Positions 1 through 64,000 of a stretch of DNA of 64,000 bases are shown here, piece by piece. Source of the stretch: Octopus sinensis (taxonomy: Eukaryota); NCBI RefSeq assembly GCF_006345805.1, contig NC_042997.1:101680001-101744000 (forward strand), given 5' to 3'. How positions within the stretch are numbered: position 1 is the first letter of the stretch; each line of letters begins with the position of its first letter. The notes below the pieces were generated by a model. The model saw only the letters and a list, made by a program, of their open reading frames with translations, searched no databases and was not told where the DNA came from. Position numbers and translations under genes: made by a program.

Positions 1-644
1 GTTTTGGAAAAAATACATTTAATGATGTTTCATTTATTGAAAATGAAAAGATATATGGTTTGTGAAACATATCCATAAGTATGGCTACATGGCTGTTTGA
101 ACCCAAGACTATATACATCTGTATGGCTGTATGTTGTCTTGGGTTCAGTTCCACTGCACAGCACTTTGGGCCAATGTCTTCTACGTAACTCCATGCTAGC
201 CAAACCCTTTTGAGTTGATCTGATAGACTGAAACTAAAGAAATCTGTCATACGTGTGTGTGTGTGACCAGGTTTTGTGGTGTATACATCATATACATGGG
301 CCCTTTTTGGTCATGAAAGACCATGGAATTGCACCTAGAAAGTTACCCTCCAAGGCACAAGTCCAGGTAAGGTTGTTTATGGAAGACCAGCAGTCACCCA
401 TGCATAACAGCCTCCCCTCTCCATACCACCAATGTTATCCTTGGGAAAGGCAAAGTCTGATACAGCGCGGCATCAGCTGAGTGAACTGGAGCAATGTGAA
501 ATAAAGTGTCTTGCTCAAGAACACAACATACAACCCAGTCTGGAAATCGAACTCATTAGATTGTGAGCTCGTTGCTCTAACCACTGAGCCATGCATCTTC
601 ACATCATATACATACATACATATATGTGTATGTGTATATATGCG

Positions 645-740
<96 letters not shown>

Positions 741-756
741 TCATCATCATCATCAT
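645..756. repeat. (TA)n + (CAT)n microsatellite
   Basis: Direct inspection. Similar tracts at 1870-1970, 6473-6523, 15462-15525, 20313-20377, 53073-53100 and 62239-62293. Confidence 0.95.
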
Positions 757-1866
757 CGCCGTTTAACGTCCGTTTTCCATGCTGGTATGGGTTGGACAGT
801 TTGATTGAGGTTTGGAGAGCCAGCGGCTGCACCATGCTCCAATCTAGTCTGGCAATGTTTCTACAGCTGGATGCCCTTCCTGATCCCAACCACTCCGAGA
901 GTGTAGTAGGTGCTTTTTATGAGCCACCAGCACATGAGCCAGTCAGGCGGGCCTGGCATCGGTCACATATATATGTATGTATGTATATATAACCAGATTC
1001 TGTGGCATATACATTCCCAATCTGGACATAATGCCGGTCCATTGCAGGATTACTAATTTTTGCCAGCTCATTTTTGCTCAGGAATACAATGCATCATCCA
1101 GTCCTGGAATTTAAACCACACTCTTATGATCATGTGACCACGAGTGCAACACACTAACTACTAAATTACACACCACTACATATATGTGTGTGTGTATATG
1201 TGTCTTAGTGTTTGTGCTCATTCCCCCACCACTATGTGGTCTACTGGTTATTGGTTTGTTTACATTCCCGTAACATAGCAGTTATAGAATAAATACCAGG
1301 CTTAAAAAGTAAGTACTGGGTTAGTTGTTTGACTAAACCCTTCAATGCAGTGCTCCAGTATGGCCACCGTTCAATGACTGAAAAAAGTAAATGATAAAAA
1401 GGTAAAGTCAAGCATATTTACAAGGTTAGCATTCATTAAAGTGTTTGGCTTTAGTTAGCTCCCCTTAAGCTTCCCCTTTCTTTCAAAATCTAGTATTTAG
1501 ACATTTGTGAATGCCATTGGATAAGAGGCAAGTTTTAAACAACCTGCATCTATAAACCAGTTTCGGTTTCCAGTTGCAGTTCATTTACTTTATTTACATC
1601 TTTAGGCAAGGAATCATTAGAATCATTTTTACACCAGCTTTTCCAAGCTAGCATGGGTTGGACAAGGTATATTTAAGGCAGCATTCTACAGCTGGATGCC
1701 CTTCCTGAGGCCAACTTTTACTAATTTTTTTGAGAAAGGTTCTTTATTCCACAACTCCACAACATTGAACAATCAAACAACTGGATGTTTTATTTATACT
1801 TGGAATAAGTATGTCACCACATCCCAAACAGTGTCAATGTGAAAATCTGTGGAGATAAATACACGT

Positions 1867-1900
<34 letters not shown>

Positions 1901-1926
1901 CATCATCATCATCATCATCATCATCA

Positions 1927-1965
<39 letters not shown>

Positions 1966-2796
1966 TATCAATGTCATCTTCATTTAGCAGGAATCTTTCC
2001 CTGGTTTGCATGTGTCATACCAAATCCATTGAGACAAATTTTCTACAGCAAGATGCCCCTTCCTGTCACTACACCTCATCAATTTCCATGTAAGGTAATA
2101 ATTTCTCAGTCCACTGGACAATAAGCACCCCATACATAGTCACACAAAGAACTGGAACCAAATGACACAATTAAAACGAGCAATTAGAATGGCACCATTA
2201 GAATGAGCATACAACATGTCAAGACATGGACAAATATTCTCTCACACACATGTACACACACACACACTTACACATATATATGTACAACAGGCTTCTTCAG
2301 TTTCTGTCTACTAATTCCTATCATAAACTATTGGTTGATTTGCAGATATAGAATAAAAAAATCTTCTATCAACCAAATTTCACTCACAAGGCATTGATCA
2401 ATCCACAGCTGTAAATGTTTAATCAAAGTGCCATGCTGTGGTATTAAACTTGAAACCATGTGGCAAAGTGAACTCAACCATCCAGCTATTCCTATGCCTT
2501 CAAAACACCTGATCATTTCTCCTCTTAAAGACAATATAACAAATAACCTAGTTAAAAATTTGTCTGATCAGGAAAAGCCAAGTCATTGACTTTATTCATG
2601 GCCTAAAATTAATATTTGCTCATTTATCATTGTTAATGTTTTCATTTACAGCTGGGTGTTTATACAAGCTTTGTTGGAAAATTATAAAATATTGTAAAAT
2701 TTTCATCTTGTTTTCAACCTTTCAGATTGAAAGGAAGCTATGGGTGACAATAATAGCAACAACTGTTTTAAATTTATCATTACTGTGTGCTGTAAC

Positions 2797-3700
2797 ATCA
2801 TCATCATCGTTGTCATCATCATCATCGTCATCATCATCATCGTCATCATGATTTAGCATCTGCTTTCCATACTGGCAAGGGTTAAACAGTTTGACTAGAA
2901 CTAGTAAGTGGAGAGCTGCACCAAGTTCCAGTCTGATTTGGCATGGCTGGATGCCCTTCTTATGCCAACCACTCCAAGAGTGTAATGGGTGCTTTTTACA
3001 TGCCATTGGCATGGGTGCTTTTATGTGCCACTGGCATGGGTGCTTTTACATGCAACCAGCACAGGCGCCAGTTACATGACACCAGCATCAGCCACAACCA
3101 TGATTTCACTTGGCTTGACAAATCTTCTCAAGCACTGCATACTGCCAAAGGTTTTGGTTACTAGTCCTCACCTCTGTGAGGTCCAATGTTCAATGGTCAC
3201 ACTTGACCACTTCATCCTGGTCATACTTCACCATTTCATCTACCATTAGAGATTTGCACTTCTTTACACAGCTATTTTCATTCATATGCATCACATGACC
3301 ATACCAGTGCAGTCATCTCTCTTGCACACCACATCTAGTGCCCCTTATGTTCAATCTTTCTTTCAAGACACTTACACTCTGTCGTACACGCACACTGATG
3401 TTGCACATCCAGAGAAACACACTAACTTCATTTCTTTCGAGCCTTCACATGTCCTCTGCAGTTACATCCCATGTTTCACTGCCATGTAGCATGGCTGTTT
3501 GCACACAGGTATCATACAATCTGCCTTTCACTCTGAGAGAAAGGCCCTTAGTTACCAACAAAGGTAGAAGCTCTTTGAACTTTGCCTATTTTAGCAGCAA
3601 TGCTCTCAGAGCATCCACTGCTGACTTGGTCATCTAGATAGTGGAAGCTATCAACTACTTCTAGGTATCCCCTCTGGCATTTGATGGAGTCCATTTTCTG
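2797..3700 (-). mobile_element. RTE-clade LINE 3' fragment with (GAT)n tail
   Basis: Reverse-complement homologue of 52320-53100; decayed RT C-terminal coding sequence followed by 3' UTR and a trinucleotide tail. Confidence 0.75.
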
Positions 3701-6469
3701 TACCTTTAGATATTTGGAACAACATTTCAGAAACTGATTTTGTTGTTGTTATTGAGTAGACCAATTATCTTTTCAGGGAGAAGTATGACATATTGCTAAT
3801 CATTTCAACTTATAGATGTAATCCACAGGTCTTGTACCTCATATATTACATGCCTTTTAGGTATGACCTACAGATATAGTACATCAAATATAATATACGT
3901 CTGTCAATCATTCTACCTTTTCAGATAAACAGTAGTTTAGCATATGTAGTGTAGTGAGATAGTTAGGATATGTTGCATTTTCTCCCCTCTCTATTCCAGT
4001 CCTGGACACATTCTGATGAGGGCCACAACTGCACTGGCAAGATGAACCTGACTGGAACACAACAGCTGTATTTCTTTTGACTTTGGTTGGAATGGTCTGT
4101 CTGTAGCCTTTATTTATCAGTGAGACAGAGACTGATAATGTTCCCCCTTAAACTGTTGTAAGTCACCATAGCCATAGATAGAATTTCAGAGAGCCAATGT
4201 TCTGAGAAGAGATGACTGGATGTATTGGCCAGTGCAAGACCAGAGGATTTATATGCAATATGGATGATAAATGAAAATTGTATTATGTCAAGATTACCTG
4301 AGTGACGGTGGTATTAGACCAACCTTCTCCAAGAAGCCATTCTAATAATGGTAGTAAAGGTGAAAGCAGAGAAAGTGACTGGAATATGTTTGTAAGTCCT
4401 TACCTATCATTTGAATGGCCTTTCTCTGGGATGATCTAGAATATTTGTATATGTAGCAGCTACACTATCCCATGTGTGAGAGCAGTACTCCATTGTATGT
4501 CTCACCCGACCTTTGTAGAGGATTAGTAGATGATGGGGACTGACATAATTTTTGCTCTGAAGAGGAAGACCAGCATTTGTGATACAGTCTTTGTTATGAA
4601 AATGCAATCTTAATGAGATTTCCTCAATGATGGTGAGATCTAGCTGCAGAGATAATGAGATCTAGCTGCAGAGACAGAGACCGTGTTGTAGAGGTTGGGT
4701 TTTCAGAAAGAGATCATGAGCTTAAATTGCAATTAAATTTATAATATTGATTTAAAACTTTTTAAATCAATTACTGGCACAGTGCTAGTAATTTCAGTGC
4801 AGGGGGCTAGTAGATTACATTGACTTCAGTACTCAACTGGTACTTATTTTACCGATCTTGAAAGGCAAAGTCAACCTCAAGATTGTTAGCCTGATGCCCT
4901 AACCACTGAACCATGGTTGGTGCAGGAGTACAATAGAAGATACTTAAGGTGTCACACAGGTGAACTGAACCCAAAATCACATGGTTACAAAGTGAACTTC
5001 TTAATGTAAATAAATAAGCATTATATTTGATAGATTAATCTGAATGCTAAAGGGCTAAGCACGCATCCAGATATAAACAAAAAAAACAATTCTCATAATC
5101 CAGTTGCAATGTCATGGTATATTTCTCATGTGTAATCACAAAAAGTTGTTCAAGAAACATATTCTCAGTCACTATAGGAAATTTTTCCGATTGTAATTCG
5201 TAGGAGATATGAAAGGCAAAGTCAACCTGCTAACAAATCTGCCATCTCACTGCCCTGGGACATTTAATATTAAGCTTAATGAGTTTATTTGTTAAAACTT
5301 AATATTATAGAACAAAAGAAGTTAAAAACAAAGGAAAAGGCAAATATAAAAATAAATACAAAATATGAAAATAAAATATCTAGAAAGAATATCTTTTATC
5401 ATTCACTTGTTTCAGTCATTGTTCTGGTATTTAATGTATTGGTCACATTTGCTGAACTAGGAAGTTATGGAGATCCAAACAAACCAACTCTGCCACATAG
5501 TGAGAGGAGCAAACACAAAATAAAGATGCATGCATGTATACACCTGCAAGCACACACACACACAATATGTAATATATAATTATAAAGAGGTAAAGATTAC
5601 CTTCTGTCATAAATGACCATGGGATTGTACCTAGAAAGTTCCCCTCTGAGGCATAAGTCTGGGCAAGGGTGTTTATAGAAGACCAGAAGTTACCCACGCA
5701 TACCAGCCTCCCCTCTGCACACAACCAATGTTATCCAAGGGAAAGGCAAAGGCTGATACAGCTTGGCACCAGTGATGTCATAACCATTTCTACAACTAAA
5801 TGAACTAGAGCAATGTGAAATAAAGTGTCTTACTCAAAAGCACAACACACAGCCTGGTCCTGGAATTGAACTCACTACCTCATGATTGTTAGCCCGATGC
5901 CCTAGCCACTGAACCATGGTTGGTACAGGAGTACAATAGAAGATACCTAAGGTGTCACACAGGTGAACTGAACCTAAAATCACATGGTTACAAAGTGACA
6001 TTCTTAAACACATGGCTATCTCCATTTGTTTTTAAAATGCATCTTGGATGTACATTTAAAATCTAAATATCAACCACAGTAAGACAGTAAACTCATAATT
6101 TGTTTAAGCAAAAATTATATCCAAAACATTTTCTAAAAGCAGTCACAGGCCATTGTAAAGAAGTTGAACTCAGATTATACTGTATTAAAAAATATCATTT
6201 AACCACTATGAAACAAAATACTTGACACCTACAACAGTGACACCTCCTACTTTTGTAATTTTTGTTTTTATTTCCTTGAAAAGACAGATATTAATCAGAA
6301 AGCTAAACAGCTTATGTTTTCTTACTTAAAAATCTTTGAAAGCAATGAAATAAGAGTATACATGTTGCTATCAGCATTTCAAGTAAAATGTATTAATTAC
6401 TCTACTGAATGGCAGTGTATTATCAACATAAGTTTGGGGTCTACTTTGTTCTCAATAAGCAATACTACA

Positions 6470-6525
<56 letters not shown>

Positions 6526-6572
6526 AAGGGATTATAATTTAATCTGTCTCTTCATGAAGCACATTATATATC

Positions 6573-6608
<36 letters not shown>

Positions 6609-7919
6609 TGTGTTTGTGTTTGTATACACACACATATATTCTATCTCATGCACACTTTCTTTTAAAACAAAACTGCTTAATATATTGACAGCAAATACAA
6701 CAATGATAAAGAGAATAACAGTAGATGGATACATGTTGCAGATTTTTGAAGACAATGGTAGTGGAAGGAAGAGGGAGAAGTTAGAGAGATGGCAACAATT
6801 GTTAGCAACTCCAACAGTGCTTCTTAAAGTGGGCGGTGCTACTGCCTGGAGGTGGTGAAAAATTTTACAAGGGTAATGAGACAAACAGGATAGTATTGGG
6901 TGATATATGCATCTTTTTGGGCTTTTTCTAAAGTGTTTGTCATGTATTCAAATGTAGGCCTGTCATCTGAGACACCACATGCTGTCATACCTTCTCCAGC
7001 GGCAACTTGGTGTGTTCAGCTAAGGTTCCACTGCTTGTCAGACTGAGAAAGGCAAACTGGCAAAGTATCCTGTTGTTCTCTGACAGGTTTTCGGTTGAGT
7101 CTGTGGCAGTGGAAACCTCCAGCATTCTCGGTCCCTGGACCATACCCCTGCTCACTGATGCTGGAGCAGAGATGGCTATGTGCAAATGCAACCCCCATGA
7201 GTCAGAGTAGCTGATCCAGGACATCTCCCTTGCCACCCTGTATGGAAACACCTTTTCCATTTTGCCTGCTGGGACTATGAGGTGATCTGACAAGCCTCTT
7301 TATGTATGTATGCATGTACATATGTATGTATGTGTGTGTGTGTGTGTGTGTAGATGGATGGATGGATGGACGGACAGACAAAGCTTATATTATGATAAAC
7401 TTCTTGTTAGCCACAATCACAACAAAAACAATAATAATAACCTTTCTACTCTAGGCACAAGGCCTGATACTTTGGGAGAGGGAGCAAGCCAATTATATTC
7501 ACCTCAGTGCTTAACTGGTACTTGCTTTATTGACCCTGAAAGGATGAAAAGTAATGTCAACCTCAGCAGAAATTGAACTCAGAATGTAAAGACAGATATA
7601 ATGTCACTTAGCATTTTGTCTGACAATCTAATAATTCTGCCAGTTTGCTACATTAAAGACACTAATAATTAGAGCAACAAAAATAATAGACTCCAAAATG
7701 TGAATTAACAAAATCGAATATATATTGCATATGCACATAAATTATAAACAGGAGATGAATGTAAAATTTAAAAGACATTGTCAAATTTTATAGGTATTTC
7801 CTTACATGCAATGAAGACAGTCATTACATCTGTGGTATTAGGTAACATCCTTGTGTGTTCGTGTGTGTGTGTGTGTTTATATATGTATGTATCTATGTAT
7901 GTATAGTAGAATGAACGAT

Positions 7920-8320
7920 CACCACTTCCTCAGACAGCTGATGTAGAGTAAGCTGAAGGAAAGCACAATACAACAAAGGAGACCCAAGTTGAGGTATAAG
8001 CACATCCTAAAGGGCACCTAAAGTGGTGTAACATCCAGCCTCGCAAACTTGAGACTGCAGTCACAAACAGGGCTACCCGGAGGTCAATCATCTACACTGC
8101 TGTAGCTACTTTTGAGGAGGATAGACGGCAATGCCTCACAGCCACAAGAGACAGACATCACTGTGCTGCATCATTCACAGTCCTGATCACAGATTACCAG
8201 TGTCCAACCTGCAGGTGCTTGTGTGCTTCCGGCTTTGGGCTGCAGAGTCACATGTGCTCTCACTGCTAACTATTCAGACCACAGACTATGCCTTCATTAG
8301 AGATTAACAGACAACCAAGA
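7920..8320 (+). mobile_element. LINE 3' fragment with C-terminal C2H2 finger
   Basis: Reads ...YQCPTCRCLCASGFGLQSHMCSH, preceded by LKGHLKWC, resembling RTE/BovB-type ORF ends. Confidence 0.55.
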
Positions 8321-10135
8321 GAGAAGATATATTGCAGAAGTGTTAAGACTGGTCCCTCTGGTGATGTAAAACTCATGTATCAGTGCCATGTAAAAGTGCC
8401 CAGCTATATGCAAATGACAGTCAGGTTTTAGCCAAACCATCCAGCAATGGAGTGGTCACCACTGATGAGCTTTACTTTTAAGAAAAACCGGACTACAATG
8501 TCTATCAAGCAATCTATAAATATATCTAGTAGAGTTTGAAATTTTAGTCCACCACTTTAATATGATGTGTTTTCTCAGCGAAAGAAATAGAATACACATT
8601 TCAGTCTTCCATTAAGTTATGATGTTTTGTTTACTTTCCCTTCTTTGTCACCATTGGTGGCATCATTATATTGTCCATTTTTCCATACTTGCATGGGTCA
8701 GAAAGAATTTGTTGAAGCAGATTTTCTATGGCTAGATGTCCTTCCTCTTGCTAACTTTCGCCTGTTTCAAGTAAGATAATATTTCCTCTTAGCTGGAGAG
8801 TTTTTATGGAAGACTGAAAATGAATGATACCACTTGTGTGATAATGATGCTCATTCAGAACTATCATCAAAATAAGAATACACAAACATAAACACACACA
8901 GATAGACAGACAGATGGACAGATAGATAGCTAGATAGAAATATATGATGAGCTTCTTTTAGTTTATATCTATCAAATTTACTCACTATTATAGCCTGAGG
9001 CTATAACAAGGCATTTTCCCAAGGCACCAAATAGTGGGGCTGAACCCCAAACAATATTGTTGAGAAGCAAACTTCTAGGTCACATAACCATACCTGCTCC
9101 TCACAGCCCATGTTTGCATTAAAGTATGTGTTGTTAGTGACAGTAAGTAGGTCATTAATGTACAGAATGAAGGTTATGATTGACGTCAGTGAGCTTCGAG
9201 TACACAAGTATTACTAGGAAATGGGTCAGAGAGATCTTCATTGGTACATGCTGCAACAGTGTAATCTAACAGGAAGATTACATTCCGAGAAATAGAGTCA
9301 GCTGTAGGCAATAGTCAGTCTACTCAGCTAAGAGGCTCTTAAGTCAGGCAGGGTCAAAGGCTTGTGCCTATGTCAGATGCAACAACATGGCTTTCAGGAA
9401 TGTTTTGTTTCCAAGGACATGATGGTCATACTTGAATGCCTCTTAGTCATAACCATGATTACAACCTGTACATAAAGACTAATAAGCCAAATATGGGACC
9501 ATCATTGTCACATAAATTGTGAGGTACGACAAAGAAACAATAGCTAGCTCATGAGACATTCATGAAAATAACACATGACTTATATACTGATTGAAATAGT
9601 CTTCATTAATTCTCATAAAAATGACTACAAAAATAGAATCTCCTTACTAATGAGCACATTTACTATGCACTTATTATCCCAGGTCATATATCTAAATAAT
9701 GTCTTTATTTAAGAAAATTATTCACAAAGTATAATATAATCCATGATGTAATCTACTGCCTCCAAAAATGAAAAACTAGAAAAAGATTAGCTTCTGTGTT
9801 TTATTCTTTTATGAAATATCTATGATTAGCTACTGTGCTGCATATGATTAGTGCCTCAGTACATTGACCAGAGAAAACTACTCTGACCTTGCCTTTTCCT
9901 TTCTCTCTATAACTTTTTTTTTACCTACATGCCTGATGTTGTATACGTACTTATTAAACAATCCTATATTAACAACCAGTTTAATTTATGGATTGTAAAA
10001 TACTAAAATGCACAAGATGATACATGCACACATATATCTATGTATTGGTAGTGATAAATATTTAAAAAGCACAGGGTTTAAATATCAGCTATCACAAGTT
10101 TCATACTCCAATAGTATAATATTCAGACGAGCTTG

Positions 10136-10540
10136 TGTAGAGTGTTTAAATGGTGTTTGAATCAGGGTCGTGGAGCCATTTAAGGATGACTCCTTCAGAA
10201 GACTGTAATATCATTTGATAGGAACATAGTACAAAGAAATACCTAGAACAAGGCTGTAACTTTAAATACCTTTAATGTCGGCCTCATACATATATATATA
10301 TAAGTTGAATGATAAATGGAAAGAGTTTGATGCGTGGAGGCCATGATCTTCTTCTGCGCATACCTCATGTCTGCTAGTTGCCGTGTGTCATAAGAGAGCC
10401 AGCTAGACCATGTCCTTGCTCTCCGACATCTAGATGCCAAAAGAGGAATTCATCACAAGGCCTCATGTCAGAATCTCACCGCTCAAGCAACATCTGGTGC
10501 ATGTTTAAACCCACTGTCAAGGGAGGTAACTGTGTCTACA
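10136..10540 (-). repeat. 3' LTR of the Gypsy element (405 bp)
   Basis: Bounded by TGTAGA...TCTACA inverted termini, directly after the polypurine tract. Confidence 0.65.
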
Positions 10541-13025
10541 GAGACCCCCCCCCACCTAGACTGGAAGCGATTGATTAAGAGTAATGTAGGTGAAGTAGGT
10601 GTGTGCTAGCAGGGCACAGAAGAATGAAACATAGCAAAACAGCTGTATGAACAATTGGAAAATACAACGCAAGTATGTACAAGGGAAAATGTTCAGCAAA
10701 GACAGGTGTCCAATAAAGTTAAGAAATGTAAATAGTCTGAGACAAGTTCTTCAACCAAAGAACCGATCTGCCAGAATGTGTCCTGTAAGATGAAGAATGC
10801 ATTTGTGTATTTGGTGTTTTGGTGAGTGGGGATGGTGCTTGAGGGAGTGGGGGTGGAGGTGGAATAATGGGTGTGTCAGCAAGTGGCATAAATGTTTCTG
10901 AAAAGGCTTTTTTTATTCTGTTGATAGAGACAGTCTCTTTTTTCTGTGAATGTCTATAGAGAACAGTTTCGGTGTGCTTCTAAGAACGTGATAGGGAGAT
11001 GTGAGTGGTCCTGCACGAATAACGCCTTTAAGCTTGCAGTGGAATCATTCCACCATTCTATTTGCGATGGGATGGTAACTTGTCGTGTGGATGTGCTGAA
11101 CTCCAAGCAATCTTGAAAGCTCACGGAACAGACAAGCTTCAAATTGGTGTCCATGATCAGTAGTAATTCTAGAGGGTACTCTGAAGCAAGATATCCATCC
11201 GGAGATGAGTGATCTGGTGACTGTTTCTGTGGACATGTCCATGAGAAGGATGGCATCAGGTCATCTGGAGAAACGGTTGATGCAGGTCAATATATAAGTA
11301 AATCTGCGATTGACCAGCCAAAGACCAACTAGGTCGATGTGTATGTGACGGAACCTGGTATCTGGTGGCTGGAAGTGCTCTAGATGTGCTCTCACATGAC
11401 AATGCACCTTGAAATGCTGACATGGTAGACAGACACGTGACCAAGCAGTAATAGACTGACACATGTTCAACCTGAAAAAGCGGGCTGAGATAGACTTTAC
11501 TGTGGCTGCACTGCCGGGGTGTTACAATGAATGCTGTGCATCAAAAATAGCATGACAGTGATGTTCAGGAACTAGGGGTCGGGGTGACCCTGTAGAAACA
11601 TCACAGAGAATAGTTCCTTCAGAAAAAGGCAGAGGTAGGTGTTCAAACTTGCAGCAGGAAAATTGTGAAAAGACGTCTAGAGAGTCCAAGAAGGGTTGGT
11701 CAGTAGCCATAGCAACCAAATCAATCGAAGCTGGAGATGACAACGCACCGACAGGCAGGTAAGATAAGGCATCGGCAGGGATGTTGTCAGTGCCAGCAAT
11801 GTGGCGAATGTCACTAGCGAACTGTGATATGTAGTCCAAATGCCTTGTTTCTCTGGGCGAGTACTGGTCGTTTTGGCAAAGAGAGCAAACGTTAGCAGTT
11901 TGTGGTCAGTGAAAATCATGAAATCTCTACCTTTGAAAAGATGCACTGCTAGATAAATTGCTAAGAGTTCTTTACCAAACACACTGTATCTCAGTTTGGC
12001 ATTTTCCAACAGGTGAGAAAAGAAGGCCAATAGCTGACTTCAGCTGTTGACTGATTGCTCTAAAACTGTGGCAATGGCAGATGATGACGCATTGACAGTG
12101 AGTGTCAATTTTGTATCCATAATAGGATGAGCAAGGTCAGATTTGACAGATTCAAAAGCTTGGATGACTATAGGAGATAGCGTTATCGGGGTGTCTTTTT
12201 TCGTTGATCTTTCACGAACTGAGTCAAGGGAAGCAGCTTTTCCACACAGTTAGGAATGAAATGACGATAATAATTAATTCAACCAATAAAATTTCTGAGC
12301 TGTTTTAAGGAAACAGGAGGAGACAAGCGTTAGATGGCTTCCACTTTAGAGAGAAACGGACGAATACTATCAGCATCAATGAGATGCCCCAATAATTCCA
12401 AGCTGGTAGAGCTGAATTGATCTTCACATCATAGAAACGTAGGCACTTGAATAGTTGGGTTAAATGTTGGAGATGCTGGTCTAGAGTACCATTGGCGATT
12501 AGAAGATTGTCAACATATGCGAAGACAAAATCTAACCCACGAACGACTGCGTCAATGAACCTTTGGAACGTGCTCACTGCATTGCGCAGACCAAATGGCA
12601 TAGACAAAAATTCAAACACTCCAAAAGGCATAGTGACAGCTGTCTTTGGAATGTCTTCTGAGTTGACAGGAATTTGATGGTATGCACGTACCAAGTCAAT
12701 TTTAAAAAAAAACTTGCAGCTGTGCAGGGCAGATGGAAAGTCCTGCACATTGGGTAGGGGATAATGATCCATGATAATGACAGTATTACGTCTAAAATCT
12801 CCAACCAGTTGAAAATCAGCTTCATTCTTCCTGGCCATGTGTAAAGGTGCTGCACATGGGCTTGTGGAGTGATAAATAAGGCCCAGCTGGAGCATGTGCT
12901 CGAATTCAGCCCGGGCGATCTGGAGTTTCTCTGGAGACAAACATCACAGTTGGGAAAAACTGGCGATCCCTTAGTCATGATGAAATGTCTCATGGAATGG
13001 GCTGGATTCAACGGATGAAATGACA
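10136..13025 (-). mobile_element. decayed Ty3/Gypsy LTR retrotransposon: RT-RNaseH-integrase remnants, polypurine tract and 3' LTR; 5' half missing
   Basis: Frameshifted ORFs 12305..12940 (KIDLVRAYHQIP, MPFGLRNA, YVDN for YxDD), 11677..12030 (KELLAIY, FTDHK RNase H), and 11261..11470 plus 11045..11242 (integrase core, TSYHPIANRMVE). Order is RT-RH-IN. A G-rich PPT at 10541-10558 abuts the LTR. Confidence 0.9.
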
Positions 13026-13450
13026 AATATATATATAGCGAGTAGTAGTAAATATATATATAGCGAGTAGTAATAAGTCTACTACTAATATAGGATGAAG
13101 TTTTTTTACAGAAAGACTTATTACTACTCGCTATAGGGACTGGTAACCACTATAAGCTGTAGTGGAGAACAGTTCACACGTGTGCTGAGGCTGACCACAA
13201 AAAATTTTATTTTTAGATATATCTGGGGCACTTATATGGACTCATGATTTTTGCTTCGGCTTTTTTCCATGGGCGCATGTAAGTATCTTATTTATATCCT
13301 TTCGTATTTTCTACTGAAGAGGAAAAAATCTATGATGAGATAAATTTCGAAATTAATTCAATATAGAAATAACGAACTTTAAAAAAAAAATTATTGACCG
13401 GCTTTCCTCAATTTCAGCTCTTCGTGTTTTTTCTGTAGCGAGTAAATAAT
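13026..13450. mobile_element. Penelope-like (or Helentron-like) fragment with inverted terminal copies and hammerhead-like motif
   Basis: tatagcgagtagtaataagtct (13059-13080) is inverted at 13114-13135; CTGAAGA...GAAA core at 13314-13352. Confidence 0.4.
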
Positions 13451-13541
13451 ATGTGGAAATTGACGATTTAAAAGTCTGTTATCAGCATATTGGCATAGAA
13501 ATAATTTTCTTTAGCCCTTATTTATAAGTTATATATATACA

Positions 13542-14067
13542 CGAGCAAAACGCCCCCCTGTCCAATGACCGGTGCTGAGTTGTCAAACATTTAAACCAAA
13601 TTTTCTCAAAACAATTTGTCCGACTGTCCCATAGGCCTCCCCTTTGAGAAACACTGATTTAACCTAAATTTAAGACACCAGCAAAAGAAGAAATAAAGAT
13701 AAACTTTTTTTCTATTCCAAAGAAAAACGATTTTATTCACACAAATATGCAAAAGACTATATACTGCATTTTGTGGCATTATTTCAAACCAGCTGGCTTT
13801 CTTTTGTGCAAACTGCACGTGCATTTTTCTTGCATATGCGTAGTATCAATTGCAATAGCTGATGTACTTTCACATACAAATGCACATTCTCATGGCTTTA
13901 TCGATTGTATTCTCACCTGGAATTGATTTTTGTAATTTTTTCAAGACTTATACACACCCTGATACCGTCGGTATCCACATATCAAATTTGAGCACAATCA
14001 GATGGAGGATGCCCAAGATCCTAGAAGACACACACACAGGAAGACAGAACAGATTTTATATAATAGA
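13542..14067 (-). mobile_element. non-autonomous Helitron-like element
   Basis: On the minus strand: host A|TCTATTATATAAAA 5' end, subterminal hairpin CCGGTC-attg-GACAGG, 3' end CTCG|T (near CTRR consensus), no TSD, microsatellite near the 5' end. Confidence 0.55.
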
Positions 14068-14718
14068 TAGGTGACAGTGCTACATAAAAAGCACTGGTGA
14101 TAGTGTCATGTAAAAAGCACCCAGTACACTTTGTAAAGAGGTTGACAATAGGAAGGGTATCCAGCTGTAGAAACCAAGCAAAAACAGACTATGGAACCTG
14201 ATATAGCTCTTGACATTGTCAGCTCCTGTCAAACTGTCTTACCTATGCCAACATGGAAATCAGATGTTAAATGATGATGATGATGATGACACACCTTTTA
14301 TCACTATCTTTTGTTTGTCTCGGTTATTGGACTGTGGCCATACTGGGGCACCACCTTGAAGGGTTTAGTCAAACAAATCAACCCAAGTACTTATTCTATC
14401 TATATCGTTTGTCAAACCACTAAGTTAACTCAATTGGTTGTCAAGCGGTGGTGAGGAACCAACACAAACACACATGCAAACATACACATACACATATTTG
14501 ATGAGTTTCTTTCAGTTTTTCGTCAACCAAATCCACTGTTGGATTTGATTAGCCCAGAGCTATAGCAGAAGACACATGCCCCAGGTTTCATGCAGAAATA
14601 TTGAACTTGGAATCATGTTGTTGGGGAAGCAAACTTCTTGCCACAAAGCCAAACCTGCACCAATAAAATAAATATAGAAAATAAATAAATAAGCAAACAA
14701 CTAATTACTATCACAGTC

Positions 14719-14724
14719 TTTATT
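14719..14724 (-). terminator. candidate NOM1 polyadenylation signal AATAAA
   Basis: tttatt on + strand, 28 nt downstream of the NOM1 stop, followed on the minus strand by a T-rich tract at ~14660-14700. Confidence 0.5.
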
Positions 14725-14751
14725 GTTGTCGAGTAATCTCAATTAATTGTA

Positions 14752-15027
14752 CTACAATAAAGTAGTAGAATGGGATATTGAAAGCAATTGTACAGCTTCT
14801 TGCAACTGCTTTATAACAGTTGGAGATTTGGCCTTCTTTTTACGACCAATTAAGAAATGCATTATGAACAGACGCAGTCCTTCTCTGAATTTATAAAGAT
14901 TAGTTTGTATGGCAATGCGTTCAAATACCATGTTTATTACATGGCTTGGGTTATTTTCAAATAAGTCCAATAAAACAGCCTTCAAGAAAAAAACTGTTTG
15001 TTTGTCCAATGTACCAAATTCCAAAAC
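14752..15027 (-). CDS. NOM1: NOM1 terminal coding exon: VLEFGTLDKQTVFFLKAVLL...FREGLRLFIMHFL...SHSTTLL*
   Basis: aaattgtag acceptor, 276 nt ending in TAG; EGLRLF motif; matches ORF 14752..15024. Confidence 0.92.
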   Translation of the reverse strand, partial: VLEFGTLDKQTVFFLKAVLLDLFENNPSHVINMVFERIAIQTNLYKFREGLRLFIMHFLIGRKKKAKSPTVIKQLQEAVQLLSISHSTTLL

Positions 15028-15458
15028 CTACAATTTAAAAAACAGAAATTCAATTGAAAAAAAATTTTTTTAGATCAACTGTACACAAACTTTAATTCAA
15101 AACTGACATAAAAATTGCGCATATTTGCAAATACACACACACATGCACTCTCTTAGAATATCTTAAATTTTTGATTTGTCATAACTTTACTATAGTAAAT
15201 AACTTTCATATGTTTATCAAATATCCTGTCCTTTTAAAATAAATTCTATAGATTTTAAAAAGCATTTAATAGACCCATTAAAGATATTTATAGATTTCTT
15301 TCTTTGTCATGATTCAGATATTATAGAAAGTCATACATTATATTGACAACTGAGGACAATAAAAACAGCCTTAACTAAAAAAATTCCAACTGCCATCTCT
15401 AATATTGTATAAAGGCAAATCTCACAAACTTTCTGATATGCAATATGAGAAACAACAA

Positions 15459-15526
<68 letters not shown>

Positions 15527-16197
15527 ACATAGCTACACTAACGAAATAGTTTCTTTCTGTTTTGTTTTTTCTGAGAACTTAATTCATTTAGATTTGATTC
15601 ACAGAAGGAACTGTTTCATTTATACTGTCATCTTGATTTTATTCTAATCATTATTAATTATTTTAATAATATAAAGAAAATATAATGCTTTTGAAGAATT
15701 TTTTCATAAAATCTTTTTAAAAGATGTTAATACTCTGGAGGGAGACGTAAATAACACTTTCTCTTATTCCCTTTCTTATAAGAGAATTAATGCTTATGCA
15801 AAAGGTCATTTACCGATAAGCTTCGTTCCATTATTATTGAATAAATAAGATATACAAAGACAAATAAGAATATACAGGTGCAGGCATGGTTGCACCTGTT
15901 GCTTCTCAACAATGGCGTTTTAGATTATATCCCATGGTACAGCATCTTTGGCAAGTGTCCTCTATAATACAGCACCAACCAAAGCTTTGTGACTATATTT
16001 GGTGAATGAAAGAAACTTGTCAAATCTATGTGTATGTATGAATGGCTGTGTGGTAAGTAGCTTGCTTACCAACCACATGGTTCCAGATTCAGTGCCACTG
16101 TGTGGCACCTTGGGCAAGTGTCATCTACTATAGCCTCAGGCTGACCAAAGCCTTGTGAGTGGATTTGGTAAACAGAAACTGAAAGAAGCCCGTCCTA

Positions 16198-16245
<48 letters not shown>

Positions 16246-18352
16246 CGTGTATATGTTTGTGTCTGTGTTCGTCCCCCCAACATCACTTCACAATTGATGT
16301 TGGTGTGTTTACATCCCCATAACTTAGCGGTTCGACAAAAGAGGCCAATAGAATAAGTCCTGGGGTCGATTTGCTTGACTAAAGGTGGTGCTCCAGCATT
16401 GCTGCAGTCAAATGACTGAAACAAGTAAAAGAGTAAAAGAGTATATATATATATATATGTATATATATATTTGTAAAAAATGAAGTTTGAAAATGCTGCT
16501 ATATTAGACAAATTTTAATTTTTAACATGTTTCGGTTCTTGAAATGATGAACCTTATCAAAAAAAATTATATATAATAAAGAGAGTTCATGCTATATGTT
16601 TAAAGAGTATGATGTAATAGTTCATAATTGTGACATATATTCAATAGAGTCAAATATAAAAAATTCATATATAATAAAGGGAGTCCATGCTATATGTTTA
16701 AAGAGTATGATGTAGTAGTTCATAATTGTGACATACATTCAATAGAGTCAAATATAAAAAATTCATGTTCTTGAAAATGCGAGGAGTTCATTTTAGATTT
16801 TACCTTGTGTTCCAATGGGAGCAACAGTAATGATTTTTGGTTGGTGTCTGTTCGCATAATTTTGGTGAATTTTGTGATTGTTGGGTTTATATCAGCTCAG
16901 CTAAGCTGTGGTCACTTGCACTTTTCACTGACGTCATATAGTTCCAAACCAATCAAAACCCAGTCTCAACGAATATAGTGAAAAGACTCCCAACTGTATC
17001 CTGTTAGGAAACCAACCAAGCGGAACGACAGTTTGGCCACGGAAGAAATATGTCATATTTTTTATGACGAATCGAAATTATATCTGACCCATGACTGTAT
17101 CCTGTTAGGTGGCTAGTCCAGCGGAACGAGACGTCATCAATGTTTTGACCAATCATCCTGTTAAGTTGCTAGTCCAGCAGAACGAGACGTCATCAATGTT
17201 TTGACCAATCAGAATCGGGTCTGACCCATAGCTTGACTACTGAGGTAATACGTCATCAGTTTTTTGACGAATCAGGATTAGATCTGCTCGTAGAGAAAGA
17301 GAGAGATCTTTTTATAAATTTTTCCTTCCCTAAGACATATCTCTGTCAGCGTGAGTGACTGTTTAAGGATCTGAGAAATTGTAATTCGCCCCACCTCCAT
17401 TATTATAATTCTCTCACTGAGAAGGAAAAATTTATAAAAAGATCTCTCTCTTTCTCTACGAGCAGATCTAATCCTGATTCGTCAAAAAACTGATGACGTA
17501 TTACCTCAGTGGTCAAGCTATTGTCACCCTGCTTGGTCGGTTTCCCCACACGATACAGCTATGGGTCAGACCCGATTCTGATTGGTCAAAACATTGATGA
17601 CGTCTCATTCTGCTGGACTAGCCACCTAACAGGATGATTGGTCAAAACATTGATGACGTCTCGTTCTGCTGGACTAGCCACCTAACAGGATACAGTCATG
17701 GGTCAGATATAATTTCGATTCGTCAAAAAAATGATGACGTGTTTCTTCCGTGGCCAAACTGTCGTTCCGCTTGGTTGGTTTCCTAACAGGATACAGTTGG
17801 GAGTCTTTTCACTATATTCGTTGAGACTGGGTTTTGATTGGTTTGGAACTATATGACGTCAGTGAAAAGTGCAAGTGACCACAGCTTAGCTGAGCTGATA
17901 TAAACCCAACAATCACAAAATTCACCAAAATTATGCGAACAGACACCAACCAAAAATCATTACTGTTGCTCCCATTGGAACACAAGGTAAAATCTAAAAT
18001 GAACTCCTCGCATTTTCAAGAACATGAATTTTTTATATTTGACTCTATTGAATGTATGTCACAATTATGAACTACTACATCATACTCTTTAAACATATAG
18101 CATGGACTCCCTTTATTATATATGAATTTTTTATATTTGACTCTATTGAATATATGTCACAATTATGAACTATTACATCATACTCTTTAAACATATAGCA
18201 TGAACTCTCTTTATTATATATAATTTTTTTTGATAAGGTTCGTCATTTCAAGAACCGAAACATGTTAAAAATTAAAATTTGTCTAATATAGCAGCATTTT
18301 CAAACTTCATTTTTTACAAATATATACCCACTCATATACGAGCTAATCTTAT

Positions 18353-18384
<32 letters not shown>

Positions 18385-20312
18385 ACATATATAACTAGAG
18401 CTCTATTGGTTACAGCAACAAAAGTTCCAGTTGATCTGATCAACGGAACAGTCTGCTTGTGAAATTAATGTGCAAGTAGCTGAGCACTCCACAGACATGC
18501 ATACCCTTATTGTAGTTAGTTCTCATGAAGATAAGATTGAATGAGACATAGAATATAGCAAGGCTGGCCCTTTGAATTACAGGAACTACTCATTTTCACC
18601 AGCAGAGTGAACTGGAGCAATGTGAGATGAAGTGAATTATGATTTCACTGGAGCCAAGCTGTATCAGCCTTTGCCATTCCCTTAGATAAAATTGGTGGTA
18701 TGGGGAGGGGAGACTGATGTGCATGGGTGACTTCCAGTCTCCCATAAACCTTGCCTAGACTTGTGCCTTTGAGGAGAACTTTCTAGGTGCACTCCCATGG
18801 TCATTCATGACTGATGGAGGTTTTACCCTTTTTACTATTTATTATGAGGAGGCAGGAAAATGAAAGGGAAGGTTTCATAAATTGAAGTGGGTACAGTGGC
18901 AATTTAATTCTAACTATTGCTTATATAGAGATACAGGTGGGAAGAAAGTTCTGGAAGTGTGAAAATCCTGGCAAAAATTCTTACAGAAAGCACTTATGAA
19001 AATATGCAGTGATGAGAAGAAAAGAGAAAGATATATTTAAATGAATACAGACTACGAAAAAATAAAGTGAAATAAGGAAACAAGTCTCATGTGAAAACAG
19101 TTAAGGCAATGATTACTTATTTATGCGCCCTTTTCAAGCCTAGCCAGGCCCATGGGCCCGGTTTCCCGGTTTCTGTGGCGTATGTGTTCACCCCAGCTGG
19201 ACAGGATGCCAGTCCATCACAGCAATACTCAAGAAACAGGAAGAAAGAGTGAGAGAAAGTTGGGGCAAAAGAGTACAACAGGGGTTGCCATGGAGCTTTA
19301 GGTGTTTTCGCTCAATAAACACACACAATGCCTGGTCTGAGAATTGAAACCGCGATTCTCCGATCGTGAGTCCGCTGCCCTAAACACTGGGCTAAGGCAA
19401 TGATATCCACCTTTAATTAAATAATCATTTAATGAAGTAGTCTAAGGTGGTGAATCAGTCGAGTCATAATAGCATTGATAGAATGCTGTATAGTATATGT
19501 TCCAGCTTTCTGCGCACTGAGTTCAAAACCCACCAAGATCTTTTCAGGGTTGATAAAAAAGTGTCAATTTAAGGTGTTGGATTAAACTGTTAGAGAATTG
19601 GGCAAACTGTTTTGCAATATGTGTCTGAGCTCTTGGGAATCTGACAGCAGCACCTGTGACACTGATTTCAGGCTGTGTCAGCTGAAGTCAACGACTTTTC
19701 CATTGGATAAATGTTGGAGCCATAGAGAGAGGTGTGACTTGTGTGCATGGGCAACTGCCAGTTTTCTTCAAAATATCTTGCCCAGATTTGTGCATGCATG
19801 TGCAGATGTATGAACAGCTTTGACAAACAGCTGCCTCTCTGGAAATGGATGCACTAGGTTGGTATGTCAACCCTATCTGATCAAATATACTTCATAAATC
19901 ACATTTATAATCTGTTATTATTCAATAGTCTTGATTATCTATTACAGAGACATTCATAACATATGAAACAAAATAAATATCAACTTCATGCTTTCCTCTT
20001 ATATCATATATACATGCATCTAAACTTACTTGGAAATGGATGCATCATGTTCAATTAAATACTAACAAATAATATATATGTATATATATATATATATATA
20101 AAGTTAATCCAAACAATAAAGCACAAAAAACACAATAATGCGAGGACGTGGAACAAATATAGTATTATTGGACGCTCAGGAAAGAAGGAAAGAAGGAGGG
20201 TTTAATGTTTCGAGCGGAGCTCTTCGTCGGAAACATAGAAGGAAAGATCCAGAGAAGGGAAGACAGAAGAACAAAATAAATTGCCAATGGTACACACGCG
20301 GTCACATTTTGA

Positions 20313-20380
<68 letters not shown>

Positions 20381-23300
20381 GCATATATGGGTACAGGATG
20401 TCACCAACAGTGCAATCAACATGAAATACGTAAACAAACAAGTTAAATACGTAAACAACAAAATGGAAAACAGGACAAGTAAACACAGAGAAAGTTCTGA
20501 ACCTTTCCAACTTCATATATCTGACATGTGGGTGAGAGAAAAGAAAGATATAAATGGCAAAATGCCAAACTAAATAGAATCTGACAACAAATTAATGATT
20601 TACAATACCAAGTTCAAACTCTCTCAAGTGAGGATGAATGAATCCTCCTATACATAGGAAACAATGGTCTAAATATACATAAAGGGAAATATCAATTTCT
20701 AGAGAAATATCAATTTCTATATTGGCCACAACTTACCTTAAATAAAGCCAAAGACTGAGCTTTGCTTACTATCAAGTGAGAAACCAATTTGGCTAAATTT
20801 GACATCATCATTTCTGTTAAACTGGGCATGTCTTTCAATTTATCCCACAAATTAAATTGAAATGTCATCTACACAAAAAAGTAGCAGCAAATTAAAACAT
20901 AACAGAATTCATTCGATCTAATTTTTAAAATGTTACATTATTACATATAAAATAATATTACATCTATTTTCTCACTGTTTTATGAGTCCCTTGGAAAAGG
21001 AAAAGGCTAGGAGAGTCAGCCTTGACAGCAAATCAAGGAGTGGGGTCCCGCAGGCAGCTCAGAGCCCTCTTTGATACCCTGCTAGCAACTCCAGGGTAGA
21101 TGACCCTCTTGAGCCCTCTAAGCAATTCACCAATCCAATGTAAAAACCTATAGCTTGCTGGTCACTGCAGCCATCTTAGCCCACTGAACCACTGTGGTCA
21201 GACCTCCACTCACTGAGCCACTGGGGTTAGACCTCCCACCTACTGAGCCACTGTGGTCAGCCCCCCACCCACTGAGGTCAGACCTCCCTTACTGAGCCAC
21301 CGTGGCCAGACTTCTACCCACTGAGCCACTGAGGTCAGACTGCCAAGTCTAAAGAGTGAGATCACATTATGCAAACTGATTCACAAACTACCTAGCACAA
21401 GTAGGAGGAAAAGTCCTGAAGTGTCAAGGATTGGTTTACATAGCCACTTCTGCTGCTTTTCCGCATGATCTGCAGACACAAAGAAACTGCTGTTATTATA
21501 TCTACTTTAACCATTTCCCATTTAGACCAAAGATATCTGACTCAAATAGTCTGTCTGTTTTCTATTCAAACTAGCCATGTCAAACTCCCCAAAGGTACCC
21601 TACAATGTCATTGTAAAATTAAACAATCACATCACTGAAATCTCAAAGCTACAAGATAATGCATGGTTAATGCAAAACAATGTGTCTTTATGTCTTCATA
21701 AAAACTATATATTTGAATATCTTCATGAAATTTTACAGAAAAATTCATTCTTATTAAAAGCTGTTATTCTGGTTTTTGAGATAACAATGTATTTATATTA
21801 ACTTTGCAGTCTAAGCATCGAGGCTGATGACAACAGTAAGCTAAAACGAGAAATGAATATGGAAATATATGTTTAAACAGTCCTATTAAATAGTACTAAA
21901 GCTCCAATTGCTACAGACATAAAATTTATAGACAGATGTCATAAACTGAATTTTCAAACAGACAGGAATTTATTTATCAATTAAGATAGAACATAAGATA
22001 GTTACAAAAATTAGGCACGTAGTTCAAAGATTACAATCAAATTTACATTAGTTTTACAGACTAAGGTTTCGAGTTAATGATGACTGCTTGCTAAAATTAT
22101 AAAAATTTTCAAATATTTCTTTCAATGGAAAGCATGTGTTGAAACAGTCCTTTCAAAATTGTACCTAAGGCCCCAGATCCATAGAAATGAATCATCATCA
22201 TTATTGTCATCATCGTTTTATGTCTGCTTTTCATGCTAGCATGGGTTGGATGAGTCAGAAGACATCTCAGTGAGATGTTTAATGTTTTCGGCTTGATTTC
22301 TAAGGCAAGATGCCTTTCAAAACACCACCACTCTACAGAGTGTACTGGGTGCATTTTATCATGACAATAAAATTCATACTCAGAAATATTCAAATTTTTT
22401 TTTTTTCTCTAGTTTCAGCTCAAAGCTGCGGCCATGCTGATGCACTGCCGTTTTGGTGAAAGCGTACAGCAGGGATCGCCACCCCCTGCCGGAGCATCGT
22501 GGAGCTTTTTAGGTGTTTTCACTCTATAAACACTCACAATGCCCGGCCTGGGAATCGAAACCGCGATCCTACGACTCCACTGCCCTAACCACTGGGCCAT
22601 TGCGCCTCCACACATTTCTATTCATTAAATTTAAGATATTGAATAAATATTTTAAAGCATTTAATTCATATTTAATAAACAATTCAAAACACAGGGAAAA
22701 TATCATGCATTGTTTTTATTAGTATACAATAATAAAATTAATTGTCTGAGAAAAAGAGAGTATAGCTATGTCAATAACGTCAATAAATTATAGATGAAAA
22801 GATAAATTACCTGAAAACGTCTGTGGAATTCACAGAACTTCTGAAGAAGGTGTGCATAGTAAGGATTGTACTCTTTTTCTTGAATGCAACAGTCAACAAT
22901 AACATGAATTATATCCCTTTCTTGTACTGGTTTTAGTTTGAGTTTAAGAAGTCTTTCAAAGGCATCAACAAAATCCTGAAGTCAAATAAACTGAATGGTT
23001 GAGCTTGCTGGATAATTAAGAACACAGCATGCAACAATTTTAATGCAACTAAAAGTTATGCTAATGAATAAAACATTGGTGTAATATCTTTCTCGTCTAG
23101 ATTCAGTATTACAAACAGTAGCAGAAGGACTTCCAGACCAACATTTCCAACTAAGTAATTGTCATCTCATTTTTATGATCTGAAGCCATTATTTTCTACA
23201 GGTTCTTTCTTATTTCTTTACTGTCCACAAGGGGCTACACACAGAGGGGACAAACAAGGACAGACAAACGGATTAAGTCAATTATATCAACCCCAGTGTG

Positions 23301-26300
23301 TAATTGGTACTTTTTTAATCGATGCCGAAAGGATGAAAGGCAAAGTCAACCTTGGCGGGATTTGAGCTCAGAATTTAGCGGCAGACAAAATACCGCAAAG
23401 CATTTCACCCGGTGTGCTAACGTTTCTGCCAGCTCACCGCCTTCTACAGGTTCTTTCTGTCCTAGGTGTTCTTTTTATAACCAACATACATTATCGTGAT
23501 ATGTAAAGAATATTAGAATCTGCAAAGAGAATTACTTATGTCACAATTATGTTTTATCTTTAAAGTGTGTTGTTAACATTTTTACTTTTACACTAGGTTT
23601 CGATTTGTCCAATTTTTGATTTTCATTATCAAGTGTTTTAGACAGTTTCTTCCTCAAATTTGTCATTATCAACCTCAATCTCATCAATTTCAACCCCAAA
23701 TTCATCACCATCAGCCTCAATTTCATTATCTTCTATCTTGATCATACTGACATTTACGTTGACTTCATTTGTCATTAACTTAAATGTTGTCATTGTAAGA
23801 TGGAGTGATTTTTTTTCAGGAACAGACATTGGCATCAGTGATTACTTGTCACAAAATTGTAAAAGAATCCTCCTCCTCTTCATCATCATTTAACATCTGC
23901 TCTCCATGCTGGTATAACGGTGAGTTTCCACTTTTATAAGGGTGTTTTATCTAGTTTATAACGGGCTGAGATTATCTTATTTATATGGTTTCAACTTGGA
24001 ATAGTTAATAAATATATTTTATTTCTTGCATAGGAATCTATGGTGATAAACCCATCACTTAAAACTTAATTATAAGTATTACCACTATACATAAATCTTA
24101 ACTCAGGCTGCATAAACGCTGTGATGAATTATATACACCAAGATGCTGAAATGTACATGCATGTTTAAGATAAATAAGTTTGTGTTCTTTTTCACTGCTA
24201 TAATAACAGTTTCATAGTTGCAGAAATAAATTTCATTAACAGGTTGAAGTAAATAAAGAATGAGAAACTATTTACTAAATTAGTTTATTTACTTTCACTT
24301 AATATTTACAGTACATTTATAAGTCAAAAGAAAACTGTTGTAGAGGATTACGACATGAAATTCATATTAACTAATCTTCCATACTAAGCTACTAGAATTT
24401 TACACAACAATTCAAAAAAGTCTTGTTGGAATTAGATATAGACATGACATAAAAATAGCCAATATCTCAAAGGAGTGAGTGTCATGGAAATGAGTGACAA
24501 CCAACGAACACTGGTGTGAGTGTTGTGGAGTCTAGTGACAACCAACAATCACTAATTAATCTCTCAAAAATCAGAGTTTTTAGAACTGCTCATGCCTGAA
24601 TTCTAAGAACCGTATTTCGTGAAAGATTTCTCTTTGACAAAATTTTAGAATTCAAATATGGGCAGTAATTTTAACCAATGGGAAACTAACAATTATACTT
24701 GTTCAGGCAAACATGACCATTATGTAATATTACTGCCATTTATGACTTGTGTCACTACACTGGCATGGGTTGGATGGTTTGACAAGAGTTGGACAGCTGG
24801 GGAACTGTCCGGACTCCGTTTGTCTGTTTTGGCATGGTTTCTACAGTTAGATACCCTTCCTAATGCCAATATTAAAAAGTTTGTAAAATAAAAATTGTCA
24901 CACCTTACACTGTCATGTATATAAATACATTTAGTACATTATATGTATGTAGTGATACATACTGCACTTTATTGCATACACAACACAACAAAGGCGAAAA
25001 TAAATAAATAACAAGTTCAACCTTTATTTTAATATTCCCATTTCTTTAACTCTCTTGAATTCAGCACAATTAATGTCTTTGAGTTGGAATTATAAGAAGG
25101 ACATCCACCCACAGAAGCCCTGCAAAAATGACATTGGAGCTCAATGCAGCCCTGTAGCTCTCTGTCAAACCATCGTACTTACATCAGCATAGAAAGCGAA
25201 CATTAGATGATAATGGTAATGATGATGAATCAAAGTCAGCCTGGTGTCAATCAATATGTCAATTCGTGCATGTAAATATGTCTATTGATTGACACCAGGC
25301 TAACTTTGATTACCTAAGATGATTGTGCAAGTTTTTTTAGGAATATATTAAGAGAGTTAAGAAATGGGAATACTGAATAAAAGGTTAAACTGATGTTATT
25401 TATTTTTGCCTTTGTTGTGTTGCGTATTTAATAAAGTGCAGTACGTAGCATTATGTACATATAAAGTACTGAATGTATTTATATACATGACAATTGGAGG
25501 TGTGACAATTTTTATAACACAAACTTTTTAATATTGGCATTAGGAAGGGCATCTAGCTGTAGAAACCATGCCAAAACAGACAAATGGAGTCCAGGCAGCT
25601 CCCCAGCTGTCCAACTTCTGTCAAACCGTCCAATGGAGAGCAGATGTTAAATTATGATAATTGATGATAATAATGATGATGACAATGATGATTCTTTTAC
25701 AATTTTATGACAAGTAATCACTGATGTCAATGTCTGTTCTTGAAAAAAAGAAATCACTTCATCTTACCACAACAACATTTAAGTTGATAATGATAAACGT
25801 GGGACACATGACAATGTAATCAAAGCTGAAGATGACGAAACTGAGGTTGACATTGATGAATTTGAAGTTGATGTGAGAGTTGACAATAGGAAGGACATCC
25901 AGCCATAAAAGAAATCTACCTCAATGAATTCTGTATGACCCATGCAAGCATGGAAATTGAGCATTAAGGTGGCAGCAATCCTGATACATGGTGTCAATAA
26001 GCAGGAGAAAAAATACTTTATTTTGGCTGATCCAATTACCTGTTATACTAGAGTTATGGAGTGGAATTTGGAGGAAAGAAACTGTACAAAAGTCTATTAT
26101 ATCTATTCACTAACATGTATGTATCATCATCGTTGTAACATCTGCTTTTCCAAGTGCATATAGGCCAGACAAAATTTTTATCACCAACCCTCAAAGGACA
26201 AAATAAACTGGATCCATTTAATTCTATCCAATTAAGAAAATACATATATGTATATGCGCATAAATATGTAAGACGATTTTTATGTTTATACTGTTGTTGT

Positions 26301-29300
26301 TTATGATGAGTACTCTTTATATCCTATATCTTAACAGCTCAATAAACAGTGATTGATAAAATATGTACCTAATTGAATTAAGTACTGGACTCAATGACTG
26401 ATTAAAATCCCTTAAAGTGGTTTCCAAACATAAGTTCAAATCCTGAAAGCAATAAAAGAATTAAGAAGGCTCATAAACATTAGACAAACCTCACTAGCCA
26501 TTAGAGTATAGAATATATTTCTTCGGATATCTGTATTCATACGTTGCTTCCTTGACAATTCTAGAAAATTTTTGACTTCTTCACTTCCTGTTGGAATTGA
26601 CTCTTCATCAGCTTCTAGGGAGATATAAGAGAGAAAAAATGTTTTAATAGTGGTTTCAAATTTTGGGTCAAAGCCAACAATTTTAGGAGTAAGTCGACTG
26701 GTATTCAACTGGTACTTATTTTATTGACCCTGAAAGGATGAAACGCAAAGTAGACCTAAGCAGAACTTGAACTCAGAATGTAAGGATGAATGAAATGTCA
26801 CTAAGCATTTTGCATGACATATAACAATTCTGCCAGATCACTGCCTTAAGATGTTTTAGTATTTCAAGCTATTATCCTTCTGTTTCAGATTAACAGGCAA
26901 TTTACTTTTATTACATTAATCCTTTTGCTACCGACCTGCCTGAGACTATGGTATAGATTCCCAGATTTAAAGTGATTTAAATGATAACTCCACCTTAAAA
27001 TTTCATGCTAATTTATATTCCAAATATCAGGTTAAAAATGACAAACTTATTTTACTATATTCTTCATTAGTTCTGAAACTAACTGAAAGAAAAACAGTGC
27101 ATTTCAACAGAAATATAAGAAATATAACAACTTCAAACATTGGTTTCTTTCTGACAAAAGTCCAAAGATTATGTATTTTAGGGAAATTAAGCATGATTCA
27201 GATGTATTAATATATGATTTTTTCCAAAGGCATTAATGGCCTTAAATGAAACAAAATGATTTCAATTTGGAAGTGAATTGCATTGTGGACTCAGCTGAGA
27301 GCTTAACATCAATCTTACCACAAAAGTTTGTAAATATTGAAACTATAGTTTGTACATTTAAAAAAAACTATGTTCTACAGTAAAAAATTCATCATTATCA
27401 TGGATTAAATGAAATTATGTGAGGCAGATTTTCTAGTCAGCTATCCTCCCTGTCACCAAACATTACTTTTCCAAGCAAAGTATTATTTTCCCATAGCTAG
27501 ACATGTTTTTCACAGAAGACTAGAAAAGAACAACCTAACTTATGATGATCAATGATGAGCAATGATGCTCATTTACAACCATCATGTGATTTCCTAACAG
27601 GGGTACATACACACACACATTCAAACGATTCTTTCAGTTTCCATCAACCACATCTACTCACAAGGCTTTTGTTGGTCCCAAACTATAGTAGAAGACACTT
27701 GCCCAAAGTACTATGCAGTGGGATTTTTTGTTTGTTCCTTCTCGAGCCATGCCTGGTTCATAAAGGCCAGTTTCCTGGTTTCAATGTTGTATAGGTTCCC
27801 CACCTGGACGGGACGCCGGTTCGTCGCAGGTGAGCTGCATGATGCAGGAGGAAAGAGTTAGAGAAAGTTGTGGCAAAAGAGTCAGCAGAAGTTTGCCATT
27901 ACCTTCTGCTGGAACCACGTGGAGCTTAGGTGTTTCGCTCATAAACACACACATCGCCTGACTTGAGATTCGAACCCGCGATCCCTCGATCGCGAGTCCA
28001 CTGCTCTAACCACTAGGCCATGTGCTTCCACATGCAGTGGGATCAAACCTAATTCAACATGATTAGGAAGCAAACTTCATTACCTCACTGCTATGCCGGT
28101 CCAAAATTTAACCAAATATGTTTGAAAGCTGAGTCAAGAGAGACAAACAAGTGTATGAAGCTTAATTAGTTTTCTAATAACTGTTGTAACCAAACGATGT
28201 AAAACAAACAGAATAGTGAGAGAGGACCAAAACTAATGAAAAATTGACATCTAAATTTCTTATACTAGTATGTAGTTGTTTGGCGCAAAATAGGTTAAGT
28301 GTTAAACAACTGGCTGAAAGTTCAAATTTGTATTGTGTTACTAATAGTACTGGTGCACTACTGTGGCAACTGCAAATGCACTTGACCTTAGACAGCCAAT
28401 GCCTTCCACCTGTTGAATAAAAATATGATTCATTACTGCTATATACTCAGGGCTAAGATCTTTGAAAAATGAAAAAAAAAACAAGTAGAATAAGTTATTA
28501 CATATAGATGTGGAGAGGGATAGGCATATTAGTAAATAAACAATGAGAAGAAAATGATAGTTAAAGTTTTATTAGTAGGCTAAAGCTCATAACTAGTTAA
28601 GCAGTTATAAGGTCAAGCAGACACTTATTCACATCAGGTTGAAGCAAACCTCAAAAATCACTAAAACATTATTGCATAGCTTTAACTGCACAATAAAAAC
28701 ATATGTATGTGTGTGAGCACAAAAACAAAGCATGAAAGGGACAATGTATTATGTATCTATATATATACGCGGTCTGATCAATAAGTATAAAGACTGTTGC
28801 GATAGTAACAAAGTTAAAGCACGCAGAGTGAAGCCACTTAGCACAAATTGACCTTGAACTCTGCTGTACATGTGCACTAAGTTTTAATGTTCTAGCTAAC
28901 TTCTGCTGTTTGCAGCAGTGCTTGGAAAGAATGTGTGTAGCTGTTATTGACCATGAATCTGCATCAAATTTTGCCAAAAGCTTGGCGATATCTGTTCAGA
29001 GGCCTATGCAGAAAGTGTATGGAGAGGAGTGTATGAGCTGAAAAAATGCCAATAGTGATAAACATTCTGGGAGACCTGCAACCAACAGAACTGAGAAAAA
29101 CATCGCAGATATGCATGCAGCTGTGAGGGGAAATTGTTGAATCAGCATCTGTGAGTTATTACAGAATGTGCAGATTAATTACAGTTCAGTCCATTATCAC
29201 TGAAGGTTTGGGTATGAGACTTGTGTCTGCCAAATTTGTGCCAAAACTGCTTTCAATTGATAATGCACCTACCCATTCAGTGCAGCTTGTGCAGCAGTTT

Positions 29301-32300
29301 CTGGTTAGGCACAGCATTCCCCAGGTCCAACAGACACTGTATTTTGCAGATCTTGCCCTTCTGACTTTTTCCTCTTTCCAAAAATCAAACCCTGCTTGAA
29401 AGGGAGATTTCATGACTTGAAGGAAATCAAAGTGAATGCGATGAGGCAGCTGCTGATCATCCCAGAAAACAAATTCCTGGAATGCTTCCATCAATAGAAA
29501 CAACACTGGATTAAGTGTGTGGCTTCTGAAGAGGACTACTTTGAAGGAGATTAAATGCCAAACTGATACGTATTGTAGTTTTGCTTTTATAAGACCAGTC
29601 CAGATACTTATTGATTAAGTCTTGTATCTATATACACACATACATACATACATACATAGATAATGTCATAAAAATGGACAAATTGATTATCTGGTATTGC
29701 TACAATAGTTTCATTATGAGTCTTTATTGTGACATAAACATGGTATAGTCAGGTATGCAGTATGCACAACATCCATACGATTATGTCATATGTTACCTAA
29801 GTCTCAACTCATCAGGCTTATCAAATAAACAACTGACCAATAACATGTTGTTTAAGTAACAGAACATCATCATTATCATCACCATCATTTAATATCTATC
29901 TGGCATGGGTACCAAGGGAAATTTGTAATCAGAACAACTAAGATTTAAGAAATGTAAAATGGCTATGACTACAATCTCTCAATCATAAGGTTGTCAATTA
30001 AAAAATGGTTACAAACAATTCTATTCTAAAGAGGACAATAAATTTAGTAATTTCATTCACAAAGACTGGTAAATAGCAGGTGCCAAACCATTTACTGCAT
30101 TATATTATTTATTACATTAAGGAGTGACATTGTTAATAAATTCCTGTATTACTTATTCATTTATGTAATTCATCTTGAATAAAGTGCTTCAATTAATTAT
30201 TGCAGAACTAATAGAATATTGACTTCAAATTTTGACACAAGGCCAGCAATTTGAGGGAGGGGGGTACGTCAACTGCATTGACCCCAGTACTCAACTGGTA
30301 CTTATTTTATCAATCCCAAAAGGATGAAAAGCAAAGTCAACCTTGGCGCAATTTGAACTCAGAACCTGAAGACGGACGAAATGCCTCTAAGCATTTCGCC
30401 CAACATGCTAACAATTCTGCCAGCTCGCTGCCTTAGAACTAATAGAATATTAGCTTTAATTAGTGGAGATCCAGCTAATTCAGGGAGAATAGCTTAGTAA
30501 AACCATAGGTTAGCAAAGGTCTCTGCTAAATTTCAGAGAAGGGGGAATGAAAAGGAAGTGCCAGTAAACATAACATGTAAATGCTTAACTAGAAACAAAA
30601 TATGATAGAGCAAATAGAGAAAGTGGTCAACACATTGACAGGAAAACAATACTGGCATTAAGAAATAAATATGCATCCTAAACTGAGGAAAATAGCATAA
30701 GCATTAATAGGCACAAGTGTGGCTGTGTGATAAGAAGCTTGCTTCCTAGCCACATGGCTCTAGGTTCAGTCCCACTGCATGCCACCTTGGACAAGTGTCT
30801 TCTACTATAGCCTCAGTGCCACCAAAGCCCTGTGAGTGGATTTGGTAGACAGAAACTGAAAGAAGCCTGATATGTGTGTGTGTGTGTGTGTGTGTCTTTG
30901 TCCCCCACCACTGTTTGACAACTAGTATTGGTGTGTTAATATCCCCATAAGTTAGCATTAAAAAATATTAAGTACTGAGATCAGTTCATTCAACTGAAAA
31001 TTCAAGGTGGTGCTCCAGTATGGCTGCAGACTGAAGCAAGTAAAAGATAAAAGATAATAATCACTGTCAACATAAATTTATAAATTTATATTAGTATAGA
31101 GATCAGTTATTTAGCTATAAAGAAGTCACAAGCTACACATGGTTATTTAACTAGAAACTGTTGCCACTGCTTATAGTTGCATATGGAGTAAAAGACAAGA
31201 CAAGATGAAATGCCAGAAATAATAGAGAAAGCAAAACAGAACAGATATTCGTGATAAAATAAAATTTCTAAAAAAACCATGACTTTATGTTTTTTATCGA
31301 CCAATATTGTCACAATATTATTATAAGTAAAGCAGATCTATCAAAAAATCATATAGGTCCAGTAGATAGTTGAATTACTACTATAATAATTTTAAATTAT
31401 TGTAATAAGAAAATGTTAAAAGAGATAAGAATTATAAAGAATTATGAAAGCTATAAATGTTAAATAATGTTAAAAGAATTTACAAGAGTATAACAAATAG
31501 TAAAGAAGAATTAATGTCCATAACTAAGGAGGATGAAGTAAGCATTATAAAGATATCACCTAGGCTAGAAGCAAACTGAATAAAGTCGTTAAATTAAATT
31601 ATATAAATTATAGATTATATGAAATGACAGTCACAGCTATTTGTCATTAGAACTAAGGATAAGTTTAAATATGATCAGTTATATGTATAACAGCATTAAG
31701 ACATGCTAGACCAGTTCTACTCAAAATGGTGATCCGCGAGTCATCAGCAGCCAGTACATGGCGAGTTTCCAAAAAAGAAAGAAACATAAAATGCTTATGT
31801 AATATTGTATTATTTGTTTACAAAATAAATAAAGACAAAAAAAATTGTCAACTTTTATTATATTCGTTATATATATTGTTTCCAGTATAAATTAATATTA
31901 CTAAGAAATATTACCGGTCTCTGGCACATTAGAAAAAAAAAACTGCCAGTGAGAAGCACTGTGCTAGGCTACCTAAATATAATCCATGAATCTTATCACT
32001 AGTAATTAGGCTCTATATCATAGGATTATAGACACATATCTAGCACTTGGGGAAAACTTTATAGAATCAGTTTAAAGTATAAAAAAGTTCAATGGATAGA
32101 ATGTGGACATTTGATCCTTAATTTATCTGATCTATTAATTATTTGGCCTGCACATTTAAAAATTTCTAGCAATTCAAAACAGCAGAGATTGCAACTACAT
32201 CTATCACTGACATTAGATGAAAATCAATGTTTTTGTCTAAGTCCAAACTTTCATGGAGAGTGATGCTTTTGCTTTATCTCTCCTTTGTAATGTATGAAGT

Positions 32301-35095
32301 TGATGGATATTTTTGATTTAAAAACAGAAGAAACAGAACCTACACAAGTGAAAGTATGTAGATTAGTTTTAACATTACATTTATATACAATGTCAAGCAT
32401 TTATTTCCAAGTGGACATTCGAATTTCTTCTTACAATTACACAATCTAGTTAACATCATGAAGGGAATATTACAGGTTACATAACTGTACACAGCCATAA
32501 CCAGTAGAATTGTTACATGCACTATCCACTCCATCAACACTTAGATTACAATAACTTGTGCTGGAGATATAAACATCACTTAGTAGCCCAAATATTCCAA
32601 AGTGATTCTATTTGTTATCATTATTTACTATTTCAACAACTGTACTCATTGCCATGACTATTATTAGAACTATTCCCATATATTGTTGCTGCTGTTATTA
32701 TATGAATTGGTGTGTTTATGTCCCTGTAACTTAGCAGTTTGGCAACAGAGACCGATAGAATATGTAGTAGGCTTACAAAGAATAAGTCCTGGGGTCAATT
32801 TGTTCAACTAAAGGAGGTGCTCCAGCATGGCTTCAGTCTAATGACAAACAAGTAAAAAGAATATCTATGATGGTTATTACTTGTACTATCATTATAGTTA
32901 ATATCAGCATTATCTGTATTATTATTGTAATTATTATCATTATTATTGGTTTCAAATTTTGATACAAAGTCAACAATTTTTGAGGAGAAGTTAAATGAAT
33001 TACATCAACCCCAATTCTCAACTGGTACTTATTTTATCAACTCCAAAAGGATGAAAACTTAAGTCAACAATGGCAGAATTTGAACTCAGAACATAAAGAC
33101 GGACGAAATGCTGCTAAGCATTTTGCCCAGCATGCAAACAATTCAGCCAATACTATTGTCATTAGTATTAGCATTATTAATGCAACAAGCTAGCAGAATC
33201 ATTAGCACTCTATATGGAATACTTAACAGCATTTCATCGATCTTTACATTCTGAGTTCATATTCTGCTGAGGTTAAATTTGCCTTTCATCTTTACAAGGT
33301 TGACAAAATAACTACCAGTCAAGCATTCGGGTCAATGTTATTATCATTATTATTGCTATTATCATTACCATTATCATGATAATTAATTACTATCATTACA
33401 ATTGGTATTATCCTTATGATGATAGTGGTGGAATTAATTGTATGATGATGATGATGATGTGTGTTTGATGTGTGAAATATACTGCAAAATGACTGAAAAT
33501 ATGCCAAACTTTTTATATATATCTATACATTTTTTAGTGTAGTTAAAACAAGTTTAACTTTTCAGAGAAGAGAGAAGTAGATTTATTCTATGTATTAATA
33601 TGCATGAAGATTTGTTTTTAACTGAAAATATATTGATATATATAATTATATATAATTAATAAGATAAATTTGACATATATCTAACACAAATGAAAAGGAG
33701 ACCACAAGAAAAAAAAGGGATCACATGTTACTTTGAGTATTTTATACAGAAAAAGATTTTAGTGTATATATTTTTGTGTGTTGAGGCTAAAAGAGATTTT
33801 GTAGTAGAAAGCGGTTCGGCAAAAGAGACCGATAGAATAAGTACTGGGCTTACAAAAGAATAAGTCCCGGGGTCGATTTGCTCGACTAAAGGCGGTGCTC
33901 CAGCATGGCCGCAGTCAAATGACTGAAACAAGTAAAAGAGTAAAAAGAGAGTCATATTTAACTGACCAGGATCTGCATTATGCTCATCTTCAGCTTTTCA
34001 AAATTTTGGTTAATTTTTCCATATTTAGAACCATGTGAGGATTAATGAATAAATAGGCAATTAAGCATTGGTAAGAGAAAAGAGGAGATAGGGACTTATA
34101 GAGTAAATTTCTATGGGACAATCTGTTGAAGATCACAAACCAGACTTGGGCAGACTGGAAAAAGTAGGGAGCAAGGGAAGGAGGGTAGCTACATAATAAG
34201 AATAGGTTGCAAGGGCAGAGGTGAAAAGAAAGAAGTTTGTATATGTTCTCTGGCTTGAGGCTTAGAAACAGAAGTTTCCAGAATTGCAAGAAAATGTAGC
34301 AGCATTATTGTAAACTGTTAAAAAGGCAAAGGAAATGTTCTAGAGAAGGAAAATTACTGAGACATAAACTGTTGGACTAAGTCATCCAAGTTACAAAAGG
34401 AGTCATAGCAAAAACTAATTAGAAATAAAATTAGACTAGATAATGTTTAGTTTTGTACTATGAAGAGATATCACTGACGCCATCTTCCCAATGAGAAAAC
34501 TGCAGGAGTAAGCCTCTATACAGTGTCCTTTGCTCTGTTATCTTGTGGATACTAAGGAAGCTAGGAGTAGATGAATAGTTGATGATGGTTGTACAAGCTA
34601 GTTACAAAGATGCAGTCAGCAGGTGAAAGCAAACAAGGAGTACAGTAATAAATTTAGTATGCAGTTAGGGGTCTATCAGCACACAGTCCTCATCCCTCTC
34701 CTATTTTATAGTCCTTCAAACTATAACACAAGAATTGAAGACTGGCTGTCCATGGGAAATCCTATATGCTGATAATTTTATTCTTAAAGCTGAATCTATG
34801 AAAGATTTCACAATATGATTCTCCAACCCATCAGATCCTTGTCAAATCATTCAAACTATTCCAGCTTGTAAAGTAAGAGTAAAATGAAGGTGATGATGAT
34901 ACAGAGACACAAACAAACATATGGTTTACAATAGGACAAATGTCAAATATATACTCACTTTTTGAATCTTCTGTTTCTCCAGACCATGCAGATCCAACGA
35001 TCCACCACCGACCTTTTGTATCTGCATTTTGTAAATCACTCAGAGTCACTCGCAGTTGGTTATCACCAATAGATTTGTCTAATGAAAAACAAACA

Positions 35096-35126
<31 letters not shown>

Positions 35127-38100
35127 CAATAAATTTCATATATTCCAAAAATATGTTGCTTTAATAATTTGATTTTTAATTCTTCCTCAGTAAGAGAAAG
35201 TATAATTTATAATCTATTAAACTGAAAATAACAAAGTTTAGAAGTTTTCAATGTCTTAAGTTGATAAAGCTGATCCAGTTAGTGAGATTGAAAGGATATT
35301 TATGTAAGTGGTAGGACTAAGAACATTATAGCTGTACAATCTTCCCATTATTAACCACTCAGTTATGAAATGTAAACAGAATCTTTTCTTAACTATTCAA
35401 CCAATTTTACATAGCTATTGCTGTTTTATTCATTTGTTTCCTTTTCTGTTTGTTGTGGTAAGATGATCTTTCTACATGAACTTTAGACTATTTGTCAAGA
35501 GTCTCAATACTCAGGAAATGAAATAATATGTGAAGCAGGAAATTAAAAGTTTAGTTAAGTTTAGATATTGATGGCTACAATAAAGTCAGTTAGAAGTTAC
35601 GCAAGTATAAATGAAAAAGGATAAAATTATTAAAATTGTAGGACAAAGAAAATTCAAGAAAATGTACATTTATATAATCAAAATCAAGGAAGACACAATG
35701 GAATACTGTACATCTCCTACATCAGGGATAACACTACTGTTAAACATATAAATGTCCCAGACATTTAAGAGAAAGCTATTCAATTGATTTCCAAAGATTC
35801 AATGATGAGAACACAACAACCTCTAGCTCACTGATGCTCTGCCACCTTCTCAGAACAAACTAGAAATAATTGCATATCACCCCAGCACATCTATTCTTCC
35901 TCTTGTCACCTGTACTCCACCAATTTTGCACTAACCACAATTACCAATTCTTCCTCTGTAAAATTTCCTTCCCTCTTCCAATTCTTCCTCTGAAATTTCC
36001 TTCCCTCTTAACTTTTTCTACAAATGTCAACATTCAGACACTTAAGATACCTATCTCACCAGTTATGGACGAAAGGCAAAGTCAACCTCAGCGGTATTTT
36101 AACTCAGAACATAAAGAGTTAGAAGAAATGCCACAAAGCATTTTGCCTAATACACTAATGATTGTGCCAGCTTGCTACAATTACCCGTGCTAGCGTGGAA
36201 AACGGACGTTAAACGATGATGATGAATTCAAATAATAAAAGTAGTTAATTACTTCGAATTAAATGCTTGGCTAATTTTGTAAAACGCTGTAACAGTTCAA
36301 ATCTTTCTTGGTGATCTCCTTTATAAACATTGTTGTTTTTAACAGCCAGAAGAGTATCAAGAATAAACCGCATCCGTCCTGGTTCCTCAAAATTGTCGAT
36401 ATTGACAGTGCTAGATTTTTGCTGAATACATGAAATTACCTCCCTTAGCTGTGTAGGGTCGTCCTTACGCAATCCAAAGCCACAATCTATAAAGAGAAGA
36501 GAAAATCATAAAATAAGCAAAAATATTCAACAAACGAAATCATGATTATTTCTTGGTTTAAGAATTGATACAAACAATAACAATATATCTTAACAATAGC
36601 CACAGTCATGGATATGGAGTTAAGAGATTTGCATTGGAATTACATGGTTCCAGGTTTGAGCCCACTGCATGATGCAGGAGGAAAGAGTTAGAGAAAGTTG
36701 TGGCAAAAGAGTCAGCAGAAGTTCGCCATTACCTTCTGCTGGAGCTGCGTGGAGCTTAGGTGTTTCGCTCATAAACACACACATCACTTGGCTTGAGATT
36801 CGAACCCGTGATCCCTCAATCGCGAGTCCACTGCTCTAACCACTAGGCCATGTGCCTCCACATGCAGTGGGGTTAAACCTAATTCAACATGATTAGGAAG
36901 CAAACTTCATTACCTCACTGCTATGCCGGTCCAAAATTTAACCAAATATGTTTGATAGCTGAGTCAAGAGAGACAAACAAGTGTATGAAGCTTAATTAGT
37001 TTTCTAATAACTGTTGTAACCAAACGATGTAAAACAAACAGAATAGTGAGAGAGGACCAAAACTAATGAAAAATTGACATCTAAATTTCTTATACTAGTA
37101 TGTAGTTGTTTGGCGCAAAATAGGTTAAGTGTTAAACAACTGGCTGAAAGTTCAAAAATTTGTATTGTGTTACTAATAGTACTGGTGCACTACTGTGGCA
37201 ACTGCAAATGCACTTGACCTTAGACAGCCAATGCCTTCCACCTGTTGAATAAAAATATGATTCATTACTGCTATATACTCAGGGCTAAGATCTTTGAAAA
37301 ACAAAAAAAAAAAAAAAGTAGAATAAGTTATTACATATAGATGTGGAGAGGGATAGGCATATTAGTAAATAAACAATGAGAAGAAAATGATAGTTAAGGT
37401 TTTATTAGTAGGCTAAAGCTCATAACTAGTTAAGCAGTTATAAGGTCAAGCAGACACTTATTCACATCAGGTTGAAGCAAACCTCAAAAATCACTAGAAC
37501 ATTATTGCATAGCTTTAACTGCACAATAAAAACATATGTATGTGTGTGTGTGTATTAAGAAGGCAATGAGCACAAAAACAAAGCATGAAAGGGACAATCT
37601 ATTATGTATCTATATATATATGCGGTCTGATCAATAAGTATCCAGACTGTTGCGATAGTAACAAAGTTAAAGCACGCAGAGTGAAGCCACTTAGCACAAA
37701 TTGACCTTGAACTCTGCTGTACATGTGCACTAAGTTTTAATGTTCTAGCTAACTTCTGCTGTTTGCAGCAGTGCTTGGAAAGAATGTGTGTAGCTGTTAT
37801 TGTCACCGTAGCCAATACCGCATCGACTGGCCTCCATGCTGTGGGCACGTAACAAACAACATCCGAGCGTGGCCGTTCGCCAGTGGCACATAAAAACACC
37901 ATCCGAGTGTGGCCGTCTGCCAGCCTCGTCTGGCACCTGTGTCGGTGGCACATAAAATCACCCACTACACTCTCGGAGTGGTTGGCGTTAGGAAGGGCAT
38001 CCAGCTGTAGAAACACTGCCAGATCTGACTGGCCTGGTGCAGCCTTCGAGCTTGCCAGACCCCAGTTGAACCGTCCAACCCATGCTAGCATGGAAAGCGG

Positions 38101-38818
38101 ACGTTAAACGATGATGATGATGATGATGACCATGAATCTGCATCAAATTTTGCCAAAAGCTTGGCGATATCTGTTCAGAGGCCTATGCAGAAAGTGTATG
38201 GAGAGGAGTGTATGAGCTGAAAAAATGCCAATAGTGATAAACATTCTGGGAGACCTGCAACCAACAGAACTGAGAAAAACATCGCAGATATGCATGCAGC
38301 TGTGAGGGGAAATTGTTGAATCAGCATCTGTGAGTTATCACAGAATGTGCAGATTAATTACAGTTCAGTCCATTTACACTGAAGGTTTGGGTATGAGACT
38401 TGTGTCTGCCAAATTTGTGCCAAAACTGCTTTCAATTGACAATGCACCTACCCATTCAGTGCAGCTTGTGCAGCAGTTTCTGGTTAGGCACAGCATTCCC
38501 CAGGTCCAACAGACACTGTATTTTGCAGATCTTGCCCTTCTGACTTTTTCCTCTTTCCAAAAATCAAACCCTGCTTGAAAGGGAGATTTCATGACTTGAA
38601 GGAAATCAAAGTGAATGCGATGAGGCAGCTGCTGATCATCCCAGAAAACAAATTCCTGGAATGCTTCCATCAATGGAAACAACACTGGATTAAGTGTGTG
38701 GCTTCTGAAGAGGACTACTTTGAAGGAGATTAAATGCCAAACTGATACGTATTGTAGTTTTGCTTTTATAAGACCAGTCCAGATACTTATTGATTAAATC
38801 TTGTATCTATATACCTAT

Positions 38819-38849
<31 letters not shown>

Positions 38850-41800
38850 TATATATATATAATGTCATAAAAATAGACAAATTGATTATCTGGTATTGCT
38901 ACAATAGTTTCATTATGAGTCTTTATTGTGACATAAACATGGTATAGTCAGGTATGCAGTATGCACAACATCCATACGATTATGTCATATGTTACCTAAG
39001 TCTCAACTCATCAGGCTTATCAAATAAACAACTCACCAATGACATGTTGTTTAAGTAACAGAACATCATCATCACCATCATTTAATATCTGTCCACCACC
39101 ACTGGCAAGAATCTTTTGCTGACTAATCTTTTCTGAGTAAAATTTAGTAGACAAAACCTGCATGGAAGCTTATCAACATTATCACTATTCAACATCCATT
39201 TTCCATGGTAGCATGGGTGGGGGATTCAATAGGAGCTGGCAGGCCAACAGACTGTGTCAAGCTCCAATGTCTGCTTTGGCATGGTTTCTATAGGTGGATG
39301 CCCTTCCTACACAAACATTTTACAGAGGGTAATTTTTAAATGCCACCAGTACCATCATATATATATATATATATATACAGTACATTTGATATTTTGTTCG
39401 TTTTTATGTTCATTTTCTGATACTAGCACAAGTTAGATGAATTTTAACAGCTCTTCCGGTCACTAGTCCTCATCTGTTTTCCAAATAAGGGACCTCTTAT
39501 CCCATTATCTTTGAAACTGCAGACGATTTCCTCACAGAAAATGACGACAAACTTTATTACTTATAGTTCAGTACAATTTTCATGTAAAGTGTGCAGGATG
39601 TAAATATTCACACAGACACACACATGTATTGAGTGTGCATGCATGTGTGTGTGTTTCTGGGTGCTGTCACACTGACACTGCTTCACCAACTGTGGGGTTT
39701 TAAGTCATTTAACACAGAAGTTCGACATACAAAGACCATGGAAACAAAGTATCTTTCTAGAAAAACAACTAAGGGTTGCTACCAGGAAGGGAGTATCTGG
39801 CCACCGAACACTGATTCAAGAAGTCTCATCCAAATCAGAGTGGTAAAAGCCAATGTGAAAACAATGTAAATATTTTAACATTTTCCCTGCATATACAAGC
39901 TGCAAGGCCTAGTGGTTAGAGTGCTGTACTTATGATTGTAAGATTATGGTTTTGATTGCCATACTAGGTAACGCATTATATTTTTGTGCAAAACACTTCA
40001 TTTCATGTTGTTATAGGATCATGTTGATATCTGATTTGTAACACATTGTACAAATGTTCAGGCAACATCAATTTTGAGTGAATTTGGTAAATAGAAAACA
40101 AAAGAAGTTCATCATATATATGAGGCTATTTACACTTGCTCTAAGAAAATAGCAATGTATATATAGGGGGTTGTTGTTAGTTCTCTTGCAACAAATCATC
40201 CATTTGCTTCACATCTTTGAAGCCACATGGAATAGGAGAGCCTTTATTTGAAGAAAGGTTAAAGGTTAGTAATAGGAAGGGCATCAGGCTGTAAAACAAT
40301 GGGTCAATAACATATTCATATAATGCATGCAAACAAGAGAAAACAGATCTAAAATGAATGAGGGGTGTATTTTAAAACCAATGTGACAGTATCTATGTAA
40401 ATGCTCAACCAACTCAATGAAAAAAAACAAGTCTCTTTCAACAAACTTTGCATAGTCTATATAACCACATTTTTTTTTCTTTTGCAATTATAATTAAACA
40501 AATGGACAGCAGCAGCTAGTTTACAAGCAAAACTCAAAAGAATATGTGCAAGGTGCTGAGTCAGTGTAGACTTAAAATAAAGCTGACTCATGTTACTCAA
40601 CAATATGGAATACAATAATAATAATAATGCAATAATATTGATTTCTTTAACTAGATACAAGGCTAAATTTTTCAAAGAGATGGATGAATCATTCTTTGTA
40701 CTTAACTCCTTATTTTATAAAGTGTGAGGGGATGAAGGATAAAGTTGGCCCCAAACAGAGAATTTTAAATGAAGGAAGTAAATATTATGAAGTTTCACAA
40801 ATTATTATTTTTGTCAACTCACCACCTTACAACACACTAACAATCCTTTCTGCTATAGGCACAAGACCTGAATTTTGTTGGGAGGGACCTACTCAATTTC
40901 ATTGACCCCTGTACTTGACTGGTACTTATTCTACCAACCCCAAAGGGATGAAAAGCAAAGTCAACCTCATTGGAATTTGAACAAAGCTAATATAATAGTG
41001 GAATGTAGTAATGTAATGAGTCAGAAGACTTCATCCAGGTTTCATGTAGTTAATATAAGTCACAGTTCCTGTAGCTTAATTAAACTAATTATCATCATCA
41101 TCATCATTGATTTAATGTCTACTTTTCCATGGTTGCATTGGTCCGACAGAATTTACTGAGGCAGATTTTTCTATAGCCAGATGTGTCCTATTGCCAACCC
41201 TTATTTGTGTCAAGGGAAAGCTAATATTTCCCTATGGTCAAACACATTTTCACAGAAGATTGGAAATGGATAACATTCACTTACAACATTATAAAATGTC
41301 AGGACAAGGAGATACAAACATACACACCCTCATACACATGCATGCGCACGCACACACATCATCGTTTAAAGTCCACTTTCCATGCTAGCATGGGTTGGAC
41401 GATTTGACTGAGGGCTGGCGAACCAGATGGCTGTACCAGGCTCCAATCTTGATGCCCTTCCTAACGCTAACCACTCCCAGAATGTAGTGGGTGCTTTTGC
41501 GTGCCACCGGCATGGGGGGGCCAGTGAGGCGGTACTGGCAACGACCTCGCTTGAATCTTTTTACACATGCCACCGGCACAGGTGCCAGTAAGGCGATGCT
41601 GGTAACAATCACGCTCGAATGGTGCCTTTTACATGCCACCGGCACGGAAGCTAGTTTACTGCTCTGGCAACGATCATGCTCAGATGATGCTTTTAGCACC
41701 CTACCAGCATGGGGCACAAGTACCAGTAAATACATATGTATATCATTATCATCATCATCCTTTAATGTCTGTTTTCCATGCTGGCATGGGTTGGATGGTT

Positions 41801-44800
41801 TGACAGGAGCTGGCCAGCTTAAGAGCTGCCTGGGCTCCATGTCTGTTTTGGCATGGTTTCTATGGCTGGATGCCCTTCCTAACAAACATACATTCAAACA
41901 TTTGTATGACGGACTTCTTTCAGTTTCCACTTTACAAAATCCACTACCAAGGCTTTAGTTGACCCAGGGTCCAAGGTGCCAAACAGTGGGACTGAACCTG
42001 GAAACATGTGGTTTGGAAGCAAACTTCTTAATCACACACTTGTGCCAGCACCTATGCCACATCTGCACCTACAATTAATTAATTGATTAAATTTCAAAAT
42101 GTTATTGTTAATTTACATGCCATGCAAACATTAATCAAAAATGATAGACATAGTGTTCATGTACAATATGACAATATTGAAAATAGATTTTTACTTTTGA
42201 ATATTATTGAAAGAATTTCCACATCTTTTTCTTGAAAAGAATCCATAAATAACCTGATCAGGTCAAACAACAGAGTAGAATGGAATATCTGGAAAAAATA
42301 TATACATAATATAAAATATACATAAAAAAGAGAAAAAAATATACATAATATAAAATAATAATAATTGTTTCTAATTTAAGTACAAGACGTGCAATTTTGA
42401 GGGGAGGGGGGCAAGTCAACCACATTGACCCTAGTTCTTGATTGGTATTTAATTTTATTGATCTTGAAAGGGTGACAAACGAAGATGATCTTAGCAGTAT
42501 TTGAAAGCAAACTGTAAAGTGCTAGAACAAATAACAGCAGCAGCAGGAAAATAAAGAGGGAGGGAGGAGGAGGTGATAGTGGAAGCAGTACCAATAACAA
42601 TAATCACTATCATCACCATTATTGTCATTTACTTCCAGCATGGGTCAACCATGTTGTCACAGTGTAGGTCAGTTCTTATTGTTGGGAGTCACTGGCCTCA
42701 TAAGCAGACGGGAGGATTGTCTTGTTCATCCATTTCATTTTTGTTTTGGTTTCTATGGTCTGCATGCATTTTATCATGGCACCAACATAAAAGGGGTTGT
42801 CATGTCCTTGGCAAGATAACCTAACTAGTGCTGGTGCAATGGCAAAGTATTCCTCATGACCCTATTCTTTTTTTCCACTCATTCAATTACTTTACAGAAT
42901 GTACTGGGTGCATTTCATTGAGATACCAGCACTAATGGAGTCTGTCATGTCCTTAATGGAACAGGACTAAAGGGGCCTCTTTCCCTGTTCCTTTGCCATG
43001 CATTTTGCATTGTGTATGGATGCATTTTATCATAGCACCAGTATGAGATGTTATCTTGTATGCCATAAGAATAAAAAGTACCCACTTCTCTAAGGCTTGT
43101 ACATTTGTTCAAAATAATGAGAGAGAGAGAGAGCAATGGCAAGAATATATTTAAAAGAACTAATGTTACTACACAAAAATGCCATGACAATTGCTTCTGA
43201 TAGGACCCTATGAAGGAGATACCTGAAGACACAACCCCCATAACTTTCAGAAATAGCACGTGGAAAAGATTGGTGGACTGAAGTAGATTTTGTGGCCAGA
43301 TGCCCATCCTGTTGCCAACTTGCCTGCTTCTAAACAAGGTAATATTTTCTCTAAGGCTGGACATGTTCTCACAGATGACTGTAAACGAGGGGAACATGTG
43401 TATAATGGTGATAAACATTTATAAGTATTGCATGATGTCTAGACAAAGAGACACAAACACTTACATAGACATATGCCAACACACACACACATACATACAT
43501 GATGGGCTTATTTCAATTTCTGTCTACCAAATCCACCCACAAGATTTTGGTTGACCTGTGGTGATAGAAGACACAAATAGCTAATATACTGAATCTTTTA
43601 ACAAAATTTTAAAAAAAAACACTAAGATACTCTTACATTAAAATGTGAGTTCATAAAAAGAAAGTATTCTTCTAATTATTATTAATACATAATACTACTA
43701 AATTAAACAGATCATAAATAAAAACATTATATGATAATTTTGAATCCTACTGCCTTCATAACATCTTTCAAACTATTATAACTATGTCTGGATGATTTGC
43801 TAATTAGAAAGCAAATGATGTGAATAAGTCACAAAGTTTCCATTTTCTTAAAATTTTTTTATTCTTTCTTATTTCTTCTCCTTCTACCATCATCACCACT
43901 TAAATCTATTTTGGATTTCTATCTGTTCATTTTTGGCGAATTAATGATCAGTCATGCGATGTTGATAGTATCAAAAATAACGGCCCACTAACTAAAAACC
44001 TTGCTGATAGGCCACTTACTGGCCCCACCCTTATCAATCACCCATTAGTTTGATGTAATTCTGGCCTGCTTCCAGTCCTGTTGACCTGTTCTACACTTTC
44101 TCTTACCTCTACATCTCACCTATTTTTACTATGAGAATTACTGCTCATCACAAAGTACATCGCTTCAAATTCTCTTTCTAGCTTGTTTTTATTTTATTGC
44201 TTTCTTCACTTCCCTTCTACCCTCTCTCTCTCTGTAAATGCCAAGTCTTCTGGTAATCTCTCAAACATGTAATTATCCATCAAAAAACTATTTTAAGAGA
44301 TTTGGCCTCTACAGCTCAAGGGAAGGAATTGCAAATGATCAGCATAGAGCAGAGAGATCTCTGAGAGCTGCAAAATAACTTTCCTAGTGCTAGTACCACT
44401 GTAATGCACCAAAGCTCTATTAAAAAAATGTTTGGAAGTGTTTGAGCTAACACACCACTATATAATTATTGGGGCCTTTAGGGGAAGTCATTTAGAATAT
44501 GCTTTCATGCTATATCTTCCTGTGTAGCACTACATACAGAGGACTATGCCATGCTACAGCAAGCTTTGCAGGTGTATAAACTTTCCTTCTAGTTTGTCAC
44601 TGGAGCCCCAAACAAGTATAAAATTCTGAGAGATCCACCTGCAGCCACTAACTTCCTCTAGGACAATTCTCCCTCTTAGGAATTTTACTGTAGCCTTCAA
44701 TCTCATCCACTTCCTCCTCCTAATATATAAAACACATTCTTCTCATCCTCTATATATCACAGTCAACATCCTCATCATTTTATGTCTTCTTTCTATACTA

Positions 44801-47800
44801 GCATGTGTTGGATGGTTAGACAGGATCAAGGTTGAAGGATCACAACTTGTTCCAGAATATCAGTTTTAGCATGGTTCTTATGGTTGAATTCCCTCTCTAA
44901 TGGCTACCACATTACAGAATGTACTGGGTGCATTATCACAGCACTAGTAATGTCAATTTGTAACTTGTATGATTGAATAGTTCCCTTGCCTGGGGAGATC
45001 GTTTTATGTAAGATGTCGAGCAGTTAAAATGTGATAGGAGGAACAGGAATATATTTATTGTTATGAAGGAGCTTCATGGCAACTCTGCATCATACATGAA
45101 TGGAGTGGTGTGGCTACAATGCTGCCCAAGAGAGAAGTAGATATGGTGATGATGAAAGATGTGTGTGTGTGTGTGTTAGAGGAATATCCAGGAAGACATG
45201 GGACAAGGTGGTGAAGCATGATCTTAGAATGTTGGGCCTTATGGAGATGATGACCAAGAGCTTTGGCAACATGTTGTGCTTGGGAAGACTCATCAAGCCA
45301 AGTGAAATCGTGCTTGTGGCCACTGCTAGTGTCACATAACTGGCACCCATGCCAGTGGAATGTAAAAAGCACCTATTATACTCTTGGAGTGATTGGCATT
45401 TGGAAGAGCTTCCAGCCATAGAAACCATGCCAAATCAGACTGGAACCTAGTGCAGCTCTCTAGCTTACCAGTTCCATTCAAACTGTCCAACCCATGCCAG
45501 CATGCAAAGTGGATGTTAAATGATGATGCATGCCAACATGCAAAGCAGATGTCAAACAATGATGATGATATATATATAGAAAGGAATTTTTCTAAATGGT
45601 ATAATTTAATTTTCCAGTATTGAATTGATAAAAGGTGTTTTTTTCTAATTTATATATATATATTATATTTTGTGAAATTTGATTTAGTATTTCTAAATTG
45701 AATTTTTCCCTGTAAGTTTGAATAATATTCCCTCATATTATTATTATTATTATATTATATTAATAACTAATGTTTCTGAGAGTTTACCCTCATTTTCGTC
45801 AGTTGTGGAACTTACAGGTAAAATAGAACCACTTTTTTGAAATTCATCTTTGAAGGATATTCCTATACCATCTAGAAAGGAATTTTTCTAAATGGTATAA
45901 TTTAATTTTTCAATATTGAATTGATAAAAGGTGTTTTTTTTCTAATTTATATATATATATGTATATAAGAAATTGGGATAGCATAGGAATAAACAATTAT
46001 GTTATGAACTTCATTAGCTTACAACTGTTTCTGCTATGAGATGCAAACATAATTATATATTCCTATGTCACCCCAAGTTCTTATTAGTGCTCTGTAAAAG
46101 ACACTATTTCTGTTGATAAACTAAAAAGGGCTCACAGTGAAAAAACTATTTCCAACCCCACTACAGACAACACACACTCAGCATTACAAATGCGTCCTTT
46201 TCATACAACTTCACAAACTCTGACTACCAAAAGTGATAGACATGTGCATTGACCCAAGAATTTAATAAACATTTACTACGTTTGAGTTGCGATATTGTTT
46301 CTATAGTTTGACATTTTATGATGTATACATTTTTGTTATTTTTATTATTGTATAACGCTACCTCTGCCTGGGGTGTGTGTAGTGGTTTATGTAGCTAAAT
46401 AGTTGAATGATTTCCCTTGCAAGAGAGAATATAGAGTAACCTTCCTTTATTAAGTTTCTTGAAGCATCTGTGTCATGAGACATGCTTCTTAATTATTCAA
46501 GAAGCTTAGCATTTCTCTTGGAAGTTTCTAGAATGTCTAGCGTTCCATTAATAAAAACAGCTTGCTAACCCTGCTTTTCGCTTCTTAGTCAATTAGACTT
46601 AGAGCCATTAACGTCATTGCTATCTCCGTCTATTTCTCTACGCCACATGACTGAAAACCACCACTTAGCTGTTATTTCTACATTTCCTATTTCTGATGTT
46701 TCTTGCATAGATTACTTCATTCAACCAGATTTTACATATTGATCCTATGTATCATCATTGGCCAGTAAATAAAATATACTTTTATGTAGTAAATATATAG
46801 TTCTTGAATTTATTCTTCATCTCTATATGAATTCTTGTAATAATATACACGCAGCCACATCAACACCTTGTACTGACTATATATTTCCACTACAGCTTCA
46901 ACTACGGCCTCCAGACGACTTCGGAATCTCCTGCAACTCTTCTAGTTGGTCTACTTGTTTAATTTGGTAAATGCTGCCATAATCCTTGCCTTCAGTTCAT
47001 CTTTGGTGTTACAAAGAGTTTTGCTAGTCTCTCACTCAACTGCACCCCACACATAATAATCAAACAGGTTGCAGTCTGGGGAGTTAGGTAGCCAGATACT
47101 AGAGGTGATGTGGTCACAGAAATTGTCTGACAGCCATGACTGAGTTCTCCTGCTTGTGTAGAATAGTGCAGAGTCCTTTTGCCAGGCATAGGGTCTTCCA
47201 GCAGCCACCCATTTGACCCAGGGCAGTACTACCTCCACCAGGTACTTGATGTAGGCCTCCATGTTGAGTCTGAGACCATGTGGGAAGATGGAGGCATAAT
47301 GTCGCCGTCACTGGTGATCACTTCAAACACCATGATGTTGACTGGATTTTTGATTTTTATCACTCTTGATACATGTCCTCAGATTGACACCCACACACTC
47401 TGAAATGTGCATATTGGAGTTTCCAGCATGAATGCCAAGCAGTACACCATGTCATTCCCAAATTTCTGGCAGAGTGAATTGCATCATGATGCTGTTTTTC
47501 TCACAGACAGTACCCAACTGATCCGCTATCATGTGCAGTCAACAAAATTAAAAATGAACAATGTACAATGGTGACAATGTACCCATCACACACTTCCTTT
47601 AATGTCCTTTTTCCATGTTGGCATGGATCGGATGGCTTAACAGGATCTGGCAATCTCGGCCTTTTCTATAATTCGTTGCATGTACATAGTTTTTTTTGTA
47701 TGTAGGGTCTTCCATATCATTTTAATCTATAAGGTTGTATATTGGCATTAGAGAATATATTTCAAATTTTTCGACCTATTATTTATCTATATGTTGTAAT

Positions 47801-50800
47801 TGTGTATTATTACTTTCTATATTTTTTATATGTGTATTGGTGTGTATTAAGTGTTTTGGTTAGAGAATATTAAAAAGGTGAAAGGATTTTGTCTATTTAT
47901 TTATTTCAACAGTTTTCCATACCTTTTTAATCTATATGGTCATATATTTGCATTACAGAATATTTTTTAGTTGTTTTCACATTTATTATTTATTTATATG
48001 TTCTAATAATGTATTATTAATCTCTATAGTTTTTTTATATGTGTATTGGTATGTATTGAGCTTAGGTTAGAGAATATTATAAGAGTGAAAGGATTTTATC
48101 TATTTATTAATTTCGACTGTCCACCTGCGACAGTGATTAAATTGACTAGGAACACTGTACACGATGAATATCCAATACAAAACAATCTTAATCTCCATTA
48201 AACTTTGGCAAGCTTACCTATACCTATTCTGAGTTACTTGAAAGGTGACGCTTCCTTCCCTCTCTTCTATTTGTTGATACCTTTGTTTACCTCCCAATAC
48301 GTTGTTTCACTTTAAGGATTCTTATTTACCCATCCATTATGATATTTCAACTTGTTCATTATTGTTTCAAATACATTTTAGCATAGTTGCTCTAGCCTTT
48401 TTCAAACAATCACACGAAATTTCACTTTCATGTAAAACAAACTATATTTTGTAGTCATTATCCATAATGTACTCCCAAAACACTTCAGTAGCTCTACTTT
48501 GTATTGCTTGCAAACTTAAATGTTCTGTGATCATTAAAGTGCAACGACCTCCACAATAACCAGCCTTCAATTTGGTTTTCCATTCCAAGGTTAATCAGAC
48601 ATAAATTGCCATGCTACAAATAAACCTTCTCGGTAGTTCAATTATTTGGTGAAAAAATATCACCAAAGCAACTTAAACCGTCCAAAGGATGGGTATGTTT
48701 GCTAGTATACACACACACAGATAGACAGACAGATAGATATATAATATATATACATATATATAGGATGAGAAGAATAAAAATGTTAGGAATAGGAAGTGTA
48801 TAGAACTGAAGTCCATAGTAAAATTTCTTTTGAAAGAGAATTGTCCAACAGGAAGTAAGTAGCTTCAGTAGTGTGAAGGAAACATGTTCAAGGAGAATAA
48901 AAGATGAGATAGTCACAGTTGGAATGTATATGATTACAAGACTGCTTGATCAGAACTTAACTAGAGTTGAACTATTTTACTTTTGTTTACCAGTGACTTC
49001 TTCTCCTTTCTTATCAACAGCAAATATTTCCAATTAGTTTGGTTCATCTGTTGTTTTCCTCCAGACATCTATCTCAGTTCACTGACCTCTCTGGTACTTC
49101 AAGTCACCTAACTGGTTATATGCTTCACCAATGCTAACTACTCCTGGCAGTAAATGTATTTAATCTTTTCACCATCTAAGACATGTCCATTCAAACTCTT
49201 CACTCAACCAAAAGTCATATTCTCATAAAACTCCAACTGATTGGTGTTATATAGTTAAAGAATACTTCCCAAAACACTCAATGAAAATCACATCTCAGTA
49301 ACTGAAAGTCATTAATCCATCACTGAAATACCGACAGAAATTTCTTAGTCTCTTGCAAAATTAAGTCTCTACTAGCAATATGGAATACTCCAATTCACTG
49401 TATTTTCTGCTCTTATTTCCAATACAAGAAAACACCTAAACTCTACCATCACCCAAAACTTTGGTGATCACTTAAACCCAACCATTAACCTGCTTTGACT
49501 GTTTGCTTTTCATTAACTGCAATCAATGTGTTCCAGAGCTAATTCTTATCTTTGCAGAACCCTTTAATCTTTCTCTCTCTCTCTTGCTCTTTCAGAATCT
49601 ATTCTAATCTACAGAAACACATTAAAGTGTGTGTGATTATCATCAAGGACATTCTGACTCTGTCAACTCTTCCCATTCCCAGTAATTAAAGGCAGTGAAA
49701 ACAGTTGTAAACAACTTCATAACTTTAAGTCTCTCTCTTTCCCCTCTTTATTGACCACGAATGTAGCTTCTACAGAGCCAAACTTGCCCTCCTATTTCAT
49801 ACACCAGCTGTTGCGCCTAACATCAGCAAAGCCTTAAACCATGTTTGACAGAAGAACCTCCAGAGCATTATACACTGATGAAGCTCTCTCTCTGATCCAC
49901 ATTCAATTAACTCAGGAAAACTCTAAGATTTGGTTATGCCTCTCCCATTTCTTTCTACGTATTTATGACCTACCAACTTGCTGCCACTTCTAAAAGCACA
50001 TATTCTTCATGTAGATGATACCATCTTTCACTTCTCCTTTAATTACGCACACGTAACCTAGACACGTCATGCCACATGCACATGCCAATTTGAAAATATC
50101 CTTCAATAATGATATAATACCTAGGCACAAAGACATAACTATTACTCATCAATGAAACAGACTTGTACTATACTCTTCTCCACTAAACATGAACAATATT
50201 CAAATAAAACCTTCACTGTCACAATAATTACTTGACCTCACAGTTTCTGATGACCTCATAGTGGCCTTTTGCATATAACACTGCCAAAACTGCATGAAAT
50301 AGATAAAGCTTTGTTGATTCTACAAAAAGCAAGAAAAACTCATACATCTGGTACTACATTAAAAAGAAGGTCCAGATGATTAACCAAGATTGCTTCAGCA
50401 ACATGTTACAACCACTGGCTCACAAATAGGTTGTTTTTTCTTTTTTCTTTCTCCCTCTTCTTTCACTATAATAATGATCTCAACACCTCTAAAACAGCAA
50501 GTTGTATACCTACCTCTGCCCAGGTTCACTTGACACACTTGTCCTTCATACAGTGTCTTGTCTCCTAGACCCAACACTATACACACCATGTAATCATTCA
50601 TCGCAATAACTGAAATCCATTAGAAATCTGTCCCTGTTCATGTAGATGTCAGGGCTGAATATCAATTACATCAACATCACCAGCTTAAAGAAGTGAGACA
50701 AAGGTAACCTGTAAAGATCATGGGAACCCTCACCGTTTTCTCTGAACAATAGCATCAAGCTCACTAGCCTCAGGGAGCCTGCAATGGTCAAGGGCACTGT

Positions 50801-53072
50801 CCCTTGAGTTAGATTCCCCAAAAATCATTATCTACATGTGTTGCATTCTTTACGAGATTATTTATCTGCAGTCAGTCGTCACGACTATGACTGCTCATGG
50901 CTTTAGCATAACTTTGATAAGCTTTCTCCAAACTGGTCAGTTTTTCGTTTGGGTTTGCCATTTATTATGATCAATTCCTTTTTGCAATATCTTTGAATCT
51001 CAGTCTAGGTCTTCCCTTGTTTCATTTGCCCTTGGATAGTTAGGAGTAAAGGATTTGTTTGAGGAGTCTGTTGTTGTCCAACCTGTGTATGCAACCCAAC
51101 CAATGTAAATTTCTATTAATGAAGATTTCCATCACAGGAGGCAGACCTGCATGCCATAGAATCTCACAAATAAACAGAAAATTCCCCTTAGAATGAGAGC
51201 TTTAAATGAATCTTTTATGAAACTTTTTAGAAAGTCTAATCATGTAATAAAATAAGTCAAACATGCTGAACTAAAAATACGAAAATTCTAATTAAATAAT
51301 TGGAAGAGAAAGTATTGTAAGATATTTTTGGTGATACCAATATTGTCTGAAGAATATTGATTTTTATACTTGTATAAAAATAGATAAAATATAATTTATA
51401 GACATACTATGAACATATGACACTGAGTAACTAATTCATAGAGTACAAAAAATAGGTAAGGAGTTGTAATAAAATCAAACTAACCTTCAAATTAAACATA
51501 CAACACATCAGAGTAATAACATTGTTCAGCTCTTTACCATTGCTTTTCTTTCGGTATTTATGCATATTTTCTACCAAATTTTGAATTATATAGGCACCTG
51601 TGAGTAAAACAGAAGTGAGTGATTAAATATAAAATAAATAAATTATACCATACTTGTATGGTATAATTAAAGAGCTCATTTAAAGATTTAACTTTATCTA
51701 ATAAATTATTATCATCATCATTTTAATGCCCGGCAAAAGTACCACTGATGCTATATTTCTGGTAAGGCAACTGCAGGAGAAATATCTAGCCAAAGATAAA
51801 CCTCTGTACCTGGAAACTGGGGATAGATGAGTAGTTGGTAAGAGCTGTATAAGCCCTGTACAAGGATGCTGTCAGTAAGGTGAGGGTTGGCAATGAGTAT
51901 AGTGAAGAATGCCATGTAGAAGCAGGGGTTCACCAAGGATCAGTCCTTAGCCCCTCTTGTTCATTATATAAACCTCCAGGTAATAGCAGAGGAATTCAAG
52001 ACAGACTGCCTCTAGGAGCTCATCTATGCTGATGACCTTGCTCTAATAGCTGAGTCTCTGCCAGAATTAGAGACGAAGTTTAGGGTATGGAAGCAATGTC
52101 AAGAATTGAAAGGCCTTAGGGTTAACCTAGCAAAAACCAAAGTCTTAATAAGTAGGAAGACTGTTGAATCCCAAATCCCTTCAGGTAGATGGCCCTGCTT
52201 GATCTGTAGAAAAGGCATGGGTAGAAACTCCATACGATGTACCCGGCATAAGCTATGGACACATAAAAGGTGCAGCATTATCAGAGGACGGTTAACCGGG
52301 AAGATAGATTCCATCACATGCCAGGGGAAGAAACTAGATGTAGTTAATAGCTTCTGCTACCTTTTAGGGTTAGTCTGTAGTGGGGGTGGTTGCTCTGAGA
52401 GTGTAGTGGCTAGAATAAGAATAGCTTAGGCAAAGTTCAGGGAGCTTCTACCTCTGCTGGCAACTAAGGGCCCCTCGCTCACGATGAAAGGTAGACCGTA
52501 TGATGTATGTGTGGGAACTGCCATGCTACATGGCAGTGAAGCATGGGCCATGACTGCTGAGGACATGCACAGGCTTGAAAGAAATGAAGCTAGTATGATC
52601 TGCTGGTTGTGTAATGTCAGTGTGCATACACGACAGAGTGTAAGCGCCCTGAGAGAAAAGTTGGGCATAAGAAGCATCAAATGTGTGCCTGAGTGGCTTC
52701 CATGCCAGTGGCACATAAAAAGCAACATCCGAACATGGCTGATGCCACTAGCCCCTGACTGGCTCCTGTTCCTGTGACACGTAAAAAGCACCATCTGAAC
52801 GTGGCCGATGCCAGTATCCATTGACTGGTCCCCATGCTAGTGGCACATAAAAAGCACTAACCGAACATGATCGAAGGCAGACCTTCTTGAAGGCTCCTGT
52901 GCCGGTCACATGTAAATAGCACCCACTACACTCTCAGAGTGGTTGGCATTAGGAAGGCCATCCAGATGTAGAAACATTGCCAGATCAGATTGGAGCCTGG
53001 TGCAGCCGCTGGCCCTCCAGACCTCAGTCAAACCACTCAACCTATGCCAGCATGGAAAACAGACATTAAACA

Positions 53073-53104
<32 letters not shown>

Positions 53105-56100
53105 AATGTCCATGTTTCAATGTTTGCATGGGTTGGACAGAGTTTATAGAGGTAGATTTTTAACAGCTGGTTACTCTTCCTGTCACCAACTCTCACCTGC
53201 TTCCAAGCATAGTAATATTTTCAACAGCCAGACATGTTCTCATGGAATATTAGAAATTTATGATACTGCTTGTATGACAATCATTTTACAACTATCACAT
53301 GATGTCAAGACAAAGACACAAACACACATATCATGGACTCTCCTATTGTTTGACAACATGTGACTGTTCTGCAATTTCTTGCTGAACATTTACCTGAATG
53401 GCAATCAATCACAAATGGACACAATCTAGTCTTTGGCCCACAGGCATGTGTCTCTGCTCTCTGTACTTCCTACTGCAACTACAACGGCTCCTATTCCTCA
53501 AAACTGGTTAACTAGTCTAATACTTGCATCACTCATGCACTCCTCACCAACACATCTTATCTCTTGTCACCTTCATTGTGTGCAGCTCCCACTAGCCCTG
53601 CTCTAATCTCTGTGCTCAGTTCTTTCTCCCCAGAACAATGTCCCCAGCCTCCCACCGGAATCTTCTCTTAGCTCATGCCTTTCCCTATGTCTATCTGCAA
53701 CAGTTCAATCAGAACAATAATGGCATCAAACTCACCATCCTCAGACAACTTGAAATGGTCATGGGCAGACTCAGCAAGTGGTAAAAAAACAATGAATGAC
53801 AATGGAAGCAGCTAATCATGCAGTATTCAATGTATTGATACACTTAAGTTAATGAATTCTCTATCAGTAATATACTTACCAATTTCCTCACCAACATTGC
53901 TGTGAATAATAACAATAAGTAGGGCCAGCTCCAGTAGGAGACGATCCAGACTTGACTCCGGTCGAATTGCAGTGCTACAAATGTTTTCAAAGAAGCATTT
54001 ATTCAGAATAGCTCGACTGTGACAATTGTACATCTCTTCAAGTTGATTACTCATAATTGCCATATTTGCTTCATTAACTCTAAAAGAAAAATCATAAAAG
54101 AAAAAAAAAAACATTTTAAAATAAAAATTGTAGTAAAAAAGCTTAACAAGATTCTCATAAAAAAATTATTTTTAAATCTCACAACGTGAGATATTCAGCA
54201 ACAGTACTTTGTAGTAAAGATTGTTTGCCAACATAACATGGCAGTCCTGGTTTAGGACGAATGTTGCTGTAATTTAGCCCCAGATATTGTTTTGAGCTGA
54301 GTTGGGGTGCTAGATTCCCATGTTCGAAAATATAAGGACACAGGTTGTGTCATATAGCCAGCTGGAGACGATGTCTCCTGGAGCTAAATTACAGCAACAT
54401 TTGTTCTAAACCAGGACTGCCATATTATGTTGACAAACAATCTTTACTACAAGATTCTCATACTTAGATATTTTGAAAGCCTTTCCACAAGTATAATGAA
54501 ATAACTTGACTTTCCTGAAGATATCATCATCATCATCATCATCATCGTTTAGCATCCTCTTCCCATGCTGGCATGGTCTATGGCTGGATGCCCAAAATAC
54601 CACTAGTATGTAATGCTTCACCGATAAATATTTCCATCAACCTTAATATATTGGAGGTGGGTGTACAATTCTAGTTGGTAGAATCAGTGAAGTTGTCTTT
54701 CTTAGGGATAGAATAGATTTGTCAGATTTACAGATCTGAATATGGTAAATATACATAAAGAAAGAAAAAGGCCAATTTGCTGGCATACAATTTCACTATT
54801 TTCTAGTATTGGCAAAAACAAGAGAGACTGAAAACACAATCATGCCTGATGAGAAAAGTTAACTGGAAACAGGCTGTAGGATATATGTGTGAGCTAAGAG
54901 AATCTTTAAGTAAAACACATAGCAAATGTAGTAATTTTATCATTATGAGGACTGCTAACAGGATCCTGTTAAATAAGTTTTCAATACAAATAACCATTGT
55001 TGAGAAGCAAAGATCTGTAAGTGATACACTCCACAAAAGAATCAATTTTTCTCAAGATTCTTTTATTCTTTTACTTGTTTCAGTCATTTGACTGCGGCAA
55101 TGCTGGAGCACCACCTTTAGTTAAGCTTATTCTTTGTAAGCCTAGTATTTATTCTATCAGTCTCTTTTCCTGAACCACTACGTTACGGGGACGTAAACAC
55201 ACCAGCATCAGTTGTCAAGCAATGTTGGGGGGACAAACACAGAGGCACAAACACATACACAAACATACACACACATATATATATAAATACACATATACGA
55301 CAGGCTTCTTCCAGTTTCTGTCTACCAAATCCACTCACAAGGCTTTGGTCGGTCTGAGGCTATAGTAGAAGACACTTGCCCAGGGTCCCTCAAAGTGGAA
55401 CTGAACCCAGGACCATGTGGTTGGTAAGCGAGCTACTTACCACAGAGCCACTCCTGTGCCTGTCTTTCATCTATCATCTTATGAAGATTATGTTGATAAT
55501 TAAAAAAGAAACAGGAAATGAAATAATTCAGAAAAAAAAAGCTGCCTACTCACCGATTAACAAGTCCTTTCATTTGTTTATTTAGTTTTGCATCTATAGC
55601 ATTAGCATCAGATAAGTTCTGTCGCAAGGCTGGAGGTATGTAACCAGTTGGTTTTGAATTCACAACCTTTCCATCAGCGTCTCGTAACCGACCATAAATG
55701 TCTTCTTTCAAAGAATCATTACTTTGCTCAGTTAATTTCACTTGTTTTGCCTTTGGCACTGGGACTGAATCATCAAATTTGACCTTTTTTTTTATGGATT
55801 TCTCTGAACAGTCTTCTGTTGCTGGCCTTTTCAAAATGGGAGCCTGTTTGGTTTTAGTATCTTGCAAAGAAAATAAAAATCCTCGTTAAATTTTAGATGA
55901 TACCATGTTAGTTACTAAAACAAAAAATACATTACAATAATTAGAGTAATAACAAAGCAAAAATAACTGTTTTAAAAAGACTTCCCTTATTAAAAATATA
56001 TCACAAAAGAATAATATTCTTCTTTTATAAAACCTCCCAGAATTTCTATTTTTTAAATATTCCTTTCAACATGCTGAACAAGACCCAAACCCTAGTGCTG

Positions 56101-59100
56101 CTTTCTCATCTTGCATACATTCATTCTCACATCTTTTGACTTGAGCTACTGAATCTAAGTCTCAAACATCAGTTGTGTGTAAATTCTGTAATAAGAACCA
56201 AGTCATCAGTATATTTATGATTCTATAGGGAGCTTGGTTTAATTTCATGAGATGAAAAAAAATACAATAAGTTTACCCAATGAAAAAATATTTTTAATTT
56301 TAAAAACTACTTTCAACAAGTTAGACACATGGCTTGGTGGTTAGGGTATTAAGCTCACAATTGTACGGTTGTGGGTTTGATTCCTGGCATGTTGTATCCT
56401 TGAGCAAGTTTTTTTTTAATTTCATGTTGCTCTAGTCCACTCATCTGACAAAAATGAGTAGTACCTGTATTTCAAAGGACCAGCCTCAACACAGGCTGTG
56501 TCACGCAGAATCTCCCTGAGAACTATGTTAAGGATACACATGCCTGTGGAGTGATCAATCAACAGGAACCCTCGTCCTCGTAACCGATGGAATGCCAATT
56601 ATACCTACAATCAAGCCAGATATTATTATGTGCTACATTTATTTGGATCTACTCATGTATTGCAGATAAACTGAAATCACTTTTAAGCAGTTGACTTAGT
56701 GGGTTTAACATTTCATTTTTTGACAAAACCTTGCTTGTTTGAAAATCTAATCCTCCTCTTTATTTTTTAGATAAATAGTGAACTGATTCAACAACAGAAG
56801 TTTCATGAATCAGCAGAATCGTTCTGCCATTGTTGTTTTGGTGCGCACTGGGCACACCACCAACAAAATTGTTAAGTTGACAAAACATGCAAAAGAAAAA
56901 GTTTATCATGTGTATAAACAATTTAAAGAAGAGGGAAAGATTAAAGAAATGAACACAAGACTCAAAGTGATTCCAAGTGCAATCCAAAGTTTCTCACTGG
57001 CCTCTAACACTCAACTGAGGCCAACCCATCCACATCCATGAGAACTCTTGCAAAGAAATGCAATGTGTCCCTTTCCATGGTGTTCAGAGCTGTGAACAGG
57101 AATCTTGGTATGACTAGCTATGTTGGATGACATCATCTCCTAACAGCCAAAGCCAAAGCAATCAGAGCTAAGAGATGCCCAAAGCTTGTCATTCATCAAG
57201 CATCAAGGTGCGGGAAAAACTCTCTTGTAAATGGACAAGAAGTTCACCATGGACACTGAAATTCTTAAGTGATTGCATACAACCTTGTGATGTCCCCGCT
57301 GTATTTGAGACTAAGAATCCTACCTCTGTAATGGGATTTGGAGCCATGGCAAATGATGGAAGTATCCATGAATCCACACTTCATTGAGTGTGGCTTGAAG
57401 ATCAGCACAAAAGAGCTTCTGGATAGCCTGAAGAATTCTCTGTTACCTTAGATGGAGTGATAATGTGGTGCTTAACCAGGATTCTGCACCATGGCATAGG
57501 TCAAAAGCAACACAGGCCTTCCTTGGTGAGAAGGTACCATTTTTTGTGAGGGCCAACATCTGCCCAGTAATAGACTAGATCTCAACCTTTCAATTACTTT
57601 TAATGGGGTGTACTTCAAGCAAGGTCCAATGCTTCACCACACACAAGTGTCAATTGTTTCAAGATCTACATCATGCATGTGACATGCAAAATCAAAAAAG
57701 CGGAGGTTGCAGCAGCTGTGAAAAAATTTCATTCTCATGCGGAGGCAGTAATTACTCAAAAGGGCAGCCATATTGAGTGATAAATGTTTTTGTTGTAATA
57801 AATGTTACATTAAAATTATATCTGTCTACTACCATTATTTTAGTATTTATAACCAGTTTTAAGCATCATAAAAATTGTCTCAATTTATCTACAAGACCCT
57901 GTACTCATGTATTTTCAGTATCTAATTTGTTTTATTAAATCTAAAAAAATATAAAACCTAGTAAAATCTAAAAAAAAAAATATATAAAGCCCAAAAAAGG
58001 AAAAATAATTGTTAAACCTCCTCTTAAAAAAAGGAGGAAATAAAGTACCTTCTACAAGTTCTGGAATACTTTCACTGTCTTCATCATCATCATCCTCCTC
58101 CTCCTCATCATCATCATCATCATTGTCAAAATCATCATCCTCAACATCATTGTCATCATCACAATTTTCATCAGCCATTTCTGAATCCCTATCTTTCTTT
58201 TCATCATCTTCAGATTTATCACTGTCTGAATCAGAATCATTTCCATTTACCTTTTTGAGGGGAAGGCCACAATTTTTAAAATCTCCAGCCACATCAAGAA
58301 TATCTTGAACATATTTAAAGAACAATAAATTGGGTAACATTTGCTGAATATTAAATACAAAAGTAAGAATGCAAGGTGCAACACCAAGGCCTTGTTTTTA
58401 TGCACATGCATGTGTATATCCATTTTGTCATGCAAACAACCAATCAACCAATCCCTCTTTCTCTCTCTCTCTATTTATATATATATATTCTATTATTTTT
58501 TTCTTTAACTTGTGTTTCAGTCATTTGACTATGACCATGCTGGAGCACCACTGCTTTGAAGAGTTTTAGTTGAACAAATAATCTACCCCAGGACTTATTT
58601 TTTTTTAAGCCTAGTACTTATTCTATCAGTCTCTTTTGCTGAACCGCTAAGTTACAGGGATATAAATACACCAACACCAGTTGTCAAGTGGTGATGGGAA
58701 GACAAACACAGACACAAGGACATATACACATACAGGGTGTGGCAAACTGATCTGACACATCTGTAGGTTTAATAAAAGTGAAGTAAAGAACAAAAAAAAT
58801 GTGTGTTTGTTTTTGAAATGTACATATAATGCCATTTTATTTCAAATGGTGCCATTTCTGCTATTTTGTTTCATTTCATTTTCAGTTGCCAACATGACTT
58901 GGACAGGTGAGCATCGCACTTTCATTGTGGAAGCATTTATCAAGAACAATGAATCTGTAATTGCAACATGAAGAGCATTCCATGTGCACTTCTGGCTTGG
59001 TAGACATGACCCAATGCCTACTTGAAACACGATTCTGTTATGGGTTACCAACTTCAGAGCTAGTGGATATTAGCATTAAAACAAAAATCAATCAGCCGAC

Positions 59101-62100
59101 CTCAGACTGCGAAAACTCTGGAAAATGTGCCAGCAGTAAGAGCTTCAGTTCAACATTTTCCACAACGTTCTGCATGGAAACACGCCACTGCTCTTAGGCT
59201 TTCTGATAGAAGTTTGTAAAGAATTCTTCACAAGGAACTGCAAATGCATCCATACAAAATGGTTTTGGCACAAGAACTCAGCGAAAAAGACTTTGAAACT
59301 CACAGAGCATTGTGTTTGGAAATTCAACATGTTCCCCATGCAACTCTTGTGTTGTTCAGTGACAAGGCCCATTTTCACCTGTGTGGCAGCATGAATAAGC
59401 AAAACTTCTGATACTGGGTCAAGAACAACCCTCGTGAGTTGCATGAACACACTTTGCATTGTCCTTGGGTGACCGTATGGTGTGTAGTGGCAGAATTTGG
59501 CAGTTGGTGACCGTACTTCTTCAAAGAAGACAATATCACACTGACTGTGAACTTTGATCGATATTGTGTGATGCTAAAGACTTTTCTGAAACCCAAATTG
59601 AATGAAGTTGACGATAGGGACAATGTTTGGTTTTAACAGGATGAGGCAACAGCTCACACTTCTCGATGTGCAATGGGGATTTTGATGGAGGTGTTCTCCA
59701 GTCATTTGGTCTCATTGCACAGTGACATCGGTTGGCCCACCTGATCACCTGATTTGAACCCATGCAATTTTTTTCTGTAGGGATACCTGAAATCGCCCTT
59801 GAGCCTTTGAAAATCTGGAGCTTTACTGCCTCACTGGGTGTAACAAAATCATGCTTTCAGTACAATCTAACACAGCCTGAACAGCTTCCATCTGCTCTTT
59901 CACATAACTGTGCATCAGACTAAATATTATGAAGTCTGTTAAATGCTTTCCTCAGTTCAACAAATTGATTCTTATCTACATGACCTCCACTCCTAAATTT
60001 CACACTTTCATATAAAATTTAAATAACATACAATTTGCCATGTTATCCTGTATTAGCTTTACCGTACAGCATCTTCATTAGTCAATCAATCAACTTTTAA
60101 TACAGACTCTAGTACAATACTCATATTTGTAGTAAATAACAAATGTGCTGTTATACTAGTTATTACAGATAAAACCTTTCTGTATGGGATTATTTCTTTA
60201 ATTACTCCATAAGCTATCAACTAGATTAAGTGAAATAGCCAACCCATTAACAATATAAAGTTGTAATATAATTGCTATTAAAAACATAAATAAATCCTTA
60301 ATAACATTTGTAATAAGTATTTGTAATTAAACTATTAATGATTTTTCATTAAAGGATACAGCCTAAGCCATCATCTATAAACGACTGAGGTAGAGTCTTT
60401 CTTTTCTTCAGACCAAGCTTCTTTTCAAGTTCTTTAATGGCCTTCTCTTCATTTTTTATAGCTGCCTGATCCTGTCGTTTTCTGATCATTTGTACATTAG
60501 TGTCTTCTTCCTCTTCACTTTCCTTGTCATCATCACTCTCAACTGGATTTAATTGTAACTGAAAATAGAAGCAGGTACTTGATCAGACAAAGCCACCAAA
60601 TAATGTAAAATTAGAGAAAAATAAAGTAGCAACACTTAAATAAATAAATGTTAGTAAAAGGGAAAAAATATATTCATCCATCTTCTCCATCCACTTTTCT
60701 TAGAAGGGTTGTTGGGATAGAGTCCTCAGGTACTTCTTCCACTGAGGTTCTATCAGAAGAAGCCATCGTTACACTTTCCAATGTAAATACCAAGTTGGTG
60801 CCTGGTGTGAATAAGACCACCACAAACAAACTGCAATATGAAAAGGGTTCAAAAGAAGAGGCATACCACATCATCGGTTGTGTAGGTTAATAAGTGATGC
60901 ATTTGAATCTTAGGTCTGTTCAAAAATCATACTGCAGTCTCCAGCCAATGCTGGTAAAGAGTAAAGACCCCCTTCGGTCATGAATGACCATGGGATTGCA
61001 CCTAGAAACTTCCCCTCTGAGGCACAAGTCCGACCAAGGTTGTTTGTTGAAGACCAACAGTCGCCCATGCATACCAGCCTCCCCCCTCCATGCTACCAAT
61101 GTTATCCAAGGGAAAGACAAAGGCTGATACAGCTTGGTACCAGTGACTTTGCAACTCATTTCTACAGCTGAGAGAACTGGAGCAACATGAAATAAAGTGT
61201 CTTGCTCACGAACAAAACATACAGCCTGTCAGGGAATTAAACTCATTACCTCATGATAGTGAGCCCGGTGCTCTAACCATTGAGCCATGTACCTTCACAA
61301 TGCTGGTACAACCAGCATTAAGCCTACAACTTAATCTGGGAGGTGTGGGGTTGGAGCACAAAGAATGCATGTCCCAAGACCTCCAAGTAGGTCCAGGAGG
61401 GAACAAACATTAAGTAAATATATATAATTTTGTTCAACAAATGAAAAGGAGAGCTTCTAACAATGCAAAGAGGTAAGATGATTAACCTTTATATATTTTA
61501 GGCACACAAAACCTATCATCAAAAGAAAACAATAAAGAAATGTCTATGTAGACCTTGCCATTTAGATAGCTGAATGGGTAGTAACCCTGCTTTGTCCAGC
61601 AAGTGTGATAGCAGAGTAATTCCCCAGAAATCACTGTAGAGGTCACAAGGATGGATTGCTAGCTCAACTCTCAACAATTTCAGTTCTTTAATGTCACTCA
61701 TTATTTTGTAATGAGAGTAAAGGGTTTACATTATCAAACTTGAAGATGTTTTCCTGGGTTAAAAGTACAAGTTTTATTTATTTTTTTAATACAAATGGCA
61801 AATTTAAATATCTTTAAATAATTATTCAAATTTATTATTAGAAAAGATATGAGCCTCATAAACAAATAAAGAATGTCATTGTAGTTGCTTCTACACATAC
61901 ACACATAAAAAAAAAAGCATTTTCTTAATACAGGACAGCATACTTTTAAAGAATGTACTCTCTTGCTTCTCAGGAATAATGGGAACAGAATAAAATGGTA
62001 AATATAACACTCAAAGTATTAGAAAATTAATCAAAAATAGAATAAAGATAGTTATAGGCACAGACATTGCTATGTGAACAGGCACATGAATAGCTGTGTG

Positions 62101-62233
62101 GTTAAGAAGCCTGCTTTTTAACCATATGGTCTCTGGTTCAATCCCACTGTGTGACACCTTGGACAAGAATCTTCTACTACAGGCCAACAAAAGCCTTGTG
62201 AGTGGATCTGGTTGACAGAAACTGGGAAAAGCC

Positions 62234-62290
<57 letters not shown>

Positions 62291-62709
62291 ATATTTTTTT
62301 TTTTTTTTATGCATGTGTGTACCTTGACATCATGTGATAATTGTAAACAAACAACACCAACATACAAGTGAAGTTATTCATTTCTTCCATGAAAAACATG
62401 CTTGGCTATGGGGAGATGTTACCTTACCGAGAAACAGGTAAAGGTTGACCACAGGAAAATCTATCTCAATAAATTCCATTCTGATCCATGCAAACATGGA
62501 AAAATGAATGCTAAATGATGATGGTGATGATCAGAACTAGGCAATGTATTTTAGTTCATTAATAACATGGCTGTACATACTTCTTTTAGCTTCATTTTTT
62601 TCTTTTTACGTGATATTTTCCTTTTTTTATTTCTCACAGCATTCCTTTTCTTTTGTTGCTCTGCTTCTTCAGATGCTTTAGAATTATCTATATTTTCTAA
62701 AGTTGGAAT
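14752..62709 (-). CDS. NOM1: NOM1 (nucleolar MIF4G domain-containing protein 1 / Sgd1 homologue), 13 coding exons in window, 5' end outside window
   Basis: 13 GT-AG exons join in frame (129+199+255+307+200+113+94+234+120+125+165+132+276 = 2349 nt). Recognisable NOM1/Sgd1 motifs: ELEKKLG..K, DGLGYIL, EDIYGR, YIPPALR, KGLVNRVNEAN, GFGLRKDDP, RMRFILDTL..VKNN, KGRWWIVGSAW, KQRMNTDIRRNIF, SEDFVDAFERLLKL, QEKEYNPYY, FQFNLWD. Confidence 0.93.
16060..16441 (+). mobile_element. tRNA-derived SINE with internal (TA)n
   Basis: Head ggctgtgtggtaagtagc...ttcagtgccactg, core ggcaccttgggcaagtgtc...gaaactgaaagaagcccg, tail aagtaaaagagtaaaagag. Same family at ~14310-14660 (-), 30712-31055 (+), 55062-55460 (-) and 62085-62240 (+). 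Confidence 0.85.
16464..18326. repeat. 1.86-kb near-perfect inverted repeat (foldback / long-TIR element); arms 16464-17328 and 17421-18326, spacer 92 bp
   Basis: Arms are reverse complements with about ten substitutions and one 41-bp indel; flanked by (TA)n on both sides. Confidence 0.95.
16571..16766. repeat. 98-bp tandem duplication inside the left palindrome arm (mirrored at ~18024-18219)
   Basis: atataataaag.gagt.catgctatatgtttaaagagtatgatgta...aaaaattcat at 16571 and again at 16669. Confidence 0.9.
19114..19392 (-). mobile_element. SINE with 12-bp TSD
   Basis: taaggcaatgat at 19102-19113 and 19393-19404; tRNA-like head on the minus strand; related copies at ~22410-22610 and ~27730-28030. 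Confidence 0.8.
20095..20310 (-). mobile_element. Penelope-like pseudo-LTR fragment between (TA)n tracts
   Basis: The minus strand reads tccgacgaagagctccgctcgaaacatta, the CYGANGA-stem-GAAAC motif typical of Penelope-like termini. Confidence 0.5.
20737..20868 (-). CDS. NOM1: NOM1 coding exon (MA3): MTFQFNLWDKLKDMPSLTEMMMSNLAKLVSHLIVSKAQSLALFK
   Basis: ttttttgtgtag acceptor, GTAAGT donor, 132 nt, phase 0/0. Confidence 0.92.
21178..21345. repeat. GC-richer minisatellite, ~30-bp unit (cccactgagccactgtggtcagacctc), about 6 copies
   Basis: Visible imperfect tandem copies. Confidence 0.85.
22811..22975 (-). CDS. NOM1: NOM1 coding exon (MA3): DFVDAFERLLKLKLKPVQERDIIHVIVDCCIQEKEYNPYYAHLLQKFCEFHRRFQ
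   Basis: tttgacttcag acceptor, GTAATT donor, 165 nt, phase 0/0. Not present in the ORF track; read by hand. Confidence 0.94.
23211..23441 (-). mobile_element. SINE with 17-bp TSD
   Basis: ttctacaggttctttct at 23194-23210 and 23442-23458; tRNA-like head with B-box-like motif on the minus strand. Confidence 0.85.
23690..25872. repeat. old interrupted fold-back inverted duplication centred near 25270
   Basis: 23690-23912 plus 24760-25075 is the reverse complement of ~25315-25872; the apical hairpin has 29-bp arms (25228-25256 / 25283-25311). Confidence 0.85.
23913..24759. mobile_element. 847-bp insertion with 4-bp TSD (CTGG), probable solo LTR
   Basis: Splits a SINE consensus ctccatgctgg|catgggttgg; CTGG at 23909-23912 and 24760-24763; termini TATAAC...CACTACA resemble a decayed TG...CA; absent from the mirror arm. 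Confidence 0.6.
26490..26614 (-). CDS. NOM1: NOM1 coding exon (start of MA3): ADEESIPTGSEEVKNFLELSRKQRMNTDIRRNIFYTLMASE
   Basis: tctccctag acceptor, GTTTGT donor, 125 nt, phase 1/0; RKQRMNTDIRR motif. Confidence 0.93.
27835..29897 (+). repeat. ~2.06-kb intronic segmental duplication, copy 1
   Basis: Nearly identical to 36665-39090 (offset 8830 bp at the left end). Confidence 0.93.
28768..29624 (+). mobile_element. internally deleted Tc1/mariner element, copy 1
   Basis: TA-flanked TIRs (cgcggtctgatcaataagtat...atacttattgattaagtcttg); transposase remnants VSAKFVPKLL, DNAPTH and YFADLA (for YSPDLAP). Confidence 0.85.
30221..30434 (-). mobile_element. SINE with 17-bp TSD
   Basis: agaactaatagaatatt at 30204-30220 and 30435-30451; B-box GTTCAAAT on the minus strand. 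Confidence 0.85.
30712..31055 (+). mobile_element. tRNA-derived SINE (same family as 16060-16441)
   Basis: Shared head, core and tail sequence. Confidence 0.8.
31712..31961. mobile_element. hAT (Charlie-type) MITE, 250 bp
   Basis: TIRs cagttctactca / tgagaagcactg; 8-bp TSD tgctagac / tgctaggc (7 of 8 match) with a CTAG core. Confidence 0.7.
34320..34800 (+). mobile_element. highly decayed RTE-like RT fragment
   Basis: Similar to 51900-52060 (gaattgaagactggctgtccatgggaaatcctatatgctgataat, YAD motif). Confidence 0.6.
34959..35078 (-). CDS. NOM1: NOM1 coding exon: NKSIGDNQLRVTLSDLQNADTKGRWWIVGSAWSGETEDSK
   Basis: ttttcattag acceptor, GTGAGT donor, 120 nt, phase 1/1; diagnostic KGRWWIVGSAW motif. 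Confidence 0.94.
36253..36486 (-). CDS. NOM1: NOM1 coding exon: NCGFGLRKDDPTQLREVI...RMRFILDTLLAVKNNN...KHLIR
   Basis: ttctctttatag acceptor, GTAATT donor, 234 nt, phase 1/1; LRKDDP and RF.L..L..KNN motifs. Confidence 0.94.
37621..38803 (+). mobile_element. Tc1/mariner remnant, copy 2, interrupted by a SINE
   Basis: Same TIRs and remnants as 28768-29624. Confidence 0.85.
37803..38128 (+). mobile_element. 5'-truncated RTE-tail retroposon (SINE or LINE 3' UTR) with (GAT)n tail
   Basis: Absent from duplication copy 1; ends catgctagcatggaaagcggacgttaaacgatgatgatg; retains CpGs. Related copies at ~737-960, ~41357-41880 and ~45300-45570. Confidence 0.85.
42195..42288 (-). CDS. NOM1: NOM1 coding exon (MIF4G): IFHSTLLFDLIRLFMDSFQEKDVEILSIIFK
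   Basis: ttttttccag acceptor, GTAAAA donor, 94 nt, phase 0/1; F.EKDVE motif. Confidence 0.9.
45579..45960. repeat. ~80-bp direct repeat pair ending in (TA)n
   Basis: gaaaggaattttt.ctaaatggtataatttaatttt...gataaaaggtgtttttt.ctaatttatata at 45579 and 45875. Confidence 0.75.
46890..47590 (-). mobile_element. Tc1/mariner-superfamily transposase remnant
   Basis: ORF 47032..47262 with WQKDSA and WLPNSPDCNLFDYYVWG (DDD catalytic region). Confidence 0.85.
47715..48115. repeat. imperfect ~200-bp AT-rich tandem duplication
   Basis: ttttaatctata...ttttatatgtgtattggt...gttagagaatatt...gtgaaaggatttt occurs twice. Confidence 0.7.
48130..48600 (-). mobile_element. possible pogo/Tigger transposase N-terminal remnant
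   Basis: Minus-strand fragments ISCDCLKKA and LKYHNGWVNK resemble the CENP-B HTH motif FKASNGW; weak. Confidence 0.3.
49000..50600 (+). mobile_element. very decayed CR1/L2/Jockey-like LINE remnant
   Basis: Pyrimidine-rich; aaagcctt..accatgtttgac and cttcatgtagatgatacc resemble the KAFD.V and xADD RT motifs. Confidence 0.4.
51485..51597 (-). CDS. NOM1: NOM1 coding exon (MIF4G): GAYIIQNLVENMHKYRKKSNGKELNNVITLMCCMFNLK
   Basis: ttttactcacag acceptor, GTTAGT donor, 113 nt, phase 1/0; GKE.NN motif. Confidence 0.9.
51850..53100 (+). mobile_element. RTE-clade LINE 3' fragment (RT C-terminus, 3' UTR, (GAT)n tail)
   Basis: GVHQGSVLSP, YADDLAL, GLRVNLAKTKV and MLHGSEAW motifs in broken frames. Confidence 0.88.
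53880..54079 (-). CDS. NOM1: NOM1 coding exon (MIF4G): VNEANMAIMSNQLEEMY...IIHSNVGEEIG
   Basis: tttcttttag acceptor, GTAAGT donor, 200 nt, phase 2/1. Confidence 0.93.
54209..54452. mobile_element. hairpin MITE-like element with 75-bp arms
   Basis: 54209-54283 is the reverse complement of 54378-54452 with about 5 mismatches. Confidence 0.8.
55062..55460 (-). mobile_element. tRNA-derived SINE (same family as 16060-16441)
   Basis: Reverse complement of the shared head, core and tail. Confidence 0.8.
55554..55860 (-). CDS. NOM1: NOM1 coding exon: DTKTKQAP...KEDIYGRLRD...GYIPPALRQ...KQMKGLVNR
   Basis: tttctttgcaag acceptor, GTGAGT donor, 307 nt, phase 1/2; EDIYG, YIPP and KGLVNR motifs at the start of MIF4G. 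Confidence 0.93.
56760..57903 (+). mobile_element. Tc1/mariner-superfamily remnant
   Basis: HTH-like N-terminus (ORF 56805..57041), KNPTSVMGFGA, QDSAP.H and DLN..NY motifs in broken frames; right end ...gaccctg-TA. Confidence 0.75.
58049..58303 (-). CDS. NOM1: NOM1 coding exon, acidic tract: (Y)ILDVAGDFKNCG...DDDDDEEEEDDDDEDSESIPELVE
   Basis: 255 nt, phase 1/1; completes DGLGY-IL across the junction; donor G|GTACTT; lies within ORF 57915..58340. Confidence 0.85.
58304..60359 (-). other. U12-type (minor spliceosome) GT-AG intron of NOM1
   Basis: 5' splice site GTATCCTTT (60359-60351); branch-like TTCTTTAAA (58322-58314) ~10 nt before the AAG acceptor; no polypyrimidine tract. Confidence 0.85.
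58733..59795 (+). mobile_element. Tc1/mariner-superfamily remnant inside the U12 intron
   Basis: TA-cagggtgtggcaaac left end; broken-frame motifs HPYK, FSDKAHFHL, NKQN, QDEATAH, SPDLNPCNFF..GYLKS. Confidence 0.8.
60360..60558 (-). CDS. NOM1: NOM1 coding exon: LQLNPVESDDDKESEEEED...IKELEKKLGLKKRKTLPQSFIDDGLG
   Basis: ctattttcag acceptor; 199 nt (phase 0/1); ends at U12-type donor GTATCCTTT; ELEKKLG and DGLG motifs. Confidence 0.9.
60957..61297 (-). mobile_element. SINE with 11-bp TSD
   Basis: caatgctggta at 60946-60956 and 61298-61308; same family at ~296-601, ~5595-5915 and (opposite strand) ~18650-18830. Confidence 0.85.
62581..62709 (-). CDS. NOM1: NOM1 coding exon (first in window), basic/NLS-like: IPTLENIDNSKASEEAEQQKKRNAVRNKKRKISRKKKKMKLKE
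   Basis: ttttttccag acceptor, GTATGT donor, 129 nt, phase 0/0, open frame, joins next exon in frame. Low-complexity sequence, so homology support is weaker. Confidence 0.75.
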
Positions 62710-64000
62710 CTGGAAAAAATATGAAACAAACCTGTTACAAGGATTTTTTTTTTTTTTAATTTTGTACTGGTTGTATTAAATTATATTTCACATCTATGAA
62801 ATTCTTCCAGCTAATAGTGATGAGAGTATTTGCTGAGGTTTAGTTCATTACACCTTCTATAATATTTTTTTTTCTTTTACATCAACTTTTTTGTTTCAAA
62901 TAATTGATATTAAGCAAGTATGGAGGAATGAGTATATCAAAGAATCAGTCAAGATAAAAGGACTTGCAGTATGTCATATTCTCTTACATTTTGAGTTGAA
63001 TGACAGCTGGAAATTACAAGTTAAAATGCTAGCAGTTTTTGACAAGTGCACGAACAAGATAGTTGTTAGTCCTTCCATCAAATACTGATGTTGTAGTTGA
63101 GTCACAGGTTGCTGAAGGTGTCTAGTGCAATATGTTCATGTCTATAATATTTATTAGTTATCCGAGGTCAACTTTGTCTTCCATCCTTTCAGGGTCAATA
63201 AAATAAGTATCATTTGAGCACTGGAGTCAATATGATTTACCCCCTACCCCAAACTTGCTAGTCCTGTGCCAAAATCTGAAGCCAATATTTATTAGTTATA
63301 ATATTAGTGTCAAAAGTTTCTCAGTCTGGTTCTAATGTCCAGGTCAAGGTTTTTCTTGAGATGTATACTGCCATAGCCATTACCTGTGGTTTTTATAAGC
63401 CAGAGAAGAGTTCAAAATTATTTTGACTGGCCATCGCCACTTCAACAACAAAAAAAAAAAGGTTTCTCTTTCCATGCAAGAAAAACAATAAAAAAAATCT
63501 GCTCAACTATTCCATACCATTTATGTTCCACAGTCAAAACCCACTTGGCAACAATATACTTTATTCCATCTTAGGTGTAGTTTAGTGATTTAAACTGTCC
63601 CTGACACATGATCAAAATATAGCCAGTGGACTGAGAGTTCAGTTTTCAAATTTTTGGCAAGACTTATTATTTTAGGTACTGATGTTGAGTCAACTGACAC
63701 TATCATCATCCAATATTTGAGACATTATACCAATGTGAAAAAATTAATATTAAATATGAACAAATTTGTTGCATTGACAAGTAAAGCTAATTTGTCATAA
63801 TTAACAGTGAAGTAACAGAAGAAAATATAACTGTGTATATGTTTGTTTATGTGTAGGGGGTGCTGTTATGTCGCCATAATAGTCAAATTTCCCTAAAACC
63901 ATATCTTATCGCCTTGAAAAGGAAAGATATATACATTATGTATTGCTAAATAATGTATATCTGGAAAAATGATCAGATGACTAAAGGTATATTCGATCAG

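What the first reader, a model, noticed from the sequence alone, without database searches (positions are those of the whole stretch)
16464..18358. 1.86-kb, ~99% perfect palindromic element with modular arms in the last NOM1 intron: candidate undescribed foldback / long-TIR element targeting (TA)n
Seen: arms 16464-17328 (865 bp) and 17421-18326 (906 bp) are reverse complements around a 92-bp unique spacer, with no ORF. They differ by about ten substitutions and one 41-bp indel bounded by an AGCTAT direct repeat (17516/17557). Each arm has an AT-rich outer zone with a 98-bp tandem duplication and an inner zone of short repeated modules. Both ends abut (TA)n. The right end has an extra 32 bp (18327-18358) that could have been lost on the left by TATATATTT microhomology. 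Established: long, internally repetitive TIRs characterise Foldback/Galileo, some Mutator-like elements and Polintons/Mavericks, and also viral ITRs. Inference: this is an internally deleted, non-autonomous derivative of a long-TIR element that inserts into (TA)n. I see no AG-initial Polinton terminus or 9-bp MULE TSD, so the family may be unclassified.
Basis: partly seen in the sequence, partly recalled or inferred. Interest (0 to 1): 0.82.

Follow-up and report, generated by a model that had tools for sequence, protein, structure and literature searches.

The report
Fold-back Penelope-like retroelement insertion, octopus
The 1.9-kb palindrome in an octopus NOM1 intron is real and belongs to an abundant repeat family, and it is most likely the usual head-to-head leftover of a Penelope-like retrotransposon insertion (a hammerhead-ribozyme motif in each arm, a 32-base tail on one end only), not a new DNA transposon.

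Summary
The palindrome is as described: arms 16464-17328 and 17421-18326, 11 substitutions, one 41-bp indel, a 92-bp spacer, (TA)n on both sides, in the last coding intron of NOM1. The long-TIR DNA-transposon reading is not supported. Each arm carries, 60 nt from its outer end, a minimal type I hammerhead motif with the U3-A8 core described for Penelope-like elements (PLEs). These are the only two hits in 64 kb, and 1 of 2000 simulated arms gave any hit. The 32 bp at the right end match the 30-40-bp tail that PLEs carry at one end only; head-to-head arms and (TA)n targets are also described PLE features. In three runs, contig depth over arm and spacer is tens to thousands of times the single-copy flank and rises towards the 3' end, so the spacer is not unique. 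No RT or endonuclease sequence was found, so the clade is open. It is not the published octopus Naiad (by-eye comparison). Verdict: a probably uncatalogued octopus member of a known kind, of modest interest.

The parts
15028..20733 (-). Host context: last coding intron of NOM1 (nucleolar MIF4G domain protein 1)
   Evidence: tblastn of P0003 (Octopus vulgaris NOM1-like, 99% identical to exon 53872-54081) places exons at 20868-20734 and 15027-14755
16442..16469 (.). Left (TA)n target, directly after an older dispersed repeat (16040-16440)
16464..17328 (-). Left arm: inverted copy of the element's 3' end, without tail, with a 41-bp deletion; sense on the minus strand
   Evidence: the 41 bp align with the paralogous 101-bp module, so the left arm lost them
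16519..16565 (-). Minimal type I hammerhead motif of the left arm (sense in NOM1 pre-mRNA)
   Evidence: its one difference from the right copy lies in loop II
16560..16766 (.). 98-bp tandem duplication in the AT-rich outer zone (mirror at 18024-18229)
16929..17318 (+). Inner zone: 56-101-bp modules with CRE-like (ACGTCA) and CCAAT motifs, then a TATA-like box at 17313, all facing the spacer; promoter function inferred only
   Evidence: ACGTCATC occurs 7 times in the element and 0 times in the other 62,105 bp, both strands
17329..17420 (+). 92-bp spacer; multi-copy in the genome, likely the next stretch of element body upstream of the right arm
   Evidence: depth at 17388 is 96, 100 and 139 times the single-copy flank in X15, X2, X17
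17421..18326 (+). Right arm: 3' end of the element in sense orientation (3' UTR / pseudo-LTR)
17430..17443 (+). 14-mer complementary (13 of 14) to the end of the tail (18346-18359), 9 nt from the inversion point
   Evidence: 1 of 2064 genomic 60-nt windows scored as well; noticed post hoc
18225..18271 (+). Minimal type I hammerhead motif: U3-A8 core 18230-18236, 5-bp helix II with 10-nt loop, GAA, palindromic helix III 18260-18265, predicted cut after 18266, 5-bp A-U helix I
   Evidence: variant described in PMC4209133
18327..18358 (+). 32-bp one-sided extension, interpreted as the PLE tail
   Evidence: 30-40-bp tail at one end only in PMC8557442, 31-bp tail in PMC3846280; presence in other copies not resolved (skipped 18343-18396)
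18359..18393 (.). Right (TA)n target

Best explanation
This is most likely a 5'-truncated insertion of an endonuclease-bearing Penelope-like retroelement (PLE), in which about 1 kb of the element's non-coding 3' end (spacer, right arm, 32-bp tail) was joined head-to-head to an inverted, tail-less copy of the same end (left arm) inside a (TA)n run. Shown: the palindrome, a PLE-type hammerhead motif in each arm, the one-sided 32 bp, (TA)n flanks, a large family with depth rising to the 3' end. Inferred from PLE biology: a GIY-YIG nickase and reverse transcriptase encoded by an autonomous copy elsewhere cut the (TA)n and copied the RNA, and the inverted arm was made during or around integration by fold-back or template switching, which would explain why both arms share a letter nearly absent from the family. 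The copy encodes nothing and is likely a dead end. The clade is undetermined; a (TA)n-targeting, hammerhead-bearing clade (Neptune- or Hydra-like) is likelier than Naiad.
For: (1) Own descriptor scan: hammerhead topology at +18230 and -16560, the only 2 sites on both strands of 64 kb. Null: 1 of 2000 simulated arms had any hit and 0 of 2000 had a palindromic helix III; 0.05 hits per simulated 64 kb over 20 simulations. (2) The U3-A8 core, short helix I, palindromic helix III and pairs of motifs on opposite strands are described for metazoan PLEs (PMC4209133). (3) An inverted 5'-truncated copy, a 30-40-bp tail at one end only and (TA)n preference in Naiad, Neptune and Hydra (PMC8557442); a 31-bp tail and head-to-head arrangement (PMC3846280). 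(4) 20 of 24 listed runs, in 9 studies, hold the arm or part of it. Summed contig depth relative to the single-copy flank goes from about 30-250x at the inner end to about 2,000-5,300x in the last bin; Spearman 0.67-0.75 in 3 of 3 runs. (5) 14 contigs in X15 leave the arm at 18326 into pure (TA)n, as tail-less inverted arms would. (6) No substitution at 5% or more is listed across the hammerhead despite deep coverage, only 1-2-nt indels at 18265-18267. (7) The A at 18012 is mirrored in the left arm but makes up 51 of 10,958, 0 of 12,991 and 0 of 1,206 depth units in the three runs.
Against: No RT or GIY-YIG sequence was found in or linked to the element (empty or spurious). Rfam gave no hammerhead hit; the motif rests on my own descriptor, written after I saw the site. 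It lacks the extra base between positions 9 and 10.1 that is usual in metazoan PLE motifs, and its helix I is all A-U (two-helix fold -4.5 kcal/mol; z -1.5). The tail was not shown in other copies, because the read tool skipped 18343-18396. Summed contig depth is not a copy number, and a rise towards the terminus is also expected for MITE families. The arms (about 900 bp) are longer than the roughly 200-bp pLTRs described in PMC3846280. Ten of 11 substitutions sit in the inner 280 bp, which one copying event does not explain by itself. The raw-read run X23 laid 0 reads, so the junctions have no read-level check.
Confidence: 0.88

Rival explanations
1. A non-autonomous foldback DNA transposon with long modular TIRs that targets (TA)n (like Tc6, Galileo or MuTAnT).
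For: The architecture exists in such families (passages). Arm depth of roughly 250-500x against spacer depth of 100-140x would fit two arms per spacer. TA, 4-bp or 6-bp duplications are formally possible at the core boundaries.
Against: It explains neither a hammerhead motif at a fixed distance from each end nor a 32-bp one-sided extension. With core boundaries no 3-, 5-, 7-, 8- or 9-bp duplication fits, and TGT...ACA ends give no duplication. No transposase link was found.
Confidence: 0.05
2. The palindrome as a whole is a self-expressing non-autonomous PLE unit: the inward-facing CRE/CCAAT/TATA array of one arm transcribes the spacer and the opposite arm in sense, and that RNA is mobilised in trans, so that many copies share this spacer and junction.
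For: The spacer is at about 100-140x. The motif array faces the spacer. The tail end is complementary to a 14-mer 9 nt from the junction. Non-autonomous PLE derivatives are described.
Against: No strand-change joint at the spacer appears among the 15 joints listed (12 more not shown). Spacer depth is equally explained by element body. No RNA data were examined. TATA-to-initiator spacing is 35 nt on the left and about 16 nt on the right, neither typical (typical spacing recalled).
Confidence: 0.12
3. A non-autonomous derivative of a DIRS1-like tyrosine-recombinase retrotransposon, with inverted terminal repeats and the 32 bp as the right extension (rE).
For: DIRS1-like elements have inverted termini, an rE of 9-75 bp and NTT ends (PMC3266345); this element starts with TTT.
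Against: The internal complementary region, which should match the left start and the rE almost fully over 85-130 bp, is absent: the best match is 13-16 nt. DIRS ITRs are 66-316 bp. The hammerhead is not explained.
Confidence: 0.02
4. An assembly fold-back artefact or a one-off local inversion of host DNA.
For: Long palindromes can be made by long-read fold-back (recalled); no read spanning the junctions was seen, and X23 gave no test.
Against: The arms differ by 11 substitutions and a 41-bp microhomology-bounded deletion; different flanks continue on both sides with NOM1 exons in order; the arm is highly multi-copy.
Confidence: 0.02

Closest known systems
Insertion units of endonuclease-positive Penelope-like elements, e.g. 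Pen2a_Av of Adineta vaga (PMC3846280) and the scheme in Craig et al. 2021 (PMC8557442)
   Same: Head-to-head inverted copy at the 5' side; 30-40-bp tail at one end only; hammerhead motif near the 3' end; 5' truncation; AT-rich or (TA)n targets; TATA readable both ways; microhomology-bounded deletions.
   Different: No ORF remnant here. The mirrored part is about 900 bp with CRE/CCAAT modules and a 98-bp duplication, against about 200-bp pLTRs in A. vaga. Clade not determined.
Minimal type I hammerheads of metazoan PLEs, U3-A8 variant (Cervera and de la Pena 2014, PMC4209133)
   Same: U3-A8 covariation, G10.1-C11.1 pair, 5-bp helix I, palindromic helix III, two motifs on opposite strands.
   Different: No extra base between 9 and 10.1; helix II is 5 bp rather than 7-8; the two motifs are 1.7 kb apart rather than 100-700 bp; cleavage untested.
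Naiad_Ovul and Naiad_Obim, the published octopus PLEs (PMC8557442 supplement)
   Same: Octopus, (TA)n preference, long AT-rich 3' UTR; Naiad_Obim also has ACGTCA motifs at the start of its 3' UTR and an internal duplication.
   Different: No shared sequence seen on reading their 3' ends by eye, and four short motifs from this element were not found in them by text search. Naiad_Ovul is annotated as no pLTR, half hammerhead core, and cephalopod Naiads are described as long-inactive remnants, whereas this copy has 99.8% identical outer arms.
Animal non-LTR retrozymes (bioRxiv 10.64898/2026.07.22.740005)
   Same: Non-coding, type I hammerhead, PLE-derived.
   Different: Retrozymes are head-to-tail tandem units with a hammerhead in each; here the two motifs are head-to-head on opposite strands.
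Foldback DNA elements: Tc6, Galileo (P superfamily), MuTAnT (Mutator-like, TA-targeting)
   Same: Long, internally repetitive inverted arms around a short spacer; MuTAnT also sits in (TA)n.
   Different: Symmetric ends, transposase partners and 7-9-bp or TA duplications; no hammerhead and no one-sided tail.

Membership tests
EN+ Penelope-like elements | PLE-type reverse transcriptase with a GIY-YIG endonuclease | not testable with these tools
   The copy is non-coding and no octopus assembly was held. Peptides from spacer and arm found nothing.
EN+ Penelope-like elements | Minimal type I hammerhead motif near the 3' end | tested here: met
   Own descriptor: 2 hits in 64 kb, both in the arms; null 1 of 2000. 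No Rfam hit.
EN+ Penelope-like elements | Inverted 5'-truncated copy joined head-to-head | tested here: met
   Motif polarity puts both 3' ends outward.
EN+ Penelope-like elements | 30-40-bp tail at one end only | tested here: inconclusive
   A 32-bp one-sided extension is present here; tail-less ends run into (TA)n in 14 contigs; the tail in other copies was not resolved.
EN+ Penelope-like elements | Frequent 5' truncation (copy number highest at the 3' end) | tested here: met
   Depth rises towards the 3' end in 3 of 3 contig runs; the measure is coarse.
Neptune / Hydra / Naiad clades of PLE | (TA)n insertion preference | tested here: met
   Both flanks here, and 14 contigs in X15 with (TA)n after 18326. 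Only one run showed this among the listed loose ends; 694 were not shown.
Naiad | N-terminal EN, CxC motif; no canonical hammerhead | tested here: inconclusive
   Protein features not testable. A hammerhead is present, but of a core type (U3-A8) that the core-string search quoted would miss. No likeness to the published octopus Naiads.
DIRS1-like | Internal complementary region matching the left start and the right extension | tested here: not met
   Best match 13-16 nt against 85-130 nt expected.
Mutator/Foldback, Galileo/P, hAT, Harbinger | Target duplication of 9, 7-8, 8 or 3 bp | tested here: inconclusive
   Not met with the core boundaries; formally possible only if the 32 bp are counted as element, and then uninformative inside (TA)n. 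Sizes other than Galileo's are recalled.
Polinton/Maverick | AG-initial termini (recalled) | tested here: not met
   Ends read TTTG...CAAA; a 6-bp TATATA duplication is formally possible.
Crypton (CryptonV targets microsatellites) | No terminal inverted repeats; short direct repeats; tyrosine recombinase | tested here: not met
   PMC3212892 describes Cryptons as lacking TIRs; this element is almost all inverted repeat. The CryptonV description itself was not readable (only cited).

The most novel reading that the evidence does not exclude
An uncatalogued, recently active octopus PLE lineage whose 900-bp end works as a built-in fold-back device. The tail end pairs with a 14-mer beside the inversion point and so fixes where the mirror arm is made, and the inward-facing CRE/CCAAT/TATA array of the mirror arm then transcribes the spacer, sense arm, hammerhead and tail. 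The palindrome would thus be a self-expressing non-autonomous unit, and a natural test of the antisense-promoter/self-priming model of PLE replication.
Probability: 0.12. Interest if true: 0.6.

Novelty: new member of a known kind. Interest (0 to 1): 0.27.

Why it matters
It reclassifies an apparent new DNA-transposon family as a known retroelement product, and gives a simple flag for such cases: a hammerhead near each outer end plus a one-sided tail. It suggests that octopus has a young, abundant hammerhead-bearing PLE family besides the old Naiads in print. With hundreds to thousands of copies, the family would let one map inversion points and tail use across copies, which bears on the open question of how PLEs make inverted arms. 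In NOM1 pre-mRNA the copy is predicted to form an 865-bp duplex, a possible substrate for A-to-I editing or small-RNA processing (inference, untested).

Tried and rejected
No whole genome was held, so no genome-wide BLAST. Exact-pattern scans found nothing: tail pattern in metagenome and viral contigs, terminus pattern in both, module pattern in viral contigs. No other copy of the arm in the window. The minus-strand spacer ORF (P0001) as the start of an autonomous protein: no hit; one hit at E 5.5e-4 was a repetitive 750-aa protein with no Pfam family and was rejected. The plus-strand spacer frame read with X at its stop (P0005): no hit. Pfam on three short frames: only a sub-threshold MraZ match. 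Rfam: only sub-threshold matches, mostly to (TA)n. The raw-read run X23 laid 0 of 12.9 million records, flank repeats included, so it is no test. Crypton, DIRS1, Ginger-type ends and Polinton were considered and dropped. A full-text search for four short motifs of the element found 0 papers. Topic searches found no description of this family; Repbase and Dfam could not be searched, so absence from them is not shown. One review on transposon structure was not held. Earlier-findings look-ups by sequence, place and foldback words were empty.

Full report
Observation. The palindrome is real. Aligning the left arm to the reverse complement of the right gives 16464-17328 against 17421-18326 with 11 substitutions and one 41-bp gap bounded by a 6-bp direct repeat. 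Each arm holds a 98-bp and a 56-bp tandem pair. (TA)n runs lie at 16442-16469 and 18359-18393, and 18327-18358 has no mirror. The longest stop-to-stop frame is 67 codons. An exon at 53872-54081 is 99% identical to an Octopus vulgaris NOM1-like protein, and tblastn with it puts the element between the last two coding exons, gene on the minus strand. The differences are uneven: 1 in the outer 585 bp, 10 in the inner 280 bp (binomial p about 1e-4). The 41 bp align with a paralogous module, so the left arm lost them.

It is a family. No genome was held, so I used public runs. Twenty of 24 listed runs, from 9 studies, hold the right arm or part of it, 7 of them half the words or more. I laid 4 runs on 17329-19120. 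The raw-read run X23 laid nothing and is no test. In the three contig runs the flank 18829-19120 behaves as single copy (depth about 42, 52 and 4). Relative to it, the spacer position 17388 is at 96, 100 and 139 times, most mid-arm positions at about 100-500 times (range 20-771), and the last arm bin at about 4,000, 2,000 and 5,300 times. The tool warns that summed contig depth is not a copy number, so these are orders of magnitude. They still show that the spacer is not unique and that abundance rises towards the outer end (Spearman 0.75, 0.68, 0.67). In X15, 14 contigs leave the arm at 18326 into pure (TA)n. The tool skipped 18343-18396 and showed only 18 loose ends (694 more not shown), so whether other copies carry the 32 bp is unresolved.

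On the plus strand at 18225-18271 the right arm reads as a minimal type I hammerhead: a 5-bp A-U helix I, a core with U3 and A8, a 5-bp helix II closed by G-C with a 10-nt loop, GAA, a palindromic 6-nt helix III and a predicted cut after 18266. A descriptor allowing either core found exactly two sites on both strands of the 64 kb, +18230 and its mirror -16560. One of 2000 simulated arms gave any hit and none had the palindromic helix III; simulated 64-kb windows gave 0.05 hits each over 20 runs. I wrote the descriptor after seeing the site, and Rfam did not detect it. The U3-A8 core, short helix I, palindromic helix III and pairs of motifs on opposite strands are described for metazoan PLEs and tied to truncated copies (PMC4209133; parts 1-2 of 4 read). 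The motif here lacks the extra base between 9 and 10.1 that is usual there. The only outer-arm substitution falls in loop II. Across the motif one search lists no substitution at 5% or more, only small indels at 18265-18267.

What that makes it. Craig et al. describe PLE insertions as 5'-truncated, often with an inverted truncated copy at the 5' side and a 30-40-bp tail at one end only, and report (TA)n preference in Naiad, Neptune and Hydra clades (PMC8557442; abstract, passages, sections 11 and 15, supplement searches and part 24 of 59). Arkhipova et al. describe a 31-bp tail, head-to-head inversion and a TATA readable both ways (PMC3846280; passages and Discussion). Here the hammerhead polarity puts both 3' ends outward, the 32 bp sit on the sense arm only, tail-less ends meet (TA)n, and depth climbs to the 3' end. 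I therefore read it as a truncated PLE insertion: spacer, right arm and tail are the last 1 kb of the element; the left arm is the inverted copy.

Mechanism: shown and inferred. Shown are the anatomy, the motifs, the abundance and the target. Inferred from PLE biology: an autonomous copy supplied the GIY-YIG nickase and reverse transcriptase, (TA)n was nicked and primed copying, and the second arm arose by fold-back or template switching. One result fits arms copied from one template: the A at 18012 is mirrored in the left arm, yet is 51 of 10,958, 0 of 12,991 and 0 of 1,206 depth units in the three runs. That also hints that the insertion is young or polymorphic, though contigs drop rare variants. 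Against a single clean event, the inner 280 bp carry 10 substitutions and the deletion, mostly on the left where module paralogues give polarity. A second template or error-prone repair near the loop would account for that; neither is tested. The hammerhead is predicted to be nearly inactive as a monomer and would be paired with its antisense copy in NOM1 pre-mRNA.

Rivals. A foldback DNA transposon has the same outline: Tc6, Galileo, MuTAnT (passages or first part read). It explains neither the hammerheads nor the one-sided tail, and with the core boundaries only 2-, 4- or 6-bp duplications fit. DIRS1-like elements have a right extension but need an internal complementary region of 85-130 bp (PMC3266345, passages); the best match here is 13-16 nt. 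Cryptons lack TIRs (PMC3212892, passages); CryptonV microsatellite targeting was seen only as a cited statement. An assembly artefact is unlikely given arm differences, distinct flanks and abundance, though no junction-spanning read was seen.

What is missing. No RT or endonuclease could be linked: searches with short frames from spacer and arm were empty or spurious. Membership in PLEs therefore rests on non-coding features, and the clade is open. The published octopus Naiads showed no shared sequence by eye or by short-motif search and are described as old remnants. I found no paper on this family. Repbase and Dfam were not searchable, and the supplements of the bioRxiv preprint (parts 1-2 of 5 of its text read) were not seen. 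Earlier notes of this scan on other genomes reached the same kind of reading for smaller palindromes; they are unchecked and came after my own tests.

A bolder reading. The inner zone is rich in CRE-like and CCAAT motifs followed by a TATA-like box, all facing the spacer. The end of the tail is complementary at 13 of 14 bases to a site 9 nt from the inversion point, a score reached by 1 of 2064 genomic windows (post hoc). If many copies share this junction, the palindrome could be a self-expressing non-autonomous unit and a test case for the antisense self-priming model. I give that about 0.12.

Verdict. Observation confirmed; interpretation partly supported; most likely a fold-back PLE insertion (0.88). 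New member of a known kind; interest 0.27.

Noticed in passing
window 27835-29900 and 36665-39093: A 2.1-kb stretch is duplicated at about 96% identity in two NOM1 introns; the second copy has about 325 bp inserted at 37803-38126.
   Followed up: no
window 11522-13149, minus strand: Decayed retroelement with a reverse-transcriptase domain (Pfam RVT_1, E 4e-18 at 12305-12940), LTR-retrotransposon-like by its translation.
   Followed up: partly
window 52016-52777, plus strand: Fragment of a non-LTR retrotransposon (weak RVT_1 match).
   Followed up: partly
window 17430-17443 and 18346-18359: The end of the tail is complementary at 13 of 14 bases to a site 9 nt inside the inversion point; 1 of 2064 genomic windows scored as well.
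   Followed up: partly
window 18012 and mirror 16778: Both arms share a base that is nearly absent from the family in three runs, hinting at co-templated arms and a young or polymorphic insertion.
   Followed up: partly
window 17460-17800: Other copies join the inner modules differently (joints 17519 to 17769 and 17603 to 17760 in X17), so module number and order vary within the family.
   Followed up: no
window 16040-16440 and 18409-18828: Both flanks are older, very abundant dispersed repeats (up to about 1e6 summed depth on the right); the element sits in the (TA)n between them.
   Followed up: partly
window 47707-48120: 207-bp tandem duplication at about 82% identity.
   Followed up: no
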